This document shows positions 1 to 64,000 of a DNA stretch of 64,000 nucleotides, in pieces. Location of the stretch: NCBI GenBank assembly GCA_043812975.1, contig JBDRLP010000025.1:794-64793 (forward strand), written 5' to 3'. The notes under the pieces were generated by a model. It was not told the origin of the DNA, made no database searches, and saw nothing but the letters and a program-made list of their open reading frames with translations. Position 1 is the stretch's first letter. Every line of letters begins with the position of its first letter. The position numbers and the translations under genes were made by a program. Origin of the DNA: Candidatus Iainarchaeum sp. (GTDB taxonomy: Archaea > Iainarchaeota > Iainarchaeia > Iainarchaeales > Iainarchaeaceae).

Positions 1-992
1 CCGCTGAGTTTTCCAAGAGCATATTCTCTTCTTCTTCCAAACCTCTCAGGAGTAAGCGGGTTTGCATAAAGGTTTCCTTTTGCATCTCCATCAGCATGGA
101 TTCCTGCGGTTTGTGTAAAAACATCATCACCAACTATTGGTTTGTTTGTTGGAATTTTTTTTCCTGAAATTCTTTCAACAAACTTTGCAACTTTTAATAA
201 AGCAGATTCATCAATACTTGTTTCGAAATCAGATTTATCATTTATTGCAGCAACAACTTCTGCAAGAGGTGCATTTCCTGTTCTTTCACCCAAACCATTA
301 ACCGTACAATGAACCGCAGTTATTCCTTCGTTAATAGCCACTAATGTATTTGCAGTTGCTAAGCCATAATCATTATGCCCATGAAAATCCATTCCTTCTA
401 TTGGATAAACTTCTTTCATTTCACCCAAATATTTTTGAACCTGCATTGGATCTAAAATTCCAAGAGTATCAGGAAGCATTAACCTGCTTATTCCTGTTTC
501 TTTTAATTTTTTTGTAAATTCAAAAACATATTCTTTTGAATCTTTAATTCCATTGCTCCAGTCTTCAAGATAAACATTAACTGCAATTCCTTTTGATTTT
601 GCATATTCAATTACTTTTTGAGCATCAGCAAAATGATCTTCAGGTTCTTTCCTCAACTGGCCACGGCAATGTTTTTCGGAACCCTTTGCAAGCATATTCA
701 TTGTTTTACAACCGGCTTCTTCCAGCCAGTCTACTGAAGAATTATTAACAAAACCCAATACTTCTACTTTTTCAAGTAAACCTTCCTCTTTTGCCCAGGC
801 ACAGATTTCTTTTACTGTTTCTTTTTCTCCTTCACTTACATTAGCAGAAGCTACTTCCAAACGATCAACCTTAACTTCTTTAAGAAGCATTTTGGCTATC
901 GATAATTTTTCCTGTGAAGAAAAAGATACTCCTCTTGTTTGTTCTCCATCGCGAAGCGTGACATCAACTATTTTCACTAAATCTGCGACCAT
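1..992 (-). CDS. 2-isopropylmalate synthase / homocitrate synthase / citramalate synthase family (HMGL-like), N-terminal part; C-terminus runs off the window
   Basis: My translation of the minus strand from the ATG at 992 gives MVADLVKIVDVTLRDGEQ...HGHNDYGLATANTL. These are the LeuA/CimA/NifV TIM-barrel motifs VTLRDGEQ and HxHND.GxAxAN. This ORF is not in the supplied track because it is truncated. Confidence 0.75.
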   Translation of the reverse strand, partial: MVADLVKIVDVTLRDGEQTRGVSFSSQEKLSIAKMLLKEVKVDRLEVASANVSEGEKETVKEICAWAKEEGLLEKVEVLGFVNNSSVDWLEEAGCKTMNMLAKGSEKHCRGQLRKEPEDHFADAQKVIEYAKSKGIAVNVYLEDWSNGIKDSKEYVFEFTKKLKETGISRLMLPDTLGILDPMQVQKYLGEMKEVYPIEGMDFHGHNDYGLATANTLVAINEGITAVHCTVNGLGERTGNAPLAEVVAAINDKSDFETSIDESALLKVAKFVERISGKKIPTNKPIVGDDVFTQTAGIHADGDAKGNLYANPLTPERFGRRREYALGKLS

Positions 993-1048
993 AAACAAAA
1001 TCTCTTTAAAAAAGTTTTTAAATCAGGGTTTTGAACAATTCTAGCTGA

Positions 1049-2830
1049 TTATGAATCAACAAAACGAGGTTTTTCTTTTTTGGCTTTTTCTTTCAAATAT
1101 TCCATAAATTCGTGGTTATAATTCCTGATTTCGTTTATGTCCTTGTTTTTTAAGTAAAGAGCTACTTTTTCCACGAAAACATTGCTTCCGATTACATGAG
1201 GCATTATAACAAAATCAGCACCTGCCTTGTATAATACAAGAGAATCCTGAAAATAACGTGCTCTTCCAAAAATCGCTAATCTTGGAGAAACTTTTCTTGC
1301 GTACCTTACAAGAGGAGCAGCTGCATTTGATCTTGGAATTGCAATCACAAGCACTTTTGCCTTATCCAATCTTAATTTTCTCCAGATTTCCTCATTATCA
1401 ACTGAACCATAAACTGAATTAATCTTATCTTGAATATTTCGCCAGACTACTTCTGAATCATTGTCAATTACAATTATTTTGTTTTCACTTTTCAGACTGG
1501 AAGCTATTCCGGAACCAACTAAACCGCCGCCAAAAATTACTATGTGGTCTTCTATGTCATCAGGAATACTTTCAAGTGCATCAATTTTTTTGTTCAATCT
1601 TTTAGATTGCTTTACCGGGTCAAGAAGTTTTCCGAAAATCCTTTGAGTTAGATTGTAAAAGAAATTTGTGTAACCCATGAAATACGGAGTTATTGCCATT
1701 GAAAGCGCGATTAAAACTATAAGAAAAGAATAAAGTCCGGGGGTTTGTTCAAGAACTCCTTTTCCCTGATTGGCTATTATGAATGAAAATTCTGAAACCT
1801 GTGCTAAACCAAGAGCAACCATCAGAGAAACTCTTCCTCCGTAACCATTGAACAGGGTTATTAAATAGTAAATTAGGGGTTTGAAAATGAAAACAATCCC
1901 TACTAAAACAAGTGCGAGTTCTAATGGAAAAGAAACAAAGCTTGGAGTAATCTGGATTCCTAAAGTAACAAAGAAAATTGTTGCTAAAAAATCACGAACT
2001 CCCCTTATCCTATGGGCTACCTCAAGATTATAAGTAAGGGTTGATAATGCCACCCCAGCTACAAAAGCACCTACGGCTATTGAAAAATTTAAAAGATAAG
2101 AAATAAAAATAAAAATGAAAACAGAACTCATTGCCGCAAGGAAAAATAATTCCTCTGATTGTGTTGCAAATGCAAATAGTTTCGGGTAAAAATATTTATT
2201 CAGAACATAAGCTATTGCGAGTAATACAATTACTTTCAATAATAGGAAACCAATAAATTCAACATTTGCAACATTGGAAATGTTTTCCAATAATGGAAGC
2301 GCAAGTATTACAAGTACATCCTGTATTAACAGAAAACCAATCATCAGCCGGCCATGAAGCGTGTTGATTTCATGGCTATCAGATAAGAGTTTTATGACAA
2401 TTGCGGTTGAAGAAAACGCTACAATCATACCAAGATATAATGATTGTTCGAATGAAAGCAAACCTAAAAATGAGTTGAAAACAAAAACAAGTAAAGCTGT
2501 TAAAGTAACTTGGCAAACTGACCCAACAATTGCGATTTTTCCAAGTTCAGCTAGTTTTGAAAAATTTGATTCAACACCAATAGAAAAAAGTAAAAACGCT
2601 ACTCCTAATTCTGAAAGAATCAGGATTTCTTCAGTTGTTGTTACTCCAAGAGGAACTCCTGCAAATTCCAACCCCAAAGCACCTAACCCAATAGGCCCAA
2701 TAACTATTCCTGCAGCAATATAAGCAAGAAGAGCAGGTTGTCTCAGGAGCCTTGCAATGTAATTGAAAGCAGTGGCAGCAAGAAGAATAAGTCCTAAATC
2801 TAAAAGTAAAGCTATTCCTTCAAACGCCAT
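1049..2830 (-). CDS. CPA2-family K+/H+ antiporter with C-terminal TrkA-N (RCK) NAD-binding domain (KefB/KefC-like)
   Basis: About 380 aa of polytopic membrane domain followed by a Rossmann motif IVIFGGGLVGSGIA (GxGxxG). The overall KefC-like architecture. Confidence 0.8.
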   Translation of the reverse strand: MAFEGIALLLDLGLILLAATAFNYIARLLRQPALLAYIAAGIVIGPIGLGALGLEFAGVPLGVTTTEEILILSELGVAFLLFSIGVESNFSKLAELGKIAIVGSVCQVTLTALLVFVFNSFLGLLSFEQSLYLGMIVAFSSTAIVIKLLSDSHEINTLHGRLMIGFLLIQDVLVILALPLLENISNVANVEFIGFLLLKVIVLLAIAYVLNKYFYPKLFAFATQSEELFFLAAMSSVFIFIFISYLLNFSIAVGAFVAGVALSTLTYNLEVAHRIRGVRDFLATIFFVTLGIQITPSFVSFPLELALVLVGIVFIFKPLIYYLITLFNGYGGRVSLMVALGLAQVSEFSFIIANQGKGVLEQTPGLYSFLIVLIALSMAITPYFMGYTNFFYNLTQRIFGKLLDPVKQSKRLNKKIDALESIPDDIEDHIVIFGGGLVGSGIASSLKSENKIIVIDNDSEVVWRNIQDKINSVYGSVDNEEIWRKLRLDKAKVLVIAIPRSNAAAPLVRYARKVSPRLAIFGRARYFQDSLVLYKAGADFVIMPHVIGSNVFVEKVALYLKNKDINEIRNYNHEFMEYLKEKAKKEKPRFVDS

Positions 2831-2892
2831 TTAATCACTGAAAGAATAAGTAAAAGGAGTATAAATAACTAATTATTACTTGAAAACAAGAA

Positions 2893-3195
2893 TCATTCAC
2901 TGGTTACTTTACCAGACCAAACTATAAGTAATTCACAACCTTCTTTGGAACTTGGTTTGTGAATTCCTTCAGCAGTATTAATCAAAAAATCGCCTTTCTT
3001 ATGGATTCCTTTCTCATCTTCCATTGAACCCTCAAGAACATAAACCCACTCAAAATCATCATGGAAGTGACCCTGATCAACCCAATTAGGTTCTATTTTC
3101 AGAATATCCATCTGCAACCCGCTTTTCGAATCTTTTGCAAGATGCTTAATCTGGATTCCTTTGCGCAGGAGTTTGTATTCGGGCATTAGAATCAC
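2893..3195 (-). CDS. cupin-domain protein
   Basis: GHFHDDFEWVYVLEG...GEG.H cupin metal-site pattern; 100 aa. Confidence 0.55.
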   Translation of the reverse strand: MILMPEYKLLRKGIQIKHLAKDSKSGLQMDILKIEPNWVDQGHFHDDFEWVYVLEGSMEDEKGIHKKGDFLINTAEGIHKPSSKEGCELLIVWSGKVTSE

Positions 3196-3446
3196 TTTTT
3201 GATATTCTTAATCCACATTTTTTTTATGAATGGCAAAGAATATTGCTGGATTAAATACGCTCCTGCAGGGATTAAAGCATTAAAATAAGGATTAGGGGCT
3301 TCAATTAAAATCAAGAAATAAAGAATGAGAATGTAAGTAGCAACAGCAAGCAATAATCTTCTTATTTTACTGGTTTCCCATGCTTTATCCTCTTCTACTC
3401 GAGAATTCCTTTCCAGAATTGAATTTACTTTTTCTTCAATACCCAT
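3192..3446 (-). CDS. small membrane protein, hypothetical
   Basis: 84 aa; hydrophobic core; 4-nt overlap with the downstream cupin gene. Confidence 0.4.
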   Translation of the reverse strand: MGIEEKVNSILERNSRVEEDKAWETSKIRRLLLAVATYILILYFLILIEAPNPYFNALIPAGAYLIQQYSLPFIKKMWIKNIKK

Positions 3447-3556
3447 AAAATCACTAAAACTAAAATGATTGTAACAGCTTTTAAGAACAACTTTTTCGGA
3501 TTTTTCTTTTTTTCAAAAATCAAATACTATCATTAAACCTGAATAATTAAATACTA

Positions 3557-4144
3557 TTGATAAGCATTATCTTTATGGCAAAAGGGAAAAAATTACAAAC
3601 AAAAGGGAGGCCTTTATTGGCCGAAAGAAGCCTAAAGACTTTTGCCAGACTTGCCTCAGCGGAAACAGGCTCAGTGAAAAAATTAATGGATCACTTGAGA
3701 GAAAAACTCAGAGACTCGGATTTCTTTCCCGGACTCCCACTTGTGAGGGAAAACTATAGAATAAGGATTCTTGATTTTGAAGGGACAAGATATGCAATCA
3801 AGCGCACGGGTAATTTCAAGGGACACGGCCATAATTTTGAGAAACTAAGGAAAATATTCTTAGTCTACCAGGAGGCAGTAAGGGCAGGAATCATCGAACA
3901 AAAACATTGCAGGCTTTCCTCAATAAAAGTCCTCGGAAGAACCGAAAGGTATTTAGTAATGCAATATGTAGAAGGGCGACCAATTAAAAAACCTTCAAAA
4001 ATTTACACTGAACTGGCAAATAATTTCAAAATACTATTTGAAAAAGGTCTTATAGATGAATTCCCTCAAACCAGCCATGCCATAACCACAAAGGATGCTA
4101 GAACAGGGAAAACCGTGGCCTATCTCCCATATGATTTTATTTGA
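3557..4144 (+). CDS. hypothetical protein, possibly an atypical small kinase-like fold
   Basis: 195 aa; VMQYVEGRPI resembles the kinase hinge region, but no clear catalytic HxD loop. Confidence 0.35.
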   Translation: MISIIFMAKGKKLQTKGRPLLAERSLKTFARLASAETGSVKKLMDHLREKLRDSDFFPGLPLVRENYRIRILDFEGTRYAIKRTGNFKGHGHNFEKLRKIFLVYQEAVRAGIIEQKHCRLSSIKVLGRTERYLVMQYVEGRPIKKPSKIYTELANNFKILFEKGLIDEFPQTSHAITTKDARTGKTVAYLPYDFI

Positions 4145-4218
4145 AAACAGGAATTTTTTTTATTTTTTAAAAAATTCAAATCCTTCAGCTTTTAAGAACA
4201 ACTTTATTTGATTTTTAG

Positions 4219-6057
4219 ATGAAGATTTATTTTCCTTATGAAAACGTGCGGGATGAACAAAAAAAACTCATAAATGATATTGTGAATACCCTGAATTCCA
4301 GCAAAACCCTTTTGGCTAATGCTCCCACAGGATTAGGAAAAACCGTTTCGAGTTTGGCTCCTGCTTTATCATTTGCAATTGAGCACAAAAAGAAAGTGTT
4401 CTTCCTGACTCCGAAAAGTTCTCAGCACGAGATTGCAATGGAAACCTCTAATTTAATGAATGAAAAATTTGGTTTGAAAATCAAAACAGTTGACCTTGTT
4501 GGAAAAAAGAAAATGTGTATACATCCTTTAGTTTCACATGTAAAACAGGGTTTTTACGAAACGTGTTCTGCAATCAAAAAAAAAGAACAATGCAACTTTT
4601 ACATAAACACTAAAGGGAAAACTCTTAAACAAAAAGCAAATGCAAAAAAAAGAAAACAAGGAATAGAAGTTTATGGAAAAACTTATTTTGAAGTAAAAAA
4701 ATCATGCACGACAAGAGAACTATGCCCTTACGAAGTAACTCTTGAAATGATTAAAGAAGCAGATCTTGTAATTGGAGATTATTTTCACATTTTTAATGAA
4801 GATATAAGAGAAAGTATTCTTGGACAGGCTAATATAAAATTAAATGACTGTATTTTGATTATTGATGAAGCCCATAATCTTTCAAAAAGAATAAGGGACA
4901 TGCTTGCAACAACCCTGAAGGTTGATGATATTGAAAAAGCATCCAAAGAAGCAAAGGAAATTAAGGATCAGAAAACTGAAAAAGCTTTGAAAGAAATTGC
5001 AGATGAATTTGTTAAAGTAGTCAGTAAAATTCCTTTGAATGAAAACGAATCTTTAATCGCAGAAGAAGTAACTGAATCATTAAAAGCACTTGCAAAGAAA
5101 AAGCTGGAGCGAATTGAAGAAGCTGCCGGGATTTTCATGAACAAAAACAAAAAAGAAAAATCCTATCTTTTAACAACCGCTGTTTTTTTACACAACCTGA
5201 TTCTGAAAAAGAAACATACTTTACAGGTTGCAGAAATGCAAAGGAATTCAATGAGAATTTCTCTATACCCTCTTGATCCTTCAGAAATAACTGAATCTAT
5301 TTTCAAACAAGCTTATTCAGCAATTTTAATGTCAGGAACATTAAGTCCTTTGAGAATGCATAGTGATGTTTTAGGATTGGAAAATCCTGAACTAAAAGAA
5401 TATTTATCGCCTTTTCCAAAAGAGAACCGGCTCAACATTTTTGTAAACAGAACCACAACAAAATACACTGAAAGGAATTCTGCACAGTATGAGGAAATAG
5501 CAAAAATAATTGAAAAAGTTACCAATGCAACCCCGGGAAACAGCATTGTATTTTTTCCTTCATTTAATGTTATGAATGGTATTTCTCCGAATATTAATAT
5601 TTCAAGAAAAATGCTTGAGCAAAAACAATTAATGTCACAGGATGAAAAATCAAAACTAATTAAGGAATTCAAGGCATTGGCAAGTGGTTTTGGAGGGGTT
5701 CTTCTCGCGGTTTCTGGAGGAAGCATAGCAGAAGGAGTTGATTTTCCAGGGGAAAATTTAAAATGTGCAATTATTGTTGGAATTCCTTTTGAAAGGGTTT
5801 CATTGCAGTCAAAAGCACTGATTGAATTATATGATAAGAAATTCAAGAAAGGATGGGATTACGCTTACAACGGACCAGCAATAAGCAAAGCAGTGCAGGC
5901 AGCAGGAAGAGTTATTCGAAGTGAAAAAGATAAAGGAGCCTGTGTTTTTCTGGATAAACGGTTTTTGGATTTTAAGTACAAACAGTTTTTTCCAAAAGAA
6001 TTTGAATCAATTGTTAATAATGAACCTGAAAAATTGGTTAAGAAATTGTTTGAGTAA
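4219..6057 (+). CDS. XPD/Rad3(DinG)-family FeS helicase
   Basis: Walker A ANAPTGLGKT, DEAH box LIIDEAHNL, four Cys (CIHP, CSAIKKKEQC, CTTRELC) placed as in the XPD FeS domain, and motif VI QAAGRVIRS. Confidence 0.8.
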   Translation: MKIYFPYENVRDEQKKLINDIVNTLNSSKTLLANAPTGLGKTVSSLAPALSFAIEHKKKVFFLTPKSSQHEIAMETSNLMNEKFGLKIKTVDLVGKKKMCIHPLVSHVKQGFYETCSAIKKKEQCNFYINTKGKTLKQKANAKKRKQGIEVYGKTYFEVKKSCTTRELCPYEVTLEMIKEADLVIGDYFHIFNEDIRESILGQANIKLNDCILIIDEAHNLSKRIRDMLATTLKVDDIEKASKEAKEIKDQKTEKALKEIADEFVKVVSKIPLNENESLIAEEVTESLKALAKKKLERIEEAAGIFMNKNKKEKSYLLTTAVFLHNLILKKKHTLQVAEMQRNSMRISLYPLDPSEITESIFKQAYSAILMSGTLSPLRMHSDVLGLENPELKEYLSPFPKENRLNIFVNRTTTKYTERNSAQYEEIAKIIEKVTNATPGNSIVFFPSFNVMNGISPNINISRKMLEQKQLMSQDEKSKLIKEFKALASGFGGVLLAVSGGSIAEGVDFPGENLKCAIIVGIPFERVSLQSKALIELYDKKFKKGWDYAYNGPAISKAVQAAGRVIRSEKDKGACVFLDKRFLDFKYKQFFPKEFESIVNNEPEKLVKKLFE

Positions 6058-6135
6058 AATTAAACCAAAACTCCTAATTTCTACATAAAAGCTCAGCTTT
6101 TTATACAATGTTCAACTTTTATTTTTACGATATAT

Positions 6136-6519
6136 ATGGCAAGACAACCAGCACATACTAGTAGAAAAGATCGACGTGAACGAGGAAAATCAACCGGTTT
6201 TTTACCAAAAAAAATATTATTAATAAAACAAAAAGCACCAGGAGTAAAATCAATAAGAACTGTAGATGGTATTAGTAATCTCGGAAGAAGAAAATTAAGC
6301 AACCAAAGACTCCGAGCTCCTGGCGAGGAAAGGAGAAATGTAAAGCCGGGGGATATTATTGTTGAAAATATTAAAACTGGAAAAACTACCACTACTAGAA
6401 GAGAACAAAGTGCAACTAAAAATCCCTTTACTCCTAAGCGAGCTGGAGATGTTGTAAGAAGAACAGATACACGCACTAGAAAGAGAACGAATAAAGTGGC
6501 TAAAAGAAACGCAAAATAA
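6136..6519 (+). CDS. highly basic K/R/T-rich small protein, hypothetical (possibly nucleic-acid binding)
   Basis: 127 aa, very rich in Arg/Lys. Local GC is above the flanks and an antisense ORF (6093..6476) overlaps it, so coding status is uncertain. Confidence 0.3.
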   Translation: MARQPAHTSRKDRRERGKSTGFLPKKILLIKQKAPGVKSIRTVDGISNLGRRKLSNQRLRAPGEERRNVKPGDIIVENIKTGKTTTTRREQSATKNPFTPKRAGDVVRRTDTRTRKRTNKVAKRNAK

Positions 6520-6547
6520 AAACTAGAAAATTAAATACTATTTGAAT

Positions 6548-6790
6548 TTAGTTATTATTTTTAGGCCGTCTTCTAGATGCTTGCTTATAAAACTCTTCTC
6601 CAATGTTAAGTCTTCCTTTTCGGGCGGCTTCTAAACGCTCGGCCACCTCGCTTTCAGTCGGCTTAAAACCTTGAGGTTGCGGAGGCTTAGTGCTACTTTG
6701 TTTTTTAAAAAGTTTACTAATCCATTGTCTAACTCTCACAGGCATAATAAAATAGTGTGTCAGGTTATTTATATAACTTACTTTGTGCAA
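6548..6790 (-). CDS. small hypothetical protein
   Basis: 80-aa ORF; internal Met gives MPVRVRQWISKLFKK...; no recognisable motif. Confidence 0.3.
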   Translation of the reverse strand: MHKVSYINNLTHYFIMPVRVRQWISKLFKKQSSTKPPQPQGFKPTESEVAERLEAARKGRLNIGEEFYKQASRRRPKNNN

Positions 6791-6906
6791 AAATCATATT
6801 TAGGTTTGAAAGGCAACAATTTTATCTAACCTTACACAAAAAAAATAACACCTTTCCACTAAAGCGACCATTTTGTCGGGGCACAGCCTTCTCCTTGAAA
6901 AGCCAG

Positions 6907-8310
6907 TTATAATTTCTTCCACTTAACCCCATCAGGAGTATCTAGGAGTTCATATCCTTTTTCTTTTAATTTGCCACGTATTTTGTCTGATTCCGCAAAA
7001 TTCTTTTCTTTTCTGAATTTTTCCCTTTGTTCAATAAGATCCATTAATTCTTTTGGAAGTTTTTCTTCCTGTTTTTTTTCAAATTCAAAGAAATCAAAAA
7101 ACTGGTTTAATTCTTTCAAGAAATCCAATATTGATTCTGCGTTCTTTTTTGAAAGATTTTTTTCAGCAATAAGAAAATTAACCGCAGACTGGAACTCGTA
7201 AAGAGCAGCCCATGCATTAGGTAAATTGAAATCCTCATCCATTGCTTCTTCAAAACCATCCTTCGCATTTTTAATTAATTCATCAACTTCAGGGTTTTCA
7301 TTTTTGTTTTCAACTGCAAAGAGTTCCTGAATAGTATTGTTCCACTTTTCAAGGTTCTTTTCAGCCTGTGCTATTGCCTCATCATTAAAATCAATCCTTG
7401 ACCTGTAATGAAGAGAAGCAATAAAATAACGAAAAGCTTTTGGATTAAAATCTTTTAATAATTCAGGAATTGTAATAAAGTTCCCTAAACTTTTTGACAT
7501 TTTTTCACCACGAACGTTTAGAAACCCTGCGTGCATCCAGTAATTCACAAATGGTTTTTCGCCATAAGTAGCTTCACTTTGCGCAAGCTCGTTTTCATGA
7601 TGCGGAAAAACCAAATCAACCGCACCGCCATGGATATCGAGCTTTTTCCCTAAATGTTTTGAACTCATTACTGAGCATTCAATATGCCAGCCTGGTCTTC
7701 CTTCTCCCCATGGAGAAGGCCATGAAGGTTCTCCTTCTTTTGCTTTTTTCCAAAGAGCAAAGTCCATTGGATTATCCTTATCATACTTATCAGTTTCAAC
7801 TCTGGTGCCGCTTTTGCGTTCTTTCATATTCAAATTACTCAATTTTCCATAATCAGGAAATTTATTTATTGCAAAGTAAACTCCATCATCAGTTTCGTAA
7901 GCGATTCCTTTTTTTTGTAAAATTTTTACCATTTCAATTATTTCTTCTATGTGTTCAGTAACTCTTGGCATTACATCAGGTTTTTTTATTCCGAGTTCTT
8001 TAAGATCTTTTACAAAAAGTTCAATGTTCTTATCGGCTAATTGAAAAATTGTTATACCTTGTTTGTTGGCTTCTTTAATCATGTCATCATGAACATCTGT
8101 AATGTTAACAACATACTTCACTTTGTTTCCTTTGTATTCTAAGTAGCGTCTTATAATATCAAAAGCAATGTAAGTTCTTGCATGCCCAACATGACCTGGT
8201 CCATAAACTGTTGGACCACAGACATACATTAGTATTTCTCCTTTTTTCAGGGATTTGAATTCATCTATCTGTCTGGTTCTTGTGTTGTAAAGTTTTAGCA
8301 TTTTATTCAC
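6907..8310 (-). CDS. cysS: cysteinyl-tRNA synthetase
   Basis: HIGH region CGPTVYGPGHVGHARTY, KMSKS region KMSKSLGN, zinc Cys, 467 aa. Confidence 0.95.
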   Translation of the reverse strand: MNKMLKLYNTRTRQIDEFKSLKKGEILMYVCGPTVYGPGHVGHARTYIAFDIIRRYLEYKGNKVKYVVNITDVHDDMIKEANKQGITIFQLADKNIELFVKDLKELGIKKPDVMPRVTEHIEEIIEMVKILQKKGIAYETDDGVYFAINKFPDYGKLSNLNMKERKSGTRVETDKYDKDNPMDFALWKKAKEGEPSWPSPWGEGRPGWHIECSVMSSKHLGKKLDIHGGAVDLVFPHHENELAQSEATYGEKPFVNYWMHAGFLNVRGEKMSKSLGNFITIPELLKDFNPKAFRYFIASLHYRSRIDFNDEAIAQAEKNLEKWNNTIQELFAVENKNENPEVDELIKNAKDGFEEAMDEDFNLPNAWAALYEFQSAVNFLIAEKNLSKKNAESILDFLKELNQFFDFFEFEKKQEEKLPKELMDLIEQREKFRKEKNFAESDKIRGKLKEKGYELLDTPDGVKWKKL

Positions 8311-8428
8311 TATATACTAGAAATAGAGTAAGAAATATAAAAAGAGACAAAAAACAGATTTTTTGAATTTACTTATAACCCATTGCAAATGGGTTGGCCG
8401 TAAGCGCACCCCACCGACGCAACGGTGG

Positions 8429-8635
8429 TTACTCTTCTTCATAATCAAAGATTTCATCAAGTTCTGCCATTTCTTCATATTTCTTTTCCTGATCAGTAAC
8501 TAACTTGAAATTGCCATTCTTTACCTCAACCTCTAATAGTTCTGAGCATTCCTCGCATTTTACGAAGTCTCCTTCGTCCTGCTCATTAGTGTCGAGTTCG
8601 ATTTTTGTTTTACAACTTGGACAACTGCATTTCAT
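8429..8635 (-). CDS. zinc-ribbon small protein
   Basis: CPSCKTK...CEECSE: two CxxC pairs; 68 aa, acidic C-terminus. Confidence 0.5.
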   Translation of the reverse strand: MKCSCPSCKTKIELDTNEQDEGDFVKCEECSELLEVEVKNGNFKLVTDQEKKYEEMAELDEIFDYEEE

Positions 8636-8694
8636 TCAATCACCTCTCAAAATTCCTAATAAAGGCGTTCAACAAAACTCTTTTAAATTTTTGG

Positions 8695-9327
8695 TTAAAT
8701 CAGGCCAAAAATGAAGCTTAAAAGCAGGTTTAGGAGGTAACTTAGGCCTATAAAGACTATTACAAAAATCAGATTAGAAAAAACACTTGTTTTTTTGACT
8801 AAATTACCGATTCTGTAGAAAACTGAAAAATTGATTAAAAATGTGAAAACACCAATTAAACCCAAAACAAGCCATATTAGAAGCATTATTTCCTGAGAAG
8901 GTAAGGCCATAGATGAAATAACAGATACTAACTCCTCAAAAGATGGGTTCAGTCCCTGCAAAGAGGCAATTTTTTCAAAAAACCCAGGGATTGAGATAAA
9001 AACCAGCAGAATAGCAGAAAATGCTGCAATGAAATTAACAAGGTAAATAACCGGAAAAGCAGCCATTATTGAAGAGAATTTTCCCTGAACTTCTTTTCCC
9101 TTAAATGCCATCAACAAAAGGTAAATCAGAACAGTTGCAAGAATCCAGAAAAGGAGTTCCCTTACAACCGCAATTCCTATTCCTGCAAAATCAACCCCAA
9201 AGCCAAAAAGTGACCATGCTCCAATAATCAGAACAAATGGAAGTAAAAAGAAACCAAAACCAATACCAAGGTTCTTTTTATTGAACTGGCTTTCAATAAC
9301 CGGTTTGAATATTTTAATTAAAACCAT
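8695..9327 (-). CDS. polytopic membrane protein (Yip1-like?)
   Basis: 210 aa, 5-6 predicted TM helices; resembles the 11060 gene in layout. Confidence 0.4.
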   Translation of the reverse strand: MVLIKIFKPVIESQFNKKNLGIGFGFFLLPFVLIIGAWSLFGFGVDFAGIGIAVVRELLFWILATVLIYLLLMAFKGKEVQGKFSSIMAAFPVIYLVNFIAAFSAILLVFISIPGFFEKIASLQGLNPSFEELVSVISSMALPSQEIMLLIWLVLGLIGVFTFLINFSVFYRIGNLVKKTSVFSNLIFVIVFIGLSYLLNLLLSFIFGLI

Positions 9328-9362
9328 GCATTATCCATAGGCAAAAGTAATATTTAAAAGTA

Positions 9363-9668
9363 GTGGAACCTAGTTTTAATATGCCCAGAAGAAGAGAACC
9401 GCCAAAAAAACAAAATCAGCCTAACCCGCATTTGGAAAGTGGTCTCAGAAAAATAGAAAAGTTCCAAAATTTTGAACCTGACAAATTGAATCAACTCACG
9501 CATGTTGGCGGAATTATGCATGCAGAAAAAAGTAGAGGTGTTCCATTTGAAATTTTTATCAAAGGAGAAGGTGCAACAGGTTGCTTCTTAATAAATACAG
9601 AGTTAAAACAAAAAGGAAAACCAGAACTCACAAAAGATGAATGGAAAGCTATGTACGAATCAATGTGA
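9363..9668 (+). CDS. hypothetical protein
   Basis: 101-aa ORF, no motif recognised. Confidence 0.35.
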   Translation: MEPSFNMPRRREPPKKQNQPNPHLESGLRKIEKFQNFEPDKLNQLTHVGGIMHAEKSRGVPFEIFIKGEGATGCFLINTELKQKGKPELTKDEWKAMYESM

Positions 9669-9873
9669 AAACGAATTTACTTCTTCAAGAATCTTTTTTG
9701 CTTTGGAATTCTTTTCAAAGTGCTTCCTCACAGGTTCAAGGAGTTCGTTGATGTATTAGTAGTATTTAAAGATTCTGATGATTATATTATTGCATGAAAG
9801 AAGAAATAAAAAAACCAAGACCACAAACCAAGGCAATAAAAGGCAGATTCAAAATACCTCAGCAGAGATAAAA

Positions 9874-10950
9874 TTAGGCTGAAAAAGAGTCTATTTCCTG
9901 CAACAATTTTTTTGCTTTGGAATTCTTTTCAAAGTGTTTCCTTACCGGTTCAAGGAGTTCGTTGATGTATTTTGTTGTACCTTGCTTCAAATCCATTGGG
10001 TGCAAAGAACCTTTAGCAAAAGCAGATTCTAATTCCACATATGAACCGAATGAAATATTTCCGCCGAATTTTTCCGGCCTTTCCAAATCAAAACTTTTGA
10101 ATTTTTCAAACACAATGTTTCTGCAGTAATCTAAAACAGGATTATCTTCCACTATTTTTTCTGGACAGTAAGCTTTGTTCATTTTCTTTTGCACTTCCTC
10201 TTTCGAATCAGTCATAAAAATTGCACTCGCAGGATTTGATTTAGACATTTTCATTTCAATAGCCCTGTCAACACCCTGAGCACTAGAATCAATTTGTGTT
10301 AAACCAAGAAGCATGTGATGGTGTACAGCAATTGGCTTTTTGTAACCAAGTTTAGGAGCAAGTTCGCGGGCAAATACATTAACTTTTCTCTGATCCATTC
10401 CTAATTGCGCAATATCAACATCCAAGTGAAAAATATCTGCTGTCTGCATACACGGATAAAAAATCTGAGAAGCCTGAAGAATATCGCTTTCACTTCGCCC
10501 CATAATCTGAGAACAACGAAGAGTTCTTTTCAAAGTAGAATTAGTTGCAACTTTCATTACTCTTGCCCAGTAATCCTTATCACCCATAACATCAGAAGCC
10601 CAGAGGAACTCAACATTCTTCATATCCATTCCAACAGCTTTCCAAACTTCAATCATATACTTTCCAGCAGTTTGTATTTTTTCCAAATCAGAATCTAACT
10701 TATTGTTGGCCCACGCGTGCCAGTCCGCTACCCATAACTTGAACTTACAACCGGCTTTAGTCATCTTATTTACATTAATTGCTCTCAGGATTCCCTGAGC
10801 AATATGGACTTTTCCGCTTGGTTCAAAACCATCATAAGCAACAGGATTCTTTTTAGTTTCAAGGAGCTGCCGAAGGTCATCAATAGTAATGATTTCTTCT
10901 CCGACCTGCTGAATTAAATCAAGACGTTCTTCCAAATCCATAAAAACCAC
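9874..10950 (-). CDS. tyrS: tyrosyl-tRNA synthetase, archaeal type
   Basis: YDGFEPSGKVHIAQG (HIGH-like) and KMSKS. The C-terminal block KKAYCP...EDNP...RPEKFGG...SYVELE...LHPMDLK matches archaeal TyrRS rather than TrpRS. Confidence 0.9.
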   Translation of the reverse strand: MVFMDLEERLDLIQQVGEEIITIDDLRQLLETKKNPVAYDGFEPSGKVHIAQGILRAINVNKMTKAGCKFKLWVADWHAWANNKLDSDLEKIQTAGKYMIEVWKAVGMDMKNVEFLWASDVMGDKDYWARVMKVATNSTLKRTLRCSQIMGRSESDILQASQIFYPCMQTADIFHLDVDIAQLGMDQRKVNVFARELAPKLGYKKPIAVHHHMLLGLTQIDSSAQGVDRAIEMKMSKSNPASAIFMTDSKEEVQKKMNKAYCPEKIVEDNPVLDYCRNIVFEKFKSFDLERPEKFGGNISFGSYVELESAFAKGSLHPMDLKQGTTKYINELLEPVRKHFEKNSKAKKLLQEIDSFSA

Positions 10951-11059
10951 TTAGATTAATGCAAAAAGAGTTTAAAAGAGTGATTTTGCCAAAAACACAC
11001 TATTAAAAACAACGAAATCTTACTTATGACTAACAATATACAAAAAAGGAGGTGAAAAA

Positions 11060-11632
11060 ATGATTGGCCTATGGATTAAAGCGCTAACAAACCCACAGGA
11101 AACATTTACTGCGGAAAACAGCAACGCAAGCCTTGGAAAAGGTTTAGTGAACTACGTAATTGCAGGAGTTATTTCAGGTATACTATCATTCCTATTATTT
11201 GGAATTTTAGGTGCTGCTCTTGGAGGCGGTCTTGAAGCAGTAGCTCCAGGAGCAATTTCAATTGTAACAACCCCTATATTCCAAGTAATTGGAGCATTTA
11301 TAGTAACAGCACTATTCTTTGTAGTTGCAAAAATACTTGGAGGTACAGGAAGCTATACATCAATTTTTTATCTGGCTTCTTTGTATGCAGTTCCGATTGC
11401 AGTACTTTCAATGATACCATTAGTTGGTATATTGGCGTCCCTTTACTCACTCTACCTGCTTTATCTGGTAATTAAAATCTCACAAGGATTATCATCAGGA
11501 AAAGCAATTCTGACAATATTAATCCCTATTGGAATATTAGTTATTATTGGAATAATATTGACAGTAATTATTGGAGCAGCAGTATTATCAGCATTTGGTG
11601 GTTTACCAGCAACAGGATTATTTGGCTTGTAA
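11060..11632 (+). CDS. Yip1-like polytopic membrane protein
   Basis: N-terminus LTNPQETFTAE followed by 5 TM segments; 190 aa. Confidence 0.4.
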   Translation: MIGLWIKALTNPQETFTAENSNASLGKGLVNYVIAGVISGILSFLLFGILGAALGGGLEAVAPGAISIVTTPIFQVIGAFIVTALFFVVAKILGGTGSYTSIFYLASLYAVPIAVLSMIPLVGILASLYSLYLLYLVIKISQGLSSGKAILTILIPIGILVIIGIILTVIIGAAVLSAFGGLPATGLFGL

Positions 11633-11870
11633 GCAAGCCAAACCCTTTTCTTTTTTTAAAAAAATCAAAGCAAACCCAAGAATACTTTCAACAACAAATA
11701 TATTCAAAGAACCTTTTGGAGGGAGACGGGTTTAAAAAATATTGAAAATATAACCTTAATTAAACCCACTAATTTAATTAGTACACACAAAGAGAAACTT
11801 CGAAAAAGTCAAAACAACACGTTTTTATAGTATTTTGATGCATAATTAATGCATAAATGGAGGTTTTTTT

Positions 11871-12119
11871 ATGAGGACTACTTTGCAGTTTGAAGGGGTT
11901 CCTGAAGTGATTCTGGATAAGGCAGTTGAATTGGGGTTGGCAAGGTCGAAAACTGATGCAATAAGAATGGGCATTTTCGCTTTGAACAAGGAATACAACC
12001 TAATCAAGGACATTGAGCTTGAAATGGTAGGAAGGAAAATCGAGAAGGAAAAAAGAGAAATGACGGCAAAAAGCCAAAAGTACATTAGTCTTGATGACGC
12101 CATTTCAAAATACAGGTGA
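11871..12119 (+). CDS. putative antitoxin (ribbon-helix-helix / CopG-like) of a type II TA pair
   Basis: 82 aa, charged; 4-nt ATGA overlap with the downstream RelE/ParE-like ORF. Confidence 0.45.
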   Translation: MRTTLQFEGVPEVILDKAVELGLARSKTDAIRMGIFALNKEYNLIKDIELEMVGRKIEKEKREMTAKSQKYISLDDAISKYR

Positions 12120-12394
12120 ACCACTTGGATTTGGAAAAATGGCAAGTCAAACTCAAACCTAAGTGGGACGTTCACTTCAAAAAATTGGATAAAAGCACTC
12201 AGGAAAAAATATTCAAAAAGTTAAAGCAACTCGAACAACCACTACAGGCAAGAGGCCTGCACTCATCAAAATACCAAGTGGAAGAAATAGGTCAGTGCAG
12301 GATTGCTTTTGAAAACAACCAAAAAACAAGAACAAGAGAAGTGCACTTCATAGGAAACCACAAACAATACGAAAAATGGTACAAAGACCAATAA
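12116..12394 (+). CDS. RelE/ParE-superfamily toxin-like protein
   Basis: 92 aa, basic, with C-terminal RIAFE...TREVHFIGNHKQYEKWY as in the RelE/ParE fold; translationally coupled to the upstream small ORF. Confidence 0.5.
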   Translation: MNHLDLEKWQVKLKPKWDVHFKKLDKSTQEKIFKKLKQLEQPLQARGLHSSKYQVEEIGQCRIAFENNQKTRTREVHFIGNHKQYEKWYKDQ

Positions 12395-12820
12395 TCACAT
12401 TAATAAAATGGGATTTCATGGCAAAAGAAAAAAAAGAGTAATTGCACTAATTATTTCTATATTGCTTGCTTTAACATTTGGTATTTTTAGAGAAGGACTT
12501 GGACAAATTATTACATTTAGCTTAACTTTTTTTATAATTTATTTCCTCATTATTTATCTAATTTATAGTGTGCTAAAAATATAGTTTATTTGTAAAAAAC
12601 AATTTAAAAAAGTAAATAAAACTTGCAATATAAGGAACTTTGACTAGAAGAATTCTGAGAGTACAAAACAAACCGGTTAACCGAAACAACCGTCTAAGCT
12701 CCAATATTGGAAGAAGAAGAATATAACTAACGTAACACTCTTTTTCTAAAGAAAACGTATATATTCAAAGAACATGTTGAATGGAGAGACTTTTAGAAGA
12801 TTGTTGGAAGAATATGCAAA

Positions 12821-13411
12821 CTACTTCTTGATAACAATAACTTCTGGGAATTGGTCTTTAAGACTTGAAAACCACTCCGCATAATATCTATCGCCTACTT
12901 TAATATCAAAAAGCACCACGATTAATCCTTCAGGGAAATGTTTGGAATATCTCATACATTTGCTAGCAATAGTGTTAAGTTGTTCTGCTGTAGTTGGACC
13001 TTTTACTTCAATAGCTATATTTTTTAATATTAAATCTGGACGAGATGAGCCTCTTTGAACTTCAACCTTTGAATCAGGAAATTTTCTTTTCAACCAGCCT
13101 TGCAATTCCCCTTGATAACCTTGTTCGTTAAACCACTTTTGAGATGGAGTAAAAGCTTCAATTTCTTTAATTAATTCGGATAAGAAATCTTTTGAGAGAG
13201 GATTAAAAAAATTGTAAATTGAAAAAAGTACTATTGCAAGCAAACCTACTAGTAAACCACCTAACCAAAAAGTAGTTAGAAGATTAGATAATTCTGGATT
13301 GAAAATAATAAGCAAAAAATTCACTAATAGAAAAAGAAGACTAAATGCAATTACAAACCTAATATAAATGCTCCAAACAGATTTGTATTTCAAATACTCT
13401 TCAAAAATCAT
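12821..13411 (-). CDS. membrane-anchored PD-(D/E)xK nuclease-fold protein
   Basis: Two N-terminal TM helices, then a C-terminal domain with RPDLIL...IAIEVKG (D...E.K catalytic pattern of restriction-endonuclease-like folds). Confidence 0.45.
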   Translation of the reverse strand: MIFEEYLKYKSVWSIYIRFVIAFSLLFLLVNFLLIIFNPELSNLLTTFWLGGLLVGLLAIVLFSIYNFFNPLSKDFLSELIKEIEAFTPSQKWFNEQGYQGELQGWLKRKFPDSKVEVQRGSSRPDLILKNIAIEVKGPTTAEQLNTIASKCMRYSKHFPEGLIVVLFDIKVGDRYYAEWFSSLKDQFPEVIVIKK

Positions 13412-13830
13412 TTCTTCTGCCTTCTTTTTCTTCCAAGATTATTAAAAAATTGTTCTACAAAAACAAAACCGGTTATAGCCACAATGAATCCAGAAGAAAA
13501 TCCTCTCAAGTAATTATCAACAAGTTCTATTCCCGTAGAAACATTCAAACTTAAGATAAATAAGCCAACAAAAAAGAACAAAATTATAAAAGAAACTGAT
13601 TTGTTAGTTAACCCCTTAAATGCTAATTTTTTCATCCTAACTGCAATAAGAAAAATCAGCCCAAAAAAACCACTTATTAAAAAAGGAAGTTTAAAAGGAG
13701 CAATATTAGGGTAGAAATATACTGAAAATTCAGAAATAGAATAAACAATTAGAAAACTAATAAATGCAAAAAAGATTGGTTCAATATTATCTACTATTTC
13801 ATTAAAATCCATGAAAAATAAATGCATCAA
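13408..13830 (-). CDS. small membrane protein, hypothetical
   Basis: 140 aa, 3-4 TM, basic C-terminus; overlaps the downstream gene by 4 nt. Confidence 0.4.
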   Translation of the reverse strand: MMHLFFMDFNEIVDNIEPIFFAFISFLIVYSISEFSVYFYPNIAPFKLPFLISGFFGLIFLIAVRMKKLAFKGLTNKSVSFIILFFFVGLFILSLNVSTGIELVDNYLRGFSSGFIVAITGFVFVEQFFNNLGRKRRQKK

Positions 13831-13925
13831 CTAGTTTAAATTAGTTTTTAATATTCAAACACCATTCTATATCCACCTCCCTTCAAGAGCAACAAATATA
13901 TTCTTTATTTGCGTTAGATTCTCTT

Positions 13926-14351
13926 ATGACAACAGTTTTAGCATTCGGAACTTTTGATTTACTTCACCCGGGACATCTTAGTTATTTGAAACAGGCTCTG
14001 GAACATGGAGATAAATTAGTTGTTATTGTGGCTACAGATTCTAATGTGGAAAAAATAAAGAAAAAACCTCCAATAAACGATCAGGAGCACAGGAAAGAAC
14101 TTGTAAAAGCCCTGGAGATTGTGGATGACGCTTTTATCGGAGAAGAGGATGATATGATTAAAAGTGTTGAGAAAGTAAATCCTGATGTTGTTTGCCTCGG
14201 TTATGACCAGCAGCCTGTTGATATTGAATTACAAAAAGCTTTTGATAAAAAAGGAATCAAAGCAAAGATTTTCAGGGCAAAGCCATTCAACGAAGAACAA
14301 TTCAAAAGCTCAAAAATAAAAAAGAAAGTTTTTGAAAACCATAACAAATAA
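13926..14351 (+). CDS. nucleotidyltransferase of the cytidylyltransferase family, most like archaeal FAD synthase RibL
   Basis: FGTFDLLHPGHLSYLK (the family's (H/T)xGH motif), 141 aa; VVIVATD...PDVVCLGYDQ matches the RibL layout. Confidence 0.65.
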   Translation: MTTVLAFGTFDLLHPGHLSYLKQALEHGDKLVVIVATDSNVEKIKKKPPINDQEHRKELVKALEIVDDAFIGEEDDMIKSVEKVNPDVVCLGYDQQPVDIELQKAFDKKGIKAKIFRAKPFNEEQFKSSKIKKKVFENHNK

Positions 14352-14454
14352 ATCGGTTTTAAAAAGCATATAATAAAAAAATTCAAAAAAACAGTAAATT
14401 CGTGTTTTAGGGGCATTCTAAAAAATTATATAGTAGTTTAACGTTATTTTTTTC

Positions 14455-14787
14455 GTGGCTTTTGATGCTAATTGGATTTTAACAAATACCCTTGCAATGT
14501 TTGATGTTCTAATCTTGGGAATAACATTAATGTTTGTAATAAAGATTGCAAAAGCCTATTCAAAAAAACATAAAATTGAAACAAATTACAATTACTTCTA
14601 CATTGGAATTGCACTTTACTTTATCTACAAATTATTCTGGGCAGTAATAATTTACTATCAACTTGCTGATTTGTTTTATGAGTATGGAATAATTGCAAAT
14701 TTAGCCTTGCTTGCAAGTGCAATGCTAATTTACAAAGGAACAAAAGAACTTGATGATTCAACTAGGAGGGCTTTCAGTGGAACCTAG
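14455..14787 (+). CDS. small membrane protein, hypothetical
   Basis: 110 aa, 3 TM. Confidence 0.35.
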   Translation: MAFDANWILTNTLAMFDVLILGITLMFVIKIAKAYSKKHKIETNYNYFYIGIALYFIYKLFWAVIIYYQLADLFYEYGIIANLALLASAMLIYKGTKELDDSTRRAFSGT

Positions 14788-15145
14788 CATAGCCATCATA
14801 GTGGCAGCAGCTTTACACTTTGCGGGAATGCTTTTACTGACACTCTCTCTTATTCATATAGCTGCAATGGCATACCATTTTTCAAAGAACAGGATAAAAT
14901 GCGTTTGCTTTCCCGGAACAAAGCTCCCAATGTATCCGCTGCTCATTGCTGCAGGAGGATTAACTTTTATGTATCTAACATTCACTTATATTCAGGTTTC
15001 ATTCATGCCAATAGAGGCACTATTCACTGAAGGGGTTCATTTAAGATTTATTTCTATGAGCATAACAGTAATAGGCGGCTTAATAAGCTTTTATGGAACT
15101 TACAAATTTTATCAGCTAACTTTAAAGAAAAAGGTGACAACATGA
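14750..15145 (+). CDS. small membrane protein, hypothetical
   Basis: 131 aa, 4 TM; start probably downstream of the overlap with the previous ORF. Confidence 0.35.
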   Translation: MMIQLGGLSVEPSIAIIVAAALHFAGMLLLTLSLIHIAAMAYHFSKNRIKCVCFPGTKLPMYPLLIAAGGLTFMYLTFTYIQVSFMPIEALFTEGVHLRFISMSITVIGGLISFYGTYKFYQLTLKKKVTT

Positions 15146-15372
15146 AACGAGAATCAATAATAGTTTTAACAGTATTAATTTTAATTGCTTTTTTGGTTTT
15201 TATGCAGGTTGAATCAACATTTGGTAATGTAACTCTTGAGAATAATGATGCAAATGAAGCTGACTTAAATGAAATAGTCCTGCCGAAATCATATTTTAAT
15301 CAAATTTTAATAATTACAGGAGCAATAATTTTTATTGTTTGGTATTATTATAGGACAATAAAAAAATATTAG
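15142..15372 (+). CDS. small secreted/membrane protein, hypothetical
   Basis: 76 aa; N- and C-terminal hydrophobic segments; ATGA overlap with the upstream ORF. Confidence 0.35.
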   Translation: MKRESIIVLTVLILIAFLVFMQVESTFGNVTLENNDANEADLNEIVLPKSYFNQILIITGAIIFIVWYYYRTIKKY

Positions 15373-15384
15373 GATTGGATAAAA

Positions 15385-15672
15385 ATGGAGAAAAAAAACA
15401 ATTTTGAAGAGATAAACATACTTGCATTTACCTCAGTGGTATTAGCTGGAGTGCTCTTGGGTTTTATTGTACACGAGATAACTCACCTGATTCTCATTAA
15501 AGAGGTTACAAGTGTAACAATTAGGTTCGGTGGGGCTAAAAGTGTTTTAAGTACTTGTTGTTTAAGCGAAGGAGAATCTGCATTGGAAGAACTAGCATAT
15601 TTCGTTCAATTTGCGGTTACCGTAGGATGGATATTAATCAATAATAAGGTTTTCCTTCAGAAAGAAAAATAA
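15385..15672 (+). CDS. small membrane protein with HExxH-like motif
   Basis: VHEITHLIL lies inside a TM segment; 95 aa; significance unclear. Confidence 0.3.
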   Translation: MEKKNNFEEINILAFTSVVLAGVLLGFIVHEITHLILIKEVTSVTIRFGGAKSVLSTCCLSEGESALEELAYFVQFAVTVGWILINNKVFLQKEK

Positions 15673-15683
15673 ATTAAATACAC

Positions 15684-15992
15684 TTATCTTTCAAGGAGAA
15701 GCTTTTCCATTTCAAATTCTTTCTCAGGACCTTCAGGTTTTAGCAGGGTCTGAACCTGCTTTTCAAACTTGTCCATTCTTTTATTTACTTCCCTGTGTTC
15801 ACGGGCTCTTGCGCTGTTGATTTTCTCAACAAGCTTGTACATTTCATTATCTTTCCTTTTAAGATCTTTCATTCTTTTCACAAGTTTTTTGTTAGAGAAC
15901 CTGTAAAAGTAAATTATTGTCCCTGTGAAAAAAAGCTGCACCCCTATAAGAATCAATGTTTCATTTGCAATTCCCGCAATTATATCAGCCAT
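15684..15992 (-). CDS. membrane-anchored coiled-coil protein, hypothetical
   Basis: 102 aa; one TM plus charged heptad-like region. Confidence 0.4.
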   Translation of the reverse strand: MADIIAGIANETLILIGVQLFFTGTIIYFYRFSNKKLVKRMKDLKRKDNEMYKLVEKINSARAREHREVNKRMDKFEKQVQTLLKPEGPEKEFEMEKLLLER

Positions 15993-15994
15993 AA

Positions 15995-17947
15995 TTAATC
16001 ATCCAGTCCAAGTAACCCTTCAATCCTATTTTCAAAGGAAACTTTCTTCTTCTTTTTTCTATCTTTTCTAATCTTTTTAATTTTTGAATATAAATATTTG
16101 GCTAAAAGCATTAAAAGGATTACCCCTGCAATCAACCACAAATAATCAACTATTCCTGATAAATCCAGCGAAGCTTCCTTTTCAAGTTGGTTTGCAAGTT
16201 CATCAATATCCCCGGCTTCCCTTACTGCTTCGGCAATATCATTATTAATACTAATATAATCAAAATTAGCTACTCTTTGTTTCATGGAACTTACGTTATC
16301 TTTTAAATTATCCAGTTTTTCCACTAAATACTCCGCAACATAGCCTTTAGCATCCAGATCTGAAAGCTTTTTCTCAAGTTTTTCAACCTTATTCTCCAGC
16401 TCTAAAAGGACATCAGTGTAATAAACATTAGGGCTTTGAATAGTGAAAGAGCAAAAAGCGTTCCTCTCCACATCCTTGAAAGCAAGTCTGGCTCTGGCAG
16501 TATAAGTTCCGGGAGAAAGACTGCTTGGAATAAAAACTGAAACCTTTTTTTCCAGCGAAGTACCAGGGTAAACAGCCAGAGGAATAGAAGAAAAACCAAT
16601 TTTCTGGGTTTTTTCATCCTCAATCCACCAACTGAACTCCACATCCTCATAATAATCACCCAAGTTGTACGCGACTATGTTAAAATCATAAGGAAGACCT
16701 GCTGTAGTTGATGCTTTGCTACAAATTGCCTCTAAATCATAACGCAGTTCGCCCCCAATATCATACCTGAATGTTTGAATATCATACTTAATCAACTTAT
16801 CTGGGGATGTTAGTGAAACAGTAACTATATGGGTGCCCGCAGTATCCGGAAACCACTTTTCCGAAAAAGTAACCCTTATAGTTTTTCCTGATGCAAGGAA
16901 AGGCACATCCTCTTGAGAGTAAAACTCAACCTCGCTTCCTCTCAAAATTTGAAGCTGGACCAAAAAATTTGTGTTAAGTGGTATTCCGTGCGAAACAAGC
17001 ATTGTGGCTGTTGCAGGAACACCAAGTTCAATGCTATCAAACTCAAACTGTCTAATAGCTGCTTTGTAGCCTTCGCTGCTTAAGCCTCCGCCACCGCCTC
17101 CGCCACCGCCTCCACCGCCGGTACCTCCTGTAGTTGTTCCGGAGCCGCAATCCGCCGGACAACTGCTGGTGGTTTCACTTCCCTGACAGGTTCCATCTCC
17201 GCACACCGCTCCCGGTCCAGCCACCGCAGAAACAGTGAACCTTCCCAATGTATTGGAGTTGCTTTCTGCATTGCATGTGAATGTTGAGGTCGCGGAATAT
17301 GTTCCTGTTGTGCTTGGAGCTAAAAAGGAATAAATGTATTCCCCGCCTCCCTGAGCACTCATTGTTTTATTTGAGTGAAGCGTACTTAAATCCGGATAAT
17401 AAACATCAATACTTGCGTTCAGGTCATTGAATGCATTGCTGTCATCATTCGTAACACTATTTCTTAGAGTTACAGTATCTCCAGGATTATAATCAGCATT
17501 GTTATTTATCCATGCAATTACAATGTTAAAATTCTTTACATAAATGTACTCGTTCAGATCATAAGTATCATTAACCTGATTTGTATCAGAAGCTGTTACT
17601 TGAAACTTGTAGGTGCCATTAGAATCAAAGGTATAATCAAAAATATAATTACCATCACCCTGATTGGTAAAAGTGATGTTATTGGTGTCACCGTCAGCTT
17701 CATTAACAACAGCAGTAACTGTTACATTATTATCCGCATCTCCGGTAGGGTGCTTGAATACCCTAAGATTAAGTTCCTGGGTTCCCGCAGCATCCATGCA
17801 GCGGGAAGCAGTGAAATCAGCGGTAATAGTAGTATCGCTTTGGGTTACCCAAGATAAGCTTCCATCATTCTGGGATGCTGCAAAAATAACACTGGATAAA
17901 ATGACTAAAAATATGATTACTCCAAACGCTTTCGGATATTTTAGCAT
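15995..17947 (-). CDS. secreted cell-surface protein with C-terminal TM anchor
   Basis: N-terminal signal peptide, T/N/S/D-rich beta-rich body, a (Gly)n linker GGTGGGGGGGGGGGGL, and a C-terminal coiled coil plus TM plus KKKKK tail. Confidence 0.6.
   Translation of the reverse strand: MLKYPKAFGVIIFLVILSSVIFAASQNDGSLSWVTQSDTTITADFTASRCMDAAGTQELNLRVFKHPTGDADNNVTVTAVVNEADGDTNNITFTNQGDGNYIFDYTFDSNGTYKFQVTASDTNQVNDTYDLNEYIYVKNFNIVIAWINNNADYNPGDTVTLRNSVTNDDSNAFNDLNASIDVYYPDLSTLHSNKTMSAQGGGEYIYSFLAPSTTGTYSATSTFTCNAESNSNTLGRFTVSAVAGPGAVCGDGTCQGSETTSSCPADCGSGTTTGGTGGGGGGGGGGGGLSSEGYKAAIRQFEFDSIELGVPATATMLVSHGIPLNTNFLVQLQILRGSEVEFYSQEDVPFLASGKTIRVTFSEKWFPDTAGTHIVTVSLTSPDKLIKYDIQTFRYDIGGELRYDLEAICSKASTTAGLPYDFNIVAYNLGDYYEDVEFSWWIEDEKTQKIGFSSIPLAVYPGTSLEKKVSVFIPSSLSPGTYTARARLAFKDVERNAFCSFTIQSPNVYYTDVLLELENKVEKLEKKLSDLDAKGYVAEYLVEKLDNLKDNVSSMKQRVANFDYISINNDIAEAVREAGDIDELANQLEKEASLDLSGIVDYLWLIAGVILLMLLAKYLYSKIKKIRKDRKKKKKVSFENRIEGLLGLDD
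17087..17125. repeat. (GGN)n simple repeat encoding poly-Gly
   Basis: ccgccaccgcctccgccaccgcctccaccgcc sits inside the 650-aa surface protein gene. Confidence 0.6.
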
Positions 17948-18166
17948 CGTAATAATTAGGAAAAAATAATTATTAATGTTGGGTTTGACTAAAATCAGGA
18001 AAAAAAATGAAAAAAAGCAAAGTTAAAATTAAATAGAAATTACTGAAAAAAATGCGAAAAATACTGAAAAAATATAAAAAAATTATATTAAAATTGAAAT
18101 TAAAATTAGTAAAAAAAATAGTAAATAGTAAAAAAAAATGCAAAAAAAGAAGTTAAATTAAAAAAA

Positions 18167-19180
18167 TTACTCGATTACATTAATAATAAAGTTAATTGGA
18201 AATCCGGATGGTGCAACTGTATTGGAAGCATCAAAGTAAAGATTCCTGTATTTAAAAGACCATTCTCTCTTCTTTTCTATTGGAGGAGCGACTATTGAAA
18301 AATTAACAGAATATTGTCCAGGTGGTTTTCCTTCTTTTAATTTTCCTTTTATTACCAATTGCCTTCCCCAATCAGCACTAAATCTTGGGAATGTTGGAGT
18401 TAAAACAAAAGTGTCAGGAGTTATTTCAACATCAAAATTCTCTAAAGTTTCTTTGGTTGGGATAATACTTGTACCCTGATAAGTCTGAACTCCATAACTA
18501 GTATAGAAAAAAACCACTGCAGTGAAGTCAGTTCTTCCTGATAAACTCAGAGTATCAAATTGTTCAGCAGGATAAGAACCATAACCACTCGTGCCCCAGT
18601 ATTTTGCATCAGGTTTAGCCCAATATCTTAAACCAATTTCCTTGAAATTAGGGTAAAATTCCGGCTGCAAAAAATATTCCTCAGAAAAACTACCTATATC
18701 ATAAGTCCTGCCATTAGCAAACAAAAAAGAAACTTCACTGAAATCCTCTGGAATTGGAGGCAACTGGTCAAAAATTTCATACTCAGAATTAAGGGTAAAA
18801 TACTCAGGAACATCCTCTATAGGAATTCCAAGATGGTCTGCTGCAGATTCAAAAAGATCATATTCATCCCTTTTTGGCTTAAAAGCCTCCTCAAAGTACT
18901 GCTGTCTTACTGCAAATTCTGTAGGAAGTACTCTAGAATCTTCTTTTACATCAGCCAAAGGTAATTCAGTATCAGAAACAACTGGTTCATCAGACAGTAC
19001 AATTAAAGGATTAGTAGGCTGGTTAAAAAACAATAAAGCAAACGCGCCAACAATAACAATAGCCACTATACTGATAATAATCGGGTTAAATGAAGCTTTT
19101 GGTTTTTTGGCTTTTATAGACGCGGTGTTCGGATTTTCTTTTTGATTAGAATTAATCTCATTTTCAGTTTCCAAATTCAC
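18167..19180 (-). CDS. membrane-anchored protein, paralog A of an uncharacterised YFLQPEFYP-motif family
   Basis: 337 aa; one N-terminal TM; shares EEYFLQPEFYPNF..GLRYW...GYGSYP with the 20072..20863 product. Confidence 0.5.
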   Translation of the reverse strand: MNLETENEINSNQKENPNTASIKAKKPKASFNPIIISIVAIVIVGAFALLFFNQPTNPLIVLSDEPVVSDTELPLADVKEDSRVLPTEFAVRQQYFEEAFKPKRDEYDLFESAADHLGIPIEDVPEYFTLNSEYEIFDQLPPIPEDFSEVSFLFANGRTYDIGSFSEEYFLQPEFYPNFKEIGLRYWAKPDAKYWGTSGYGSYPAEQFDTLSLSGRTDFTAVVFFYTSYGVQTYQGTSIIPTKETLENFDVEITPDTFVLTPTFPRFSADWGRQLVIKGKLKEGKPPGQYSVNFSIVAPPIEKKREWSFKYRNLYFDASNTVAPSGFPINFIINVIE

Positions 19181-19305
19181 ACCCCTATTTTATTCTATAA
19201 CAATTTTATAATGCTAAAGTATTTAAACAATTCTGTTTTGAGCAATAATTTTTGAGCAATAACACTACTTTAAACATTTTATTAACAACAATTATTTCAG
19301 ATTAA

Positions 19306-19992
19306 TTAACTTGCAACAGATGTTGTCTGGAAATTTGTTATAGTATGGCTTCCCTGAGAAACACCACCTGCCCCACCTTGAGTGAAATTAGGTCCTGCAT
19401 TAAAATCCCCTGATATACAAAGAGTATTAGTGTCAGTTACTAAAAGAGTATTAACAAGTCTTCCGCCTGTTGTTTCATTAAATTGATTAAAGTTTCTGCA
19501 AGTAGATGCAGTTACTGCAGTGGTTGTGTCTCCTTCATTTGAAGCAGTACAATCAAATTCCCAACCGCCTAAACCACTAGCTCCACAACCAGCGCCATCA
19601 CCCATCCAGACTTTTAGAACTAGATTTAAGTCAGCTCCATCAAACGCATCACCGACAATGTTAGCATCAATATCAACACTTACATTACCAGTGTTTGTAA
19701 TTGTAAGTGGAGCCAGACTGGCTGATTGACATACAGTCCCGCCAGAAGCTGCCTCATAAGGCAGGCACTGTGAACCGTTACCATCAACATCAGCATCAAT
19801 AGTACAGGTATCCTCAACAAAGAAAATATTGTTTTGAGAGCATGTACCACCATACGAAAGAGTGTGAGCAACAGCTGATGGAACAACCCAGGTCATTGTA
19901 GTGGTTGCTGTTGTAGCTGAATAAACAGTAATAGCTAATAAAATTGCTATTCCATAAACAAGTAAAACTTTCAATCCATTTCTCATTCTCAC
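19306..19992 (-). CDS. secreted Cys/Thr/Gly-rich protein
   Basis: 228 aa; cleavable-looking signal peptide; many Cys. Confidence 0.5.
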   Translation of the reverse strand: MRMRNGLKVLLVYGIAILLAITVYSATTATTTMTWVVPSAVAHTLSYGGTCSQNNIFFVEDTCTIDADVDGNGSQCLPYEAASGGTVCQSASLAPLTITNTGNVSVDIDANIVGDAFDGADLNLVLKVWMGDGAGCGASGLGGWEFDCTASNEGDTTTAVTASTCRNFNQFNETTGGRLVNTLLVTDTNTLCISGDFNAGPNFTQGGAGGVSQGSHTITNFQTTSVAS

Positions 19993-20071
19993 ACCTCGAA
20001 AAAAATTATAATTCTTTATTCTATAATGCCTTTTCCATTTAAATACTTAACGTTAAATTTGACTTATTTTA

Positions 20072-20863
20072 TTATTCAACCACCAAAATTAATTCAAAAA
20101 CAGGCCTGTCAATTGAAACAAAACCTGCATCAAAATATTTACCGTTAATTTCCTGTGCCCATTTTTCCTTGAATTCTTCGGGAGGAAAATCATTAATTAT
20201 TTTTAAATTATAAGTTCCCTGAGGGGCTTCTGGTTTTACAAAAACATTTAATTCAACATCTTTTGCCCAGTTCTTTTCAAATTTCGGAAAATTTGGCCCG
20301 ATTAAAAAAATAGGCTCTTTTATGCTCACATCAAAAAACTCTTTTGCTTCTTCATCCTCAAAAAAAGCATCCAATTTAAATCCCTGATAAGACCTAACCC
20401 CATAGCCGGAGTGAAAGAAGAACCTTGTTTTAACATTCTCTTCCCGATTAACAAAAACCGTTTTTTTTATCGGATAAGAACCATAACCATAAGCAGCATA
20501 ATGAGTTGTTGGCGGGTTTAACCAATAGTTCAAACCATTTTTCATAAAAGAAGGATAAAACTCGGGCTGGAGGAAATACTTTTCCGAGAAAAATAATTCA
20601 TCTCTGAAACCCCCTGAATGGTACAAAGAAACTATTTTGTTAAAATCATTTGGAGGCAAAGGAAGTTCTGAAAAAATTGCAGGCGAAAGTTTGTAAGAAA
20701 TTCTTTGCTCTGATAAAAGAACTTGTTTTTCTGAATCCTGCTCATTAAGAATTAATGAATCATTTTGAACATTATTCCCGCTTAACAATAAAAATGCAGC
20801 TAAAACCAGAACAATAATACCAATTGAGGCATAAATAATTTTTTTTTCCATAAAAATACCCAA
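20072..20863 (-). CDS. membrane-anchored protein, paralog B of the YFLQPEFYP-motif family
   Basis: 263 aa; N-terminal TM; EKYFLQPEFYPSF..GLNYW...GYGSYP. Confidence 0.5.
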   Translation of the reverse strand: MGIFMEKKIIYASIGIIVLVLAAFLLLSGNNVQNDSLILNEQDSEKQVLLSEQRISYKLSPAIFSELPLPPNDFNKIVSLYHSGGFRDELFFSEKYFLQPEFYPSFMKNGLNYWLNPPTTHYAAYGYGSYPIKKTVFVNREENVKTRFFFHSGYGVRSYQGFKLDAFFEDEEAKEFFDVSIKEPIFLIGPNFPKFEKNWAKDVELNVFVKPEAPQGTYNLKIINDFPPEEFKEKWAQEINGKYFDAGFVSIDRPVFELILVVE

Positions 20864-20866
20864 GAT

Positions 20867-23800
20867 TTATTTAGCAACACCAGTGCTAAGGACGTTTCTG
20901 TCAATACTCCCTACAGTTGCACTAACAAAATCAGCCCAGAGATAAATATTCAGGTCAGCAGTTCCTGTTGTGTAAAGAGCGGTTCCAGCATGAGGTGCTA
21001 AGGTAGTTATATCAACACACCCTGTTGCCGGAGCACCTCCGCAGGTTGCTTCCCATCCATTGTAAACATTAGAACCCTTTAATTCAAGAGTTCCAGGAAG
21101 AGCAGCATTCAAATCAAGAGTAATATTCATATCATTACTTGCAGTACTTTGGTTGTCATAAACAAAGAAAGCTAAACCAGTAGGAGAAGCAGCATCAACC
21201 TGTCCCTGCGCAGCAACCTGAGTTTGATCAGCCAAACCGCTTAAATCAGTGGTTACAAAATAACCTTTTTCACAATCAGCCCCTGCATCAATACTACCTT
21301 CCCCCTCAGTACAACCGCTATTGGGCAAAGCAAGAACAAAAGTAAAATCCTCGGAAAAAGTCTGGATTGTCATTGTTCTATCAGTACCGCTACTAGTGGT
21401 TATAGCAGTCTGAGTTCCATCTCCCCAAAAACGCAATTCAAAAATCCAGTCCTGCGGCGCATTCAAAACCCATGAAACAGCATAGTCCCCTCCGGAACTA
21501 AGAGTCTGATTTTGCGGCTGAGAACCAGAAACAATGTAAAGAGGCGAACCAACATCAGTATTCAAATCCATCCAAGTAGAACAACCAGCACCAACACAAT
21601 ACTGAACATTAGTATCAACCGAACCACAATCATAATTACTGCAAGAAGTTGTTCCGTTAACAAGGAAATTTACGTTCTGGTTTACAGTAACATTATTGTC
21701 CGCAGGAGGATTGCTTATTACAAATGAAAGATCCCCATCAGGCTCCAAAGTAATTGTTCTTTCAGTGCCGACAGTAGTGTTGGCATCTGCCATTGTTCCA
21801 GTTGTGTTGAATCTTAATTCATAAGTCTGTGCAACATTACCTTTCAAAACCCAAGAAACATTAAGGCTTTCACTTGCATTTGCATCAGTAAAAGTTTGTG
21901 GTTGAGAACCAGAAATAAGGTATAGAGGAGAACCAGAATCGGCATTCAAATCCATCCAAGTAGAACAACTAGCACCAATACAATACTGAACATTGGTGTC
22001 AACCGAACCACAGTCAGCATTCCTGCAAGTTGTAGAACCGTCAACCAAAAAGTTATTGCCTAAATACATAGTGTTCGCGTCAGCAGGAGGATTTGTGATT
22101 ACAGGTTCAAGTGTTCCTGCATCAACAACCCAGTCAGCAATTGTTATTGGTGTTGCATCACATTCATTCTCATCATCACAGCAGGTTGCCTCATCACCAG
22201 AATTATTAGTTCCAATATCCTCCCAAGAAGTTGTGTAAGAACAACTAGGAGTTGTATCAGTTCCGTTTGAACCAGCGCAAATTAAATCTGCACCTGATGT
22301 TGTTGAATCACAGGATGCAGCACCAGACCTGCAAACAACTAATCTGAAATTATCTCCTGCATCAGTACAATTTCCAGTGAAAGTAATAGCAGTGCCATGG
22401 TAAACCGAACCATCATTTGTAATTGTGCTTGTAATATCAGGAGCCAAATTTGGCTGGGTGTAGTAAATGTAAGGGTCAAAAGTCGCTCCTAATTCTCCAG
22501 TATCATAAAAATTAACTTCACATTCTTGTTTCCTGTCAGCTCTTGTGGTATCGTCTAAAAAGAACCTCAAAGTAAGGTAATCTCTTACTGCGGTAACATT
22601 GTTATTCCACGCAGTTGTAACAGTGGCATTAATGTCCCCAGCAATTGTATCACAGTCAAACCAATTTCCTACCACTGCCTCAAATATACTAGAATCAAAA
22701 TCAGTATCATCAATTGCAGCTCCAAGAGTCGTTATGCTGTCCAAATCAAATGTTCCAGGTAATTCTTTTGTTACTGTTGTCTGATAAGCCAAAGCAAACT
22801 CAGCAGTACTAACGCTGCCTATACCAGTAATGTCAAACTCGAGGACCGCCCTACTGTGATAGTCTGAGCCCGAGTTGTCATATCCTGCTTCAATATCTGC
22901 TGAATTAACCGAACTTGGAGAACCGTCTACAAGGCGTACTACTGTGCCGTCTACATCCGCTGTGCCTTCATTAATTGAAACCGAAGGATCCAATTCAATC
23001 AAAGAACCGTTTCCAAGAGTTTGGTAAATAAAAGTTTGGTTTCCATTAACATCAAGACTTAGTTCTGAATCGTAAAAAGAACCATTATTGGTTGGATCTG
23101 CAAAACTTATAGTGGCAACTGAATTATTTGAGAGGTCTGTTAAGAAAATTATTTTTTGGTTAGATTCATCATCCTCAGGAGGAACAAATAAACTTGCCTC
23201 AAAATCCCCAGAAGTTGCATGCTTCAGCCTTAAAATATTGTTTTGAGAAGAATAATTCCAGTCCTCAACCTCCAAACCCCATTTCAAACTGCTTCTTTTT
23301 AATTTATAATAAATGTGAACATCTGCACCACCATAATTGAAACTCCAAGAAAGCCTTCCCTTTTCAAAACCAACATCATTCAGGACGTTTTCTTTTTCTT
23401 TGTAATCAGCAGGAAAAGGATTTTCAGTGAAATTCACGAAATCAACAACCTCGTTTGCAGGGGTTATTTCCTCAATTGCTATAGGGGTTACTCCTAATAT
23501 TTGGCTGGTGTTGTTGCTGTAAATCCTCGTGCTTCCAAGGTTCTCCTTGAAATCCACAATCAAACACTCATTCTCGAGCCTGTGGGCATAATCATTATCA
23601 TTTATTTGCGAGTAAAAAGTTTCTCCGCATTCCGAATCAGTGTAAAGTCTTTTTCCTTCAGAACCAAAGTCAAATGTATCAGTAATTGGCTCGTCCTTCA
23701 ATGGTTTTTTGTTCTTCTTAATTTCCTTTGTTCTTCTAATATTCAACAAATCATCCGAATCCTCGATTGTATCATTATAATCATCAATTACTTCATCAGG

Positions 23801-25603
23801 AATTTTTTTCTTTGAAAAAGCAAAAGCAACAGGACTATAATTAAAAGTTGCTTCATTTGTGAAATTTAAATCAACCCAAGAGCCATTACATTCTTGACCT
23901 GCAAAATTCCAGCTGCTGCACTCAAAGAGGTGCTCAAAGTTTTTTGGTAAATTAAAAATTGCAGTCGAGCCTGAAAACTGCGGGTTAACTTTTAAGGCAA
24001 CTAGGGATAAGTAACTTGGATTGATTTTTGCAAGGGTGTTACTGTCAAGAATCTCACTAACCTCAATCAGGATTGTGTTTGAATCCAAAACAACATTACT
24101 CAAAGAAATTGATCCGAGAGTTTGGTCGGAGAAAAGTATTTCAGCATCATAAGTCCCCGACAAAACACTAACACTTTTGCCAGAGCCTGCCAAAGAAGCA
24201 TTGGAATCAAACAATGACAAATTTGATTCAGTATTTGACGCTACAATTGTTAGTAAGGGCAATTCTTGAGGCAGTTCTTCTGGTTCTTCAGCAGGAGGTT
24301 CTTCAATAATTTCTTCGGGAATTTTCTGCGCAAAACCCATTGCATTGCCGGAAGCAAATATTTTTGATGATATTACATTTCCATTTCGTGTGCCGCCAAA
24401 TAATTCCCACGAACCACTGCAGTTTTGTGATTCAAAATCCCAGTAATTGCACTCATAAACAAATCCAGCATCATAAGGAACAGTAACATCAAAATCAGTA
24501 GTGGAAAAACCAACATTGGGTTTTAGGGAAATGATTTTGACCCACTGCAAATTAGCATCAGGAACAGCAAAATCTAGAGAAATGCTCTCATCAACCTCAA
24601 TTAAAGTTACATCAGAATCAATTACGAGTTCATTAATAGTAATAGTGTTGAGTTGTGTTTCCAGAAAAGTCAGGTTTGCGTTGTAAGTTCCTTCATCAAG
24701 TTGCACTTGCTCGGTTGACGAGTCAACCAAATTACCATTAAGATCAAAAACTGATAAAGCAGCAGAAACATTTGAAGGAACAACAGTAAACAAAGAAGAA
24801 TCATCAATGATTACAAGCGATGGTCCAATTGTATTATTCGTATCTTCAGAAGGCTGTTCCTCGACTAACTCGTTTTCAATTGTAATGGAAATTAATTCAG
24901 AATAACAGGCAACCTCGGTGCAGGCATTTGCCTCTAAATCATAAACGCCGTTGTCAAATTCAGCAGTATTTATTTCAGCAGTTATAGTATTCTCTGAAAG
25001 AGTTCCATCAATTTGAGTTCCATTGATTTCAAACCACTGCGAAGTTATTTCCCCAAAGTTCTGCAGAGAAACAATAATCACATCAAGGCCGCTCAGAACC
25101 TGAAATTCTATAGGCGAAACAAAAATTATTTCAGGAATCAGTTCAATAAGGTCATCAATAATTCCTCCGCCAGAACCAGAATCTTCTGGTGGTTCAATCA
25201 CAACATTTGTATCAGGTGGTTCTTCTTCAGGCAGTGGTTCTGCAACAACATTTTGATCAGGAACTTCTTCAGGAACAGGTTCTGGCTCAGGTTCAGGAAG
25301 GGGTTCTTCCTCAGCAGAAGGTTCTTCAGGAGGAACTTCCACAGGAACAGGTTCCTCTTCAATAACAGGAGGCTCTTCCACTAGTGGCTCCTCTATTGGA
25401 GGCTCTTCCACTGGTGGTTCAAGATCTGGCTCGGAAACAGGTTCTGGTTCTGGAATAGGTTCAGGATCTGGGTCTATGAGAGGAGGTTCAGGAGCAGGAG
25501 GCTCTGGGTCTGGAGCTGGTTCTTCTGGAGGACTTGTGTCCTCTGAGAAAACAAATCCAAACAAAAGCAAAACCAAAACTAAAGCCGTCAGAAATCTTTT
25601 CAT
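20867..25603 (-). CDS. giant secreted surface protein / putative adhesin
   Basis: 1578 aa; signal peptide; about 120-aa Pro/Glu-rich PEPEP linker; internally duplicated ~125-aa modules (TNVQYC[IV]GA.CSTWMDLN...SGSQPQ); Cys-rich C-terminal half. Confidence 0.7.
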   Translation of the reverse strand: MKRFLTALVLVLLLFGFVFSEDTSPPEEPAPDPEPPAPEPPLIDPDPEPIPEPEPVSEPDLEPPVEEPPIEEPLVEEPPVIEEEPVPVEVPPEEPSAEEEPLPEPEPEPVPEEVPDQNVVAEPLPEEEPPDTNVVIEPPEDSGSGGGIIDDLIELIPEIIFVSPIEFQVLSGLDVIIVSLQNFGEITSQWFEINGTQIDGTLSENTITAEINTAEFDNGVYDLEANACTEVACYSELISITIENELVEEQPSEDTNNTIGPSLVIIDDSSLFTVVPSNVSAALSVFDLNGNLVDSSTEQVQLDEGTYNANLTFLETQLNTITINELVIDSDVTLIEVDESISLDFAVPDANLQWVKIISLKPNVGFSTTDFDVTVPYDAGFVYECNYWDFESQNCSGSWELFGGTRNGNVISSKIFASGNAMGFAQKIPEEIIEEPPAEEPEELPQELPLLTIVASNTESNLSLFDSNASLAGSGKSVSVLSGTYDAEILFSDQTLGSISLSNVVLDSNTILIEVSEILDSNTLAKINPSYLSLVALKVNPQFSGSTAIFNLPKNFEHLFECSSWNFAGQECNGSWVDLNFTNEATFNYSPVAFAFSKKKIPDEVIDDYNDTIEDSDDLLNIRRTKEIKKNKKPLKDEPITDTFDFGSEGKRLYTDSECGETFYSQINDNDYAHRLENECLIVDFKENLGSTRIYSNNTSQILGVTPIAIEEITPANEVVDFVNFTENPFPADYKEKENVLNDVGFEKGRLSWSFNYGGADVHIYYKLKRSSLKWGLEVEDWNYSSQNNILRLKHATSGDFEASLFVPPEDDESNQKIIFLTDLSNNSVATISFADPTNNGSFYDSELSLDVNGNQTFIYQTLGNGSLIELDPSVSINEGTADVDGTVVRLVDGSPSSVNSADIEAGYDNSGSDYHSRAVLEFDITGIGSVSTAEFALAYQTTVTKELPGTFDLDSITTLGAAIDDTDFDSSIFEAVVGNWFDCDTIAGDINATVTTAWNNNVTAVRDYLTLRFFLDDTTRADRKQECEVNFYDTGELGATFDPYIYYTQPNLAPDITSTITNDGSVYHGTAITFTGNCTDAGDNFRLVVCRSGAASCDSTTSGADLICAGSNGTDTTPSCSYTTSWEDIGTNNSGDEATCCDDENECDATPITIADWVVDAGTLEPVITNPPADANTMYLGNNFLVDGSTTCRNADCGSVDTNVQYCIGASCSTWMDLNADSGSPLYLISGSQPQTFTDANASESLNVSWVLKGNVAQTYELRFNTTGTMADANTTVGTERTITLEPDGDLSFVISNPPADNNVTVNQNVNFLVNGTTSCSNYDCGSVDTNVQYCVGAGCSTWMDLNTDVGSPLYIVSGSQPQNQTLSSGGDYAVSWVLNAPQDWIFELRFWGDGTQTAITTSSGTDRTMTIQTFSEDFTFVLALPNSGCTEGEGSIDAGADCEKGYFVTTDLSGLADQTQVAAQGQVDAASPTGLAFFVYDNQSTASNDMNITLDLNAALPGTLELKGSNVYNGWEATCGGAPATGCVDITTLAPHAGTALYTTGTADLNIYLWADFVSATVGSIDRNVLSTGVAK
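21500..22150. repeat. tandem intragenic DNA repeat (2 units of about 380 bp) in the giant surface protein gene
   Basis: Near-identical stretches ttcaaatccatccaagtagaacaac.agcaccaa.acaatactgaacatt begin near 21561 and 21945. Confidence 0.6.
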
Positions 25604-25649
25604 GCTTAGTAATATGAAGTTAATAGATATATTCTTTACTAAATAGAAC

Positions 25650-25907
25650 TCAGCCGTATTTCAGTTTTAAAAAAGCTATTCCTAAAACAATTAAGAAGGT
25701 TAAAACATTTGCAATAATTATAGGAATTTCATTTAACATTAATCCATAAACAATCCATACTAAAACCCCTGTACCAAGAACTAAAAGAAACCCCCTTGAA
25801 ATATCTTTTGTGGATTTTGTACGCCATGCTTTTATGAACTGCGGAAGATTTGCAATAGTTGTTAATGTTCCTGCAAGAATGCCAATGTAAAAAATTAAAT
25901 CAGGCAT
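25650..25907 (-). CDS. SemiSWEET / PQ-loop family transporter
   Basis: 85 aa, 3 TM. ANLPQFIKAWRTKSTKDISRGF...VYG...PIIIANVLT matches the bacterial SemiSWEET pattern. Confidence 0.7.
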   Translation of the reverse strand: MPDLIFYIGILAGTLTTIANLPQFIKAWRTKSTKDISRGFLLVLGTGVLVWIVYGLMLNEIPIIIANVLTFLIVLGIAFLKLKYG

Positions 25908-25942
25908 AAACTACCATTACTAATGTTTATTTTTAACAATAT

Positions 25943-26665
25943 CTAAATTTGTGTGATTTTGTTCATACAAATAGTTATTGTGTTTCTGAGTTTCTGGATT
26001 GGTTCTTTTTTTAGTTCAAAAGTTTCCTCATTCATGTACACTGATTTGTTTACTTCTAATTCAAGAGCATGCACATTTGGTTTTTGAGTAACGTAATGGA
26101 TTATTTTGGCTCTTTCTCCTGAATAAGGATTGTTTCTTTCAGCATGATACCCTTGCTTTTGAAATTCCTCCTCAAAAATTTTCAAAAGATTTTCAGGAAC
26201 AGTTCCTGGGCTTCTTCCTGTTGCAAAACAAATTTCAGGCCTTTCCTTTCCGGCATCACCAGAAACAAGGCTTCCTTTAGAATCCATTGAATGGCCGTCT
26301 AAAACAAACAATTGTTTTTCTCTTTGTAAAAAAGAATCAAGTTTTTTGTAAAAAGGATCATAATATTTTACTAAACGGTTTTCGATTACATCAGGGGTAA
26401 GTTCATGCTTCAGAACTATTTCCCCGCTCCATGTTTCTGTAATAATAACTCCCTGACCTTCGCGTAAATCATTTCTTTCACGGTTAATATCAACAACAAA
26501 TCTTGAAGCAGTTGCCTTTAACACCTGAAAATTTTCCAAATCAAAAATTGATTCAGTTCCGAAATCAAGATGTTTATTCATGTGCTTTGGACTTAGGTTA
26601 AACTCGTGATGAAATTCTTTCGGGATAAATATGGAACCATGAGGAATAGTAATCAGTGTTTCCAT
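25943..26665 (-). CDS. N-formylglutamate amidohydrolase (FGase) family zinc hydrolase
   Basis: ITIPHGSIFIP, VVDINRERND and VLDGHSMD match the IPHxG / DxNR / DxHS signature of the FGase family. Confidence 0.6.
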   Translation of the reverse strand: METLITIPHGSIFIPKEFHHEFNLSPKHMNKHLDFGTESIFDLENFQVLKATASRFVVDINRERNDLREGQGVIITETWSGEIVLKHELTPDVIENRLVKYYDPFYKKLDSFLQREKQLFVLDGHSMDSKGSLVSGDAGKERPEICFATGRSPGTVPENLLKIFEEEFQKQGYHAERNNPYSGERAKIIHYVTQKPNVHALELEVNKSVYMNEETFELKKEPIQKLRNTITICMNKITQI

Positions 26666-26668
26666 TTC

Positions 26669-27589
26669 TTAAACACCTTTGGGTTTCAATTTTTCTTTAT
26701 TTTCTTTTTTCCCTCTATTTTCTTTATTTTCAAGCCCTTTTTTATACAAAAAATTAAGTATTGCTTTTGCGATTTTGTTTCCAAAAAATTTCTGTATCAT
26801 ACCGGGAGTAAAATTTATTTCAACAAGCATCGGACCGTTTTTAGTCATTAAAAAATCAACACTGCATACATCTGCGCCAATAAGTTCTGCTGCACGCAAA
26901 GCCATTTCCTTTACATCCTCATCAAGCTCAATTTTTTCAGCCGATCCTCCTGTAGAAACATTAGCACGCCACTCGCCTGCCCCTCCTTTTCTTTTGATTC
27001 CCATAACTTCTTTCCCAATTACTAATGCACGGTAATCAGTTGCTTCTGCGGGCATATATTCCTGTGTGGAAATAAACTCATCAAAGACCCGCAGGGTCTC
27101 AAGAATTGGTTTAAACTCTTCCTCAGAATTAACAAGCATTACGCCTTTTCCTCCAAAACCACTAAGAAGTTTCACTACAACAGGAAAACCTGTTCTTTTT
27201 ACAATATTTGCTGAAACCTCAGGAGTAACAGAAATTGAAGAATCCGGAACAGGAATTCCGATAGAGCTGACAACTTTAATAGTGTAAAACTTGTGATTAC
27301 AAACCTGAAATGCTTCAGCAGTACTCTGAACGTAAACTCCGGAGTTTTCAAGAATATCAAGAAGCATTTCAGCAAGGACAAAGTCTTCTCCAAATGCCCT
27401 TACCCAAACAACATCAAATTCTGAAAGGTCACGGTTTTTGTAAAATATTTTAGTCTCACCATTTTCACAGGAAATCCTGATTTTATTAAGCGAAACAAAA
27501 AGCATTGATTCAAATTTTTTCTGGGCTTCTTCTATTATGAGAGGCTGGACATCTACTCCTGATTTTCCGCTTATAATGCATATTTTCAT
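26669..27589 (-). CDS. RimK-like ATP-grasp alpha-L-glutamate-type ligase
   Basis: VVVKLLSGFGGKGV, EYMP..DYRALVIG, NVSTGG, ADVCSVDFLM and VEINFTPG are typical RimK/LysX/CofF motifs. Confidence 0.8.
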   Translation of the reverse strand: MKICIISGKSGVDVQPLIIEEAQKKFESMLFVSLNKIRISCENGETKIFYKNRDLSEFDVVWVRAFGEDFVLAEMLLDILENSGVYVQSTAEAFQVCNHKFYTIKVVSSIGIPVPDSSISVTPEVSANIVKRTGFPVVVKLLSGFGGKGVMLVNSEEEFKPILETLRVFDEFISTQEYMPAEATDYRALVIGKEVMGIKRKGGAGEWRANVSTGGSAEKIELDEDVKEMALRAAELIGADVCSVDFLMTKNGPMLVEINFTPGMIQKFFGNKIAKAILNFLYKKGLENKENRGKKENKEKLKPKGV

Positions 27590-28449
27590 TATTTTCCCCT
27601 CATTTTTTCTTCATAGTGAGCTACAACTTTTTCATACATATTCTGGCTTGAAGCAGCATTGAACATTGCAAAATCAATTTTATTTCGAACTCCTATTACT
27701 TTTCCATTAATCATTTTTACAACGCCAATATCCATTCCGGAAACTTTTGCTGCTTTAATAGCCATTTCTCTGTCATCATCAGAAAGTTTTGTGGTTAATG
27801 GTTTTTTTGAATGGGAAAGTTCCTTTTCAACCCACTTTCTTTTAATCGTAAAAACATCATCGCCAATAACAAGGCTCTGGTCAACATCCCCTTCTAAATA
27901 TTCCTGAATTGTTATTGCATCAATGTTCACAGAAATACTTCTTATAAAAGATTTTAACGAACGTTCAGATTCAATAAGAACAGAATTGGTTTTTTTCAGA
28001 CCGGAAAAAGTTTTAACGATAAGAGGATATGAAAAAGTTTTGAGGCTGGCGTCAATTGTTTCCTTATCAGCAATAATATCTGTCTTGGAAATATTTACTT
28101 TTTTTGAGTTAAGTGAAACATAAAGAAAGGGCTTGTTTGAAAGTAAATAATAGGAATTTGGTTTTAGGTTACAGTAAATTCCGGAATCCACCAGTTCACT
28201 TATAAATGGTTCTGCAAAAACAGTGAACTCAACAGGAAGACTAAGGAAAACAGAATCATATTCAGAAAAAGCTTTCCCATCACGGAAAATACTTGAAGAG
28301 TTCTTTTCAACCAGAACACCAATGCTACCTATTTCAACAAATTCCGAATCGATTTTCTTTGAATTAAAAGCCTTTATCAGTGCCTCTATATCCGAAGTTT
28401 TTTTCTCAGCAATTAATGCTACATTCATAACAACAAACCACTTAAGCAA
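27589..28449 (-). CDS. divergent ATP-grasp-like paralog, possibly a non-catalytic partner
   Basis: Same length and layout as the RimK fold (LIVKTFSGLKK.. ; EYLEGDVDQSLVIGD; VVKMINGKVIGV) but the Gly-rich ATP loop is degenerate. 1-nt overlap with the downstream ligase. Confidence 0.5.
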   Translation of the reverse strand: MLKWFVVMNVALIAEKKTSDIEALIKAFNSKKIDSEFVEIGSIGVLVEKNSSSIFRDGKAFSEYDSVFLSLPVEFTVFAEPFISELVDSGIYCNLKPNSYYLLSNKPFLYVSLNSKKVNISKTDIIADKETIDASLKTFSYPLIVKTFSGLKKTNSVLIESERSLKSFIRSISVNIDAITIQEYLEGDVDQSLVIGDDVFTIKRKWVEKELSHSKKPLTTKLSDDDREMAIKAAKVSGMDIGVVKMINGKVIGVRNKIDFAMFNAASSQNMYEKVVAHYEEKMRGK

Positions 28450-30024
28450 TTATTTTTTGCTTGTTTTTGATTTTGTACTTTTTTCTTTGGATTTTTCAGA
28501 TTCAGTTTTTTCCTTTTCCTGTTTCTGCTTTGAAGAAGTTAAATCCGGCTTCCAAATATGCTTTACTTTTTCTTCTTTAATCTTTGGAGCAAGATGTTCT
28601 GAAATAATCTCATTAATCATATTTCTTTGCCTGAACTGTCTTTTCAAATATCTCTCAAAAGATTTTGAAAGGTTTTTATAAGAAGCAACATCCCCATAAA
28701 GAAGACCTTCATTTAAGCGCCAGAATGCAGAGGTTCCTTTTTTGGCAAAAACAAAATAACCCCTTGAAATATCATAATCATCCATTGCATCCTCAAGAAG
28801 CTGGTGATTTACCAAATAAACCCCTGCTGTTTCGTTACTTGGATCCATTACTACAAGTTCCTCTCCCTCAACACCAACACATAAAACATAGTGGCCGGAC
28901 CTGCTTTCTTTTTCAGGGAAAATCACTGGTTTCTTGTACCATAAAATAATCATTGCTCCTTCCGCAATCCACGCCTTTATTTCCTGAGCAAGATCAAAAA
29001 TTTCATCAAACCTTATTAATTGACCTTTAACCTCTGAATTAGTGAACTTCTTCACAGCATTAATAAGGTCTTCCGGTTCCGTTCCTCCGGGAATCTTGGT
29101 TTTTGATTCCTTAGCCAGTTCTTCCTGAGTAATAGTATAACCAAAAAAATCAAGCATCATAACAGCTGAAGCAGGGCCACAGTAACTTGGCAATTGAGGC
29201 ATAAAGTTTTTCATCAACGCTTCAATCTTTGTGATGTTACTTCTAACCCTTTTCACAAGAAGTTCTTTTGTGATAATAACTTTGTTTGGAATAATATGAT
29301 TGTAACCGGAACTTGTTTCAATAATAACGCCGTGATTTGTAACGCTAATTACTTCACCTTCACTGTCCTGAAGTTTAACTCTTTGACCCGGCTTGAGAAT
29401 GTTTTTTTCAACATACCTTGCAAGCAGAGCATTTGAAATATAATCCTTGAAAGAATAAGCGATTAATGCTCCTGAGAAAAACATCAAAGTGAAAACAGTG
29501 CCTGCAATTATCGTATCAAAGAAAGGGACTGGCCGCGCGTAATAATTCAGGGTAATGCTTAGTAAAACGAGATAAAGGAAAAGTTTCAGGACAAAGAAAA
29601 CAGTGTTTATTATGTTTGATGAAACACCAAACTCGTGTAAGTAATCAAGTCTTCCTATTCGGGTGAAAAAAGTTTTCAGAATATCAACAATCAGATTTAT
29701 TACAATGTAACCAAGCATCAGAATAAGAATAATCACAAGTGCAGCAGGAATAATATCCCAGACCCTGACTAAAACATCCTTTGCAAACTCAACCTTCAAA
29801 ACATCAAGTGCAACTATTGTAAAGAAAACAAAAATCATCAGTTCAATAAGCCTTGTAAGTGATTTTACTGATGCAACCGAAACCAAGTTTAGTTTGTCAT
29901 TAAAAGCAAGTATTGCCAAAGCAATAATCTTTGCAGAAATTACTCCTGATATAAGAATTCCTAATGCTAATACTGTTTCATTAGCAACTGCATCCTGTAA
30001 TATATCCAAACCAAATGGTAACAT
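28450..30024 (-). CDS. MscS-family mechanosensitive channel fused to a C-terminal C39-like papain-fold peptidase domain and a Lys/Ser/Glu-rich tail
   Basis: Four or more TM segments, then the MscS beta-domain KPGQRVKL.SEGEVISVTNHGVIIETSSGYNHIIPNKVII. After that come QLPSYCGPASAVMMLDFFG (Gln/Cys of C39), SGHYVLCVGV (His) and MDPSNE (Asp). Confidence 0.7.
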   Translation of the reverse strand: MLPFGLDILQDAVANETVLALGILISGVISAKIIALAILAFNDKLNLVSVASVKSLTRLIELMIFVFFTIVALDVLKVEFAKDVLVRVWDIIPAALVIILILMLGYIVINLIVDILKTFFTRIGRLDYLHEFGVSSNIINTVFFVLKLFLYLVLLSITLNYYARPVPFFDTIIAGTVFTLMFFSGALIAYSFKDYISNALLARYVEKNILKPGQRVKLQDSEGEVISVTNHGVIIETSSGYNHIIPNKVIITKELLVKRVRSNITKIEALMKNFMPQLPSYCGPASAVMMLDFFGYTITQEELAKESKTKIPGGTEPEDLINAVKKFTNSEVKGQLIRFDEIFDLAQEIKAWIAEGAMIILWYKKPVIFPEKESRSGHYVLCVGVEGEELVVMDPSNETAGVYLVNHQLLEDAMDDYDISRGYFVFAKKGTSAFWRLNEGLLYGDVASYKNLSKSFERYLKRQFRQRNMINEIISEHLAPKIKEEKVKHIWKPDLTSSKQKQEKEKTESEKSKEKSTKSKTSKK

Positions 30025-30173
30025 ACCAATCCCTCAATACCCTCAATGTAAGATAGTATATATTATAATTATTCATTTAAATAACTTGGTAATTAGGAAA
30101 AAACACAAAACCTGAAAAAATAAAACATTGGGTTTTTTGGGCACTAAGAGGCCAGAAACAGGGCTAACACAAC

Positions 30174-30182
30174 TTTTATAAA
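30174..30182 (+). promoter_or_regulatory. putative archaeal TATA box for guaB (leaderless transcript)
   Basis: ttttataaa is centred about 26 nt upstream of the guaB ATG at 30204. Confidence 0.35.
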
Positions 30183-30203
30183 CCATTTAAGCAGTATTAT
30201 TAT

Positions 30204-31652
30204 ATGGGTAAGAGCGACAGAATCAAAGTTGGTTTGACTTTTGATGATGTTTTGCTGGTACCTGCTGCTTCTAAAGTTTCTCCGGGGAATGCTAATCTTA
30301 AAACAAAATTAACCAAAAACATTCCCTTAAACATTCCTATTATAAGTGCGGCAATGGACACTGTTACCGAGTATGCCACCGCAATTGCAATGGCACAGGA
30401 AGGCGGAATAGGAATTATTCATAAAAATATGAGCATTGAAGAACAGGCATCTCAGGTTGAAAAAGTAAAAAGAGAAGAATACCTTATTGTTACTAATCCT
30501 GTTACAATTTCTCCTGAAACAACTATTGCACAGATTCAGGTTCTGAAAAAAGAATTTAACATCAGAAGCTTTCCTGTTGTGAAAGAAAAAAAATTAGTCG
30601 GAATTGTTACTAACAGAGATCTTGTGTTTGAAGATGATCCAAACAAAAAAGCAAAAGAATTAATGACAACAAAACTTATAACTGCAGATCCGAAAATTTC
30701 AATGGAAAAAGCAAAAATAATTTTACACTCAAACAGAATTGAAAAACTTCCGCTTATTGATTCAAAAAATCATTTGAAAGGATTAGTTACGATTACTGAT
30801 ATTGAAAATAAACAAACACACCCTAACTCAAACAAGGATAATAAAGGAAGACTTGTTGTGGGGGCTTCTGTAGGACCTAAAGATGAAAAAAGAATCAAAG
30901 CTTTGATAGAAAAAGAAGTTGATGTTCTTGTACTTGATACTTCACACGGCCACAGAGATATTGTAATAGCTGCTGTTAGAAAATACAAGAAAAAATACAA
31001 AGTTCCAATTATCGCAGGAAATGTTGCTACTTATGAGGGTGCAAAAGCACTAATCAAGGCAGGGGCTGATGCTGTTAAAGTTGGTATTGGCGGAGGAGCC
31101 ATTTGTACCACCAGAGTCATTGCTGGAGTAGGGGTTCCGCAGGTAACAGCAGTAATGGAAGCTGCTCGCGCAGCTAAAGGAACCAGAGTTACAATAATCA
31201 GTGATGGCGGAATCAAATACTCGGGAGACATTGTGAAAGCATTAGCTGCAGGAGCTGATTGTGTAATGGTTGGTTCATTATTAGCTGGTTGTGAAGAAAC
31301 ACCTGGAAAAGTTGTTTACATGAACAACAGAAAATTCAAACAATACAGAGGAATGGGCAGTATTGGAGCAATGGAAAGAGGCTCAAAAGAAAGATATTTC
31401 CAGAGCGAAGTAAACCAAACAAACAAACTCGTTCCAGAAGGAATTGAAGGAGTTGTTCCTTACAAAGGCAAAATAGCTGAAGTAATGTACCAGTTAACCG
31501 GAGGAATAAAATCAGGAATGGGTTTAACAGGATCAAAAACAATTGCAGAGCTGAAAACTAAAAAACTTATAAAAATCACTTCCGCAGGATTGAAAGAAGG
31601 CCACCCGCACGACATTACAATTACTGAAGAAGCGCCTAATTATTCGCCATAG
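30204..31652 (+). CDS. guaB: IMP dehydrogenase with tandem CBS domains
   Basis: [20 protein letters not shown] catalytic-Cys loop, a CBS pair in the N-terminal third, 482 aa. Confidence 0.95.
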
Positions 31653-31715
31653 TCCTCTGCGACTAACGAACCACTACTTTTAAAATGTAAATAACTCTAC
31701 TCCTATAGGGGTTCT

Positions 31716-33335
31716 ATGAGTGAATTTACAAGCGATGAAGAAAAGATTCTGAAACCGTTTTTTACAAATCTGGATAAGGATATTTTTGTACTCAGGAATC
31801 TTCCAGAAGTTGTTAAAGGAGCATTATTCTCAAGATACAGCAGAACCTCCAAGAGCATTCGAAGGCTACTTTTAGATGAATTCATTAATGATGAAAAAAT
31901 GGGTTTCAAGGAAATAGTGGCTTACTCAGAAGCAATGGGTGAAGATCAGGTAATAGCAACCAAAAAAGCAGAGGAATTTTATGACAGGGTGCTTGTTGGC
32001 TACGGAGATGATTCTGTTGCCGAGCTTGGTGGTGCACACATAGCGTGCGAAAACATAAGCAACATTGCTTCCAAAATACTCGAGGATTCAAGAATAGGAA
32101 TTTCCCCGCTGGAAAAAAGCACAAGATATGTTTATTATGATAAAAAAGTTGATGGAAAGTACAGGTATTATTTGGAACCTGCTTTAATGAAATCAAAACA
32201 CCAAGACTTATACATAAATACTTGTGATTCTTTATTTGATACTTACGCAAAATTATTAGAACCAACAAAAAAGTATTTGAATGAAAAGTTTCCTCAGGGA
32301 AAGGAAAGTGACAGGGCTTATAATTCAAGCATTAAAGCAAAAGCCTGTGATATTCTGCGCGGGTTATTGCCTGCATCAACAACAACCAATGTAGGAATGT
32401 TCGGAAACGGAAGAAGTTTTGAATATTTGATTACAAGAATGCATTCAAATGAATTACAGGAATCTAGGAGTATTGCAAAAGAAATGCACACTGAGCTTTT
32501 GAAATATATTCCTTCTTTTGTGAAAAGAGCAACAGGAAAATATGGAGACCCTACAATAAAGTTTTTAAGCGAAACAAGAAAGGATATGCAGGAACTGGCA
32601 GACAAAACTTTTGAAGGAACTGAACCTGAAGCAAAAGAAGAAGTTGTGCTTACAAATTATGACAAGGACGCAGGGGAAAATATTTGCGCTGCTGCGTTGT
32701 ATCCTTTTACAACTTTAAGTTTTGAACAAGTAAAGGAAAAAGTAAAAGCAATGAGCAAAGAAGAAAGAATTAATGCGATTAATACTTATCAGAAGAAAAG
32801 ACAGAACAGAAGGCATAAACCTCACAGGGGTTTTGAGCATGCGTACTATGAATTTGATTTAATGTGCAATTACGCTTCTTATAGGGATTTACACAGACAC
32901 AGGGTTTTAACCCAGCAGAGACAGGATTTAACAGTGAAACACGGGTTTGATTTGCCTCCTGATGCAGAAGAAATCGGTTTTGCAGATGAATTCAAGGAAC
33001 AAATGGACTTAGCAAAAGATGCTTATTGGAAAATTTACCCTGATTTGCGGAAGGAAGCTCAGTATGTTGTTCCATTTGCCTGCAAAATCAGGTGGAGCAA
33101 TTACCTTAATTTAAGAGAACTTTATCATCTAGTAGAATTGAGAAGTACAATTCACGGCCATCCTGATTACAGGAGAATTGTTTTGAAAATGCTTGAAGAA
33201 GTAAAAAAAGTTCAACCAGAGTTAGTTGAATACCTGAAGTTTGTTGATTACAGAGATGCAGGATTAGAAAGACTTGAATCTGAGAAAAATATTGATAAAA
33301 AAATGCAGGAGGTTGAGAAAAAATATGAAAAGTAA
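31716..33335 (+). CDS. thyX: flavin-dependent thymidylate synthase, long form
   Basis: FGNGRSFEYLITRMHS and YRDLHRHR resemble the ThyX NARS...R...H and RHR motifs. At 539 aa it is about twice the canonical length, suggesting a duplicated pseudo-dimer. Confidence 0.65.
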   Translation: MSEFTSDEEKILKPFFTNLDKDIFVLRNLPEVVKGALFSRYSRTSKSIRRLLLDEFINDEKMGFKEIVAYSEAMGEDQVIATKKAEEFYDRVLVGYGDDSVAELGGAHIACENISNIASKILEDSRIGISPLEKSTRYVYYDKKVDGKYRYYLEPALMKSKHQDLYINTCDSLFDTYAKLLEPTKKYLNEKFPQGKESDRAYNSSIKAKACDILRGLLPASTTTNVGMFGNGRSFEYLITRMHSNELQESRSIAKEMHTELLKYIPSFVKRATGKYGDPTIKFLSETRKDMQELADKTFEGTEPEAKEEVVLTNYDKDAGENICAAALYPFTTLSFEQVKEKVKAMSKEERINAINTYQKKRQNRRHKPHRGFEHAYYEFDLMCNYASYRDLHRHRVLTQQRQDLTVKHGFDLPPDAEEIGFADEFKEQMDLAKDAYWKIYPDLRKEAQYVVPFACKIRWSNYLNLRELYHLVELRSTIHGHPDYRRIVLKMLEEVKKVQPELVEYLKFVDYRDAGLERLESEKNIDKKMQEVEKKYEK

Positions 33336-34086
33336 AATTATTTTAATTTCAATCCTGCTTATTTTATTTTTAGCAGGATGTCCAAAACCAAATATTCAGG
33401 AAGAAACTCCTGTTACGACTGAAGAAAATGAAGAAGTTTTTGTGGAGGAATCTAATATGGAAAAAGTCGATTTTAAAACAGATGATGAATTCAGAATCGC
33501 GGGAAACCTTTGGCGCGGAGAAAAAGAAGCAGTAATACTCATTCACCAATTAAACCTGAACAAGGAAAGTTATAATTCGTTTGCACAAAAATTGAATGAA
33601 GCTGGTTTTACTGTTCTTGCAATTGATTCCAGAGGCCACGGTGAAAGCATGGAGCAGAATGGTTTGAAGAGGAACTGGAATGATTTTTCAGAACAGGATT
33701 TCAAGGCAATGGTTTTTGATGAAAAAGCAGCAAAGGAATTCCTGCAAAGAGAAGGTTTTGTTTTAACAAGCGCGGTTGGAGCATCAATCGGAGCTAATAC
33801 CGTTCTGCACTTTTCTGCGTTAGAGCCTTCAATTAGAAAAGTAATTTTACTTTCCCCAGGCATGGATTATAAAGGGGTTCAGACTAAAGAAGTTGCTAAA
33901 ATTGTTCGTGCAAAAGTTTTGATTGTTGCAAGCGAAGAAGATTCTTATGCATTCGGATCTTCAAGGGCACTTAACGAAATTATTGCGAATTCTGAAATCA
34001 AAGAATTAAAAGGATCAGGCCACGGAACTAATATGTTTGGCGGAAGCCAGCTTGAAAATGATTTGGTTGAATGGCTTAAAAGTTAG
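33325..34086 (+). CDS. alpha/beta-hydrolase lipoprotein
   Basis: Lipobox LFLAGC after MKSKIILISILLI; GxSxG elbow VGASIGAN; GGAGG RBS at 33308. I moved the start to the internal ATG at 33325. Confidence 0.6.
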   Translation: MKSKIILISILLILFLAGCPKPNIQEETPVTTEENEEVFVEESNMEKVDFKTDDEFRIAGNLWRGEKEAVILIHQLNLNKESYNSFAQKLNEAGFTVLAIDSRGHGESMEQNGLKRNWNDFSEQDFKAMVFDEKAAKEFLQREGFVLTSAVGASIGANTVLHFSALEPSIRKVILLSPGMDYKGVQTKEVAKIVRAKVLIVASEEDSYAFGSSRALNEIIANSEIKELKGSGHGTNMFGGSQLENDLVEWLKS

Positions 34087-34116
34087 TTTTTAATAATCCG
34101 AAAATAATATTATTCT

Positions 34117-34590
34117 ATGAAAAAGACAATTCCCCTGAGATATGTTAAATTGGAAAGGCATATTACTAAAAATGATGTTGGAGTTCTTCGGACAATCAAC
34201 CCAAACCTACGACCTGACATTAGTAATCAACCGCTTTCATATTTAATCGCATATAAAGGAGAAGAACCTGTCGGCTATATTTTATATCGTGTTTCTAAAG
34301 GTGATTCACCTTTCGAAACATGTCAGACTCATGTAAGGAAAGGTTACTTAAGAAAAGGAATAGCTACAAAAATGACTTACCATTTGCTTGGCCACGCCAG
34401 AACAAAATATGGTGCTGCAGTTAAGATACCGGACCAAAATTCTGAAATGCGTTCTCTTGTAGAAAAAATGGAAAGGAAAAGAAGAATGCATTACGGTAGC
34501 AACAAATCAAAACCTGATGGGCCAGTGGAACATTTTGACTGGTTTAATCTTAATAGAGCGGTTAAAATCACACACAGAAAATTGAAATAA
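34117..34590 (+). CDS. GNAT-like acetyltransferase (tentative)
   Basis: RKGYLRKGIATKMTYHLL resembles GNAT motif A; 157 aa. Confidence 0.35.
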   Translation: MKKTIPLRYVKLERHITKNDVGVLRTINPNLRPDISNQPLSYLIAYKGEEPVGYILYRVSKGDSPFETCQTHVRKGYLRKGIATKMTYHLLGHARTKYGAAVKIPDQNSEMRSLVEKMERKRRMHYGSNKSKPDGPVEHFDWFNLNRAVKITHRKLK

Positions 34591-34823
34591 CCGCACCGGC
34601 AATTAGCCCTGCTTACAAAGTTTATACTACTACTTTTTCCAAAACTATTCCAGAGGTGATAGTTTATGAGTGAAGCAAAAATGGATGAAATAATGGCAAC
34701 AGTAAACAAGGAGCGAAGGAATTATCATGAAAAAATGATTAATCTTTTGGAGGAATACGGGGAATTCAGATGATATCTAAAAGATATCTTTAAATATCTT
34801 TTCAGCTATATATAGATGATTAA

Positions 34824-35060
34824 TTGAGGAAAGGCAAGTACAAAATAATAATTACAAGACATGCATTCATAAGAGCAATACAAAGAAGAATAGACCCTGA
34901 TATTATAGAACAGGCTTTGCAGACAGGAAAAACAAAAATTATCGGAAAGAACAAAATAAAGATTGAAAAGAAATTAAAAAAATTCAGCGTGATTTGTATT
35001 GATGAAATAATAGGAAATACAATAAAAATAGTTACAATAACAAAAAAGGCGAGAAAATGA
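34824..35060 (+). CDS. DUF4258-like putative toxin
   Basis: 78 aa; IIITRHAFIRAIQRRIDPDIIEQAL matches the DUF4258 signature (ITxHAxxRMxxRxI); ATGA overlap with the next ORF. Confidence 0.45.
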   Translation: MRKGKYKIIITRHAFIRAIQRRIDPDIIEQALQTGKTKIIGKNKIKIEKKLKKFSVICIDEIIGNTIKIVTITKKARK

Positions 35061-35356
35061 AATGCACAAAATGTTCAAAAAAAATGGTTGAAAAAAAAGG
35101 TTCAACCCCTGAAGGCGCAGAATATAATTATTACCAGTGCAAAGAATGCAATGAAGAAATACTCAACATGGAACAATTGCATAAAGTCGCAAAACAATAC
35201 AGAGAAATGAAAAAATACACTGCCAAACTTTCAAAATGGGGGGAGAGCATTGCAATAAGGATACCTAAAGAAATCCTGAAAACTTACAATCTTAAAGAAA
35301 ATGAAAAAGTAACACTAATCCCTGAAAAAAAGGCAATAAAAATAATTACAAACTAA
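35057..35356 (+). CDS. zinc-ribbon plus AbrB/SpoVT swapped-hairpin putative antitoxin
   Basis: CTKCSKK...CKECNEE zinc ribbon (YgiT/MqsA-like) followed by KLSKWGESIAIRIPKEILKTYNLKENEKV (AbrB/MazE-like). Confidence 0.5.
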   Translation: MKCTKCSKKMVEKKGSTPEGAEYNYYQCKECNEEILNMEQLHKVAKQYREMKKYTAKLSKWGESIAIRIPKEILKTYNLKENEKVTLIPEKKAIKIITN

Positions 35357-35378
35357 ATTTTGGTTAAACTTTTTTATT

Positions 35379-36173
35379 TCAAAGCACTAGTGCACCGAGC
35401 ACATAACCAATTCCGTAAGAAACAATTGCAGTCAGACCGCCTACAAGAAGCATTTCCATTCCTGCATTAAACCAATTTTTGGCAATTACAAGGGAACGTA
35501 AAGAACCCACTGCAAAAATTGTTACAAAAGTAAGTAATATTGCAATTGGAAAAGTAATTGCAGGATCAATTGGATAGAATAATGAAATAACAAAAATCAA
35601 AAGAGGAACAAAACCAGCAACCAGAAATGAAAAGAAAGTATAACTCCCAGCCTTTAAGGGACTTTTTGGATTCTCAAACATCTGGAGTTCCTCAAGCATC
35701 ATTGTGTCAACCCAGACAGTTTTTTTGGAAGTTATTAGTTCTACAAGTTTTTCAAGATTTTTTCCTGTAAAACCCTTTTTTTTGTAAATCTGCCTTATTT
35801 CTTCCACCTCTCCCTTAGGGTAATTGTCAACTTCCCAAGCTTCCCTTTTTCTTTCAGCTTTATAATATTCCTGTTCGGATTTCATTGAAAGATAATTTCC
35901 AACAGCCATTGACAAACCATCCGCAAGAAGGTTTGCAAAACCTAAAACCAGAATAATCCCTGCCCCTAAACCTGCTCCTGCAGAACCTGCTACAACAGCA
36001 AAAGTAGTTACAATTCCATCAAGAGCACCATAAACAATATCTCCTACAAAATCCCCATGTGATTCCTGTGACTGTTCTAAATCAAAAGCAGCATGAGAAT
36101 GAGCATCTTTTGTTTGTTCAAGGTCTTTTTCAGCATAACCCTTTCTGGCGACATTAATTCTGCTTGTGGACAT
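35379..36173 (-). CDS. VIT1/CCC1-family iron/manganese transporter
   Basis: VYGALDGIVTTFAVVAGSAGAG motif; N-terminal cytosolic region plus 5 TM. Confidence 0.7.
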   Translation of the reverse strand: MSTSRINVARKGYAEKDLEQTKDAHSHAAFDLEQSQESHGDFVGDIVYGALDGIVTTFAVVAGSAGAGLGAGIILVLGFANLLADGLSMAVGNYLSMKSEQEYYKAERKREAWEVDNYPKGEVEEIRQIYKKKGFTGKNLEKLVELITSKKTVWVDTMMLEELQMFENPKSPLKAGSYTFFSFLVAGFVPLLIFVISLFYPIDPAITFPIAILLTFVTIFAVGSLRSLVIAKNWFNAGMEMLLVGGLTAIVSYGIGYVLGALVL

Positions 36174-36241
36174 ACTATTATTGGCAAGAAAGCAGTTTTA
36201 AAACTAGAAGTTTAATATAATAAAGACTATGAAGGGATAGA

Positions 36242-38902
36242 ATGGTTGAATGGCACTCATTAAACAAGCTTGAATTGTTAAAAAGATTTGAATCACGGGA
36301 GACCGGACTTTCAACCAAAGAAGCAATAAAAAAACTTGAACAATACGGGCCTAACCAGATTGAATCAGCAAAAAAGAATACAATACTAAAAATATTTTTA
36401 GAGCAATTTACTAATCCGTTGGTTTTACTTCTTATTGGCGCTGCATTTTTTTCTTTTGTTTTTGAAGGCGGCATTGATGCTTATCTTATAATGGCAATTG
36501 TACTTGCAAACGGCTTGTTTGGTTTTTTTCAGAATTATAATGCTGAAAAAAATATTGAATCCCTGAAAAAACTTGGCGCACCAAGGGCTTTGATTTACAG
36601 AAACGGCGCGTTAGTGGAAATTAAAGCAGAAAATATTGTGCCAGGAGATATTTTATACTTAAAAGAAGGAATGAAAGTTACCTCTGATGCACGCTTAATT
36701 GAATCTTCAGAGCTTTACGTGGATGAATCAATTCTCACTGGTGAAAGTAATTCTGTTAGTAAAAAAACAAAAGTGCTTGATGAAGAAACTCTGTTGGCTG
36801 AAAGAACAAATATGGTTTTCATGGATACAATTATTGTAAAAGGAAAAGGAACCGCGCTTGTTGTTGCAACAGGAAAAACAACAGAAGTAGGAAAAATTGC
36901 AAAAGAACTTCAGAACATAGAAGAAAGCCCCACAAGATTCCAAATAGAATTGGAGGGCCTGAGTAAAAAAATAGGCGCAGGAGTTCTTATTTTAGTAATT
37001 CTTATAATTGCAGGTAAATTATTGTTATTGAAAAACCCTTTGATTCTAGATGTTGTTGAAAACTCAATAGCATTAGCAGTTGCTGCAGTTCCAGAGGGGT
37101 TGCCAGCAGTTGTTACAATTTCTTTGGCAATCGCAACAACAGTAATGCTGCGCAAAAAAAGTCTTGTGAGAAATCTCGGAGTCGTGGAAACTCTTGGTTC
37201 AGTGGATGTTATCTGCACTGATAAAACAGGAACATTAACTGAGAACAGCATGACTGTGCAGGAAATTTATTTTAACAATCAAAAATATTCAGTAACAGGA
37301 ACCGGTCAAAGTATTAAAGGTGATTTTTTTGCAAATAGTAAAAAAATTAATCCTGAAAATCTTGAACCAATATTGCTTTGTGGAATGGCATGCAATGACA
37401 CAATTATTGAAAAGCATGAACAAATAAAATTTATCGGGGATCCAACTGAAATTGCTCTTACTGTTTCTGCATTAAAAGCAAAAATATCAATGGCTGATAT
37501 GAAAAGAATCAAGGATTTTCCGTTTACTTCCAACAGAAAAAGAATGACTGCTGTTTTTGATTATGGTGCAAAACAAATAGCTTACTCTAAAGGAGCACCT
37601 GAAGTAATCATCAAAGACTGTACACATATTTTTCTGGAGGGTAAGAAAAAAGTTTTTTCAGATGCTGAAAAGGAAAGAATAATGAAAAAAAATGATGAAA
37701 TGGCATCCAAAGCAATTAGAGTTCTTGGGTTTGCGTATAAAGATATTTTGGAAAAGGATGATGCGGAAAAAGGAATGGTTTTTCTGGGCTTGCAGGGAAT
37801 GATAGACCCTCCTAGAAAAGAAGTAAAAAAGGCACTGGAAATAGCAAGAAAAGCCGGAATCAGAGTAATGATGCTTACAGGAGATAATAAAATAACCGCT
37901 CAGGCTATTGCTGAAAAAATTGGTTTTAATGGAAAAGCAATTGATGCAAAAGAACTTGAAAATTTTTCTCCGCAGGAATTCAGAAAAATCGTGGGTGAAT
38001 ATGATGTTTTTTCACGGGTTAGTCCGCAGCAAAAACTTGCAATAATGCAGGCACTCAAAGAAAAAGGACTGAGTGTTGCAATGACAGGAGACGGAGTTAA
38101 TGATGCTCCTGCATTAAAACAATCCGATGTCGGAATTGCAATGGGTATTAGAGGAAGTGATGTTGCTAAAGAAGCAAGCGACATTATTCTCTTGGATGAT
38201 AACTTTGCAACAATAATAGAAGCAATAAGACAAGGAAGAACAGTATTTGATAATATTCAAAAGTTTGTAAGATATTTATTGACAAGCAACCTTGCAGAGG
38301 TTTTGGTTGTGGTAATTGTTTCTATAGCTGGAATAATAATTGCACCGGAAACTGGTTTGGTTGCATTAACTATTACTCATTTGCTCTGGCTAAATTTGCT
38401 TACTGATGGTTTGCCGGCACTTGCTCTTGGTGTTGATCCGCCAAAGCCAAATATAATGAAACAAAAACCAAGGAATTCAAAAGAAGGAGTAATCACAAAA
38501 CCAATCATGATTAATATAATTACCGTAGGGGTAATACTCACAATAGTAATTTCTATTATTTTCTTTTACTACTTACCAAAAGGATTAATTTTAGCACAGA
38601 CAATGGCATTTACTTCTCTTATAATTTATGAATTTGTAAGGATTGTTGTTATTCGTGAGGAAGAAAAATTAGGATTCTTTTCCAACAAATGGCTTGTTGC
38701 TGCACTAGGAGTTTCGATTTTGCTGCAGTTAATTATACTTTACAACCCATTCGGAAGCGCATTCCCAATTAATGAATGGTTTGGTGTTGTGCCATTAACT
38801 CTATTAGACTGGGGAATAATAGGATTAGGTGCAATTTTTACTTTTGTTTTAAGCCTGTTTATAACAAAATTCACAATAAAAAGGAATGAGCAAAAAGCCT
38901 AA
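36242..38902 (+). CDS. P-type cation-transporting ATPase (type II, Ca2+/cation)
   Basis: DKTGTLT phosphorylation site, TGES, TGDN, GDGVNDAPAL, 10 TM, 886 aa. Confidence 0.95.
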   Translation: MVEWHSLNKLELLKRFESRETGLSTKEAIKKLEQYGPNQIESAKKNTILKIFLEQFTNPLVLLLIGAAFFSFVFEGGIDAYLIMAIVLANGLFGFFQNYNAEKNIESLKKLGAPRALIYRNGALVEIKAENIVPGDILYLKEGMKVTSDARLIESSELYVDESILTGESNSVSKKTKVLDEETLLAERTNMVFMDTIIVKGKGTALVVATGKTTEVGKIAKELQNIEESPTRFQIELEGLSKKIGAGVLILVILIIAGKLLLLKNPLILDVVENSIALAVAAVPEGLPAVVTISLAIATTVMLRKKSLVRNLGVVETLGSVDVICTDKTGTLTENSMTVQEIYFNNQKYSVTGTGQSIKGDFFANSKKINPENLEPILLCGMACNDTIIEKHEQIKFIGDPTEIALTVSALKAKISMADMKRIKDFPFTSNRKRMTAVFDYGAKQIAYSKGAPEVIIKDCTHIFLEGKKKVFSDAEKERIMKKNDEMASKAIRVLGFAYKDILEKDDAEKGMVFLGLQGMIDPPRKEVKKALEIARKAGIRVMMLTGDNKITAQAIAEKIGFNGKAIDAKELENFSPQEFRKIVGEYDVFSRVSPQQKLAIMQALKEKGLSVAMTGDGVNDAPALKQSDVGIAMGIRGSDVAKEASDIILLDDNFATIIEAIRQGRTVFDNIQKFVRYLLTSNLAEVLVVVIVSIAGIIIAPETGLVALTITHLLWLNLLTDGLPALALGVDPPKPNIMKQKPRNSKEGVITKPIMINIITVGVILTIVISIIFFYYLPKGLILAQTMAFTSLIIYEFVRIVVIREEEKLGFFSNKWLVAALGVSILLQLIILYNPFGSAFPINEWFGVVPLTLLDWGIIGLGAIFTFVLSLFITKFTIKRNEQKA

Positions 38903-38947
38903 GTAATACAAAAAGGATTTATAAACAAAAAAACACTAGGTATAAGC

Positions 38948-40045
38948 ATGAAAACAAGCTTAGTTTTATTAGTTGGATTAGTATTTTTGCTTGGGTGTGC
39001 ACAAGGCTCTATTGGAACACCTTCAGATGGTTCTTTTAGTGTTGCAGACATAGTGGCACACATTGAAGATTTTGAAGGTAAAACTGTTCTAGTGAAAGGT
39101 TCTTTGGGTTTGCAGGGATGCACAAAAATGGCGTGCGTTCCGGAAAAAGCCTGTTGCAATAGTTGCTTTGCAGAATTATCTGATTTAAATGACCCTGCAA
39201 AAACAATTAATGTTACAGGAATGGATTGTGCTTTCAATAATTCTTGGCGTTATCTAGGAAAAATTACAAAACAAGACAATGGTTATGTTCTTGTTTTAAT
39301 TGAACCAAAAGAAAACGAAGAAGTATTTGAATTTGGAAAAGAATTCACTATAACCGAAAACAAAGTTTACGTGCCAAAAGACCAGGTAATGCTTGGCATA
39401 ATTACTATAACCGGAGTTTCTTTTGAGGATTCACGATGCCCAGAAGGCGTTCAGTGTGTATGGGCGGGAGAACAGGGAGTTACTTTACTGATAAGTTCTG
39501 CAGTTTCTTCACACACAAATCCTGATGAAATGTATTTAGGGGAAACCACAAACCCTACTGCGGAACTTTATGGGTTTAATTTTAAGCTTATTTCAATTTA
39601 TTCTGATAAAACTTCTTATAAAAAATTTGCTAAAATAATTGTAACAAAAAAAGAATTTCCAACAGGAAAAACTCAATGGTTTTCAATTGAACCAATTCAG
39701 TGCGGAGGTAATGATTGGAGTCAGTGGTCAGTAAACAATGAGCAATACAAAACAATCAGTGCAGAAGAAACAATTATCAAAGGCTGGTTTGAAATTGAGC
39801 ACGGAATAATTGTTCAGGATTTTGCATCAAAGCAAATTTATGAACTTGTTTGTGAAGCATGCTCATGCCCAAGAGGAGATACAATAGCAGTGCTTGTTGA
39901 TTCTTCCCACAAAGAAAAAATGCTTGAACTCGGGTTTGAGCCAATGGGCGAAATTGGTTGCACCAAAGAGGCAATGGTTTGTCCAGATGGAAGCGGGATT
40001 GGAAGAGAAGCACCTTTTTGTGATTTTCCAGAGTGTCCAACCTAA
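38948..40045 (+). CDS. Cys-rich secreted lipoprotein, hypothetical
   Basis: LLGCAQGS lipobox; 365 aa; many Cys. Confidence 0.5.
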   Translation: MKTSLVLLVGLVFLLGCAQGSIGTPSDGSFSVADIVAHIEDFEGKTVLVKGSLGLQGCTKMACVPEKACCNSCFAELSDLNDPAKTINVTGMDCAFNNSWRYLGKITKQDNGYVLVLIEPKENEEVFEFGKEFTITENKVYVPKDQVMLGIITITGVSFEDSRCPEGVQCVWAGEQGVTLLISSAVSSHTNPDEMYLGETTNPTAELYGFNFKLISIYSDKTSYKKFAKIIVTKKEFPTGKTQWFSIEPIQCGGNDWSQWSVNNEQYKTISAEETIIKGWFEIEHGIIVQDFASKQIYELVCEACSCPRGDTIAVLVDSSHKEKMLELGFEPMGEIGCTKEAMVCPDGSGIGREAPFCDFPECPT

Positions 40046-40073
40046 TTTCTTTCTTTTTTGGTACAGCTTTTTT
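40046..40073. repeat. 28-nt direct repeat copy A (tttctttcttttttggtacagctttttt)
   Basis: Identical to 40102..40129; lies 3' of tRNA-Leu on the transcribed strand. Confidence 0.8.
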
Positions 40074-40101
40074 CTTCAAACCTAGATGCTTTTTCTTTTA
40101 A

Positions 40102-40129
40102 TTTCTTTCTTTTTTGGTACAGCTTTTTT
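40102..40129. repeat. 28-nt direct repeat copy B
   Basis: Perfect copy of 40046..40073. Homology to the tRNA-Ser intron element extends through 40160. Confidence 0.8.
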
Positions 40130-40160
40130 ATTTCTTTCCAAAAGAAAGAAAAAAGGTGTG

Positions 40161-40244
40161 TGCAGGAGGACGGATTCGAACCGTCGAAGGCGCTAGGCCA
40201 ACAGATTTTGAGTCTGTTCCGTTTGACCGCTTCGGTACTCCTGC
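40161..40244 (-). tRNA. tRNA-Leu (anticodon CAA), 84 nt, long variable arm, no encoded CCA
   Basis: Hand-folded cloverleaf: acceptor GCAGGAG/CTCCTGC, D-stem CCG/CGG, anticodon stem ACAGA/TCTGT with loop CTCAAAA, 15-nt variable arm, T-arm GACGG-TTCGAAT-CCGTC. Confidence 0.85.
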
Positions 40245-40335
40245 AAAAAATTATTTCGCAGTCAAACTATCAAAACCCGTTCTACCAATTGAAATTTATT
40301 AAAAGAACTAATAAAAACCTTGCTTTAGCCATAAA

Positions 40336-40716
40336 TCAAATTTGTTGCTCTGCCAATTTCTCAAGACTAAACTCTATAAAATGCAGCTCAGTTTCAAGAC
40401 TTTGCATACTTTGTTGAAGTTTAAAACGCCTATCAGCAGCAATATTAGTCTTAAGCCCAGCTCTAATTCTCTCTAATCTACTTTGAACAAAAGATCTTCT
40501 GTTCATTAGTGCTCTTCCAGAAGGGTATTTTCTAAAATAGTTCGTAGGGATGCCAGGAGGAATAGTAATGCTTTCTATTGTTCTATTAAATCTTTCAAGA
40601 GTTTTGTGTAAAGATAATAGAGCTCTTCTAGTTCCAGGAGAAAGATTAGCTGGTAACTCTGGTTGTATTATAAATGGAAATTCTCTTTGTTTGGGGTTTT
40701 TCTTATGTCCGGGCAC
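40336..40716 (-). CDS. hypothetical basic protein (GTG start in the track; no nearby ATG)
   Basis: 126-aa ORF in the same frame as 40720..41085, separated only by TAG and GTT. Confidence 0.35.
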   Translation of the reverse strand: MPGHKKNPKQREFPFIIQPELPANLSPGTRRALLSLHKTLERFNRTIESITIPPGIPTNYFRKYPSGRALMNRRSFVQSRLERIRAGLKTNIAADRRFKLQQSMQSLETELHFIEFSLEKLAEQQI

Positions 40717-40719
40717 AAC

Positions 40720-41085
40720 CTACTCAAACTCCAGAACATTTCCCCTTCTAACCATTACGTAAGTTTCTGGGTTAATTGTGATTGCTCCTTTGCTTCCTTT
40801 TTCAAGAGAATCAACAATTTTTCCATTAAGCATTATTTCCTTTATTAAAATGTGGTCATCTTTGTAAAATAATTTTAAATCTTTTGTTATAGAACCTGAA
40901 AGGACTTTTCCTGTTATTGTGACTTCCTTTCTTATTTCATAAAGACCTTCAACTTCAAAAGAACTTGGAAAAGTAGTAATTTTTGTTGCAAGTTTGTTTG
41001 GTTTTGCATGGTCAGGAATACACACTCCAAGCTGACTCTTCTTTTGTGCTGGTTTTTGCAATAATCCAGAAAGAATACCCATCAA
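40720..41085 (-). CDS. hypothetical protein with beta-barrel-like segment
   Basis: 121 aa; GKVLSGSITKDLKLFYKDDHILIKEIMLNGK pattern is reminiscent of EF-Tu domain-2-like barrels. Confidence 0.35.
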   Translation of the reverse strand: MMGILSGLLQKPAQKKSQLGVCIPDHAKPNKLATKITTFPSSFEVEGLYEIRKEVTITGKVLSGSITKDLKLFYKDDHILIKEIMLNGKIVDSLEKGSKGAITINPETYVMVRRGNVLEFE

Positions 41086-41137
41086 AACCCTAAAGTATTA
41101 GTCTACAATGGAAATAAAAAGATTACTTGAAAGGACA

Positions 41138-42484
41138 TTAGTTTCTAGAACGGTTATATCCTCTATTTCCAGAGCTATTACTTGATCTTCCACTGGAACC
41201 GCCTCTAGATTGACCAGATCTACCGCCAGAACTACTTCTTGATCCTGTGCTTCTTGCAGAACCAGATCTTCCGCCAGAATAGCCACCAGAACGTCCACCT
41301 GATCTTCCACCAGAATAACCGCCTGAGCTTCTGCCCGAAACGCCTGAACGACCATAACTAGAACCTTGGCTTCTTCCACTATTATTTGAACGAAATCCGC
41401 CTCCTCCTCTGCCGCCTTTTTTATTATACATTTTTGGCGGAGCAATAATACTTCCATCTTCTCCAACAAAAGTTATTGCATGTCCTGTTTCACCCATTCT
41501 TCCAGTTCTTCCAATTCTGTGCTTGTGGGTATCTTCATCCTGTGCAAGATCATAATTTACAACATATTCAACATTATCAATCTGTAATCCTCTTGCAGCA
41601 ACATCAGTACCAATCAAAATCTTTGCTCTTCCTGACCTGAATTTTTCCAAAGCAATCTCCCTTGCTTTCTGGGATTTATCGCCATGAATACTTTCCACAT
41701 TATATCTCATTTTGTAAAGTTTTCTTGATAAGAAATCAGCACTTCTTTTTGTTGAAACAAAAACTAATACTCTTCCATCTTCTGCTTCATCTATAACTTC
41801 AAGAAGCGCATCTGTTTTGTGTTCCCTTGGAACCTTGATGTGTCTTTCAAAAATATTTTTTCCGATAAGTTCATCAGCAAGAATAATCTCCTCATACGTT
41901 GGAATGTACTCTTTAATCAAATGCGCAACACTTCCATCAAGAGTTGCTGAGAAAAGATGCGTATTGTTTGGCTTAACCTGATTCAAAATTTCTTTTATAT
42001 CATTGATAAAACCCATGTCCAACATTCTATCGGCTTCATCTAAAACAACACTATCAAACTGTTTTGGGTCAAGGTTATTGTTTCTGAAATGATCCAATAA
42101 TCTTCCAGGGGTTGCACATAAAATATCAACTCCTTTATCTATATCTCTTAATTCAGAAGTAATACCGTGGCCTCCGTAAAACGCAAAAATGTTAAGTCTT
42201 GTTTTATTGTTTATTTTTCTTAATTCATCCTTAACCTGAACAGCAAGTTCTCTTGTAGGGCAAAGTATTAATGTTGATTTTTTTTTGCCTGTAAAAATCT
42301 GTTCTGAAATTGGTATTCCAAAAGCTGCTGTTTTTCCGCTTCCGGTTTGGCTTTTTACAATTACATTATGACCTTTCAAGATCAATGGTATTGTATCAGA
42401 CTGTACTTCTGTTGCTTTATCATAATTCATTTTTTTTATTGCTTCTTTAATTTCACTACTAACCTCTATGTCTTCGAAACTCAT
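41138..42484 (-). CDS. DEAD-box ATP-dependent RNA helicase with C-terminal Gly/Arg/Ser-rich tail
   Basis: Q-motif, AQTGSGKT, PTRELA, DEAD (VLDEADRM), SAT, HRIGRTGR; RGG/SGG-rich last ~90 aa. Confidence 0.9.
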   Translation of the reverse strand: MSFEDIEVSSEIKEAIKKMNYDKATEVQSDTIPLILKGHNVIVKSQTGSGKTAAFGIPISEQIFTGKKKSTLILCPTRELAVQVKDELRKINNKTRLNIFAFYGGHGITSELRDIDKGVDILCATPGRLLDHFRNNNLDPKQFDSVVLDEADRMLDMGFINDIKEILNQVKPNNTHLFSATLDGSVAHLIKEYIPTYEEIILADELIGKNIFERHIKVPREHKTDALLEVIDEAEDGRVLVFVSTKRSADFLSRKLYKMRYNVESIHGDKSQKAREIALEKFRSGRAKILIGTDVAARGLQIDNVEYVVNYDLAQDEDTHKHRIGRTGRMGETGHAITFVGEDGSIIAPPKMYNKKGGRGGGGFRSNNSGRSQGSSYGRSGVSGRSSGGYSGGRSGGRSGGYSGGRSGSARSTGSRSSSGGRSGQSRGGSSGRSSNSSGNRGYNRSRN

Positions 42485-42631
42485 GTGTTAAAATCACCTT
42501 TTTTTTACGAAAACAGGTAAAAACGAAGAAAAAGAAATTCTCTCTATTCGCCGGAACGTTTGAACCAGCTATTCTTACGTGCTTTCTATACATAATACCC
42601 CTAACTGAGGGTTTATATAACTTTGCATTGG

Positions 42632-42880
42632 CTATTTTTTAGAAAAAACGAGATCTTCCTTCATTTTTCGCGAGTATGACTTGATTTTAAGTTCGCGTTT
42701 CATTGCCTCGCTTTTGGTTTCAAATTCCTCAGAATAAACTAATCTGACAGGCCTTCTTCTCTTAGTGTATTTAGCACCCTTGTCTTCATTGTGGGCTTTG
42801 ATTCTTTTCTCCAAATCAGAAGTATAACCACAATAAAAAGAATTATCACGACATTCAACCAAGTAAACAAAATAAGGCAT
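42632..42880 (-). CDS. stand-alone GIY-YIG nuclease-domain protein (YhbQ-like)
   Basis: YFVYLVECRDNSFYCGYTSDLEKRIKAHN; 82 aa. Confidence 0.7.
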   Translation of the reverse strand: MPYFVYLVECRDNSFYCGYTSDLEKRIKAHNEDKGAKYTKRRRPVRLVYSEEFETKSEAMKRELKIKSYSRKMKEDLVFSKK

Positions 42881-42941
42881 TACATAATATTGGGTAACTT
42901 GTTAATAATTTGTATTCTTAATTTTTTTATAATTAAAAGGA

Positions 42942-43130
42942 GTGATTATTCAAATGTGTAATGAAGAAAAAGAACATGAATGTTGCCATGGAGAAGGACA
43001 TGACATGAATCATGAAAAAATAAAAGAACATATTGAACATAAAATGAAAAAACATAAAGATTTCGTTGAAAAAATCGATAAAATGGATGTAAAAATCGAT
43101 AAAATACTTGAAAAATTAGATTCTAAATAA
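42942..43130 (+). CDS. small His/Cys/Lys-rich protein, possible metal binder
   Basis: EKEHECCHGEGHDMNHEKIKEHIEHKMKKHKD; 62 aa. Confidence 0.3.
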   Translation: MIIQMCNEEKEHECCHGEGHDMNHEKIKEHIEHKMKKHKDFVEKIDKMDVKIDKILEKLDSK

Positions 43131-43171
43131 AATATTTGTAAAGGAAAAATGGTTTCAGCAGAAGCTTGGAA

Positions 43172-44278
43172 TTAAATCAAAATTCCCCAGGTGTGTTCTG
43201 CATTTCCAATTCCTTCACCAATTTCTTTTGAAGTAGTTAGGGTATTTCCTTTTTTGTCCTGAAGCACAAAATTCTTTATTTTTGCAGGATATTCATTGTA
43301 TCTTAACTTTGTTTTCAGGAATCCAAAAGATTTTTTCTCAAACTCCCAATGTGCTTTTGAATAACAATCAACATCAAAAGAAATTTTTTCATATTTGTTT
43401 TCACCTTTAACAATAAAAACCGGCTGATCAATAGAATTTTTGTTTCCTTTAATACTTTTAATTTTGAAATGTTCTTTTTTATTGGTTCTTTGGCTGAAAA
43501 AATACAAGTCATCTCCAACAGGAAAGTTCCCCTGCTCAATAAAAGTATTAGTAATGTTGCCTTTTAGAATTGCAGGCCCAACATGCGGATTGAAATAAGA
43601 AAGAATACTTCCTTCTTCGAAATGGAAAATACCCCAATACCAAGAAGGAGCAGGTACATTAACAATCACGTACTGGAAATATGCTGTTCCTTTTATTTTT
43701 TCTTTTTTTGAATCAGTAATTGTTCCTGTAAAATTTGCTTTTGGTATTCCTAATGCACTATAACTCATTGAACTGCTAATGAAACTACCCTTAAAATAAG
43801 TCGGCTTTGCAATATCATTGGTTTCATCAAGTTTTAAATCAAAATTAAATTGTTTTTTTCCCTTATTTATTATAACTTTAAACCCGCCATCCTTTTCATA
43901 AAAACTTGTTTTGTTTTTTGAATCCGAAGTTAACGAATATGGTTTTTTTGTAAGTGCAATTTTTGCTTTCTCCAATAAATAACCATCATGCATTTCTTCG
44001 TCAAAATACCATACTGCAACAACCCCGTCAAAATCAGCGTTATCTCCAGAGTAATTAATTTTCCCTGAAAAATTAAAAGTCTGATTATTGCATTTAACTT
44101 TTTTTTCATTCTTTGTTGACCAGAGAATCATCAATTGATGCGGTTTATCAGGGTTTTCTTTATTTTCAATAAAAAAGAGCCAGAACCACCACCACCAGGT
44201 TCCTTTTTTATCATCAGCTGGATCTACGTTCCAGATTTTTTCAAATAACTCGATTTTTTCTTTTTCAGTATAAACCAT
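43172..44278 (-). CDS. hypothetical protein (Trp-rich N-terminus, beta-rich)
   Basis: 368 aa; GTWWWWFWLFF; no confident family assignment. Confidence 0.4.
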   Translation of the reverse strand: MVYTEKEKIELFEKIWNVDPADDKKGTWWWWFWLFFIENKENPDKPHQLMILWSTKNEKKVKCNNQTFNFSGKINYSGDNADFDGVVAVWYFDEEMHDGYLLEKAKIALTKKPYSLTSDSKNKTSFYEKDGGFKVIINKGKKQFNFDLKLDETNDIAKPTYFKGSFISSSMSYSALGIPKANFTGTITDSKKEKIKGTAYFQYVIVNVPAPSWYWGIFHFEEGSILSYFNPHVGPAILKGNITNTFIEQGNFPVGDDLYFFSQRTNKKEHFKIKSIKGNKNSIDQPVFIVKGENKYEKISFDVDCYSKAHWEFEKKSFGFLKTKLRYNEYPAKIKNFVLQDKKGNTLTTSKEIGEGIGNAEHTWGILI

Positions 44279-44462
44279 AAAAACCCACTTAAAAAAAACT
44301 TTTTTTACTTAAAAAATAAAAACCAATCAATTAAAAAAATGAAAAACAAATACGCGAGGAATGTAATTACCTATAAACAATTCTAATCTTAGTTTCTATT
44401 TTATTACCAATAAACCTAAGCTTCAAGAAACGTTAATATACATAAATCTGCATTATCAGTTC

Positions 44463-45251
44463 ATGAAAACAAGCATAATTGTAATTGGTTTTGTATTGAT
44501 TATTACAATGTTATCAGGTTGCATATTTGATAATTCTGAAGATCCTACTTATTATGAAATTCTTCTCGAAAATAGTGATTGTGACCCGCTTTGTAAGGAA
44601 GAATATATTGTACTTTCAAATGGTTTTATAATGAAAAAGTACTCTGTTGAAAAAGAAATTATTAAGAATGAAATTGAAATGGTTAAAATTGATGAAAGCA
44701 AGGCAAAAGAAGCAATAACATTTGTTCAAGGATTATCAATAGATCCAAGAGAAAACAGATGTATTGAATGCAATGAGTACACTTTACTAACGATAAAGAA
44801 CAAAGCAGCATTTATGTTTGCTGATACTGAACAAAACACTCCGAATGATATTAAACAGATTTTTGAAGACTCTAAACAACTATTCAGCACCGGAGTTAAG
44901 CAGGATGATTTCTTTATTCAGTTTGTATACAAAAAAATTGGCCAAAATAGCATTGATTACCATATTTTTTCAAATGGCTCGGTTTTGTTTGAAGAGTTTG
45001 ATGACAACATTAAACTGACAAATGCAAGGGTTTATGATATTGAAAAAGAAAAAATTGAGTTTTTAAAAAATATTATTGAACCTGAATTTTTTGAATCAGA
45101 AAGCAGCACAAGGAACTGTTATACTATTGGGCTTGATCAGGGTTACATTGAAGTTAAAAAAGAAAATTATTATGCTTTTATTTGGACGTGCGGAGCTGAG
45201 GATTCCAGCGCGGATAAATTATTCAATACTCTGATAAAGGAGTTTGGTTAA
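44463..45251 (+). CDS. lipoprotein, hypothetical (first gene of a 3-gene operon)
   Basis: MLSGC lipobox; 262 aa. Confidence 0.45.
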   Translation: MKTSIIVIGFVLIITMLSGCIFDNSEDPTYYEILLENSDCDPLCKEEYIVLSNGFIMKKYSVEKEIIKNEIEMVKIDESKAKEAITFVQGLSIDPRENRCIECNEYTLLTIKNKAAFMFADTEQNTPNDIKQIFEDSKQLFSTGVKQDDFFIQFVYKKIGQNSIDYHIFSNGSVLFEEFDDNIKLTNARVYDIEKEKIEFLKNIIEPEFFESESSTRNCYTIGLDQGYIEVKKENYYAFIWTCGAEDSSADKLFNTLIKEFG

Positions 45252-45253
45252 AA

Positions 45254-46189
45254 ATGAGGAAAATTTTTGGATTAATATTATTTTTGTTTTTGTTTCCGAT
45301 TGCAAACGCTATTGTGATTGTTTCGCCTACAATTTATTTTGTCACGCTTTCGATTGCAACTTTCATTGCTAATTCAATAATAGGTTTTCTTGCTTTGATT
45401 GCTGTTTCTGGTATACTGAACAAAACTTTTTTTGGAAAAAAAGTATCAGAAATTTTTACCTTCTTATTCGCTTCAATAAAAAAATTCGTTATTGGGATTA
45501 TTTCAATGATTATTGCTCTTTTGTTGATAAACCCTATAGAAATTTTTTCTGTTATTCAGGGAGCTATTGTAGCTGCAGTAATTTTTGGATTATTTTTTCT
45601 TTTATCCGAGTACTCAAAATTCAGGATTTCGATTAGCCAGAAAAAAACCAATATTTTGAAATCCGCAACTATTTTTTCATTAGTGGTGTTAATTGTTTTT
45701 ACTGTTTCAGCCTTGACTTCGCTGGAAATAAAAGTCATTGCAGGAGATGATTCACAATCATCTTTTGGAATAGATAAAAAGCAAGATAGTTTTCTTGATG
45801 TATTTAATGATTCTGTTTCTGAAGTAGCTTCTGCTCCCGCTGCAAGAGAATCAATAAGCCCGTCTGCTGGAAAATCTTCTCCTCCTGAGGATTATGCCCC
45901 ATCATATGATAATATAGAGGGGGAAAAAATTATTCTAAATGAGCTCTTGTTTTTCCCTGAAAGCAAAGAAAAATGCAAGGTTAAAGTTGGTGAACAATCC
46001 TTTACTTTCGAACCGCAATATAGTTGCTATTCTGCAGAAGGGCTTTTGCCTGAACGTATTTACTGCCCTGTAAAAGTTTCCTTTTACGAAATCAACCAGC
46101 TTGGAGATGTTCAGGTTATTGCTACAGGTTCCTGTAAAGATAGTTTTGCTGTTTCTCTTGAAAGTGGTTTCAGAGTTGAGGTTTCATGA
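45254..46189 (+). CDS. membrane protein with extracytoplasmic C-terminal domain, hypothetical
   Basis: 4 N-terminal TM; 311 aa; 3-nt gap from the upstream ORF and 4-nt overlap with the downstream ORF. Confidence 0.45.
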   Translation: MRKIFGLILFLFLFPIANAIVIVSPTIYFVTLSIATFIANSIIGFLALIAVSGILNKTFFGKKVSEIFTFLFASIKKFVIGIISMIIALLLINPIEIFSVIQGAIVAAVIFGLFFLLSEYSKFRISISQKKTNILKSATIFSLVVLIVFTVSALTSLEIKVIAGDDSQSSFGIDKKQDSFLDVFNDSVSEVASAPAARESISPSAGKSSPPEDYAPSYDNIEGEKIILNELLFFPESKEKCKVKVGEQSFTFEPQYSCYSAEGLLPERIYCPVKVSFYEINQLGDVQVIATGSCKDSFAVSLESGFRVEVS

Positions 46190-47583
46190 GTATTAAAAAT
46201 TTGGACAATTTTTTGAAACAAAGCCCTGTTTTAAAAGGAGAATTAGTTGTTCTGCAGAAAACAGAGAACTCTGAATTAATTGAGTTTGTCAAACCGTGCA
46301 ATAATGATTTTTTTGAACAAGTTTTTTCAATAAACGGCCCTTACTGGAATACTTATGCCGAACTAGGTTTTGGCAAAACCCCTTTTGATGTATCATACCT
46401 TGTTGTTTTGAATGCAAGGATGTATTTTTGCAGGAATGTTGAAAAGAAATTTCTTTATAAAATCGGGCCAAAAAAAAGCTTCGCCTATAATGGAGACATT
46501 ACTGAGGTACTAAAACTTTCTGTTGATAATTTGATTTCGCTTTTTTCAGTGCCTTTTGATTTTTCAAGTCAGGTTGCTTCTATTGCTCTTGCACAAATTA
46601 GGATTAATGAAAAGTTACAGGAATTTGAATTATTTTCAGAAAAATCCAAGGTTTTCTGGAAGCACAACCAAAAAATTAGGTTGAATGACTTGGCAAGTAT
46701 CACTAAGAATGCATTAGAAGGTGCTGTTGAATCAATGAAATATTCTTTTTACTCATCAATGGCTTATTCTCTAAAAGTAAAACTGAGAACTTCAAATGCT
46801 TGGAAAGAATGTGAACTTGAAAAATTATCAAAGTTGGTTAAAAAAAATCAGATTCAGCAGGTAAAGGAACTATTTGGATTTTATTCTAAAAACCCTTACG
46901 ATGTTTCCTTTTCAAGATTCTTAGAAAAGCCTTCTGATGCAGGTGAATTCAAAGAAATTAAATGGCCTAAGAATTCTGCTGCTAGGTGGAGAGAAAACTG
47001 CAAATTCTTATGCGCACGTTATCTTGGAATTTTGAGGAAATGTTATCTCGAATTTGGTAAAGCAAATGGTTTAGGTGAAAAAGTTTTTTTCTTAAAACCT
47101 AGTGAGCTTGCTGTGTCTAAAAATGATTTACTAAAAATTATCGAGAAACGAGAAAAACTTTTCCAGGATTCTATTAAAGGTGAATTGCCAAAATCTATTG
47201 TGTATGATGGAAAATGGAATATAAAATATGAACCAACAAAACCTGTTGCTTCTGAAACTAAAAAAATAAAAATCAAAGGAATTGCTGCTGGTGGTCAGGG
47301 AATAGTAGAGGGGAAAATTGTTTTTGTTGATACTGAGGTTGATTATAAGAAGGACTTAGATGGAAAAATAGTGATTTCGAAAACATTATCTCCAAACCTT
47401 ACTTTGTTGTTTGACAGGATTTCTGCTATTGTTAGTGAAGGAGGAGGAAAAGTTGCTCATACTGCTATTGTTTCATTAGAACAGGGAATGCCTTGTGTTG
47501 TTCAGACAAAAAACCTTGATTTACTGAAAGAAGGGGATAAAATAAGGGTTAATGGTTCTACTGGAAAAATAGAAAAACTTTGA
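46186..47583 (+). CDS. protein with C-terminal PEP-utilising-enzyme mobile (swivel phosphohistidine) domain
   Basis: C-terminal GGGKVAHTAIVSLEQGMPCVVQT matches the PPDK / PEP synthase / enzyme I swivel-domain His motif. The ~370-aa N-terminal region is unassigned. Confidence 0.55.
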   Translation: MSIKNLDNFLKQSPVLKGELVVLQKTENSELIEFVKPCNNDFFEQVFSINGPYWNTYAELGFGKTPFDVSYLVVLNARMYFCRNVEKKFLYKIGPKKSFAYNGDITEVLKLSVDNLISLFSVPFDFSSQVASIALAQIRINEKLQEFELFSEKSKVFWKHNQKIRLNDLASITKNALEGAVESMKYSFYSSMAYSLKVKLRTSNAWKECELEKLSKLVKKNQIQQVKELFGFYSKNPYDVSFSRFLEKPSDAGEFKEIKWPKNSAARWRENCKFLCARYLGILRKCYLEFGKANGLGEKVFFLKPSELAVSKNDLLKIIEKREKLFQDSIKGELPKSIVYDGKWNIKYEPTKPVASETKKIKIKGIAAGGQGIVEGKIVFVDTEVDYKKDLDGKIVISKTLSPNLTLLFDRISAIVSEGGGKVAHTAIVSLEQGMPCVVQTKNLDLLKEGDKIRVNGSTGKIEKL

Positions 47584-47602
47584 AACAGTTTCAGTTAAAA
47601 AT

Positions 47603-48079
47603 TTATTTTTTAATGGATGAGTAAATTGCTCCGCCAATTGCACCGGTAATAATACCAATTATTGCTAAAACTGGAAGCCCTAATAATATAGTGGCTATTA
47701 CAACCAAAATTCCTTCTCCCAATATCTCTATCTCACCCCAAAGCAAGGCGCTAATCAAATAATTGATTACAATGAAAAACAGAGAGATTGCAATCATAAC
47801 AATTGCATAAACTATTCCACTAGCTGCACCATTAATCGCTGCTGGCTTTAATTCAATTTTATTATTTTGCGCAGAACTCTTAGTAATCAAAAACCCGATT
47901 ATAATTGGCACTAAAAGACTTAGACCTATAGTTATAATCAACAAAATAATTGTGACTGAATAAATAGCAATTGCATTCATAATTATCGATAATGCTCCAA
48001 CAATTACCCCCCAAGTCGCAGAAAGTTTTGCAGATTTTTTCCATACTGCGGAAATCGCTTTTCTAACTTCAATAGCCAT
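47603..48079 (-). CDS. small polytopic membrane protein, hypothetical
   Basis: 158 aa, 4 TM. Confidence 0.4.
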   Translation of the reverse strand: MAIEVRKAISAVWKKSAKLSATWGVIVGALSIIMNAIAIYSVTIILLIITIGLSLLVPIIIGFLITKSSAQNNKIELKPAAINGAASGIVYAIVMIAISLFFIVINYLISALLWGEIEILGEGILVVIATILLGLPVLAIIGIITGAIGGAIYSSIKK

Positions 48080-48222
48080 TTTATAACACTCTTTTCTTTT
48101 GGAATTGATTGCTCTATTAATGAATTACGAGTTATATAAGGATATCTAAAAATAGTAATACGCGGGGAACGTAAGCAGCTACAAACAGTTCAAGTCTTAG
48201 CTTCAATTATTGAATCTAATTT

Positions 48223-48753
48223 TTATTCTAGGGATTTGACAAAATCAAGATAAGAGGTTATGTTTTTTTTATTCTTATTTTCAGTTTCTTTAAATTTTTT
48301 AAGCATTTTATTTTTAACAGAATCAATTAACAAGTCATCAGCCATAGGATACAATATGTTGTCTTCCTTGAATATGTGTTCTCTAATTAATATTATGTAG
48401 CTCTCAGATTCTTCAATTAATTTGCTCTTATTTTTCTCATTTATGCCTGATTCCATTAAGTTAATGCTTTTTCTTCCTTCTTCATGTTCAAATAGCATTT
48501 GTTCTACTGGATTACAATGCGCACCTCCTTCTTCTGCACATTTATTAAATTCTTTAAATAAAATATCTTCTTCCTTTTCATGATGAAATTTATCAGCATA
48601 ATTTCTTATAAAATCAATAACTTTTTTGAAAAAAATTATATCAATATCTTTAGTATTTAATTGTTTAATTTCAAATTCTAAAGCATTAACAACCTTTAAT
48701 ATATTTTCATGCTCTTTTGATAATATTTCCAATGATTCTGAACCTGATTCCAT
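48223..48753 (-). CDS. hemerythrin-like metal-binding domain protein (tentative)
   Basis: H..E / HHEKEED / H...EHEEG spacing resembles the hemerythrin HHE cation-binding pattern. Confidence 0.4.
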   Translation of the reverse strand: MESGSESLEILSKEHENILKVVNALEFEIKQLNTKDIDIIFFKKVIDFIRNYADKFHHEKEEDILFKEFNKCAEEGGAHCNPVEQMLFEHEEGRKSINLMESGINEKNKSKLIEESESYIILIREHIFKEDNILYPMADDLLIDSVKNKMLKKFKETENKNKKNITSYLDFVKSLE

Positions 48754-48922
48754 TTTTTACCTCATTTTCCCCAAATAAAATTATTATAACAAGCATTTAT
48801 TAACCCCCACAAACAGAGTTGATATGCGAATAATGAATCATGAACAAGCAATCTAAAAAAGAATTTTTTTGTTTCATTAACAATAAGCAATCTTTAAAAT
48901 AACAATTTTAGATTGATAACAT

Positions 48923-49234
48923 ATGATTGATGAAAAAAATTACAAAAATATCGAGAAACTAATTCAGTATTCTGAAGGCGGCATTACAAGCAAAGAATTA
49001 TTCAAAAATAACAAAATTAACAGTACTCTGTTCTGCATGGCAAAAGGAACAAAGTTATCTGAACACACTTCAACAAAAGAAGGATTTATTTTTGTTTTAG
49101 AAGGAAAAGGAACATTCAATCTTGAGGGTAAAGAAATTGTAATGCTTCCAGGAGTAATAATTTCAATGAAACAAAATGCATTACATTCCTTGAAAGCTGA
49201 AGAAAACACTTCATTTATGCTTCTTTTAAGCTGA
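48923..49234 (+). CDS. cupin-domain protein
   Basis: 103 aa; G.K...H....G..FVLEG..T..L.G double-stranded beta-helix pattern. Confidence 0.45.
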   Translation: MIDEKNYKNIEKLIQYSEGGITSKELFKNNKINSTLFCMAKGTKLSEHTSTKEGFIFVLEGKGTFNLEGKEIVMLPGVIISMKQNALHSLKAEENTSFMLLLS

Positions 49235-49364
49235 AAAAATGAGCACGCAGGGAACGTAAGCAACTACAAACAGTTAGAATCTCTAGCCCTCAGTTTACTC
49301 TGTATTTCGTCAATCCTTTCGTTGAGTTTGATGTAGTTTTTCATTGGTTGGTTTGAGTTGAAAA

Positions 49365-50360
49365 TCAAAGAAAATTATTCCAATAAGTTTCATTGAGTTC
49401 TGTGGCAGCAAATTGTGCTAATTCTTTGTAATCTTTTTTTTCTGCCTGGTCAATAAATGATGCATCAGCAGTATTCAAAGCATCTAAATATTCAGATCTG
49501 TGCTTATTCTGAATTATTAAAGGAGGGTAATTGGATTTTAATAAAATAAAATTCATCAGCATTCGTCCAGTTCTGCCATTCCCATCAAAAAAAGGATGAA
49601 TTTTCTCAAACTTATGGTGGAATAAAACAGCGAGAACAAAAGACTGCATCTTTTTCTTATTTTGTTTATACCATTTAATCAACAAATCAAGATCTTTAGA
49701 AACTAAATAAAACGGAGAAGCTTTGAATCTCATATGCATAACTCTAATATCTTTAGTCCTGTATTCTGTTCTTGAATCAATATTTTCAAGTAAATCAGCA
49801 TGAATCTTTTTTATCAAATCATGCGAAATATCTTTCTTAAAATCTAACTTTTCAAATACTTTTTTTGTATTTTGCAAATCATAAATTTCCCGAAGGGTTT
49901 TCCCCTTAGGGGTCAATCCGTCTTCCAAAAGATCATGTGCTTCTTTCAAAGTAATAGTATTGCCTTCAATAGAAGCAGTGTTAACAGCATATTCAATCAA
50001 AAAACCATTCATCATCTGCTCTTGTGTTAAAGAATCAAGATTCTTGAAAACCGCAGTAAAATGTAATTTACAAGCCTCAACATCAAACAAAGTGTTTTCT
50101 AAAAAATCATTAGTTTTCAATTTAAGCTTTTTAACTTCCTCCAAAAAATGATTTGACTCTAAAAACAAATTAATTTTCCTATAAGCCTTTTCAATATCCT
50201 TTTTATACTTAGGAAGCTTAACCAATTTTTTCTTAACTGATTCAATATTATTTCCTAAATAAGCAACATCTTTTGAAATAACTTTACCATTTTTCCTTTT
50301 AGAAGTGCGTAAATAATAGTAAATCTTCCCACTAACAATTTTTTTGTAAATATAAACCAT
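49365..50360 (-). CDS. Fic/Doc (fido) family protein
   Basis: HPFFDGNGRTGR Fic motif. Start moved to the Met at 50360 because the track ORF N-terminus (to 50486) runs into the tRNA-Ser gene. Confidence 0.85.
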   Translation of the reverse strand: MVYIYKKIVSGKIYYYLRTSKRKNGKVISKDVAYLGNNIESVKKKLVKLPKYKKDIEKAYRKINLFLESNHFLEEVKKLKLKTNDFLENTLFDVEACKLHFTAVFKNLDSLTQEQMMNGFLIEYAVNTASIEGNTITLKEAHDLLEDGLTPKGKTLREIYDLQNTKKVFEKLDFKKDISHDLIKKIHADLLENIDSRTEYRTKDIRVMHMRFKASPFYLVSKDLDLLIKWYKQNKKKMQSFVLAVLFHHKFEKIHPFFDGNGRTGRMLMNFILLKSNYPPLIIQNKHRSEYLDALNTADASFIDQAEKKDYKELAQFAATELNETYWNNFL

Positions 50361-50430
50361 ATAATAATAACAGACAAACCAATATATAAATCTACCCACT
50401 ACATAAGAAATTTCTCTTGTAGTGGGTAAA

Positions 50431-50597
50431 CGCGGGGAACGGGATTCGAACCCGTGCGTCCAGAAGGACAACAGCTCGCCGCACAATTCCCAAAATTCAA
50501 AGCTCCTTGCTTTTTCTTTTGGTACAGCTTTTCTTTTTCACCGAAAAAGAAAAGGTGTTTAGCAGGCTGCCGCGTTAGACCACTCCGCCACCCCCGC
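50431..50597 (-). tRNA. tRNA-Ser (anticodon GCU) with an 83-nt intron at canonical position 37/38
   Basis: Hand-folded: exon 1 (50597..50560) GCGGGGG-TG-GCGG..CGC-G-GCAGC-CTGCTA. Exon 2 (50476..50431) is A-GCTGT, a long variable arm TGTCC-TTCT-GGAC, T-arm ACGGG-TTCGAAT-CCCGT, and acceptor TCCCCGC-G. The mature length is 84 nt. Confidence 0.75.
50477..50559 (-). other. tRNA-Ser intron carrying the conserved GGTACAGC / poly-purine element
   Basis: Boundaries inferred from anticodon-stem pairing (+/-2 nt). Contains a perfect 11-bp hairpin UUUUCUUUUUC/GAAAAAGAAAA and CUGUACC. Confidence 0.6.
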
Positions 50598-50736
50598 ACA
50601 CCGTCTGCTCACGGTGGTAGAGCGTCCACCTCACTTGGGTTCGGTAGGACATACTAACGCCGTTCACAAAAAGCAAAAAAATGGCTAAATCCAATGCTTA
50701 TAAACATAATTCAGAGTAAATTTATAAGGTTATATA

Positions 50737-51504
50737 ATGGGTACTCAAAGACGCAACAAAGGAAGAAAAAATACTGAAAGTCATATTATACGTAATGGAC
50801 AAAAACTTGAAAATATCCGAAAAGCAACAGGTGAAGCTATTGATATACACATTAAAAATGGACCTGATGCAATGGTTGTAAAATTGAGTTATGGTAGCAT
50901 AAAATCTGTGCAAGGCATGTTGGGTAGGCGTGTACGCAAAGAAAACGTTCACAATATGATCCGCAATATTGTTGTTCTACCGGAAGATGAACTTGCAAAA
51001 ATAACAAAAGGAAGAGCAGTCACAATACGTTGGCAAACCGAAAAGGGAAATTCGGGATTTGTTGTTTTTATTGGAAAAACACTATTTGACGATGTTATTG
51101 AAAGAAAAAGATTTTTGAGGCACGAATTCATGCATGTGCTCGCTGTAGAAAAAGGAGTGCGTTCCAATGCAGGAGAAATAATTGCTTTCGCGTTTATGCA
51201 TATGGAAGAGGGTTTTGAAAAAGAAGAAATATGGAAACAGAATGCACTTGATCAAATACGCCGAGCTAAAGCAGCCAAAGATCATGACCCTAATTCACTA
51301 TACGTAAAGAATACTAGAGTTGGACTGGCGAGTGCAAGATTGGCAGCCAACTTAACTAAAACACACGGGATAGGCGCGGCAAAAGAATTTCTTAGATTGT
51401 TATTTGATGAGTGCATGGTTAACAACAAAGAAACAGTCCCAATGACAAAAATAAATGCAATGGCAACTGAGATAAAAGAAAAATTCTCAGGAGACGCAAA
51501 ATGA
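50737..51504 (+). CDS. putative HExxH zinc-metallopeptidase-like protein
   Basis: RHEFMHVLAVEKG HExxH motif; 255 aa; 4-nt overlap with the downstream Dus gene. Confidence 0.35.
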   Translation: MGTQRRNKGRKNTESHIIRNGQKLENIRKATGEAIDIHIKNGPDAMVVKLSYGSIKSVQGMLGRRVRKENVHNMIRNIVVLPEDELAKITKGRAVTIRWQTEKGNSGFVVFIGKTLFDDVIERKRFLRHEFMHVLAVEKGVRSNAGEIIAFAFMHMEEGFEKEEIWKQNALDQIRRAKAAKDHDPNSLYVKNTRVGLASARLAANLTKTHGIGAAKEFLRLLFDECMVNNKETVPMTKINAMATEIKEKFSGDAK

Positions 51505-52451
51505 AGTTCTGCGGAATACCAGTGAAAAGCAGGTTTTTTCTTGCACCAATGGCAAAAGTAACAGCACTGCCTTTCCGATTGATGTGTGTAAGGCAGGGAG
51601 CTGGATTAGTTATTACTGAACAGATTAATGCTACGCAAATTGCAAGAAACCCTGATCCTTTTACCAATAATGAATTTTTTACAATCAAAACAGTTCCAGA
51701 AGAAAAACCAGTAGGAGTACAGCTTTTTGGAACAAATGAAAAAGATTTTATTAAAGCAGTTGAAATTGTTGAAAAAAAATTTGAATTAATAAACATTAAT
51801 TGTGGTTGCCCCTCGCCTAAAGAAACAAAAATCGGCGCAGGAGCAGCACTTCTTAAGAACCCTGAGAAAATTGTTTCAATATTAAAAGCAATTAAATCAG
51901 TTTCAACAAAACCAGTGACAGCAAAAATCAGGTTAGGCTGGAACAAAAATGATTCCCTCAGAATCGTGAAGGAAATTGAGAAAAGCAATTGCGATGCAGT
52001 AATAGTTCACGGAAGAACTGCTTCACAAAAATATACGGGAAAGGCCAATTGGAAAGCAATAAGGAAAATTGCGGAATCAACCTCAATGCCAATAGTTGCT
52101 AACGGAGATGTTACTTCAGGAGAAAGTGCAATGCAATTGCTTGAAGAAACCAAATGTGAATTCGGAATGATAGGAAGAAGCGCTATGACAAACCCGTTTG
52201 TGTTTAAGGAAATTAACGAATTTGAAAAAGGAAATGAATGGAAACCCAGTGTACAAGAAAAAATTGAAGGTTTTTTTGATTATTTTGAGCAATGCAAAAA
52301 ATTCGACATGGTTAAAGTTAGTGATTTGAAAGCAAAAGCAATTCAGTTCACAAAAGGAATTGAATTTACAAAAAAAACAAGAGTAAAATTAATTGAAGCT
52401 AAAAATGAAAAAGAAATTATCAAAGCCCTCAAGGGCTTTGAAAAGAAATAA
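51501..52451 (+). CDS. tRNA-dihydrouridine synthase (Dus) family
   Basis: FMN TIM barrel with ININCGCPSPK (Dus NxGCP catalytic-Cys motif); 316 aa. Confidence 0.8.
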   Translation: MKFCGIPVKSRFFLAPMAKVTALPFRLMCVRQGAGLVITEQINATQIARNPDPFTNNEFFTIKTVPEEKPVGVQLFGTNEKDFIKAVEIVEKKFELININCGCPSPKETKIGAGAALLKNPEKIVSILKAIKSVSTKPVTAKIRLGWNKNDSLRIVKEIEKSNCDAVIVHGRTASQKYTGKANWKAIRKIAESTSMPIVANGDVTSGESAMQLLEETKCEFGMIGRSAMTNPFVFKEINEFEKGNEWKPSVQEKIEGFFDYFEQCKKFDMVKVSDLKAKAIQFTKGIEFTKKTRVKLIEAKNEKEIIKALKGFEKK

Positions 52452-52459
52452 TTGTTTAA

Positions 52460-52774
52460 TCACTGAATTATTTCATCAAGTCTGACCTTAAAATCATGTT
52501 TAAGCATTGCTCCAACAAGAGACCCTAATTTTTCACCATTCTTAAAAATGAGGAAAGTAGGAAGAGACACAATACCTAGTTTAGTAGGGATTTGTTCATT
52601 AGCCATTGTATCCATTTTAGCAAAAGCCACTTTTCCTTCATATTCTTTGGATAATTCCTCAAAAGTAGGAGCTACTATTTTACACGGACCACACCAGTCA
52701 GCCCAAAAATCAATTATTACGATTTCATTGTTTTTTATAAAATCATCAAATTCTGCATCTGTTAATTCTTTCAA
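52460..52774 (-). CDS. trxA: thioredoxin
   Basis: WADWCGPCK active site; 104 aa. Confidence 0.9.
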   Translation of the reverse strand: MKELTDAEFDDFIKNNEIVIIDFWADWCGPCKIVAPTFEELSKEYEGKVAFAKMDTMANEQIPTKLGIVSLPTFLIFKNGEKLGSLVGAMLKHDFKVRLDEIIQ

Positions 52775-53073
52775 TCAAACACCTCCAATAGGAAATTATT
52801 AGGAAAAACAGTTTTTTAAAAAGAACGTGACTAAAAATTTAATAGAAATAATTTTACTTACTAATATACCCAATAATAACAAACAAAAATAAGGATAATA
52901 GTTTGAAAAGCTAACAAAAAATTAAGAAGAGAAATAAAATTGTACGAAAAGCTAACAAAAATAGGAGTTATTAGTTAGTTTTTTGAAAAGAATTGATGTA
53001 CCAGTAAGGTTTTTATATAAGAAAACAAAAATATAATTCCTGCTAAGGATTATTCAAATAAGGCTCGATAAAT

Positions 53074-56000
53074 ATGGAAGAAAACACCCCTAAACAAGAA
53101 ATTCGCCAAAAAGGTAAAGGTCTTACAATTGACCGGGTTTTCACAAAAAAAGGCGAAGATCCATTAGAACAAGTAGAATACAGCATACGGAGTTCTGTAA
53201 TAAAGAATCCTGATGGTAGCACAGTATTCGAAATGAAGGACCTTGAAATACCTAAGAAATGGACACAAATAGCAACTGATATTATAGCCCAAAAATACTT
53301 CAGAAAAGCCGGAGTTCCTCAGTTTGATGAAAAAAATGAACCAATCCTTGATGAGAACGGAAAACAAGTACTAGGGCCTGAAAAAAGTGCAAAACAAGTT
53401 GTGGCAAGATTAGTTGAAACCTGGAGATTTTGGGGGGAAAAATATGGTTACTTTGCATCATCAGAAGATGCACAGGCATTTGAAGATGAGATAAAATTCA
53501 TGCTCATCAATCAATATGCCGCACCAAACAGCCCGCAATGGTTCAACACTGGTTTGCACCACAACTACGGAATCAACGGACCTGCACAGGGGCATTATTT
53601 TGTAAATCCTGATACAAGCGAACTTGAAAAAGCAACTGATTCTTACTCACACCCACAACCCCATGCTTGTGGCCGATATGACACTCTTCTTTTTACAGAA
53701 AAAGGAATTAAGAAGTTGGGAGAAATTGTAGATAAAGAAATAATCGGATTAAAAGTATTTGACGGCGAGGAATTTGTGAAAATTTTAGCAGTAAAAGAAA
53801 ATGGAATAAAAAAAGTTTTCAGAGCAACACTTGCAAATGGAAATTACATTGATTTCACTAACGACCATTTAGTCTGGTCAGCAAAAACCAGAGAATCAGA
53901 ATTTGGGTGGAATGAACTAGGAAAAAGTTTAGGTTTTAAAGTAAAGCAATCTTTAAACACAGAAAATTTTGTCCTTGATTTGGCAGAAACCCAAAACACA
54001 AACTCAAATACAATACAAAAAGCTAAAATAAGTGAAACAGAAATGCAAAAAGCATCACTTGCAGGGTGGGTTGTAGGAGACGGTTATTTTGGACAATATG
54101 GAAAAACAACAATGTTTGGAGTAATAACCATAAATGAGGATGAATATAATCAAGTTACTGAGCTTTTTGAATCATTGTTTGGCGGTTTTACAATAACCAC
54201 TAAAAAAGAAATTAGTCCCGAGTACAGGATTGTAAAAAGGGACTTTAAAGAAGTAAAAGAATATGTAAAAGAGTATGAATTGAATCAAAAATCCCTAGGC
54301 GCAAAAATCCCACAAAAAATCATGGAAGCTGATCCAAAAATACAAAAAGAATTCCTAAAAGCGTTATTCCAAGCAGACGGTTGTGCAAGAATAAGAAACG
54401 AAGACGGCAGGAATTCAGGCGATGTTGTCTTATCAACTACGTCTGAAAACTTAGCACACCAAGTGCAAAACATGCTCATTAATTTAGGCATTTACTCCAG
54501 AGTAAGTTTATGTGATGATTCAAGGGAAGATAGACACATGCAGTATCATGTCATTATTGCGTATTATTCAGAAAGAATGAAATTCGAAAATGCTATTGGA
54601 TTTATTTCTGAAGATAAAAATCAAAAACTTGCCTATTTGAATGAAACAATCATTGGAAAATCAAAACCAGTGGTTTCATTGGAAACAATTTCAACAATAG
54701 AATATGTTGGAGAAGAAACAGTTTATGACATTCAAACGGAAAGTGGAAAATTTACTGCAAACGGAGTAGTAGTTCATAACTGTTTCATACAATCATTAAG
54801 AGATGACCTAGTAAACGAGGGCGGTATTTTTGATCTTATTACAAGAGAAGCAAGGCTTTTCAAATACGGTTCCGGAACAGGAACAAACTTCTCAACATTA
54901 AGGGGTTCCGGAGAACCGCTTTCAGGAGGAGGATACAGCTCAGGATTAATGTCATTCCTGAAAGTACTTGACAGAGCTGCCGGAGCAATTAAAAGCGGCG
55001 GTACAACAAGAAGAGCGGCAAAAATGGTGTGCCTCGATATTGACCACCCGGATATTGAACAATTCATTAACTGGAAAGTTCTGGAAGAACAAAAAGTTGC
55101 TGCAATGGTTGCAGGAAGCAAAGCCTGTAATTTTCACTTAAACGAAATAATGAGGATTGCTTTTGAAGGAAAATCAACTGATGTGAAAAAAAACAAAGAA
55201 CTTGGAAAAGAAATAAGAAAAGCAATGAAAGATAATGTATCGCCAAACTACATAATGCGGGTTTTGCAGTTAGCAGAGCAGGGAGAAAAAAGCATTGACT
55301 TTGCAATATTTGACACTAACTACAATTCAGAAGCTTACTTAACAGTTTCAGGACAGAACGCAAACAATTCCGTCAGAGTGAGTAACAAGTTTATTGAATC
55401 AGTTCTAAATGATGATTCTTGGGATTTAAAATTCAGAACCAATAATCAAATTGGGAAAACCCTCAAGGCAAGAGACCTTTGGGATAAAATTGCAAGAGCC
55501 GCTTGGCACTCAGCAGATCCTGGTTTGCAATACGATGATACAATTAATGAATGGCACACTTGCCCGAAAGATGGCAGGATTAATGCAAGTAATCCATGCA
55601 GCGAGTACATGTTTTTGGATGACACAGCATGCAATCTTGCAAGTATTAATCTGATTCACTTTTTGAATGAAGATAGTTCTTTTAATATTGAAAAATTCAG
55701 AAATTCCACAAGGCTCTGGACAATAGTACTTGAAATAAGTGTTTTGATGGCGCAGTTTCCAGCAAAAGAAATTGCACAAAAAAGTTATGATTACCGAACA
55801 TTAGGATTAGGTCATGCTAATCTTGGTGCTTTACTTATGGTTTCAGGAATCCCTTATGATTCTGATGAAGGGAGAGCAATTGCAGGCGCAATAACAGCAA
55901 TAATGTGCGGAGAAAGCTATGCAGCATCAGCTGAAATGGCAGAAGTTTTAGGATCGTTCAACAGGTTTCCAGAAAACCGAGAGGACATGCTTCGCGTGAT

Positions 56001-57657
56001 AAGAAACCACAGAAGAGCAGCTTACAATGAAAGTAATTCTTATGAAGGATTAACAATAAAACCAGTAGGAATTAACCCCGAAAAATGCTCTGAACAATTG
56101 GTTGCTGCAGCAAAGGATGCATGGGATCGCGCTTTAACTCTTGGAGAAAAAAACGGGTATAGAAATGCACAAGTAACAGTAATAGCTCCAACCGGAACAA
56201 TTGGTTTAGTAATGGATTGTGACACAACAGGAATTGAACCTGATTTTGCAATGATTAAGTTCAAGAAACTTGCAGGCGGAGGTTATTTCAAAATAGTTAA
56301 CCAAAGTGTTCCAAGAGCACTAAGAAAGCTTGGTCATACTGATAATGAAATTGATGATATTATAAAATATGCAAAAGGAACAGGAAGTTTAGAAGGAGCC
56401 CCTGCAATTAACCGAGAAAGTTTACTTGCAAAAGGATTTACTGAAGATAAAATTGCAGAAATAGAAAATCAATTGCCCAACGTGTTTGATCTTAAATTTG
56501 CTTTCAACAAATGGGCATTGGGAGAAGAGTTCTGCAAAAAACTAGGTTTTAGCGATGTTCAATTAAACAGTTCAGACTTTGACATGCTTAATGCACTTGG
56601 TTATAAAAAAGAAGAAATTGAACAAGCAAATGATTATGTGTGCGGAACAATGACAGTAGAAGGCGCACCTCATCTAAAAACAGAAAATTATGCCGTGTTT
56701 GACTGTGCTTCAAAATGCGGAAAGAAAGGAAAAAGATTTATCCTTCACTTAGGACACATAAAAATGATGGCCGCAGCTCAGCCATTTATTACAGGAGCCA
56801 TTAGTAAAACAATTAACATGCCAAATCACTCAACTGTCGAGGAAATTAAGGATGCGTATCTTCAATCCTGGCAATTGATGCTTAAAGCTAATGCACTTTA
56901 CAGAGATGGTTCAAAATTATCTCAACCACTAAGTACTATTGCAGATGAAGATGAAATAGCATGGCTTGGTAATGAAGATGAGCTTGATGAAACTATCGGA
57001 CCTGCACAAGTACAACAAAAAATCTCAATAAAACTTGAGAAGAATAAATTACCCACAAAAAGAAGCGGTTTTGTACAGGAAGCAACTATTGGAGGCCACA
57101 AAGTTTTCATAAAAACAGGAGAATATCCTGACGGATCACTTGGAGAAATTTTCATTGACATGTACAAAGAAGGAGCATCATACAGAGCGTTACTCAATTG
57201 TTTTGCAGTCGCGATTTCCAAATCACTGCAATACGGAGTTCCCTTGGAAGAATTTGTTGACTCATTCACATTCACAAGGTTTGAACCTTCAGGAGTAGTA
57301 ACAGGACATGAATCAATCAAATCAGCAACATCGATAATTGATTATATTTTCAGAGTAGTGGGATATGAGTATTTGGACAGAACAGATTTTGTTCATGTGA
57401 AGCCAATTAATGGGTCTGATGTAGGAGGAGAACAGAAGAAGATTGTTCCTCCAACACCTCAACAGGAAAAAGCAAAACCGAAAACAATAGAAGAAATAGA
57501 CAAACAAGAAATCAGCAGAGAAGAAACCAAAATTATTATTGCTAAAGAAAAAGGTTACACTGGAGATCAGTGCGGCGGGTGTGGTTCTATGAGAGTAAGG
57601 CGTAATGGAGCCTGTACTGTTTGTGATGATTGCGGACAGACTTCTGGATGTAGTTAA
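53074..57657 (+). CDS. nrdJ: adenosylcobalamin-dependent (class II) ribonucleotide reductase, long form, interrupted by one intein
   Basis: [23 protein letters not shown] active-site block, [21 protein letters not shown], and the C-terminal Cys cluster CGGCGS...CTVCDDCG. The extein is about 1156 aa once the intein is removed. Confidence 0.9.
53668..54780 (+). mobile_element. intein (371 aa) with LAGLIDADG homing-endonuclease domain, inserted at the NrdJ catalytic-loop cysteine
   Basis: The N-extein ends HPQPHA and the intein begins CGRYDTLLF. The LAGLIDADG-like blocks are [11 protein letters not shown] and [14 protein letters not shown]. The intein ends VVVHN followed by the +1 Cys of CFIQS (the ACF catalytic Cys). 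Coordinates are codon-exact from my count. Confidence 0.85.
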
Positions 57658-57695
57658 AGCAAACATTAAATAATAAGCAATACTAATTCTTTTCC

Positions 57696-57851
57696 ATGGA
57701 AGATGATCTTCACAAAAAAATAATGAATAATATGCATGCTGAGACAAAGAAGATTGAACAAGACCTTGATGAACACGAACAAAAAATTTCAGAAATAAAA
57801 AAATCACAGGGTTTTTTTGCAAAAATAAAAAAACTGATTTTTGGTAATTAA
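57696..57851 (+). CDS. small charged ORF (51 aa), hypothetical
   Basis: MEDDLHKKIMNNMHAETKKIEQDLDEHEQKISEIKK...; not in the track (below 60 aa); coding status uncertain. Confidence 0.2.
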   Translation: MEDDLHKKIMNNMHAETKKIEQDLDEHEQKISEIKKSQGFFAKIKKLIFGN

Positions 57852-57852
57852 A

Positions 57853-58563
57853 ATGCCCAGAATCTGGGAAATCGATTTTTTCAGGGGAATTGCAATCATA
57901 ATGATGATTGTGTTCCACTTTTTATGGGATCTAAAATACTTTAATTTTGTGAGCTTTCCGATTTACTCTGGTTTTTGGGGAGCCTGGCAATTAATTACTG
58001 CTTCATTGTTTCTTTTTTTGGTCGGAATAAGCCTAACTCTTAGTTATAATAGAAACAAAAAGGATTTTAGAGAAAGATTTCTGAAAAAAGGAGGAATTCT
58101 TTTTGCAGGGGGATTATTGATAACTTTAGTTACTTTGATTGCGTTTCCTGAAATCTTTATTTACTTTGGAATTCTACACTTTATTGGATTTTCAATAATA
58201 CTTTCAATTCCTTTTATAGAAAGAAAAATTTCTAATTTGATTCTGGGAGTAATTTTAATTTTATTGCCTTTAATTTTTGCATTAAAAGAACTGCAAATAA
58301 TTGAACTTTTTTGGTTAGGTTTTGCAACTCCTGTACCCACATTAGATTTCTTTCCAGTAATCCCTTGGTTCGGAGTAGTACTTTTGGGTTTGTTTGTAGG
58401 AAATACTTTTTATGAAAAAGGAATTTCTAAATTAAAAATTAAAAAACCAGAAATGAGAATAATTGGTTTTGTTGAAAAGCTGGGAAAGCACGCACTAATA
58501 ATTTATTTTTTGCACCAGCTGATTTTGTTTCCGTTAGTTTATGTTTTGTCAACACTAATTTAG
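57853..58563 (+). CDS. polytopic membrane protein (DUF1624 / acyltransferase-3-like?)
   Basis: MPRIWEIDFFRGIAIIMMIVFHF is typical of the heparan-alpha-glucosaminide N-acetyltransferase-like DUF1624 N-terminus. ATG chosen at 57853 instead of the track's TTG at 57841. Confidence 0.45.
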   Translation: MPRIWEIDFFRGIAIIMMIVFHFLWDLKYFNFVSFPIYSGFWGAWQLITASLFLFLVGISLTLSYNRNKKDFRERFLKKGGILFAGGLLITLVTLIAFPEIFIYFGILHFIGFSIILSIPFIERKISNLILGVILILLPLIFALKELQIIELFWLGFATPVPTLDFFPVIPWFGVVLLGLFVGNTFYEKGISKLKIKKPEMRIIGFVEKLGKHALIIYFLHQLILFPLVYVLSTLI

Positions 58564-58566
58564 ACT

Positions 58567-59052
58567 TTAAGTATGACAGGTTTTAGTGATTCCTTTTTTG
58601 AAATAATATTTTTGATGGTATTTTTCAGCATCAAAGAATTCTTTTAAGGGAACTATTTCAGTAACAATTGGATTATTGAATTTTTCTGATGCATTCATTT
58701 CTTCTTTGGATTTTTCAGCAATCTTTTTCTGTTTCTCATCAGCATAAAAAATCGCAGACCTATACTGAACTCCAACATCAGGGCCCTGGCTGTTCAAAGT
58801 AGTTGGATTGTGGTTTTTCCAAAAAATATCCAAAAGTTTTTCATAAGAAATTTCCTTTGGATCAAACTTAATCTGAAGAGCTTCAGCATGCCCTGTAGTG
58901 CCTACGCAGACCTGTTCATAAGTAGGTTTATCAAGGCCTCCACCAGTATAACCTACTTTTGTTTCTTTTACTCCAGCAAGTGTTCGAAATATTTCCTCAA
59001 AACCCCAGAAACAACCCCCTGCAAAAACAGCAGTTTCAAGTTTTTCAGCCAT
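58567..59052 (-). CDS. msrA: peptide methionine sulfoxide reductase MsrA
   Basis: FAGGCFWGFEE active-site motif; 161 aa. Confidence 0.9.
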   Translation of the reverse strand: MAEKLETAVFAGGCFWGFEEIFRTLAGVKETKVGYTGGGLDKPTYEQVCVGTTGHAEALQIKFDPKEISYEKLLDIFWKNHNPTTLNSQGPDVGVQYRSAIFYADEKQKKIAEKSKEEMNASEKFNNPIVTEIVPLKEFFDAEKYHQKYYFKKGITKTCHT

Positions 59053-59094
59053 AGAAATAGTTATAATTTGAAAATATAAAAAACTTTTCCCAAA

Positions 59095-60045
59095 TTAGAT
59101 AGATTTTTGTAATTCAGCATCAATTATTTGAGAGAATTCTTCAACAGTTTTTGGAGCTACAAGAACCTTTCCATTAATAAAAAAAGTTGGTGTTCCGTAA
59201 ATTCCTGCATCAATAGATTCCTGTTTTTGTTGTTCTACATACTCCTGGTATTTTCCGGAATCAACACACTGAGAGAACTGTTCAACATCAAGATTAATAT
59301 CGCCTGCGAATTGTTTGTAAATAACTTTTAATTCCTCAACATCTGGTTGTTGCGAACATTCAGCCTGTTGGGAAAACAATAACTCAGTATATTCCCAAAA
59401 CTTTCCCTGATCTCTGGCACATTCAGCGGCTTCACTTGCTTCAGAAGAATAATTATGCCTCGGTAAAGGGAAATACTTTAAATAAAGTTCAACTTTACCT
59501 TCATACTTTTGCATTACTTCCTCAATCGTAGGTTCTATTGCTTTTGTAAAAGGACAGCTAAAACAACCAACTTCAACAATTGTAATTTCTGCATCACTAG
59601 TGCCTTTTGAAGGCAGGCCTTCATAAGAAACCATTTTTACTTGTTCAGGAGATGAAGGGAACAAAAAACCAAGCGGGTTTGAGTTTGAGTAAGTTTCAGT
59701 ATTCAATAAACAAAGTTCAGAACTGTCAGGGCCATTACAATTACCATAAACCCAGAGGTTAAACAAACCAATGCCACTAAACATAATGCTTAACAAAAAC
59801 AGTAACATAAAAGCATTGGCAATTGACTTGAAATGAGCATGAACAAATTTTCCAAGACCTTGGTGGTGTTTCATTAGTTTCATTGAAACAATCATTTGGA
59901 AGCGCTTATCCAACCCAGTATTACAAGGGCGAAGAGTAACTGTTCTTAGCATACAACCAAATGCTTCTTTTGCAAGAGGCCTGTGCTTAGCAGAAAAAAT
60001 ACTTAAAATTCCAAAAACAATTAATGCTACAATACAAACAACCAT
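59095..60045 (-). CDS. membrane-anchored DsbA-like thiol-disulfide oxidoreductase
   Basis: C-terminal thioredoxin fold with CFSC active site and ...GTPTFFINGK; N-terminal TM helices with additional Cys pairs. Confidence 0.65.
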   Translation of the reverse strand: MVVCIVALIVFGILSIFSAKHRPLAKEAFGCMLRTVTLRPCNTGLDKRFQMIVSMKLMKHHQGLGKFVHAHFKSIANAFMLLFLLSIMFSGIGLFNLWVYGNCNGPDSSELCLLNTETYSNSNPLGFLFPSSPEQVKMVSYEGLPSKGTSDAEITIVEVGCFSCPFTKAIEPTIEEVMQKYEGKVELYLKYFPLPRHNYSSEASEAAECARDQGKFWEYTELLFSQQAECSQQPDVEELKVIYKQFAGDINLDVEQFSQCVDSGKYQEYVEQQKQESIDAGIYGTPTFFINGKVLVAPKTVEEFSQIIDAELQKSI

Positions 60046-60159
60046 TATAACCGGTTAGATTACTTTAGAATAGTTATAAATGCTTTGTGGAAAGGTTAAT
60101 GAAAAGGCTCATTATTCAAAACTAGCTCTGAAATAGATAATCCTTATTAATATGAATAC

Positions 60160-61260
60160 TTGAATCTAATTATGGATATTTTTACCCCCTTAGATATATT
60201 ACAAAATGAGTATTCACAATTCGCCACGATAATGGGAACCGGGCTTTTAATAGGAATAATTACTTATCTTTTGTTCAAATACTTTCTCAAAAATGTTTTT
60301 AGAACTGTTAAATCAAAACACGGCTCTCTAGTATCAGATTATATTCCAAAACCAGTATTTCTCTTGGTTTTACTTGCAAGTCTTTCATTTGCACTCAAAT
60401 CAGTTGTGTCACTAGAGCCATACCATGAAATCATCAACAACACTTTTTTCACTTTTGCAATTTTTATAAGCGCCTATATAATAGCAGGGATTTCCAACGA
60501 AATTCTTATGAGCTGGATTAAAGCCAAAAAAGGTTATTCTAAGCCCCCAAAAATAATAACTAAAATTCTGGCTGCTACAATATACTTAATTGCATTCCTA
60601 ATAATTCTTATAAATTATAAAATCGAAATAACTCCGCTTGTAGCAACACTTGGAGTTGGTGGAATTGCAATCGGATTAGCTTTACAGGGAACGCTCTCCA
60701 ACTTTTTCGCCGGCCTCAATGTATTATCAGACAAACCAATTAGAGTCGGGGATTTTATAGGACTTGAAGGAACAAGCACACTAGGAGAAATACTAGGAAC
60801 TGTTGAAGATATAGGCTGGCGATCAACAAGAATCAGAACCCCAACAGACATAATGATTATTGTTCCCAATGCTAAACTTGCTGAAAGCATTATCACAAAC
60901 TACTCAATGCCTGATGAAACAGTGTCAATTTACATTGAATGCGGAGTAGCTTACGAATCAGATTTGGAAAAAGTTGAAAAAGTAACTCTTGAAACTGTTG
61001 AATACTTCAAAAAGAATGTTGAAGGCGTGGTGAAAGACCCGGAATCTTTACCTTCATTCAGGCTCAGGGAATTTGCTGATTCCAATATTAATTTTCGTAT
61101 TTATTTCAAAATAGAGCATTATATTGAACAATACAAAATAAGAAACGAATTTATAAAAGAACTCAAAAAGCGCTTTGATAAAGCAGGAATAGAAATCAGC
61201 TGGCCGATTGTAAAACTCTACTACCCGCAAAAAGAAGTTTTAGGGCATTACAAAAAATAA
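60160..61260 (+). CDS. small-conductance mechanosensitive channel (MscS family)
   Basis: PIRVGDFIGLEGTSTLGEILGTVEDIGWRSTRIRTPTDIMIIVPNAKLAESIITNYS classic MscS core; 366 aa. Confidence 0.9.
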   Translation: MNLIMDIFTPLDILQNEYSQFATIMGTGLLIGIITYLLFKYFLKNVFRTVKSKHGSLVSDYIPKPVFLLVLLASLSFALKSVVSLEPYHEIINNTFFTFAIFISAYIIAGISNEILMSWIKAKKGYSKPPKIITKILAATIYLIAFLIILINYKIEITPLVATLGVGGIAIGLALQGTLSNFFAGLNVLSDKPIRVGDFIGLEGTSTLGEILGTVEDIGWRSTRIRTPTDIMIIVPNAKLAESIITNYSMPDETVSIYIECGVAYESDLEKVEKVTLETVEYFKKNVEGVVKDPESLPSFRLREFADSNINFRIYFKIEHYIEQYKIRNEFIKELKKRFDKAGIEISWPIVKLYYPQKEVLGHYKK

Positions 61261-61319
61261 AACTCACAAAAGTGATTATTAACAAAAAGGATAAATAGCT
61301 CAAATTCATTGTTTTTACT

Positions 61320-62102
61320 ATGGCAGAAAACAAAGTAGTAATTGCACTGGATTTTGATGGTTTAATAGCAGACAGCATTCGGGACAGTTTTGTGCAATCC
61401 GTGAACGCATACAACTCTATGGGAGGCAGGTTTCCCAGAATAAGGGCGACTGAGAAAAAATTTCAACAGGGAAAACCATTTGCAAAAAATGCGGACGGTT
61501 ACTATACCCTGCTGCGTCTAATTGAACAAAATCCCAAAGTAAATTTCAGGAAAATGACACAGGAACAATTTGACCGAGAATTTGAAAGAGATAGAACTGA
61601 AAAAGGACCAAAATTTGAGAAGCGTTTTTCTGAATACCGAAGGCATATGCAGAGGGAACACCCTGATGAATGGATTGCACTGAACAGTATTTTCCCAAGA
61701 GTGGAAAGGCAAATTGGAAAACTGCAGAAAAAATATTCCGTGTGGATTGCAACAGGAAAAGACAGAGAATCAGTTGTCAGGTTGCTGAAAAAAAGTGGCA
61801 TCAACATACCGGCAGACCAAATTCTTTCAAAGGAAAATACAAAAAGCAAGGTGGAGCAGATGCGGATAATAGCTGAAAGAGAAGGTGTACCCGTAAGTAA
61901 AATTCTTATGATTGATGACTCGTTAAATTATTTGAGGGATGTAAAAGCAGTAGGCGCAGAAGCGGCAATGGCAAAATGGGGATACTCTACAAGAGAACAG
62001 AGAAGACAAGCAAAAAGAGAAGGAATACCTTTAATCAGAAGACCATTATTTGGTTGGAGTTTTACACTTGCAAAAAAATTAAGGCAAATGAGAAAAAAAT
62101 GA
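61320..62102 (+). CDS. HAD-superfamily hydrolase (tentative)
   Basis: VVIALDFDGLIADS motif I (DxDG); 260 aa. Confidence 0.5.
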   Translation: MAENKVVIALDFDGLIADSIRDSFVQSVNAYNSMGGRFPRIRATEKKFQQGKPFAKNADGYYTLLRLIEQNPKVNFRKMTQEQFDREFERDRTEKGPKFEKRFSEYRRHMQREHPDEWIALNSIFPRVERQIGKLQKKYSVWIATGKDRESVVRLLKKSGINIPADQILSKENTKSKVEQMRIIAEREGVPVSKILMIDDSLNYLRDVKAVGAEAAMAKWGYSTREQRRQAKREGIPLIRRPLFGWSFTLAKKLRQMRKK

Positions 62103-62169
62103 ATAGAAAGCAATTCTACACAGTCCTTTTTTATGAAACCATTTTATACTAATAAATGCATTTATTTTC

Positions 62170-62874
62170 ATGCAAAACATTTTTTCAAAAAACCTTATAC
62201 CCCGCATGATTCTCTTAGGTTTGGTGGTTTTTCCACTTTTTAATTTACAGGAATTTTATATTCACTTTTACGCATATCTAACAGGAAGCATAGTTCTGAT
62301 TACTGGTTACTGGGATATTGCACTAATCTCTATAGTGCTTTTCACCGCATTTCTAATCCCTCTTTCATACAGAAAAAAAGCAAATTGGGGAGAAAGGGGT
62401 TTAGTGACAGCATTTTTCGTTTCACTTTTTATTGAAATGTACGGAATACCTTTAACAATTCTTTTTGCATCTGAATATTTTCTTAATTCAAGTGCATTAA
62501 TGCCAAAAGATTTTGTTGTGTTAACTTTTTTCGGGATGTCTTATAGAATGGATCTTGCAATGAGCTATGGTGCAATAATGATTATTCTTGGAGCCCTGCT
62601 TATACTTGTAGGGTGGATAACACTTTACATAAACAATAAAAAAAACAAAATAGCGACAAGTGGAATATACAAATACTCCCGCCACCCCCAATACCTTGGA
62701 TTCATACTGATTATACTAGGCTGGTTCATTGGTTGGCCAACAATTTTAACTCTTATATTCAGCCCCATTCTAATCATTAAGTACATCCAAAACTGTAGAA
62801 AAGAGGAAGAAGAAATGTCAAATGCAAACAAAGAGTACAAAAAATATTTGGAAAAAACGCCATTTTTAATATGA
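62170..62874 (+). CDS. isoprenylcysteine carboxyl methyltransferase (ICMT)-family membrane methyltransferase
   Basis: C-terminal GIYKYSRHPQYLGFILIILGW (RHPxY...G motif); 5-6 TM. Confidence 0.7.
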   Translation: MQNIFSKNLIPRMILLGLVVFPLFNLQEFYIHFYAYLTGSIVLITGYWDIALISIVLFTAFLIPLSYRKKANWGERGLVTAFFVSLFIEMYGIPLTILFASEYFLNSSALMPKDFVVLTFFGMSYRMDLAMSYGAIMIILGALLILVGWITLYINNKKNKIATSGIYKYSRHPQYLGFILIILGWFIGWPTILTLIFSPILIIKYIQNCRKEEEEMSNANKEYKKYLEKTPFLI

Positions 62875-62962
62875 AAACAACACCTGAATTAATAATAATT
62901 ATCAATCTACATCGTCGTTATGCACAAAAACTTTATATATAAGCTATTAGTTAGATGTTAAC

Positions 62963-63178
62963 ATGAAACAAATATTTGTTGTTGGCTTGATAGTTGTTTT
63001 GCTTATGACACTAGCCCTTTCGAGCGGGTGCATATTAAGCCCCAGACTATGCGATGATGGTAAAGGCGAGCGATGTTTGGGTACCAGTACAGACCCCATT
63101 ACAGAATGCTCAATGAAAATTACCAAGACCACTTGTGGTAATCTAGGTGGTTGTAGTTGGGCATGTCCAGAAGATTAA
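62963..63178 (+). CDS. small secreted Cys-rich protein
   Basis: 71 aa; signal/lipobox-like LSSGC; 6 Cys. Confidence 0.35.
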   Translation: MKQIFVVGLIVVLLMTLALSSGCILSPRLCDDGKGERCLGTSTDPITECSMKITKTTCGNLGGCSWACPED

Positions 63179-63275
63179 TCTAGTTTGTGTGTATCTCCTC
63201 TAATTCAGAAGTGCATGCTTTTTAGTAAAATTCCTTTTCCACTCCAAAGTATTAAATATTATTTCAGAACTCTTA

Positions 63276-63887
63276 TTGTGTATGAAAAAGTTATTTTTGT
63301 TTCTTTTAGTTGTTTTTCTTTTTTCTGATTTTGGTTTTGCATATGACGCAGAGGCAATAAATCAAGTTTTTTATATTCGTCCAGGAAATATTGAAGAGCT
63401 TTTTGATGAAAATGGCAATCCGGGAGAGAACTTAACTGAATTTATTGGTGCCATGAATGAGAGAATTGATTATCTTGCTAGTGAGGGAGAAGAAGATGCA
63501 ATTCCGGCAGCGGCTCTAGACTTAACAAAAAACATCAAAGCTAATGTCACACTTTCTTTTCATGCCCATGAGGATGTCACGATAGGACTAGTTACTGAGA
63601 ATAACAGAATAACGACAATACAAAAAGATGGTGTAGATGGTGCTGAATTCAATGTCCGCTTAAACGAAGATACTCTTAATGATTTATCTAATTCTGACAA
63701 CCCCGGAGACTTTATCATTTCAAGCATGGCAAACCAAGAAATTCAGGTTGAGGGCCTAACCCTAGAATCACAAATAACAGTTGCCTATTTGAATTTCATT
63801 ACAAACCCACTTACTTTTATTTTTATTGTAGCAATTTTAATCGCTCTTGCTTTGGCAGCGATAAAATTCAGAGAACACCTGCAGTAA
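63276..63887 (+). CDS. secreted protein with C-terminal TM anchor, hypothetical
   Basis: Signal peptide; acidic body; C-terminal hydrophobic anchor plus KFREHLQ. Confidence 0.45.
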   Translation: MCMKKLFLFLLVVFLFSDFGFAYDAEAINQVFYIRPGNIEELFDENGNPGENLTEFIGAMNERIDYLASEGEEDAIPAAALDLTKNIKANVTLSFHAHEDVTIGLVTENNRITTIQKDGVDGAEFNVRLNEDTLNDLSNSDNPGDFIISSMANQEIQVEGLTLESQITVAYLNFITNPLTFIFIVAILIALALAAIKFREHLQ

Positions 63888-64000
63888 AGGCAAATGAAAT
63901 CAATTCACGTCTTCTGTAAAAACAGCACAGATTTTTATATTTTCCAAACTACCTTGTAAATAGCTTTCAATATCTGGAAATTCTGTTGCCTGGTTAGCCA

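Follow-up and report, generated by a model that had tools for sequence, protein, structure and literature searches.

Little is known about how DPANN archaea attach themselves to their hosts or about the composition of their envelopes; the majority of lineages are uncultured, with 'hypothetical' as the usual label for their surface proteins. The locus described here, a row of such genes encoding secreted and membrane-bound proteins, raises the question of whether its products form a single surface system and, if so, how they might work together. The window, i.e. the whole stretch of 64,000 nucleotides that was analysed, derives from a Candidatus Diapherotrites (Iainarchaeota) MAG, representing a tiny groundwater archaeon. 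The first-pass annotation of this DNA claimed five consecutive minus-strand genes, and precisely these five were retrieved from the list of open reading frames; however, a sixth co-oriented gene, S, also belongs to the cluster (Table 1). The GenBank models of the B, C and D genes are 335, 226 and 259 aa long, respectively, these three middle genes differing in length because other start codons were chosen.

Table 1. Position of the cluster genes, selected domains and neighbouring features in the window
Feature	Position	Strand	Remarks
E1578, giant secreted protein without membrane anchor	20867..25603	-	1578 aa
C-terminal T domain of E1578 (aa 1419-1578)	20870..21349	-	homologous to C
Tandem pair of R modules in the giant (aa 1163-1291, 1290-1418)	21350..22117	-	~53% protein identity
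D263, short YFLQPEFYP-family paralog	20072..20863	-	263 aa
C228, small Cys-rich secreted protein	19306..19992	-	228 aa
B337, long YFLQPEFYP-family paralog	18167..19180	-	337 aa
Spacer between B and A	17948..18166	-	219 nt, 61% T on coding strand
A650, self-anchored Ig-domain protein	15995..17947	-	650 aa
S102, sixth cluster gene	15684..15992	-	102 aa; starts 2 nt past A
Convergent trio of small membrane proteins	14455..15672	+	110, 131 and 95 aa

The genes E and D are separated by 3 nt, and A and S by 2 nt. The intergenic spacers had been described as extremely A-rich, which holds for the plus strand of the B/A spacer only, the other two being merely AT-rich. The B/A spacer contains numerous T7-T9 runs as well as a degenerate 64-nt repeat, and probably combines a transcription terminator after B with the promoter region of A. 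TATA-like boxes are apparently located 39-45 nt upstream of the start codons of C and B, each gene having its own, while a sigma-70/terminator scan, which is uninformative for an archaeon, yielded nothing above shuffled sequences.

The GC content of the cluster is slightly raised (0.37-0.40 vs 0.30-0.36), in line with its amino-acid composition, and the flanks consist of housekeeping genes that are syntenic with those of another MAG. In view of these syntenic flanks and the only slight rise in GC content, a mobile or horizontally acquired island was rejected as an explanation. The convergent trio of small membrane proteins next to S did not produce an above-threshold match in Pfam, and its 95-aa member carries conserved HExxH and CC motifs; as the trio is syntenic with S in other loci, it is possibly an accessory part. 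A second giant ORF within the window (53074-57657), considered as a second adhesin, was dismissed, since it represents an intein-bearing ribonucleotide reductase.

The six-gene cluster was identified in >30 Iainarchaeota contigs, with diverged versions in Micrarchaeota, Aenigmarchaeota and Burarchaeum, and a locus search across genomes, with a 15-member alignment as query, returned 46 loci among species-representative genomes, almost all of which belong to DPANN archaea. The closest database relatives are just 58-76% identical. Across independent contigs, the blocks E→D and C, B, A, S were shown to stay whole through inversions. Some genomes encode additional pairs, consisting either of a giant and D or of an enlarged C and B, and in some the number of different giants reaches two or three, with a separate paralog for each. 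In distant lineages, the recognition of paralog neighbours relied in part on their size, on topology and on profile comparison instead of strong pairwise similarity. The ATPase encoded next to distant loci is of the ParA/MinD type and not a secretion ATPase. The proposed hypervariability of the island was not borne out, as all six genes are orthologous and syntenic across the phylum and beyond, with only the middle of the giant varying. The locus is an old, conserved DPANN envelope gene cluster rather than a variable island, and the earlier assignment of its products to the envelope of a DPANN archaeon, as secreted or membrane-anchored proteins, is supported.

The giant, E1578, was predicted from hydropathy to carry a signal peptide and no anchor, and contains 30 Cys residues. 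Its order from the N-terminus is a signal peptide, a Pro/Glu-rich spacer (~aa 21-135), which verifies the linker noted previously, a conserved and internally duplicated N-module designated En (aa ~136-597), a variable middle, two R modules and the T domain. The internal duplication claimed previously was confirmed in two places: aa 1163-1299 and 1290-1427 are ~53% identical, and aa 273-435 and 452-608 share ~34% identity. At the DNA level, the younger duplication, that of the R modules, is just 83% identical over 160 nt, and giants with the same end modules were found on >30 independently assembled contigs; for these reasons, the possibility that the giant ORF is an assembly artefact of collapsed repeats was excluded. 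The protein is acidic (pI 4.05) and Thr/Ser-rich, and its 33 N-glycosylation sequons correspond to 2.1 per 100 aa, compared with a background of 0.7; the enrichment extends to C, and B and D are depleted of sequons. Orthologous giants range from ~920 to >2600 aa in length, in some cases with Laminin_G_3 (lectin-like) inserts, and the T domain is invariably positioned at the extreme C-terminus.

According to profile comparison, C228 is a free-standing homologue of the last ~155 aa of the giant, i.e. the T domain. C228 itself comprises a signal peptide and the C/T domain only, with eight Cys residues and no anchor (hydropathy), and the C family is characterized by six invariant Cys and the conserved motifs TMTW, LKVW, GWE and F(S/W)GDF. 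Comparison of the C family with the T domain using hhalign gave 92.3-92.4% (E 5e-7), and distant C-like proteins matched T at 98-99.7% (best E 2e-26). This homology was detected only with a 34-member T-domain alignment and via the distant C-like proteins, the single-sequence comparison of C with the C-terminus of the giant being negative (4.5% probability). Negative controls, in which C/T was compared with the R, En and B/D profiles, all remained below 5%, as did profile comparisons of B/D with every other module. For the C/T domain, searches of Pfam (including 24 C-family members), NCBIfam and PDB sequences did not return a match.

The two forms of the domain differ at their N-terminal end. 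The mature N-terminal strand of C228, TTTMTWVVPS (aa 30-39, nt 19876-19905), is conserved, whereas the T domain begins at the second strand of C, preceded by a short linker only, and lacks this N-terminal strand. In the AF2 monomer model of C, which was of moderate quality (pLDDT 77.6), this most conserved segment is located outside the folded core as a coil, and exhibits an alternating hydrophobic pattern. A Foldseek search of the model against the PDB returned nothing at E<=0.001, the values for TLP-1a and CanA being 0.73 and 3.6, respectively.

The 337- and 263-aa proteins were shown to be paralogs, as initially proposed (BLASTP, 36% identity over 187 aa, E 2e-37), and the common block reported for them, YFLQPEFYP...GYGSYP, is invariant between B337 and D263. 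They also remained unassignable to a known family: profile searches produced no match to a curated family, neither single proteins nor family alignments matched Pfam, NCBIfam or PDB sequences, and similarity to enzyme families was absent by sequence and by fold. The family encompasses 429 clusters, restricted to DPANN, and residues Q99, P100, E101, G126, P131 and W199 are invariant in a 63-member alignment. Each paralog is predicted to be a type II single-pass protein, with one N-terminal transmembrane (TM) segment (hydropathy). In D263, this segment is followed by a helical subdomain with the motif (aa 96-104, nt 20552-20578) and an Ig-like β-sandwich, while B337, with its motif at aa 169-177 (nt 18650-18676), begins with a cytoplasmic tail in front of its one TM, and contains an additional insert of ~75 aa ahead of the conserved domain. 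The AF2 monomer model of D was confident (pLDDT 90.6) in reproducing the TM helix, helical subdomain and Ig-like sandwich, and its best PDB fold matches were to MSP/PapD-like, cohesin and S-layer Ig domains, all representing generic Ig-like sandwiches.

When the suggested co-occurrence of the YFLQPEFYP family with giants was looked at, a D-type paralog was observed to adjoin the giant in 33/34, and a B-type paralog to adjoin C in 27/32, counts that overstate independence, since the profiles of B and D derive from syntenic loci, and the loci themselves are related by phylogeny. Synteny supports the earlier notion of dedicated partners, but not that of one paralog for each of the two large proteins, as B pairs with C and D with the giant. 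The cluster is composed of two copies of the same unit (E+D and C+B), in which a secreted C/T-domain protein is followed by a YFLQPEFYP-family membrane protein.

The remaining two proteins each carry a TM segment of their own. A650 contains a signal peptide, followed in its N-terminal half by the strand SLSWVTQS, which resembles that of C, Ig-like domains, a CGDGTC Cys knot and a poly-Gly linker. Beyond the linker, two further Ig-like (NEW3/CARDB-like) domains, a poorly conserved heptad-like segment, a single C-terminal TM (~aa 603-623) and a basic cytoplasmic tail terminating in LLGLDD were identified. In A-like proteins, the corresponding tail carries LLGLE/D, or ERLxYxxxLK in distant lineages. 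Pfam, NCBIfam and PDB-sequence searches returned generic Ig-like matches only for A, its scFv matches being an artefact of the poly-Gly linker. The N-terminal domain of A was also considered as a full C/T domain, and this was rejected, as only an 18-residue strand aligns (4%) once signal peptides are removed, the earlier score of 92% for A versus C/T having come from the signal peptide. The mature N-termini of C and A were shown to co-vary within genomes (cognate score 31.5 vs 22.6, permutation P≈5e-5). S102, which has orthologues in other loci, consists of an N-terminal TM and a charged, probably cytoplasmic helix.

We infer the physical interactions, the stoichiometry and the biological role of the cluster as follows. 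We consider it somewhat probable that the proteins constitute a complex at the cell surface, the paralogs acting as tethers or chaperones of the anchorless C/T-domain proteins and the giant forming the variable outward part. Archaea possess no peptidoglycan to hold such proteins. In this multi-protein structure, each paralog would bind the C/T domain of its neighbour at the outer face of the membrane, acting as a tether or as a membrane-bound chaperone, and A650 would serve as a self-anchored Ig-domain stalk. As the strand of A mimics that of C while T lacks it, A and C could dock onto C/T domains by strand complementation, joining the parts into one assembly. The conserved ends of the giant would frame its variable, sequon-rich middle, which would project outward as an adhesive or exposed surface. 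A lectin-like domain is present in this middle in some genomes, and host attachment is plausible. For the paralogs, the numerous invariant aromatic and Q/E residues may also indicate a site for glycan binding or catalysis instead of one for protein binding.

Among known systems, the WxL cluster of Firmicutes is the closest analogue, of which the region is not a member. WxL clusters have experimentally supported surface complexes (PMC10599100, PMC9772566), for which strand insertion beside the N-terminal strand of the common domain has been proposed (PMC9772566, PMC10599100). Both systems combine a small, domain-only secreted protein with a large one, in which adhesin-like N-terminal domains are followed, at the extreme C-terminus, by a shorter version of this domain. 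Both also include an Ig-like protein anchored by a C-terminal TM helix, which in WxL clusters is the DUF916-DUF3324 protein WxLIP. In contrast, the YFLQPEFYP type II membrane paralogs have no counterpart in WxL clusters, the small LPxTG protein often present there is replaced here by S, or by the ParA/MinD ATPase in other lineages, and the organism is an archaeon without peptidoglycan. The Pfam WxL family was not matched by C228 or E1578 at E<=1, nor by 24 C-family members, and paired WxL motifs are absent; among 27 A-like proteins, three matched WxLIP_HBD, all under the cut-off (best E 2.4e-5, 24.8 vs 28.9 bits), and none matched DUF916.

Cohesin-dockerin systems similarly employ cell-bound β-sandwich receptors that bind C-terminal modules of secreted proteins in cognate pairs. 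However, C/T is a Cys-rich β domain of ~155-200 aa rather than a Ca-binding dockerin, Pfam Cohesin and Dockerin are absent from B, D, C and E, and the Foldseek matches of D are generic (TM-score 0.2-0.46). Within DPANN, family cls.004306 (NEQ255), which lies beside arCOG02487 (Makarova, Wolf and Koonin 2019, PMC6393860), fits a C-like/A-like pair by its description; in the part of that account devoted to the family, the paralog family, the C/T homology with giants and the duplicated module are not mentioned (PMC6393860).

The same domain arrangement also invites comparison with donor-strand-complemented fibres, a reading that we regard as rather doubtful. In such a fibre, the giant would be the tip adhesin, with T accepting a strand only, C the polymerising shaft subunit, A a strand-donating, non-accepting membrane base, and B and D membrane-tethered PapD-like chaperones capping the C/T grooves, the whole amounting to an archaeal equivalent, lacking an usher, of chaperone-usher pili or of Sulfolobus threads. 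The domain logic of acceptor only (E), donor plus acceptor (C) and donor plus anchor (A) agrees with this proposal. In common with chaperone-usher pili, archaeal threads and TasA-superfamily filaments, the cluster specifies a large tip-like protein with a last domain homologous to a small subunit, conservation of the N-terminal strand in that subunit, here alternating hydrophobic and modelled as a coil, and Ig-like partners with PapD/MSP-like domains among their nearest folds, as observed for D. The separate TATA-like boxes of C and B are in keeping with this view, and the Sulfolobus thread cluster similarly encodes, besides its subunit and a cap homologous to it, two membrane proteins that are unexplained (PMC9715654). 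On the other hand, a 1:1:1 complex accounts for the same facts. The partners are membrane-anchored, with one dedicated chaperone per client, unlike in chaperone-usher systems, and neither an usher nor a two-domain PapD chaperone is encoded: no usher-like gene was present at the loci examined, and PapD_N was matched by one of 63 paralogs (E 0.14), D combining its TM and helical subdomain with a single Ig-like domain. For C, the Foldseek matches to TasA-like, CanA or Saf subunits were insignificant (E 0.7-3.6), and Pfam Peptidase_M73/TasA, PapD and usher families went unmatched, including Peptidase_M73 among the 24 C-family members. A type IV pilus finds little correspondence, as the window cluster lacks an ATPase or platform gene and Pilin_N was matched by one of 63 paralogs (E 0.038). 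Still a shade less probable is the broader proposal of a new class of DPANN surface fibre built by donor-strand complementation in the Iainarchaeota-Micrarchaeota-Aenigmarchaeota group, with tip, shaft, base and client-specific paralog chaperones, in which the ParA/MinD ATPase would position the fibre via the tail of the base protein in some lineages, and which could be a host-attachment organelle.

A two-component S-layer resembling SlaA/SlaB of Sulfolobales, with the giant as lattice canopy, A650 as SlaB-like stalk and the other proteins as accessory anchors, is unlikely. SlaA/SlaB also pairs a giant anchorless glycoprotein with a β-sandwich stalk bearing a C-terminal TM, the two being encoded together; A fits the SlaB description in its sequence features (signal peptide, Ig-like domains and C-terminal TM), E is acidic, Thr/Ser-rich and sequon-rich, the cluster is chromosomal and conserved, and Makarova et al. 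refer to such Ig-domain proteins as 'predicted S-layer proteins' (PMC5898192). Nevertheless, homology to SlaA/SlaB was not detectable, and S-layer families in Pfam and NCBIfam were not matched. The occurrence of two or three different giants in some lineages, each with its own paralog, and of the additional C, B and D families sets the cluster apart, while the wide size range of the giants and their lectin-like inserts are more typical of adhesins, and 30 Cys residues would be unusual for an S-layer protein. Moreover, Micrarchaeota, in which the paralog family is present, use a canonical PF05123-type S-layer protein (bioRxiv 10.1101/2021.04.28.441871), a domain not found here. Very improbable, finally, is the notion that the paralogs are extracytoplasmic enzymes or glycan binders that modify, bind or process their neighbours, possibly together with the HExxH protein. 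The dense invariant aromatic and polar residues (R54, Y57, Y96, Q99, E101, Y103, Q160 and W199), the abundance of sequons in the client proteins and the conserved HExxH membrane protein adjoining the cluster in Iainarchaeota are suggestive of such a role, but the paralogs show no likeness to an enzyme family by sequence or fold, have no invariant Cys, Ser or His nucleophile, and adopt an Ig-like sandwich with a small helical bundle. That each client has a paralog of its own speaks in favour of recognition over catalysis.

From this work, a block of hypothetical proteins emerges as a defined, phylum-spanning system with testable pairings, in which D would partner T, B would partner C, and the strands of C and A would pair with C/T domains, and two protein families new to curated libraries are added. 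The findings point to an archaeal counterpart of the Gram-positive WxL adhesion clusters, with donor-strand pili as another possible parallel. Should host binding be traced to the giant, the variable middle of this protein would provide a ready marker of host range in metagenomes.

An ORF scan returned the five minus-strand genes of the first-pass annotation (A to E) with identical coordinates, as well as a sixth gene, S, located 2 nt after A. The membrane proteins B and D, which had been described as paralogs, were shown to exhibit 36% identity over 187 aa (E = 2e-37), with the block YFLQPEFYP...GYGSYP present in both. The giant, E, possesses a signal peptide together with the claimed Pro/Glu-rich linker and internal duplication, of which two instances were found (aa 273-435 vs 452-608 and aa 1163-1299 vs 1290-1427). 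The younger one retains just 83% identity between its DNA copies, and orthologous giants occur on many independent contigs, ruling out an assembly artefact. B, C and D have identical entries in GenBank, ABIH20_02420, ABIH20_02425 and ABIH20_02430 (Candidatus Diapherotrites MAG). The earlier observation as a whole is confirmed; of the extremely A-rich spacers it described, the B-A spacer is A-rich on the plus strand (61% T and many T-runs on the coding strand), but the remaining spacers are not truly A-rich. On the coding strand, the B-A spacer shows many T7-T9 runs and a degenerate 64-nt unit repeated about 2.7 times; strong transcription termination of the archaeal type probably takes place here, downstream of B. 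The two spacers that precede C and B share a layout, with a TTTAAAT(A) box at a distance of 39-45 nt from the start codon, then GCATTATA(G/A)AAT and, at the end, GAGGT or GGGGT. Both have the appearance of promoter and ribosome-binding regions paralogous to each other, and C and B may thus be transcribed from separate promoters.

Features of the cluster, its surroundings and related loci (L numbers, loci in other genomes)
Feature	Locus	Strand	Position	Remark
A	window	-	15995-17947	650 aa
B	window	-	18167-19180	337 aa, long paralog
C	window	-	19306-19992	228 aa
D	window	-	20072-20863	263 aa, short paralog
E (giant)	window	-	20867-25603	1578 aa
S	window		15684-15992	102 aa
Tail motif of A	window		15998-16015	aa 645-650
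B-A spacer	window		17948-18166	
Spacer before B	window	-	19181-19305	
Spacer before C	window	-	19993-20071	
HExxH membrane protein	window	+	15385-15672	95 aa; conserved HExxH and CC motifs; convergent on S
Small multi-TM protein	window	+	14750-15145	adjoins HExxH protein
Small multi-TM protein	window	+	14455-14787	adjoins HExxH protein
Channel/peptidase protein	window	-	28450-30024	524 aa
Ribonucleotide reductase	window	+	53074-57657	1527 aa
ParA/MinD ATPase	L035		10572-11198	
ParA/MinD ATPase	L037		13024-13791	
ParA/MinD ATPase	L039		10455-11234	
ParA/MinD ATPase	L040		10442-11233	
ParA/MinD ATPase	L042		8511-9296	
ParA/MinD ATPase	L046		10665-11447	
ParA/MinD ATPase	L050		10841-11635	
ParA/MinD ATPase	L051		9550-11154	
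C domain split by insertions	L019		5331-7226	
C domain split by insertions	L023		3-2621	
C domain split by insertions	L034		6334-7611	
C domain split by insertions	L038		13596-16007	
C domain split by insertions	L045		1257-2513	

No Pfam or NCBIfam match was obtained for B, C, D or E, and A matched generic Ig-like families only (MG2, NEW3, Filamin and PKD); scanning every family-alignment member revealed no specific Pfam/NCBIfam match, and PDB sequence searches with the cluster proteins returned none, in agreement with the claim that the paralogs belong to no assignable family. When 1.84 billion representatives were searched exhaustively with HMMER, the paralog family comprised 429 clusters (402 below 1e-10), with lengths of 154-364 aa among the best 150; named members are DPANN 'hypothetical proteins'. 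The AF2 model of D (pLDDT 90.6) comprises a TM helix, a linker, a helical subdomain containing the YFLQPEFYP motif and an Ig-like sandwich, whose PDB structural neighbours (MSP/PapD-like, cohesin, GH123 N-terminal and S-layer Ig domains; E about 1e-5 to 1e-6) represent, as modelled, a generic fold class. The C model is only moderate (pLDDT 77.6) and had no significant structural neighbour. Sequence-based topology prediction indicated no anchor in E or C, a type II membrane topology for B and D, a C-terminal TM segment and basic tail in A, and an N-terminal TM segment and a charged helix in S. Sequons per 100 aa amount to 2.1 in E and 1.8 in C against a background of 0.7, with B and D depleted.

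C was found to be a free-standing homologue of the T domain, the last ~155 aa of the giants (hhalign 92.3%, E = 5e-7; 92.4% with signal peptides removed). Diverged C-like proteins from other phyla form a bridge, matching T at 99.7% (E = 2e-26) and C at 98% (E = 1.6e-13), and control alignments with unrelated modules all remained below 5%. Since C is homologous to T, the cluster holds a duplicated module, in which the gene for a secreted C/T-domain protein precedes that for a membrane protein of the YFLQPEFYP family. When paralogs were typed by profile score alone, a giant adjoined 33 of the 34 D-type paralogs and C adjoined 27 of the 32 B-type ones; the proposed pairing of the paralogs with the two large proteins thus holds for D and the giant, but B goes with C. 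Some genomes encode extra secreted-protein/paralog pairs, in some of which loop insertions at two fixed positions enlarge the C domain to 420-870 aa, each with a B-type neighbour and with the domain end still forming the C-terminus. The T domain is likewise split in some giants (L003, L006 and L049).

Conservation in C peaks at the mature N-terminus, TTTMTWVV, modelled as coil outside the sandwich, and A opens with a strand resembling it, SLSWVTQS. In a comparison of 23 genomes, cognate C/A N-termini scored 31.5 in local alignment vs 22.6 for non-cognate ones (permutation P about 5e-5), a result unchanged when permutation was kept within lineage groups. T aligns with C only from the second strand of C onward and, in the giants, follows unrelated modules with just a short Ala/Pro/Gly linker in between. 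Together, these features suggest three classes: the giant as acceptor only, C as strand plus acceptor, and A as strand only plus membrane anchor.

The same six genes, all orthologous by BLAST, are present on the homologue-encoding contigs. Scanning species-representative genomes identified 46 loci, mostly from Iainarchaeota, the remainder from Micrarchaeota, Aenigmarchaeota, Burarchaeum and Norongarragalinales, and profile annotation of all loci agrees with the six-gene pattern. In rearranged loci two blocks stay whole, namely the giant with the short paralog, and C, the long paralog, A and S. The lengths of the giants span about 920 to over 2600 aa, with common N-terminal and C-terminal modules and a variable middle, some bearing a lectin-like Laminin_G_3 insert. 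In Micrarchaeota, Aenigmarchaeota and relatives, giants are found close by and the genes are arranged as paralog, C-like, paralog, A-like and ParA/MinD ATPase, indicating that the paralog duplication is older than these phyla. This P-loop ATPase occupies the place of S in Micrarchaeota, Aenigmarchaeota and Burarchaeum, and in such lineages the cytoplasmic tails of A-like proteins contain a conserved ERLxYxxxLK-type helix; together they hint at cytoplasmic positioning of the surface structure. Most Iainarchaeota A proteins end in a conserved (L/I)LGL(E/D), the rest of the tail being poorly conserved. Two contigs with a full DPANN cluster are assigned to MAGs labelled Chloroflexi bacterium (L018) and Thaumarchaeota (L023), and these assignments are probably binning errors in public assemblies.

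The region had also been taken for a hypervariable island. Its flanks consist of housekeeping genes (two RimK-like ligases, FGase, a PQ-loop protein, a C39-peptidase/MscS fusion, CysRS and a cytidylyltransferase) syntenic with another MAG, which places it in the chromosomal core and rules out a mobile island. The channel/peptidase protein, in which a C39-like peptidase domain is joined to a mechanosensitive-channel beta domain, keeps an equivalent position in locus L001. The other giant ORF of the window encodes a class II (B12-dependent) ribonucleotide reductase with an intein bearing a LAGLIDADG homing endonuclease domain. The HExxH protein is syntenic with S in eight independent loci, in six of which its two multi-TM neighbours are retained; none of the three matched a Pfam family above threshold. 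The HExxH protein might serve the cluster as an accessory, either a very small metalloprotease or a metal-binding protein.

A surface complex formed by the cluster products, all of whose interactions we infer, is somewhat favoured. B and D would bind the C/T domains of their neighbours, holding them at the membrane, the giant would present a variable outer part, and A would be an anchored stalk able to dock through its N-terminal strand. The same strand could instead serve a polymeric donor-strand fibre, which appears unlikely. Chaperone-usher pili, Sulfolobus threads and TasA-like filaments have in common with this reading of the cluster a tip protein that ends in a subunit-like domain; the cluster proteins were not found to belong to the families or folds of these systems. 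A two-component S-layer is less probable still: SlaA/SlaB resemble the E/A pair in outline only, and the Micrarchaeota S-layer protein is canonical and of another family (bioRxiv 10.1101/2021.04.28.441871). An enzymatic or glycan-binding role of the paralogs is very improbable.

Among known systems, the WxL/Csc cluster of Firmicutes comes closest in architecture: it combines a small domain-only protein, a large adhesin ending in that domain and an Ig-like protein that carries a TM segment at its C-terminus, and strand insertion has been proposed for it (PMC9772566, PMC10599100). Neither WxL domain nor motif is present, ruling out membership. A DPANN-specific secreted family (NEQ255) beside Ig-domain 'S-layer-like' proteins, called enigmatic in a 2019 survey (PMC6393860), may correspond to the C-like/A-like pair. 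The earlier interpretation is therefore partly supported, with the pairings corrected and the hypervariable island dropped, and the system represents a surface-anchoring cluster of a known general kind, made of families absent from curated libraries.

Follow-up and report, generated by a model that had tools for sequence, protein, structure and literature searches.

What joins a protein that fuses an MscS-type channel to a C39-type cysteine peptidase with two RimK-like ATP-grasp ligases encoded behind it on the same strand? These genes lie in a stretch of 64 kb of Candidatus Iainarchaeum sp. (hereafter the window), where an earlier note had described a unit of five genes. All five ORFs are present on the minus strand, with gaps of 0, -1, 3 and 35 nt in order from the ORF of 524 codons, and all five domain assignments were borne out by profile searches (Pfam and NCBIfam). 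The genes and the region upstream of them are the following:

25650-25907, minus strand: SemiSWEET, 85 aa (NF037968)
25943-26665, minus strand: FGase-family zinc amidohydrolase, 240 aa (PF05013)
26669-27589, minus strand: RimK-family alpha-L-amino-acid (glutamate-type) ligase, predicted active, 306 aa (TIGR00768)
27589-28449, minus strand: RimK-like ATP-grasp paralogue, predicted to be catalytically dead (pseudoenzyme), 286 aa from TTG (PF08443)
28450-30024, minus strand: MscS-like/C39-like fusion, 524 aa, first gene of the module (MS_channel_2nd and Peptidase_C39_2/C39, Pfam)
30025-30203, no strand: divergent intergenic region of 179 nt between the module and guaB (IMPDH), likely promoter region as read from the sequence

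For the ORF of 286 codons the ATG at 28428 is the probable start, because the homologues measure 277-281 aa and their alignment with it begins at residue 8. The product would then have 279 aa and follow a gap of 21 nt. The intergenic region, which likely holds the promoter of the module, contains an AT-rich 'TTTAAAT...TTATAATATATA' some 25-45 nt 5' of the ATG of the fusion gene.

We retrieved 50 homologues of the fusion protein in one search and 64 representatives (E <= 1e-30) in another, and all those with an organism name were from DPANN archaea. The loci were compared in Iainarchaeia/Diapherotrites, Nanohaloarchaea and one Woesearchaeota MAG, giving 27 distinct loci (including that of the window) in which the identity of the C39 protein ranges from 31 to 90%. 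The order C39 protein, degenerate RimK, active-type RimK, all on the same strand, was found in 24 of them, and the stop and start codons often overlap or abut. Since this order recurs down to 31% identity, the arrangement is not a product of chance. From lineage to lineage the genes on either side are replaced entirely while the adjacency, orientation and order of the three genes persist, and much of the surrounding synteny involves housekeeping genes (IMPDH, TyrRS, CysRS and HSP20). The conserved core consists of these three genes. The pairing of the fusion with ATP-grasp genes, which had been proposed as a check in other archaeal genomes, was thus recovered in DPANN, but not as a unit of five genes. 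FGase, previously counted as a member of the unit, is the fourth gene in only 8 of the 27 loci, directly after the active-type RimK (the window, L006, L007, L023, L033, L035, L036 and L037). These form one subclade, in which FGase is an accessory member of the module. No SemiSWEET was found in any other of the loci compared; in the closest relative, L036, a DUF2061 gene takes its place. SemiSWEET is an adjacent gene, possibly co-transcribed, outside the conserved module.

The fusion protein comprises the following parts, all encoded on the minus strand:

29398-30024, minus strand: membrane module, residues 1-209 (five long helices in the AF2 model; hhalign, Foldseek)
29251-29397, minus strand: MscS beta-domain, residues 210-258 (PF00924; 'LKPGQRV...GEV..V....V.....G....IPNK')
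28735-29241, minus strand: C39-like papain-fold cysteine peptidase domain, residues 262-430 (Peptidase_C39_2)
29194-29196, 29179-29181, 28891-28893 and 28843-28845, minus strand: catalytic codons of Q277, C282, H378 and D394, respectively
28540-28734, minus strand: helical C-terminal extension, residues 431-495 (conserved block in the 28-member alignment)
28450-28539, minus strand: variable Lys/Glu/Ser-rich tail, residues 496-524 and stop codon (unconserved)

The helices of the AF2 model span residues 12-45, 50-75, 79-123, 136-162 and 167-209. The last one is a pore helix of the MscS TM3 type, and its N198 is nearly invariant in the alignment of 28 family members. Comparison with E. coli MscS by hhalign (93.3% probability) matched residues 95-260 of the fusion to MscS 26-175, i.e. 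to the transmembrane helices and the beta-domain, and Foldseek matched the membrane module to the MscS structures 7dlu and 6vyk (E about 5e-6). MS_channel_2nd (PF00924) was detected at residues 209-253 (22.9 bits, cut-off 20.2), and G213, G223 and P246 of the beta-domain are invariant or nearly so in the same alignment. A pore-lining TM3 helix followed by a beta-domain with conserved motifs places the protein in the MscS family (TC 1.A.23). It shares with E. coli MscS and YnaI the TM1-TM3 arrangement, the conserved TM3b Asn and the 'IPN' motif of the beta-domain, but has two extra N-terminal helices and an enzyme domain where they have the vestibule. The profile search of the 524-aa protein gave no match to MS_channel_3rd, and the alignment ends at MscS residue 175: the alpha-beta domain and the C-terminal barrel of the vestibule are gone, and in the sequence and the models the C39-like domain stands instead. 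Truncated MscS forms without a full cytoplasmic cage exist, e.g. TcMscS of Trypanosoma cruzi (PMC8282336). Read by eye, the pore helix of the fusion does not show the Gly/Ala packing pattern known from E. coli MscS. In the homologue search the membrane half came closest to mini-MscS proteins of about 275 aa; next to one of them are encoded a canonical MscS and proteins that look like compatible-solute enzymes. Inter-domain confidence of the full-length AF2 model is low (pTM 0.46).

The match to Peptidase_C39_2 (Pfam) covers residues 275-395 (E = 1e-12), and the AF2 models place the beginning of the domain at about residue 262. It combines a papain-like fold with the Gln oxyanion residue and the Cys/His/Asp(Asn) triad of the C39/C39_2 peptidases (clan CA). 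These residues had been judged intact by eye, and the alignment agrees: Q277, C282 and H378 are each present in at least 90% of the 28 members and D394 in all 28, while P0044 is a member seen without both the catalytic Cys and His. Judged by these residues, the domain is predicted to be a catalytically intact peptidase. Its cytoplasmic location, also advanced before, is supported by the topology, which places it after the MscS-type module. The extension that follows ends in an invariant W491-x-P493 motif (28546-28554), disordered in the full-length model (pLDDT < 50) and a short beta-strand in the domain-only model (pLDDT about 80). The earlier note had passed over this conserved block of 65 residues. 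Several family members terminate 2-4 residues past W-x-P, and there is no conserved terminal acidic residue. In L030-32, from one genome, a soluble C39 paralogue immediately precedes the ligase pair; hence it is the peptidase that is tightly coupled to the ligases. P0104 is a soluble C39 paralogue without the W-x-P motif, and the ligase pair is still alongside.

The two ligases differ in their state of preservation. The 306-aa protein matches TIGR00768 (RimK family) with 163.5 bits (cut-off 143.4), and its best PDB match is the RimK structure 7qyr (E = 2.7e-32). Compared with RimK structures it keeps 'WRANVSTGG' and 'VDFL...VEINFTPG', and its ATP-grasp fold has the nucleotide, Mg and substrate motifs of the RimK family intact, so that it is predicted to be a catalytically competent member. 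It falls under every equivalog cut-off (NCBIfam) for MptN, LysX (123.6 bits, cut-off 275.6), S6 ligase, CofF and GshB; a role as S6--L-glutamate ligase sensu stricto (NF007764) was rejected at 114.9 bits against 331. RimK-family enzymes characteristically extend Glu-terminated acceptors, such as S6, F420, methanopterin and LysW, and the best NCBIfam matches of the 306-aa ligase are all of this kind. Glutamate is most likely the amino acid that it uses, as judged solely from family membership. The 286-aa paralogue retains the likeness at the level of the fold and matches RimK weakly (PF08443, 38 bits). When it is aligned to E. coli RimK and to the active-type ligases encoded next to it, both the Gly-rich loop and the Arg of 'DxR' are missing, 'FRSNxxxGG' and 'ExN' have each been lost by a 4-residue deletion, and Lys stands in place of the Mg-binding Asp. 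One ligase had been said to have a degenerate ATP loop. Degenerate it is, but the loss goes beyond one weak loop to nearly all catalytic motifs, in every aligned locus. The homologue search found no such paralogue outside the clade and context of the module, and the protein is best described as a predicted conserved pseudoenzyme.

The accessory genes add further enzymes. The 240-aa protein belongs to the FGase family (PF05013, E = 3.6e-37, 129.1 bits, cut-off 28.9), with 'PHGS', 'DINR' and 'GHSM' aligned to FGase structure 2q7s. HutG (TIGR02017) was rejected for it (55.5 bits, cut-off 278.75), and we saw none of the hut genes in the window. The 85-aa protein is a three-helix PQ-loop/MtN3 SemiSWEET (NF037968, 97.5 bits, cut-off 80). 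Other loci have instead M29, M20 (in four related loci) or M17 peptidases, a third RimK-like ligase, or GCS2 ligases; a YheCD-like enzyme is among the additional ligases. A small zinc-ribbon protein, with neither LysW similarity nor an acidic C-terminus, is encoded in four loci. That the ligase pair recurs in 24 of 27 loci with changing metallopeptidases (FGase, M20, M29 and M17) makes the general idea of a system that ligates and trims, put forward earlier, a plausible one.

The suspicion that the MscS-C39 fusion is new has held: we found no description of it in the literature searched, to which it appears new, and databases label it only "C39 family peptidase". The closest analogues are RimK/RimB and the RloABC system of Pseudomonas. 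In RimK/RimB (E. coli and Pseudomonas) a RimK-family ligase likewise has as its neighbour the gene of a peptidase, which undoes or restricts what the ligase makes, but that peptidase is an aspartic, retropepsin-like enzyme and not a papain-fold Cys enzyme fused to a membrane channel. The module also differs in its near-constant degenerate ligase paralogue, in the absence of the S6 substrate and in the low S6-ligase score (115 against 331 bits). Systems made of a 7TM-inactive-transglutaminase, a RimK-like ATP-grasp and a protease were reportedly predicted by Iyer et al. in 2009. RloABC of Pseudomonas aeruginosa, which is of this type, comprises a membrane papain-fold protein, a RimK-like ATP-grasp and a poly-Glu-cleaving protease, and has a phenotype in the tolerance of hypo-osmotic stress (PMC12239564). 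It has the same three-part logic of an integral membrane protein bearing a papain fold, a cytoplasmic RimK-like ATP-grasp and a peptidase, and its hypo-osmotic link fits the MscS-type partner found here. However, in RloB the domain is an inactive transglutaminase, periplasmic and on seven TM helices, whereas here the domain is of C39 type, predicted active, cytoplasmic and on an MscS-type module. RloABC comes from Proteobacteria and has a retropepsin; the DPANN module has none, but has the degenerate ligase and metallopeptidases. Profile searches gave no matches to Transglut_i_TM, 7TM_transglut or retropepsin, and the RimK-like ATP-grasp is the one component in common with RloABC-type systems. 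The LysX/ArgX-LysW-LysK pathway likewise combines a RimK-family ligase with a metallopeptidase that releases the product, and four related loci here have M20 and four loci a zinc-ribbon protein. However, LysZ/Y/J are absent here, the zinc-ribbon is not LysW-like and the ligase falls under the LysX cut-off.

We tentatively favour the reading that these genes form a DPANN-specific, membrane-tethered peptide ligase/peptidase module, although we hold it with somewhat less than even confidence. At the expense of ATP, the active-type ligase would attach alpha-linked amino acids (glutamate most likely) to a carboxyl terminus and build short peptides of oligo-Glu type, which would be free or sit at the tail of a protein or peptide. 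The degenerate RimK would be a partner without catalytic activity, a scaffold or an adaptor for the substrate, and may anchor the ligase to the channel protein. Where the channel, presumably a heptamer, opens into the cytoplasm, the Cys peptidase would cleave these peptides or transfer them. Metallopeptidases that differ by lineage (FGase in the window; M20, M29 or M17 in other loci) would complete the breakdown to amino acids, and extra ligases (third RimK, GCS2, YheCD-like) may diversify the product. In sum, glutamate would pass in a regulated way between a free form, which is osmotically active, and a peptide pool that is osmotically quiet, and this exchange would be coupled to a valve that senses tension. 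In favour of this reading, the structural neighbours of the C39 domain include enzymes that act on non-ribosomal gamma/epsilon-linked peptides, namely Alr0975 on glutathione and PeiR on pseudomurein. Against it, we came across no acceptor protein whose acidic C-terminus is conserved, and the most divergent member, L002, stands without ligases. In L030 the ligases are linked to a C39 gene that lacks the membrane module, hence the osmotic link may be secondary.

Reversible glutamylation of a protein at its C-terminus or side chains, as done by RimK/RimB on S6 or by TTLL/CCP on tubulin, seems unlikely to us. The target could be the Lys/Glu-rich tail of the channel protein, with C39 and FGase as erasers and the degenerate RimK as targeting subunit. 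The fold of FGase is carboxypeptidase-like, which would suit an eraser, and the K/E/S-rich tails and the conserved W-x-P lie within a flexible segment. Glutamylation of protein tails is also the best-known RimK activity (PMC12239564). However, the tails are variable, members that stop just after W-x-P lack a conserved terminal acidic residue, and P0104 retains the ligase pair without the motif. To our knowledge, bacterial S6 is absent from archaea.

It is similarly doubtful that the module matures and releases a ribosomal peptide in the manner of PCAT, with the C39 domain trimming the leader, possibly after modification by the ligases, and the channel exporting the product for the interaction of these episymbiotic archaea with their hosts. 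In PCAT/AMS proteins the C39 domain is N-terminal, on an ATP-driven ABC exporter; here it is C-terminal on an MscS-type channel, and such pores are passive and non-selective, without energy coupling. No ABC transporter was found in the module neighbourhoods examined, nor any conserved small ORF or double-glycine precursor gene near the module: the recurrent short ORFs are antisense shadows of conserved genes, plus the zinc-ribbon protein. Furthermore, the ligases are of RimK and not of graspetide type (profile search; PMC8939145).

A pathway for thiol peptides of the kind of gamma-Glu-Cys, glutathione or phytochelatin, in which GCS2 makes the dipeptide, a RimK/GshB-like enzyme extends it and a phytochelatin-synthase-like domain deglycinates or transpeptidates, is less probable still. 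Likeness to phytochelatin synthase and Alr0975 (the C83 papain-like gamma-glutamylcysteine transpeptidase) is significant only structurally, with PF05023 at 13.9 bits on the 524-aa protein against a cut-off of 24.9. The ligase scores 163 bits with the RimK family and only 73 with glutathione synthase; GCS2 and other thiol-peptide genes are absent from the window, and GCS2 was unseen in the examined DNA of the other seven FGase-type loci. Finally, mere synteny, with the channel-peptidase working alone (e.g. in membrane-protein quality control) and the ligases in an unrelated cofactor or amino-acid pathway, would fit the housekeeping neighbours and the most divergent member, L002 (L002/L021), which stands without ligases, but is very improbable given the strict adjacency, orientation and order across 24 loci with wholly different flanks and a degenerate ligase found in the module context only.

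The membrane-tethered ligase/peptidase module also has a bolder form, which we regard as improbable: a mechano-enzyme in which a heptameric MscS-type channel would carry a vestibule of seven active Cys peptidase domains, tension would gate the hydrolysis or transpeptidation and the release of oligoglutamate made by the ATP-grasp enzyme, and the degenerate RimK would dock the ligase via W-x-P. If true, this would be a previously unknown millisecond conversion of an osmotically silent polymer to an osmolyte, or its venting. In the form that we favour, the interconversion of free glutamate and peptide pool would help very small cells to keep their osmotic balance and turgor steady.

The five consecutive genes take these positions in the ORF listing of the window:

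28450-30024, minus strand: 524-aa ORF, the MscS-C39 fusion
27589-28449, minus strand: 286-aa ORF, listed with a TTG start, the degenerate ("dead") RimK paralogue
26669-27589, minus strand: 306-aa ORF, the "live" RimK-family ligase
25943-26665, minus strand: 240-aa ORF, the FGase
25650-25907, minus strand: 85-aa ORF, the SemiSWEET

Five near-abutting genes had been described here and all of them are present, with junctions of 0, -1, 3 and 35 nt. The TTG start of the dead RimK gene (28428-28449, minus strand) is probably wrong. Its homologues are 277-281 aa long and align from residue 8, which argues for a true start at the ATG at 28428, giving a protein of 279 aa. Upstream of the fusion gene is a divergent region of 179 nt, which is AT-rich and shared with guaB. 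Downstream of the five genes, a 1578-aa ORF (20867-25603, minus strand) begins 46 nt past the SemiSWEET stop. Its product starts with what resembles a signal peptide and carries Pro/Glu-rich repeats as well as two internal repeats of about 150 aa ('NVQYC.GA.CSTWMDLN'). It gave no significant Pfam match and is probably a surface protein. Elsewhere in the window, a 539-aa protein (31716-33335, plus strand) has two matches to Thy1 (ThyX) and is about twice as long as the Thy1 profile, which has 191 positions. The archaeal character of the window is seen in an intron-containing tRNA of archaeal type (50431-50597, minus strand; Rfam match of 167 nt, 42.3 bits), which has no ARAGORN call.

Profile searches bore out the domain calls for all five proteins. 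The 524-aa protein matches MS_channel_2nd at residues 209-253 (22.9 bits, cut-off 20.2), Peptidase_C39_2 at residues 275-395 (E = 1e-12) and Peptidase_C39 (E = 2.8e-7). The 306-aa protein belongs to the RimK family TIGR00768 (163.5 bits, cut-off 143.4), and the 286-aa protein gives a weak RimK match (38 bits). The FGase matches PF05013 (E = 3.6e-37) and the SemiSWEET NF037968 (97.5 bits, cut-off 80). The parts are recognisable as members of known families (MscS TM3 and beta-domain, C39_2, RimK family, FGase, SemiSWEET), and at the equivalog level they fail every test (S6 ligase, MptN, LysX, HutG, phytochelatin synthase). The live ligase is under all equivalog cut-offs, including those of CofF and GshB. 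A role of the FGase in histidine utilisation was rejected, its HutG score being 55.5 bits against a cut-off of 278.75.

To place these genes in context, we gathered 27 distinct loci by genome scan, contig look-ups, tblastn and ORF clustering. They come from Iainarchaeia/Diapherotrites, Nanohaloarchaea/Nanohalobium, one Woesearchaeota MAG and one MAG labelled Methanosarcinales. The genes for the C39 protein, the dead RimK and the live RimK follow each other in this order on one strand in 24 of the loci, often with abutting or overlapping codons. In two others the contig ends within the first ligase gene, and one divergent locus (L002, 33% identity) has the C39 protein alone. The FGase gene lies 3' of the live ligase in 8 of the 27 (the window, L006, L007, L023, L033, L035, L036 and L037; FGase identity 42-91%), and the SemiSWEET gene occurs in the window only. 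The proposed five-gene unit thus shrinks to a core of three genes, with the FGase as a subclade-specific fourth; the SemiSWEET is a bystander. In the closest relative, L036, the place past the FGase gene is taken by a 72-aa DUF2061 membrane protein (4122-4340).

Around this core, the loci have interchangeable sets of accessory peptide hydrolases and additional amide ligases. The former are peptidases of families M29 (8 loci), M20 (4) and M17 (1). The latter include a third, apparently active RimK-like gene (10 loci), a YheCD-like ATP-grasp (2) and GCS2 carboxylate-amine ligases (9), which lie within the operon in Nanohaloarchaea. The 64-kb window has no M29, M20 or GCS2 gene. Four loci (L001, at 12130-12378, L010, L011 and L012) encode, directly 3' of the third RimK-like gene, a zinc-ribbon protein of 82-93 aa with a CxxC...CxxC motif and a Lys/Glu-rich tail. 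This succession brings to mind the small carrier LysW. We rejected a LysW-like carrier: the protein has no PDB or LysW similarity and is missing from the window. Three further loci (L030, at 4732-5442, L031 and L032) encode a soluble C39 paralogue of 236 aa whose Q/C/H/D residues are intact. It directly precedes the dead/live RimK pair, and the membrane-fused C39 gene lies two genes upstream. Therefore, it is the peptidase domain that is tightly coupled to the ligase pair, and the membrane module can be separated from them. A Kef-like gene (Na_H_Exchanger and TrkA_N) follows the ligase pair of these loci after 5 nt.

We aligned the dead RimK with E. coli RimK and with its active neighbour across 16 loci. 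Every dead RimK aligned lacks the Gly-rich loop and the Arg of "DxR", has lost "FRSNxxxGG" and "ExN" (each through a 4-residue deletion) and carries a conserved Lys in place of the Mg-binding Asp. The live family retains all of these elements. The earlier note had given one of the two ligases a degenerate ATP loop; the motif losses in this one go further than that at every locus aligned, and by these motifs it is a conserved pseudoenzyme. Its homologues, in a word-index-limited search, were DPANN proteins of the same clade only. At one locus (L016, 7109-7534) the ORF has just 141 aa and tblastn covers residues 210-283 only; this copy appears truncated or frameshifted.

The 524-aa protein joins an MscS-type membrane module to an intact C39-like peptidase domain that is predicted to be cytoplasmic. 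An AlphaFold2 model built on a 28-sequence alignment (mean pLDDT 79.7; pTM 0.46 for the full-length monomer) has five long helices (12-45, 50-75, 79-123, 136-162 and 167-209), a small beta-domain (215-258) and an alpha/beta papain-like domain (262-428), followed by a helical extension, a low-confidence segment (484-497) and a terminal helix. The family profile aligns with residues 26-175 of E. coli MscS (TM1-TM3 and beta-domain; 93.3% probability), and the match ends at the point where MscS continues into its alpha-beta domain; Foldseek matched MscS structures at E of about 5e-6. The positively charged loops fit, by eye, an N-out, C-in topology, which would place the peptidase in the cytoplasm. 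As had been claimed, the catalytic residues are intact: each of Q277, C282 and H378 occurs in at least 90% of the 28 family members aligned, and D394 is invariant among them. One member, P0044, was seen without both Cys and His. Behind the peptidase core, the same alignment has a conserved extension of about 65 residues that ends in an invariant W491-x-P493. The variable K/E/S tail begins only past this motif, and several members terminate 2-4 residues after it. The segment (residues 487-493; 28540-28560, minus strand) is disordered in the full-length model and forms a beta-strand before P493 in a domain-only model (pLDDT about 80). Its possible roles are those of a pseudo-substrate, a self-cleavage site or a docking motif.

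When 1.84 billion representatives were searched exhaustively with a profile, 64 of this family came up at E <= 1e-30, and most of these are full-length fusions. The next-best matches were 'mini-MscS' proteins of about 270-290 aa, a large family which matches the membrane and beta-domain half only and is the nearest relative of that half. The gene of one of them (P0113; locus L025, 5001-5822) adjoins genes for a canonical MscS, an inositol-phosphatase and a TreT-like glycosyltransferase.

Pairs of a RimK-like ligase and a membrane-bound papain-fold protein occur widely. Of these, only RloABC of Pseudomonas aeruginosa has been studied, which reportedly influences tolerance of osmotic stress, resistance to antibiotics and the formation of biofilms. 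It consists of a membrane papain-fold protein, a RimK-like ATP-grasp and a poly-Glu-cleaving protease, and its mutants are sensitive to hypo-osmotic stress, a phenotype that is suppressed when the membrane protein or the ligase is lost (PMC12239564). RimK/RimB and RloABC are the nearest working likeness to the DPANN module, which is a member of neither. Unlike in RloABC, its papain-fold domain is catalytically intact, is predicted to be cytoplasmic and is fused to a recognisable MscS-type channel.

The ligate-and-trim system suggested in the earlier note stands as the best reading, with the three-gene core as the unit and interchangeable peptide hydrolases beside its ligases. The live ligase would add alpha-linked amino acids, most likely Glu, to a carboxyl terminus; to our knowledge, every RimK-family enzyme with an established function elongates an acceptor of the Glu type. 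The dead paralogue would serve as scaffold or adaptor, the Cys peptidase would cleave or transfer the ligase product at the channel mouth, and FGase, M20, M29 or M17 enzymes would complete its degradation. MscS-type channels have a known role in glutamate efflux. Together with the MscS module itself, the mini-MscS context and the RloABC analogy, this leads us to propose, tentatively, that ligation and trimming of Glu-type peptides at the channel is tied to osmotic homeostasis.

Peptide export as in PCATs, where a C39 peptidase is fused to an ABC exporter, is unlikely. The architecture is alike, with a channel replacing the exporter, but MscS pores are passive, no conserved precursor ORF was found, and the module is not a PCAT. 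A RiPP or bacteriocin cluster was rejected for the same lack of a precursor, the conserved short ORFs being antisense shadows of coding genes. Glutamylation of protein tails, with the C39 proteins themselves as candidates, is improbable, since their tails are variable. Thiol-peptide metabolism has the GCS2 genes and the phytochelatin-synthase-like fold in its favour, but the window lacks GCS2 and the ligase is far nearer to RimK than to GshB, which makes it quite improbable. Mere synteny of the genes is very improbable; their order persists at C39-protein identities as low as 31%. Known cofactor and amino-acid pathways (MptN, CofF, LysX/ArgX, GshB, cyanophycin, NAGGN) were rejected because the ligase scores well under their equivalog cut-offs and their partner genes are missing, and anti-phage defence because PADLOC matched none of the five proteins.

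Source databases name the fusion protein "C39 family peptidase" or "hypothetical". Full-text literature searches found no description of an MscS-C39 fusion or of its pairing with RimK-like genes, in line with the earlier view that it is apparently undescribed. A survey of papain-like peptidases noted only a tendency of C39_2 genes to neighbour transporters and a fusion of the related DUF3335 to GNAT-type peptide ligases (PMC10318531). The module belongs with the RimK-type ligase/peptidase systems that have a membrane-bound papain-fold partner, as a stripped-down version with a domain architecture that we did not find described. It offers a concrete and testable connection of membrane mechanics with the ligation and trimming of peptides. 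The MscS superfamily would gain an enzymatic output domain, and the dead RimK clearly exemplifies a conserved pseudoenzyme partner of the ATP-grasp type. For the very small, host-dependent cells of DPANN archaea, this is among the few lineage-specific multi-gene systems that may bear on osmotic survival or amino-acid economy.

Follow-up and report, generated by a model that had tools for sequence, protein, structure and literature searches.

A candidate triple-helix-forming repeat at the ends and in the introns of stable-RNA genes of DPANN archaea

We describe a structured repeat of about 50 bases from DPANN archaea that is marked by the linker GGTACAGC and is apparently undescribed so far; a search of the published literature found nothing on this element. 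Along its T-rich strand, the element reads as a first pyrimidine tract (Y1), the linker, a second pyrimidine tract (Y2), a short loop, a purine tract (R) and GGTGT. The three tracts covary as they would if the strand closed on itself as a Y•R-Y triple helix, and the comparative data thus point to such an intramolecular fold.

The window, that is, the whole stretch of 64 kb analysed here, contains two RNA genes detectable with Rfam, tRNA-Leu and tRNA-Ser, and none else. GGTACAGC occurs in it exactly three times, always beside or inside one of these genes. The count alone is mildly unusual (chance mean 0.44; 3 of 100 shuffles reach 3). The full module of mirror tract, hairpin and purine tract is found only at the tRNA-Leu and tRNA-Ser sites; three further candidates are weak and at chance level (shuffles give 0–3). 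As the initial annotation had said, the 28-nt sequence tttctttcttttttggtacagctttttt is present in two mismatch-free copies (40046-40073 and 40102-40129). Its coordinates and its reading in RNA sense (CACC, pyrimidine tract, GG, purine tract, CUGUACC, second purine tract) proved accurate, and its claim that trailer and intron carry one and the same element holds: a third, homologous copy of 49 nt lies within the tRNA-Ser(GCU) intron. The distal 28-nt repeat is a half copy that begins directly 3' of the stop codon of a convergent ORF (Table 1). In the full copy next to tRNA-Leu, Y1 complements R in parallel, as its mirror, at 14 of 14 positions, and the hairpin contains a single A•G mismatch (40130 versus 40148). 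The minus strand of R reads UUUUUUCUUUCUUUU.

Table 1. Element parts, host genes and neighbouring ORF in the window
Feature	Position	Strand	Remarks
Convergent ORF, 365 aa	38948..40045	+	No Pfam match
Distal half copy	40046..40073	+	Perfect 28-nt repeat of 40102-40129, read from sequence
Parts of half copy	40046-40059; 40060-40067		Third-strand tract tttctttctttttt; linker GGTACAGC, then T6
Y1, pyrimidine third-strand tract of full element 3' of tRNA-Leu	40102..40115	+	
Linker GGTACAGC, tRNA-Leu copy	40116..40123	+	GGT, 3-nt turn; ACAGC pairs with GGTGT
Hairpin, tRNA-Leu copy	40124..40154	+	Y2 ttttttatttcttt 40124-40137; loop cca 40138-40140
Purine tract R, tRNA-Leu copy	40141-40154	+	Paired run; purine run proper from 40140
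GGTGT (tRNA sense: ACACC)	40155..40159	+	Hairpin base, one base from tRNA-Leu discriminator
tRNA-Leu(CAA)	40161..40244	-	Rfam match; CCA not encoded; abutted by element
tRNA-Ser(GCU) gene	50431..50597	-	Rfam 42.3 bits; exon 1 50560-50597, exon 2 50431-50476
tRNA-Ser(GCU) intron, position 37/38	50477..50559	-	83 nt by manual bulge-helix-bulge (BHB) reading
Full element in tRNA-Ser intron	50510..50558	+	Mirror match 11/11; T runs just 4-5
Parts of tRNA-Ser copy	50510-50520; 50521-50528; 50529-50539; 50540-50542; 50543-50553; 50554-50558		Y1; GGTACAGC; Y2; loop acc; R; GGTGT

As the comparative data show, the element consists of a third-strand pyrimidine tract, a 3-nt turn and a long hairpin, which is built from a 5-bp base, ACAGC:GGTGT, an 8–16 bp homopyrimidine:homopurine helix, in which R pairs with Y2, and a small loop. 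The base pairs as A-T, C-G, A-T, one conserved G•G mismatch and C-G, and variants of the linker covary with its GGTGT side. The energy gap between the two senses of the element is an artefact of this G•G mismatch versus C•C, and wobble pairs, a test for the transcribed strand, offer 4 informative pairs only. An alignment of 49 elements gives 90.4% pairing and 82 double changes for the hairpin, and the parallel Y1-to-R correspondences reach 99.5% and 97.6% with 73 double changes; the copies are phylogenetically non-independent. None of 500 shuffles matched the Y1-to-R correspondence, and sliding the register by 1–3 columns lowers it to ~75%. The anchored mirror identity between Y1 and Y2 holds at 559 of 572 positions (51 elements, 15 tract variants). 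Each base of Y1 has its match in the purine arm in parallel register, which would allow closure of the strand into a Y•R-Y triple helix. The two U-rich strands and the single A-rich one, as in ENE-like systems, stand in register for consecutive U•A-U (and C•G-C) triples. G..A tetraloops were found in 10 of 22 cases on the T-rich strand and in 0 of 22 on the other strand.

In the initial annotation the pyrimidine tract was free to pair with one or the other of two purine tracts, which would make the element an RNA switch with two mutually exclusive hairpins. The tRNA-Leu copy does permit a 12-bp shifted alternative helix, and shifted pairing is also possible in most single-C tracts. However, it is the anchored mirror register that is conserved, not a direct repeat: the second tract mirrors the first arm, and the correspondence is lost once the register is slid. 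Tracts with three C residues (L002, L020, L033 and L053) would mispair in the alternative helices, whereas their mirror matches are 13/13, 14/14, 14/14 and 12/13, respectively. We therefore consider a switch highly improbable. A protein-binding repeat was rejected as well, given that a symmetric dimer cannot read a mirror repeat.

An exact-pattern scan of 185,579 genomes for the GGTACAGC element yielded 59 loci, 50 of them archaeal and mostly DPANN, the other 9 being chance matches that lack the hairpin. The set of full copies comprises 51 elements with the GGTACAGC linker, from 46 archaeal loci of relatives and from this window. MAGs assigned to several archaeal phyla share the identical 8-nt linker, and the Iainarchaeum andersonii single-cell genome holds up to 11 exact-pattern copies. 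The same architecture is also found with many other linkers, and half copies in tandem are common among the relatives. E-value searches with both window copies returned no matching Rfam family, only sub-threshold generic hairpins. The earlier view that the element is not chance low complexity is borne out by the motif search: the window copies lie only at tRNAs, and conserved, structured archaeal copies occur in many related genomes, with 37 of the 51 full copies abutting or falling inside stable-RNA genes.

The placement of the copies is polar. The GGTGT/ACACC end is flush with tRNA 3' ends (16 copies), tRNA 5' ends (10 copies), RNase P RNA 3' ends (two genomes, with differing linkers) and stop codons (6 copies); it lies ~22 nt from 23S rRNA 3' ends (two genomes) and, in BHB introns, at the 5' splice site. 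A73 of the tRNA and the A of ACACC are usually one and the same base, the last base of GGUGU falls at position -1, and in 4 of the 6 stop-codon copies the last A of the stop is the first of ACACC. At tRNA 5' ends the orientation is reversed relative to 3' ends; this, like the copies at RNase P RNA ends, 23S ends and stop codons, goes beyond the account in the initial annotation. The element goes with the stable-RNA gene that it adjoins rather than with the gene beyond Y1, as seen for tRNA-Trp (L020, L033, L053) and likewise for RNase P RNA (L010, L029). About half of the tRNAs at the fetched loci, which were themselves chosen by the motif, carry the element, and about half are without it.

The tRNA-Ser copy sits in an archaeal BHB intron, with two 3-nt bulges and a 4-bp helix between them. 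The Rfam alignment places an insertion of ~85 nt after position 37 of tRNA-Ser(GCU). By manual pairing, C32-C35 (CUGC) form the central helix with GCGG (50479-50482), the bulges are UA|A and CG|A, and ACA pairs with UGU in the outer helix. Default ARAGORN misses this gene. The element fills the 5' 50 nt of the intron; in the ortholog L026 the element is kept and the remainder of the intron differs. Altogether, copies were found in 8–9 introns. True BHB mini-introns that contain hardly anything besides the element interrupt the T arm of a tRNA at position 53/54 (L005) and 16S rRNA (L057); their BHB motifs are canonical, and in silico removal leaves perfect exons. Copies at L016 and L057 7610 lie in the same T-arm context as the L005 mini-intron. 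The link between introns and flanks drawn in the initial annotation is therefore real. In intron copies ACACC supplies the outer helix of the BHB motif, the pyrimidine and purine tracts are shorter, and the T run beside ACACC measures 3–4 in 8 of 8 copies, versus 4–6 at gene 3' ends (Mann-Whitney p ~0.001). The mirror tract has decayed in 3 of 4 mini-intron copies, consistent with a third strand that is needed solely outside introns.

Several other readings of the intron and trailer were rejected. Neither the 83-nt intron nor the tRNA-Leu trailer contains a C (RUGAUGA) or D (CUGA) box, and no Rfam snoRNA comes near threshold, which disfavours a C/D box or H/ACA sRNA. Both tRNAs match the Rfam model over positions 1–71, contrary to a split, permuted or trans-spliced tRNA. 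BHB processing of the tRNA-Leu trailer does not fit either, as the tRNA is complete, a GGUG closing helix is missing, and the sequence past the distal purine tract offers no complementary 4-mer.

The intron copies bear directly on the reading of the element as a selfish or mobile intron-like repeat. Such a repeat would spread through the pieces of stable-RNA precursors that are thrown away, namely leaders, trailers and introns, and through the beginnings of 3' UTRs, and its structure would serve propagation or harmless removal. The element is a dispersed multi-copy hairpin repeat, as REP/MITE-like mobile repeats are, and the BHB mini-introns in the T arm and in 16S rRNA consist almost wholly of it. 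Its position at tRNA-Ser(UGA) varies by lineage (5' flank in L040 and L046, intron in L043, downstream in L049), L013 has an extra copy that is missing at the orthologous L012 site, partial copies in tandem are common, and the linker is identical across MAGs of several archaeal phyla. There is a precedent in Thermoproteales, where similar introns are common to unrelated tRNAs and were read as intron transposition (Fujishima et al. 2010, as summarised in PMC4090602). Against mobility, the junctions show no target-site consensus, target duplication or terminal repeats, no transposase or reverse transcriptase was seen beside the copies in the fetched loci, and viral contigs hold no copy. Within one genome the tracts differ between copies, each being consistent in all three places, which suggests long residence under selection and not recent copy-and-paste. 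Moreover, no known insertion mechanism would set an element exactly at stop codons as well as at either end of a tRNA, turned one way at the 5' end and the other way at the 3' end. We regard a mobile repeat as a somewhat doubtful explanation. Another reading, an integrase att site or viral origin, was rejected: the window contains no duplicated tRNA part and no viral contig matches.

The function that we tentatively propose, from the arrangement of the copies, is that of a polar boundary serving the adjoining stable-RNA gene, composed of an oligo-T terminator and a triplex-capable barrier. An oligo-T run is a known termination signal of archaeal RNA polymerase. A polymerase moving outward from the gene would meet oligo-T first after ACACC and terminate, leaving a short tRNA trailer. 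An inward polymerase would encounter at least two T runs, and more where half copies stand in tandem. The T-rich strand, as nascent inward RNA or as displaced non-template strand, could then lock into the hairpin-triplex, which, we infer, would act as a barrier holding neighbouring transcription off the tRNA gene. Intron copies, such as that of tRNA-Ser, would be derived: ACACC gives the outer BHB helix there, and the T runs are probably too short to terminate.

Several observations agree with this boundary model. At tRNA 3' ends, 13 of 16 copies have T5–T6 beside ACACC. For tRNA-Leu, at least 5 T residues stand on the non-template strand just past the gene end, the T6 (oligo-U in the transcript) starting 7 nt after A73. 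On the strand of the convergent ORF, five T5–T6 runs lie ahead of the antisense of tRNA-Leu. Where a tRNA lacks the element, a plain T run frequently occupies that position. Other copies fit the boundary model less well. At tRNA 5' ends, a canonical TATA box stands 21–35 nt upstream of the linker in 5–6 of 10 cases, so the tRNA's own polymerase must cross Y2, and Y1 is probably outside that transcript. One copy lies between tRNA-Ala and 23S, apparently within a single rRNA operon, and in L020 an ORF begins 21 nt past the linker with no visible promoter. Together with the intron copies, these cases mean that the model needs read-through of a T4–T5 run. Termination alone would also give the mirror symmetry no reason, and the triplex role in the model is one that we infer. 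The element was rejected as a tRNA promoter, with GGTACAGC as BRE and Y2 as TATA: the tract makes a poor TATA box, the spacing ranges from 29 to 36 nt, the same orientation would drive antisense tRNA at 3' ends, and canonical TATA boxes lie upstream of Y1.

Another possible reading is an RNA element that resembles the ENE of MALAT1. A U-rich-sense RNA would form a U•A-U triplex on its own genomically encoded A-rich tract, burying an RNase P-cut 3' end and protecting it from 3' exonucleases; RNase P would cut at the adjoining tRNA, or at an antisense 'mirror' tRNA, and thereby free the upstream RNA. The order of parts agrees, with U-rich 1 as the Hoogsteen strand, a cap, U-rich 2 as the Watson-Crick strand, a turn and the A-rich tract, and the terminal GGUGU pairing with ACAGC. 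We take this topology to be that of an ENE clamping an A-rich tail, as in MALAT1, MEN-beta and PAN. The chemistry of the pyrimidine motif, like the G..A loops, suggests that it is the U-rich strand that folds, a real tRNA 5' end directly follows 10 copies, and RNase P RNA is present in the relatives' genomes. In many cases, the window's tRNA-Leu included, a co-oriented ORF ends 1–140 nt upstream of Y1, according to a crude and noisy orientation census that was relied on for long ORFs only. In contrast, the start predicted at tRNA 5' ends is the linker, so that a transcript from the tRNA promoter would lack Y1. In L020, L023, L028 and L036 the neighbour beyond Y1 points away from the element and leaves no source of U-rich-sense RNA, intron copies are antisense to their host, and the element follows the tRNA, not the upstream gene. 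In addition, no Rfam ENE, MALAT1 or PAN model matches, and the antisense of tRNA-Leu obtains no tRNA score in the Rfam search. On balance, an ENE-like function is unlikely.

The flush placement could instead reflect RNA maturation. In a leader or trailer a stable hairpin could stack coaxially on the acceptor stem, and in an intron it could close the splice motif; in either place it might guide or protect the precursor, or the piece cut off, during processing by RNase P, RNase Z or the splicing endonuclease. The hairpin is alike in both senses and its open end always faces the mature end; A73 and position -1 coincide with ACACC and GGUGU as described above, ACACC is the BHB outer helix in introns, and in L020 the mRNA downstream of an RNase Z cut would have the hairpin at its very start. 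However, such a helper would leave unexplained the mirror tract, the stop-codon copies at protein genes and the roughly half of tRNAs at the same loci that lack the element. Furthermore, a structure flush against a cleavage site is expected to hinder RNase P and RNase Z, not to help them. We judge a maturation helper distinctly unlikely. Two more specific versions were rejected. A leader-trailer processing stem fails because leaders are neither consistently U-rich nor complementary. Were the hairpin an RNase P minihelix ending in 3' ACCA (the stem runs into ACC-A when read in tRNA sense), a cut at the helix base would take away the discriminator in most copies, and several linker variants are without CC.

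Finally, the element may act at the DNA level, as a non-B structure. Negative supercoiling would extrude it, as H-DNA or as a cruciform whose arms are triplexes, at the borders of heavily transcribed genes, where it could affect topology, replication, recombination or integrase access. This is the sole reading that fits every context and both orientations. In sequence the element follows the classical H-DNA motif, in which the two halves of a homopurine-homopyrimidine mirror repeat flank a short spacer, and at tRNA 5' ends the mirror is perfect even though Y1 is probably untranscribed. Yet arms of 8–14 bp are short for H-DNA, and nothing at the DNA level requires flush placement. The purine arm on the same strand, the strand-specific G..A loops and structured linker insertions of ~45 nt fit a single-stranded fold better. 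We consider a non-B DNA structure improbable.

In its widest form, the boundary model would make the element the first natural, sequence-encoded triple-helix punctuation in archaea, acting genome-wide to define and protect the ends of stable-RNA units, either as an ENE-like RNA or as a transcription-induced DNA/RNA triplex barrier, and also seeding BHB introns in tRNA and rRNA; we hold this to be possible rather than probable. Three-way covariation this good is rare. It would place the element among the biological triple helices that sequence comparison supports most clearly; to our knowledge, none has come earlier from archaea. The element concerns many tRNA genes of poorly understood, uncultivated archaea. 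One sequence family joins tRNA flanks, the ends of RNase P RNA and rRNA, and BHB introns, which offers a testable handle on the old question of the origin and movement of archaeal tRNA and rRNA introns, and another on how transcription units are delimited in compact archaeal genomes. With a model of the element, tRNAs that contain introns and the ends of RNA genes would also be better annotated in DPANN MAGs. If true, the ENE-like form would be a prokaryotic counterpart of MALAT1-mascRNA, its end set by tRNA-processing enzymes.

Compared with known systems, the element shares T5–T6 near the tRNA 3' end with the oligo-T terminators of archaeal RNA polymerase and eukaryotic RNA polymerase III, and also has tandem T runs on the opposite strand; plain oligo-T terminators, however, need no hairpin or mirror tract, and the element is tolerated in leaders and introns. 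Like REP/BIME, Correia elements and Rickettsia RPEs, it is short, multi-copy, hairpin-forming and often located between convergent genes, and it shares tandem or partial copies and compensatory stem variation with REP/BIME-type repeats. Unlike these, it was seen without a RAYT-like or other transposase, has a mirror tract and a spliceable intron form, and is strictly polar, flush against stable-RNA gene ends. Among archaeal BHB introns, the tRNA-Ser copy occupies the canonical 37/38 intron, and non-canonical mini-introns of the relatives are built from the element. As in the intron transposition of Thermoproteales, the same sequence is common to introns of unrelated tRNAs. In contrast to that system, the copies belong to a DPANN lineage and are mostly not introns (flanks, RNase P RNA and 23S ends, stop codons), and the mirror-tract architecture is undescribed there. 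With H-DNA mirror repeats the element shares the perfect pyrimidine-tract mirror around a short spacer and isolated C positions; it differs in always having a third, inverted-repeat tract on the same strand, in its strand-specific loops and short arms, and in being a conserved multi-copy family flush with RNA gene ends rather than scattered tracts. Relative to ENE triple helices (MALAT1, MEN-beta/NEAT1_2, KSHV PAN and transposon ENEs), the element is archaeal, far smaller and wholly in cis, and has a simple loop of 3–8 nt. It is equally often antisense to the tRNA and within introns, it is tied to the tRNA gene rather than to an upstream RNA, and Rfam ENE models do not match it. Nevertheless, strand order and polarity are shared with the ENE systems, as are isolated C•G-C triples among the U•A-U triples, and in ten relatives a tRNA stands directly after the element, as mascRNA does after MALAT1.

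The sequence described by the initial annotation is correct: tttctttcttttttggtacagctttttt occurs twice beside tRNA-Leu with 0 mismatches, and the second copy continues as tttctttcc-aaa-agaaagaaaaaa into GGTGT (40155-40159). Within the 64 kb, GGTACAGC is confined to the tRNA-Leu flank (twice) and the tRNA-Ser intron (once); for an 8-mer such a count is just slightly out of the ordinary, and 3 of 100 shuffled sequences also reached it. A generic detector of the whole architecture finds clear modules in the window at these two sites only, its three further candidates being weak and no better than what shuffling yields. The two tRNAs are also the only Rfam-detectable RNA genes of the window, which has a G+C content of ~34% and densely packed ORFs, including a P-type ATPase, a DEAD-box helicase, Fic and Dus. 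Five T5-T6 runs lie between the stop codon of the ORF at 38948-40045 and the antisense of tRNA-Leu. The tRNA-Ser intron is compatible with a bulge-helix-bulge (BHB) splice motif (CUGC/GCGG, bulges UA^A and CG^A); its ortholog in a relative, L026, has kept the element, and the remaining intron sequence has diverged.

The surroundings of tRNA-Ser hold two further structures. Its GC-rich 5' leader of ~75 nt is structured (MFE -28.9 kcal/mol, z = -2.9) and closes with a GGTGT that directly adjoins tRNA position +1; no Rfam family matches it, and the orthologous locus L026 lacks it. Because its plus strand holds a D-arm-like GCTC-ACGGTGGTA-GAGC, it could be what is left of a tRNA, or a flush element of a different kind. 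On the other side lies a perfect 9-bp inverted repeat, CCCACTACA ... TGTAGTGGG, followed by a TATA-like TTTATATA ahead of the Fic-domain ORF.

We scanned one genome per species from 185,579 species with the pattern YYYYYYTTTTGGTACAGCTTTTYY, which yielded 59 loci, 50 of them from archaeal metagenome-assembled or single-cell genomes (matched loci carry L numbers). The phylum-labelled archaeal matches are nearly all DPANN: Iainarchaeum andersonii (11 hits), AR10, and genomes with Woese-, Nano-, Aenigm-, Parv- and Altiarchaeota labels. Eight bacterial matches and one from Promethearchaeota carry the bare pattern and nothing else of the element, and were therefore counted as chance. At the archaeal loci the pattern nearly always leads into a hairpin and then GGTGT, neither of which was in the query. 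A regular expression recovered 51 full elements, two window copies included. Among tRNAs of the fetched loci that were not picked by the motif, about half have an element variant at one flank.

On its T-rich strand the element reads Y1 (a pyrimidine tract), GGTACAGC, Y2 (a pyrimidine arm), a loop of 3-8 nt, R (a purine tract) and GGTGT. Aligned with MAFFT, 49 distinct elements give a 17-pair Y2:R helix that is 90.4% paired, with both partners changed in 82 cells; 0 of 500 shuffles were equally good. The helix extends into the flanks, where linker ACAGC faces GGTGT (A-T, C-G, A-T, G•G, C-G); 48 of 49 elements share the mismatched G•G. Linker and base covary in variant elements (GGCCAAGC with GGTTG, GGTTAAGC with GGTTAA, AATACAC with GTGT; GCTGT in L050). 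The same architecture occurs with other 8-nt linkers, including GGCACAGC, GGTGCAGC, GGCCAAGC, GGTCAAGC, CGTCAACG, CGCCAGCG, CGGTCGCG, CGTTAACA and CCCTAGGG; the family is thus broader than the GGTACAGC linker. The strand that folds appears to be the T-rich one, since chemistry favours triples of the pyrimidine motif and, among 22 tetraloops, G..A occurs in 10 on this strand and in none on the other. This bias aside, the hairpin is identical in both senses.

Some elements carry a linker insertion of ~45 nt consisting of CCUU, hairpin 1, GAGGCCUC, hairpin 2 and AAGG. Both hairpins vary among copies with pairing preserved; the palindromic 8-mer is invariant in four copies and reads GAUGCCUC/GAGGCAUC in the 5' copy of L039. 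The insertion could serve as a module for dimerisation or for binding a protein. Separately, the 3' flank of tRNA-Tyr in L003 (below 4804, minus strand) holds three tandem miniature elements, ACC-UUUU-ag-AAAAA-GCUGCACC-AAAA.

Y1 is the mirror image of Y2 and the parallel complement of R, in an anchored register where the Y1 base beside the linker corresponds to the R base beside GGTGT. Mirror agreement extends to 559 of 572 positions and is perfect in 44 of 51 elements (our own count), the matching elements covering 15 patterns of C positions; with partners reassigned at random, a mean of 9.5 and a maximum of 20 elements agree (2000 permutations). A pair-counting tool scored the eight parallel Y1-to-R correspondences (T to A, C to G) at matches of 99.5% and 97.6%, with 73 double changes and 0 of 500 shuffles as good, and sliding the register by 1-3 columns lowers the match to 68-84%. 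The search pattern imposed only T4 and pyrimidines beside the linker, leaving C positions and all of R free. L012 and L013 share an orthologous site, behind the same ORF and upstream of tRNA-Arg(GCG), where they read T5CT3CT3 and T4CT5, respectively; both are self-consistent across all three tracts. A Y•R-Y triple helix would call for just such a mirror tract, with Y1 as Hoogsteen strand parallel to R; the predicted triples are T•A-T plus isolated C•G-C. The two mutually exclusive hairpins proposed initially are feasible in a shifted register for simple tracts, the window Leu copy among them, yet they are not the conserved feature: tracts with three C positions would mispair. Templated copying cannot generate a mirror repeat, nor can a symmetric protein read one. 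In L018, L020, L033, L042 and L053, a single additional C bulges from Y2 (TTTTTC-C-TTT); it has no counterpart in Y1 or R and is conserved among tRNA-Trp orthologs; in these copies R is matched better by the third strand than by the paired arm.

Coordinates of window features and linker insertions, and contexts of the 51 elements
Feature	Position	Copies	Strand or orientation	Remarks
tttctttcttttttggtacagctttttt, first copy	40046-40073			
tttctttcttttttggtacagctttttt, second copy	40102-40129			
tRNA-Leu(CAA)	40161-40244		minus	lies one base past GGTGT
Fic-domain ORF	49365-50486			
Inverted repeat	50398-50428		minus	3 nt past tRNA-Ser
tRNA-Ser(GCU)	50431-50597		minus	Rfam 42.3 bits; missed by default ARAGORN
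Homologous 49-nt copy	50510-50558			inside tRNA-Ser(GCU) intron
tRNA-Ser(GCU) 5' leader	50598-50675		minus	
Linker-insertion elements	L001 5331-5424; L012 312-410; L013 2125-2230; L039 1537-1638 and 1719-1820			
tRNA 3' ends		16	antisense to tRNA	tRNA-sense RNA reads ACACC, then U-rich tract onward
tRNA 5' ends		10	tRNA strand	GGTGT at -5 to -1
tRNA introns		4, plus L003	always antisense	ACACC at 5' splice site; window Ser copy included
Mini-introns		4		almost nothing but element
23S rRNA and RNase P RNA 3' ends		3		
Protein-gene stop codons		6		4 share the stop's last A with ACACC (TAA-CACC, TGA-CACC)
No context class		8		

It is the GGTGT/ACACC end that abuts the gene end. At tRNA 3' ends the A of ACACC is usually the discriminator base A73; the window Leu copy has one additional C. 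The 23S copies (L010, L029) lie 22-23 nt past the Rfam model end and the RNase P RNA copy (L010) 3 nt past; the RNase P RNA of L029 also has a flush element, which falls outside the 51 because its linker differs. The element tracks the stable-RNA gene rather than the Y1-side neighbour, as seen for tRNA-Trp in L020, L033 and L053 and RNase P RNA in L010 and L029. Mini-introns form canonical BHB motifs in a tRNA of L005 (CCCG/CGGG, GG^A, CACC/GGUG, AA^U), where excision in silico restores a perfect T arm, and in the 16S rRNA of L057 (ACCG/CGGU, UG^A, CACC/GGUG, AA^A), where it restores the GUACCGUG-AGGCGUCC junction. A mobile intron-like repeat would account for these mini-introns and for the turnover of positions among lineages, but leaves unexplained the absence of any insertion signature and the locus-specific three-way compensation. 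H-DNA, acting at the DNA level, is compatible with all contexts; it is physically marginal at arms of 8-14 bp and does not account for strand-specific loops and tolerated structured insertions.

In L011 (145-235) the tRNA-Gly 3' end (...GAAUCCCGGCGGCCGC) recurs ~85 nt downstream of the called gene and directly adjoins an element; this second copy would reflect a T-loop intron that escaped recognition or a duplication of att type. In L024 (192-230), L046 (4656-4690) and L049 (3960-4000), elements are flush with one shared sequence (TTCTGGnnCCC...), located downstream of tRNA-Ser(UGA) in L046 and L049, while L024 has no tRNA call; neither an Rfam family nor a long ORF accounts for this sequence.

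Structure and placement are established by these comparisons; function we infer with less certainty. The order U-rich strand, U-rich strand, A-rich strand, tRNA is strikingly that of a MALAT1-type RNA triple-helix element (ENE), from which RNase P would cut the tRNA. Against this analogy, no U-rich-sense transcript can arise in L020, L023, L028 and L036, intron copies do not fit, and the predicted start site contradicts it: of 10 copies at tRNA 5' ends, 5-6 have a canonical TATA box 21-35 nt ahead of the linker (rare in other contexts), so that the tRNA's own transcript probably starts at about GGTACAGC and would read Y2 and lack Y1. In the neighbouring MAG loci L021 and L035, half copies upstream of tRNA 5' elements have TTTTAAT, a canonical TATA box, in the place of the Y2 expected after the linker, which suggests that T-rich arms readily turn into promoters.

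No one model accounts for everything; the reading we prefer, with low confidence, is a polar boundary or terminator element, which would place a triplex-capable barrier at the adjoining gene. Outward from the gene, an oligo-T run immediately follows ACACC, and tRNAs without the element often have a plain T run there. This run measures 4-6 at gene 3' ends versus 3-4 in 8 of 8 intron copies (p ~0.001), tracts are shorter in introns too, and the mirror tract has decayed in 3 of 4 mini-introns; T-run placement, shorter intron runs and decayed mirrors all favour the boundary reading. Reading inward, two T runs are met, and more where tandem half copies (third-strand tract, linker and short T run) are present; this too is in its favour, as are the five T5-T6 runs of the window. 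Termination, however, offers no reason for mirror symmetry, and copies within introns, within an apparent rRNA operon and, in L020, directly before an ORF without a visible promoter also speak against a boundary. So does the predicted transcript start at tRNA 5' ends, from which the tRNA's own transcript would run through Y2.

The repeat noticed initially is real and considerably richer than reported. On sequence comparison it is a conserved, undescribed structured family that bears a strong triple-helix signature and is linked to stable-RNA genes of DPANN archaea, at their ends and in their introns. Neither window copy matches an Rfam family by gathering score or E-value, no viral contig carries the pattern, and full-text literature searches turned up no account of its motif or of elements of triplex type at tRNA genes in archaea. 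The nearest description, in PMC4090602, concerns similar introns common to unrelated Thermoproteales tRNAs, read there as intron transposition of unknown mechanism. That it forms a categorically new punctuation system is possible but less likely than not. The element resembles ENE triple helices, H-DNA motifs, REP elements and oligo-T terminators each in part only; conservatively, it is akin to structured intergenic or intronic repeats and to triple-helix elements.
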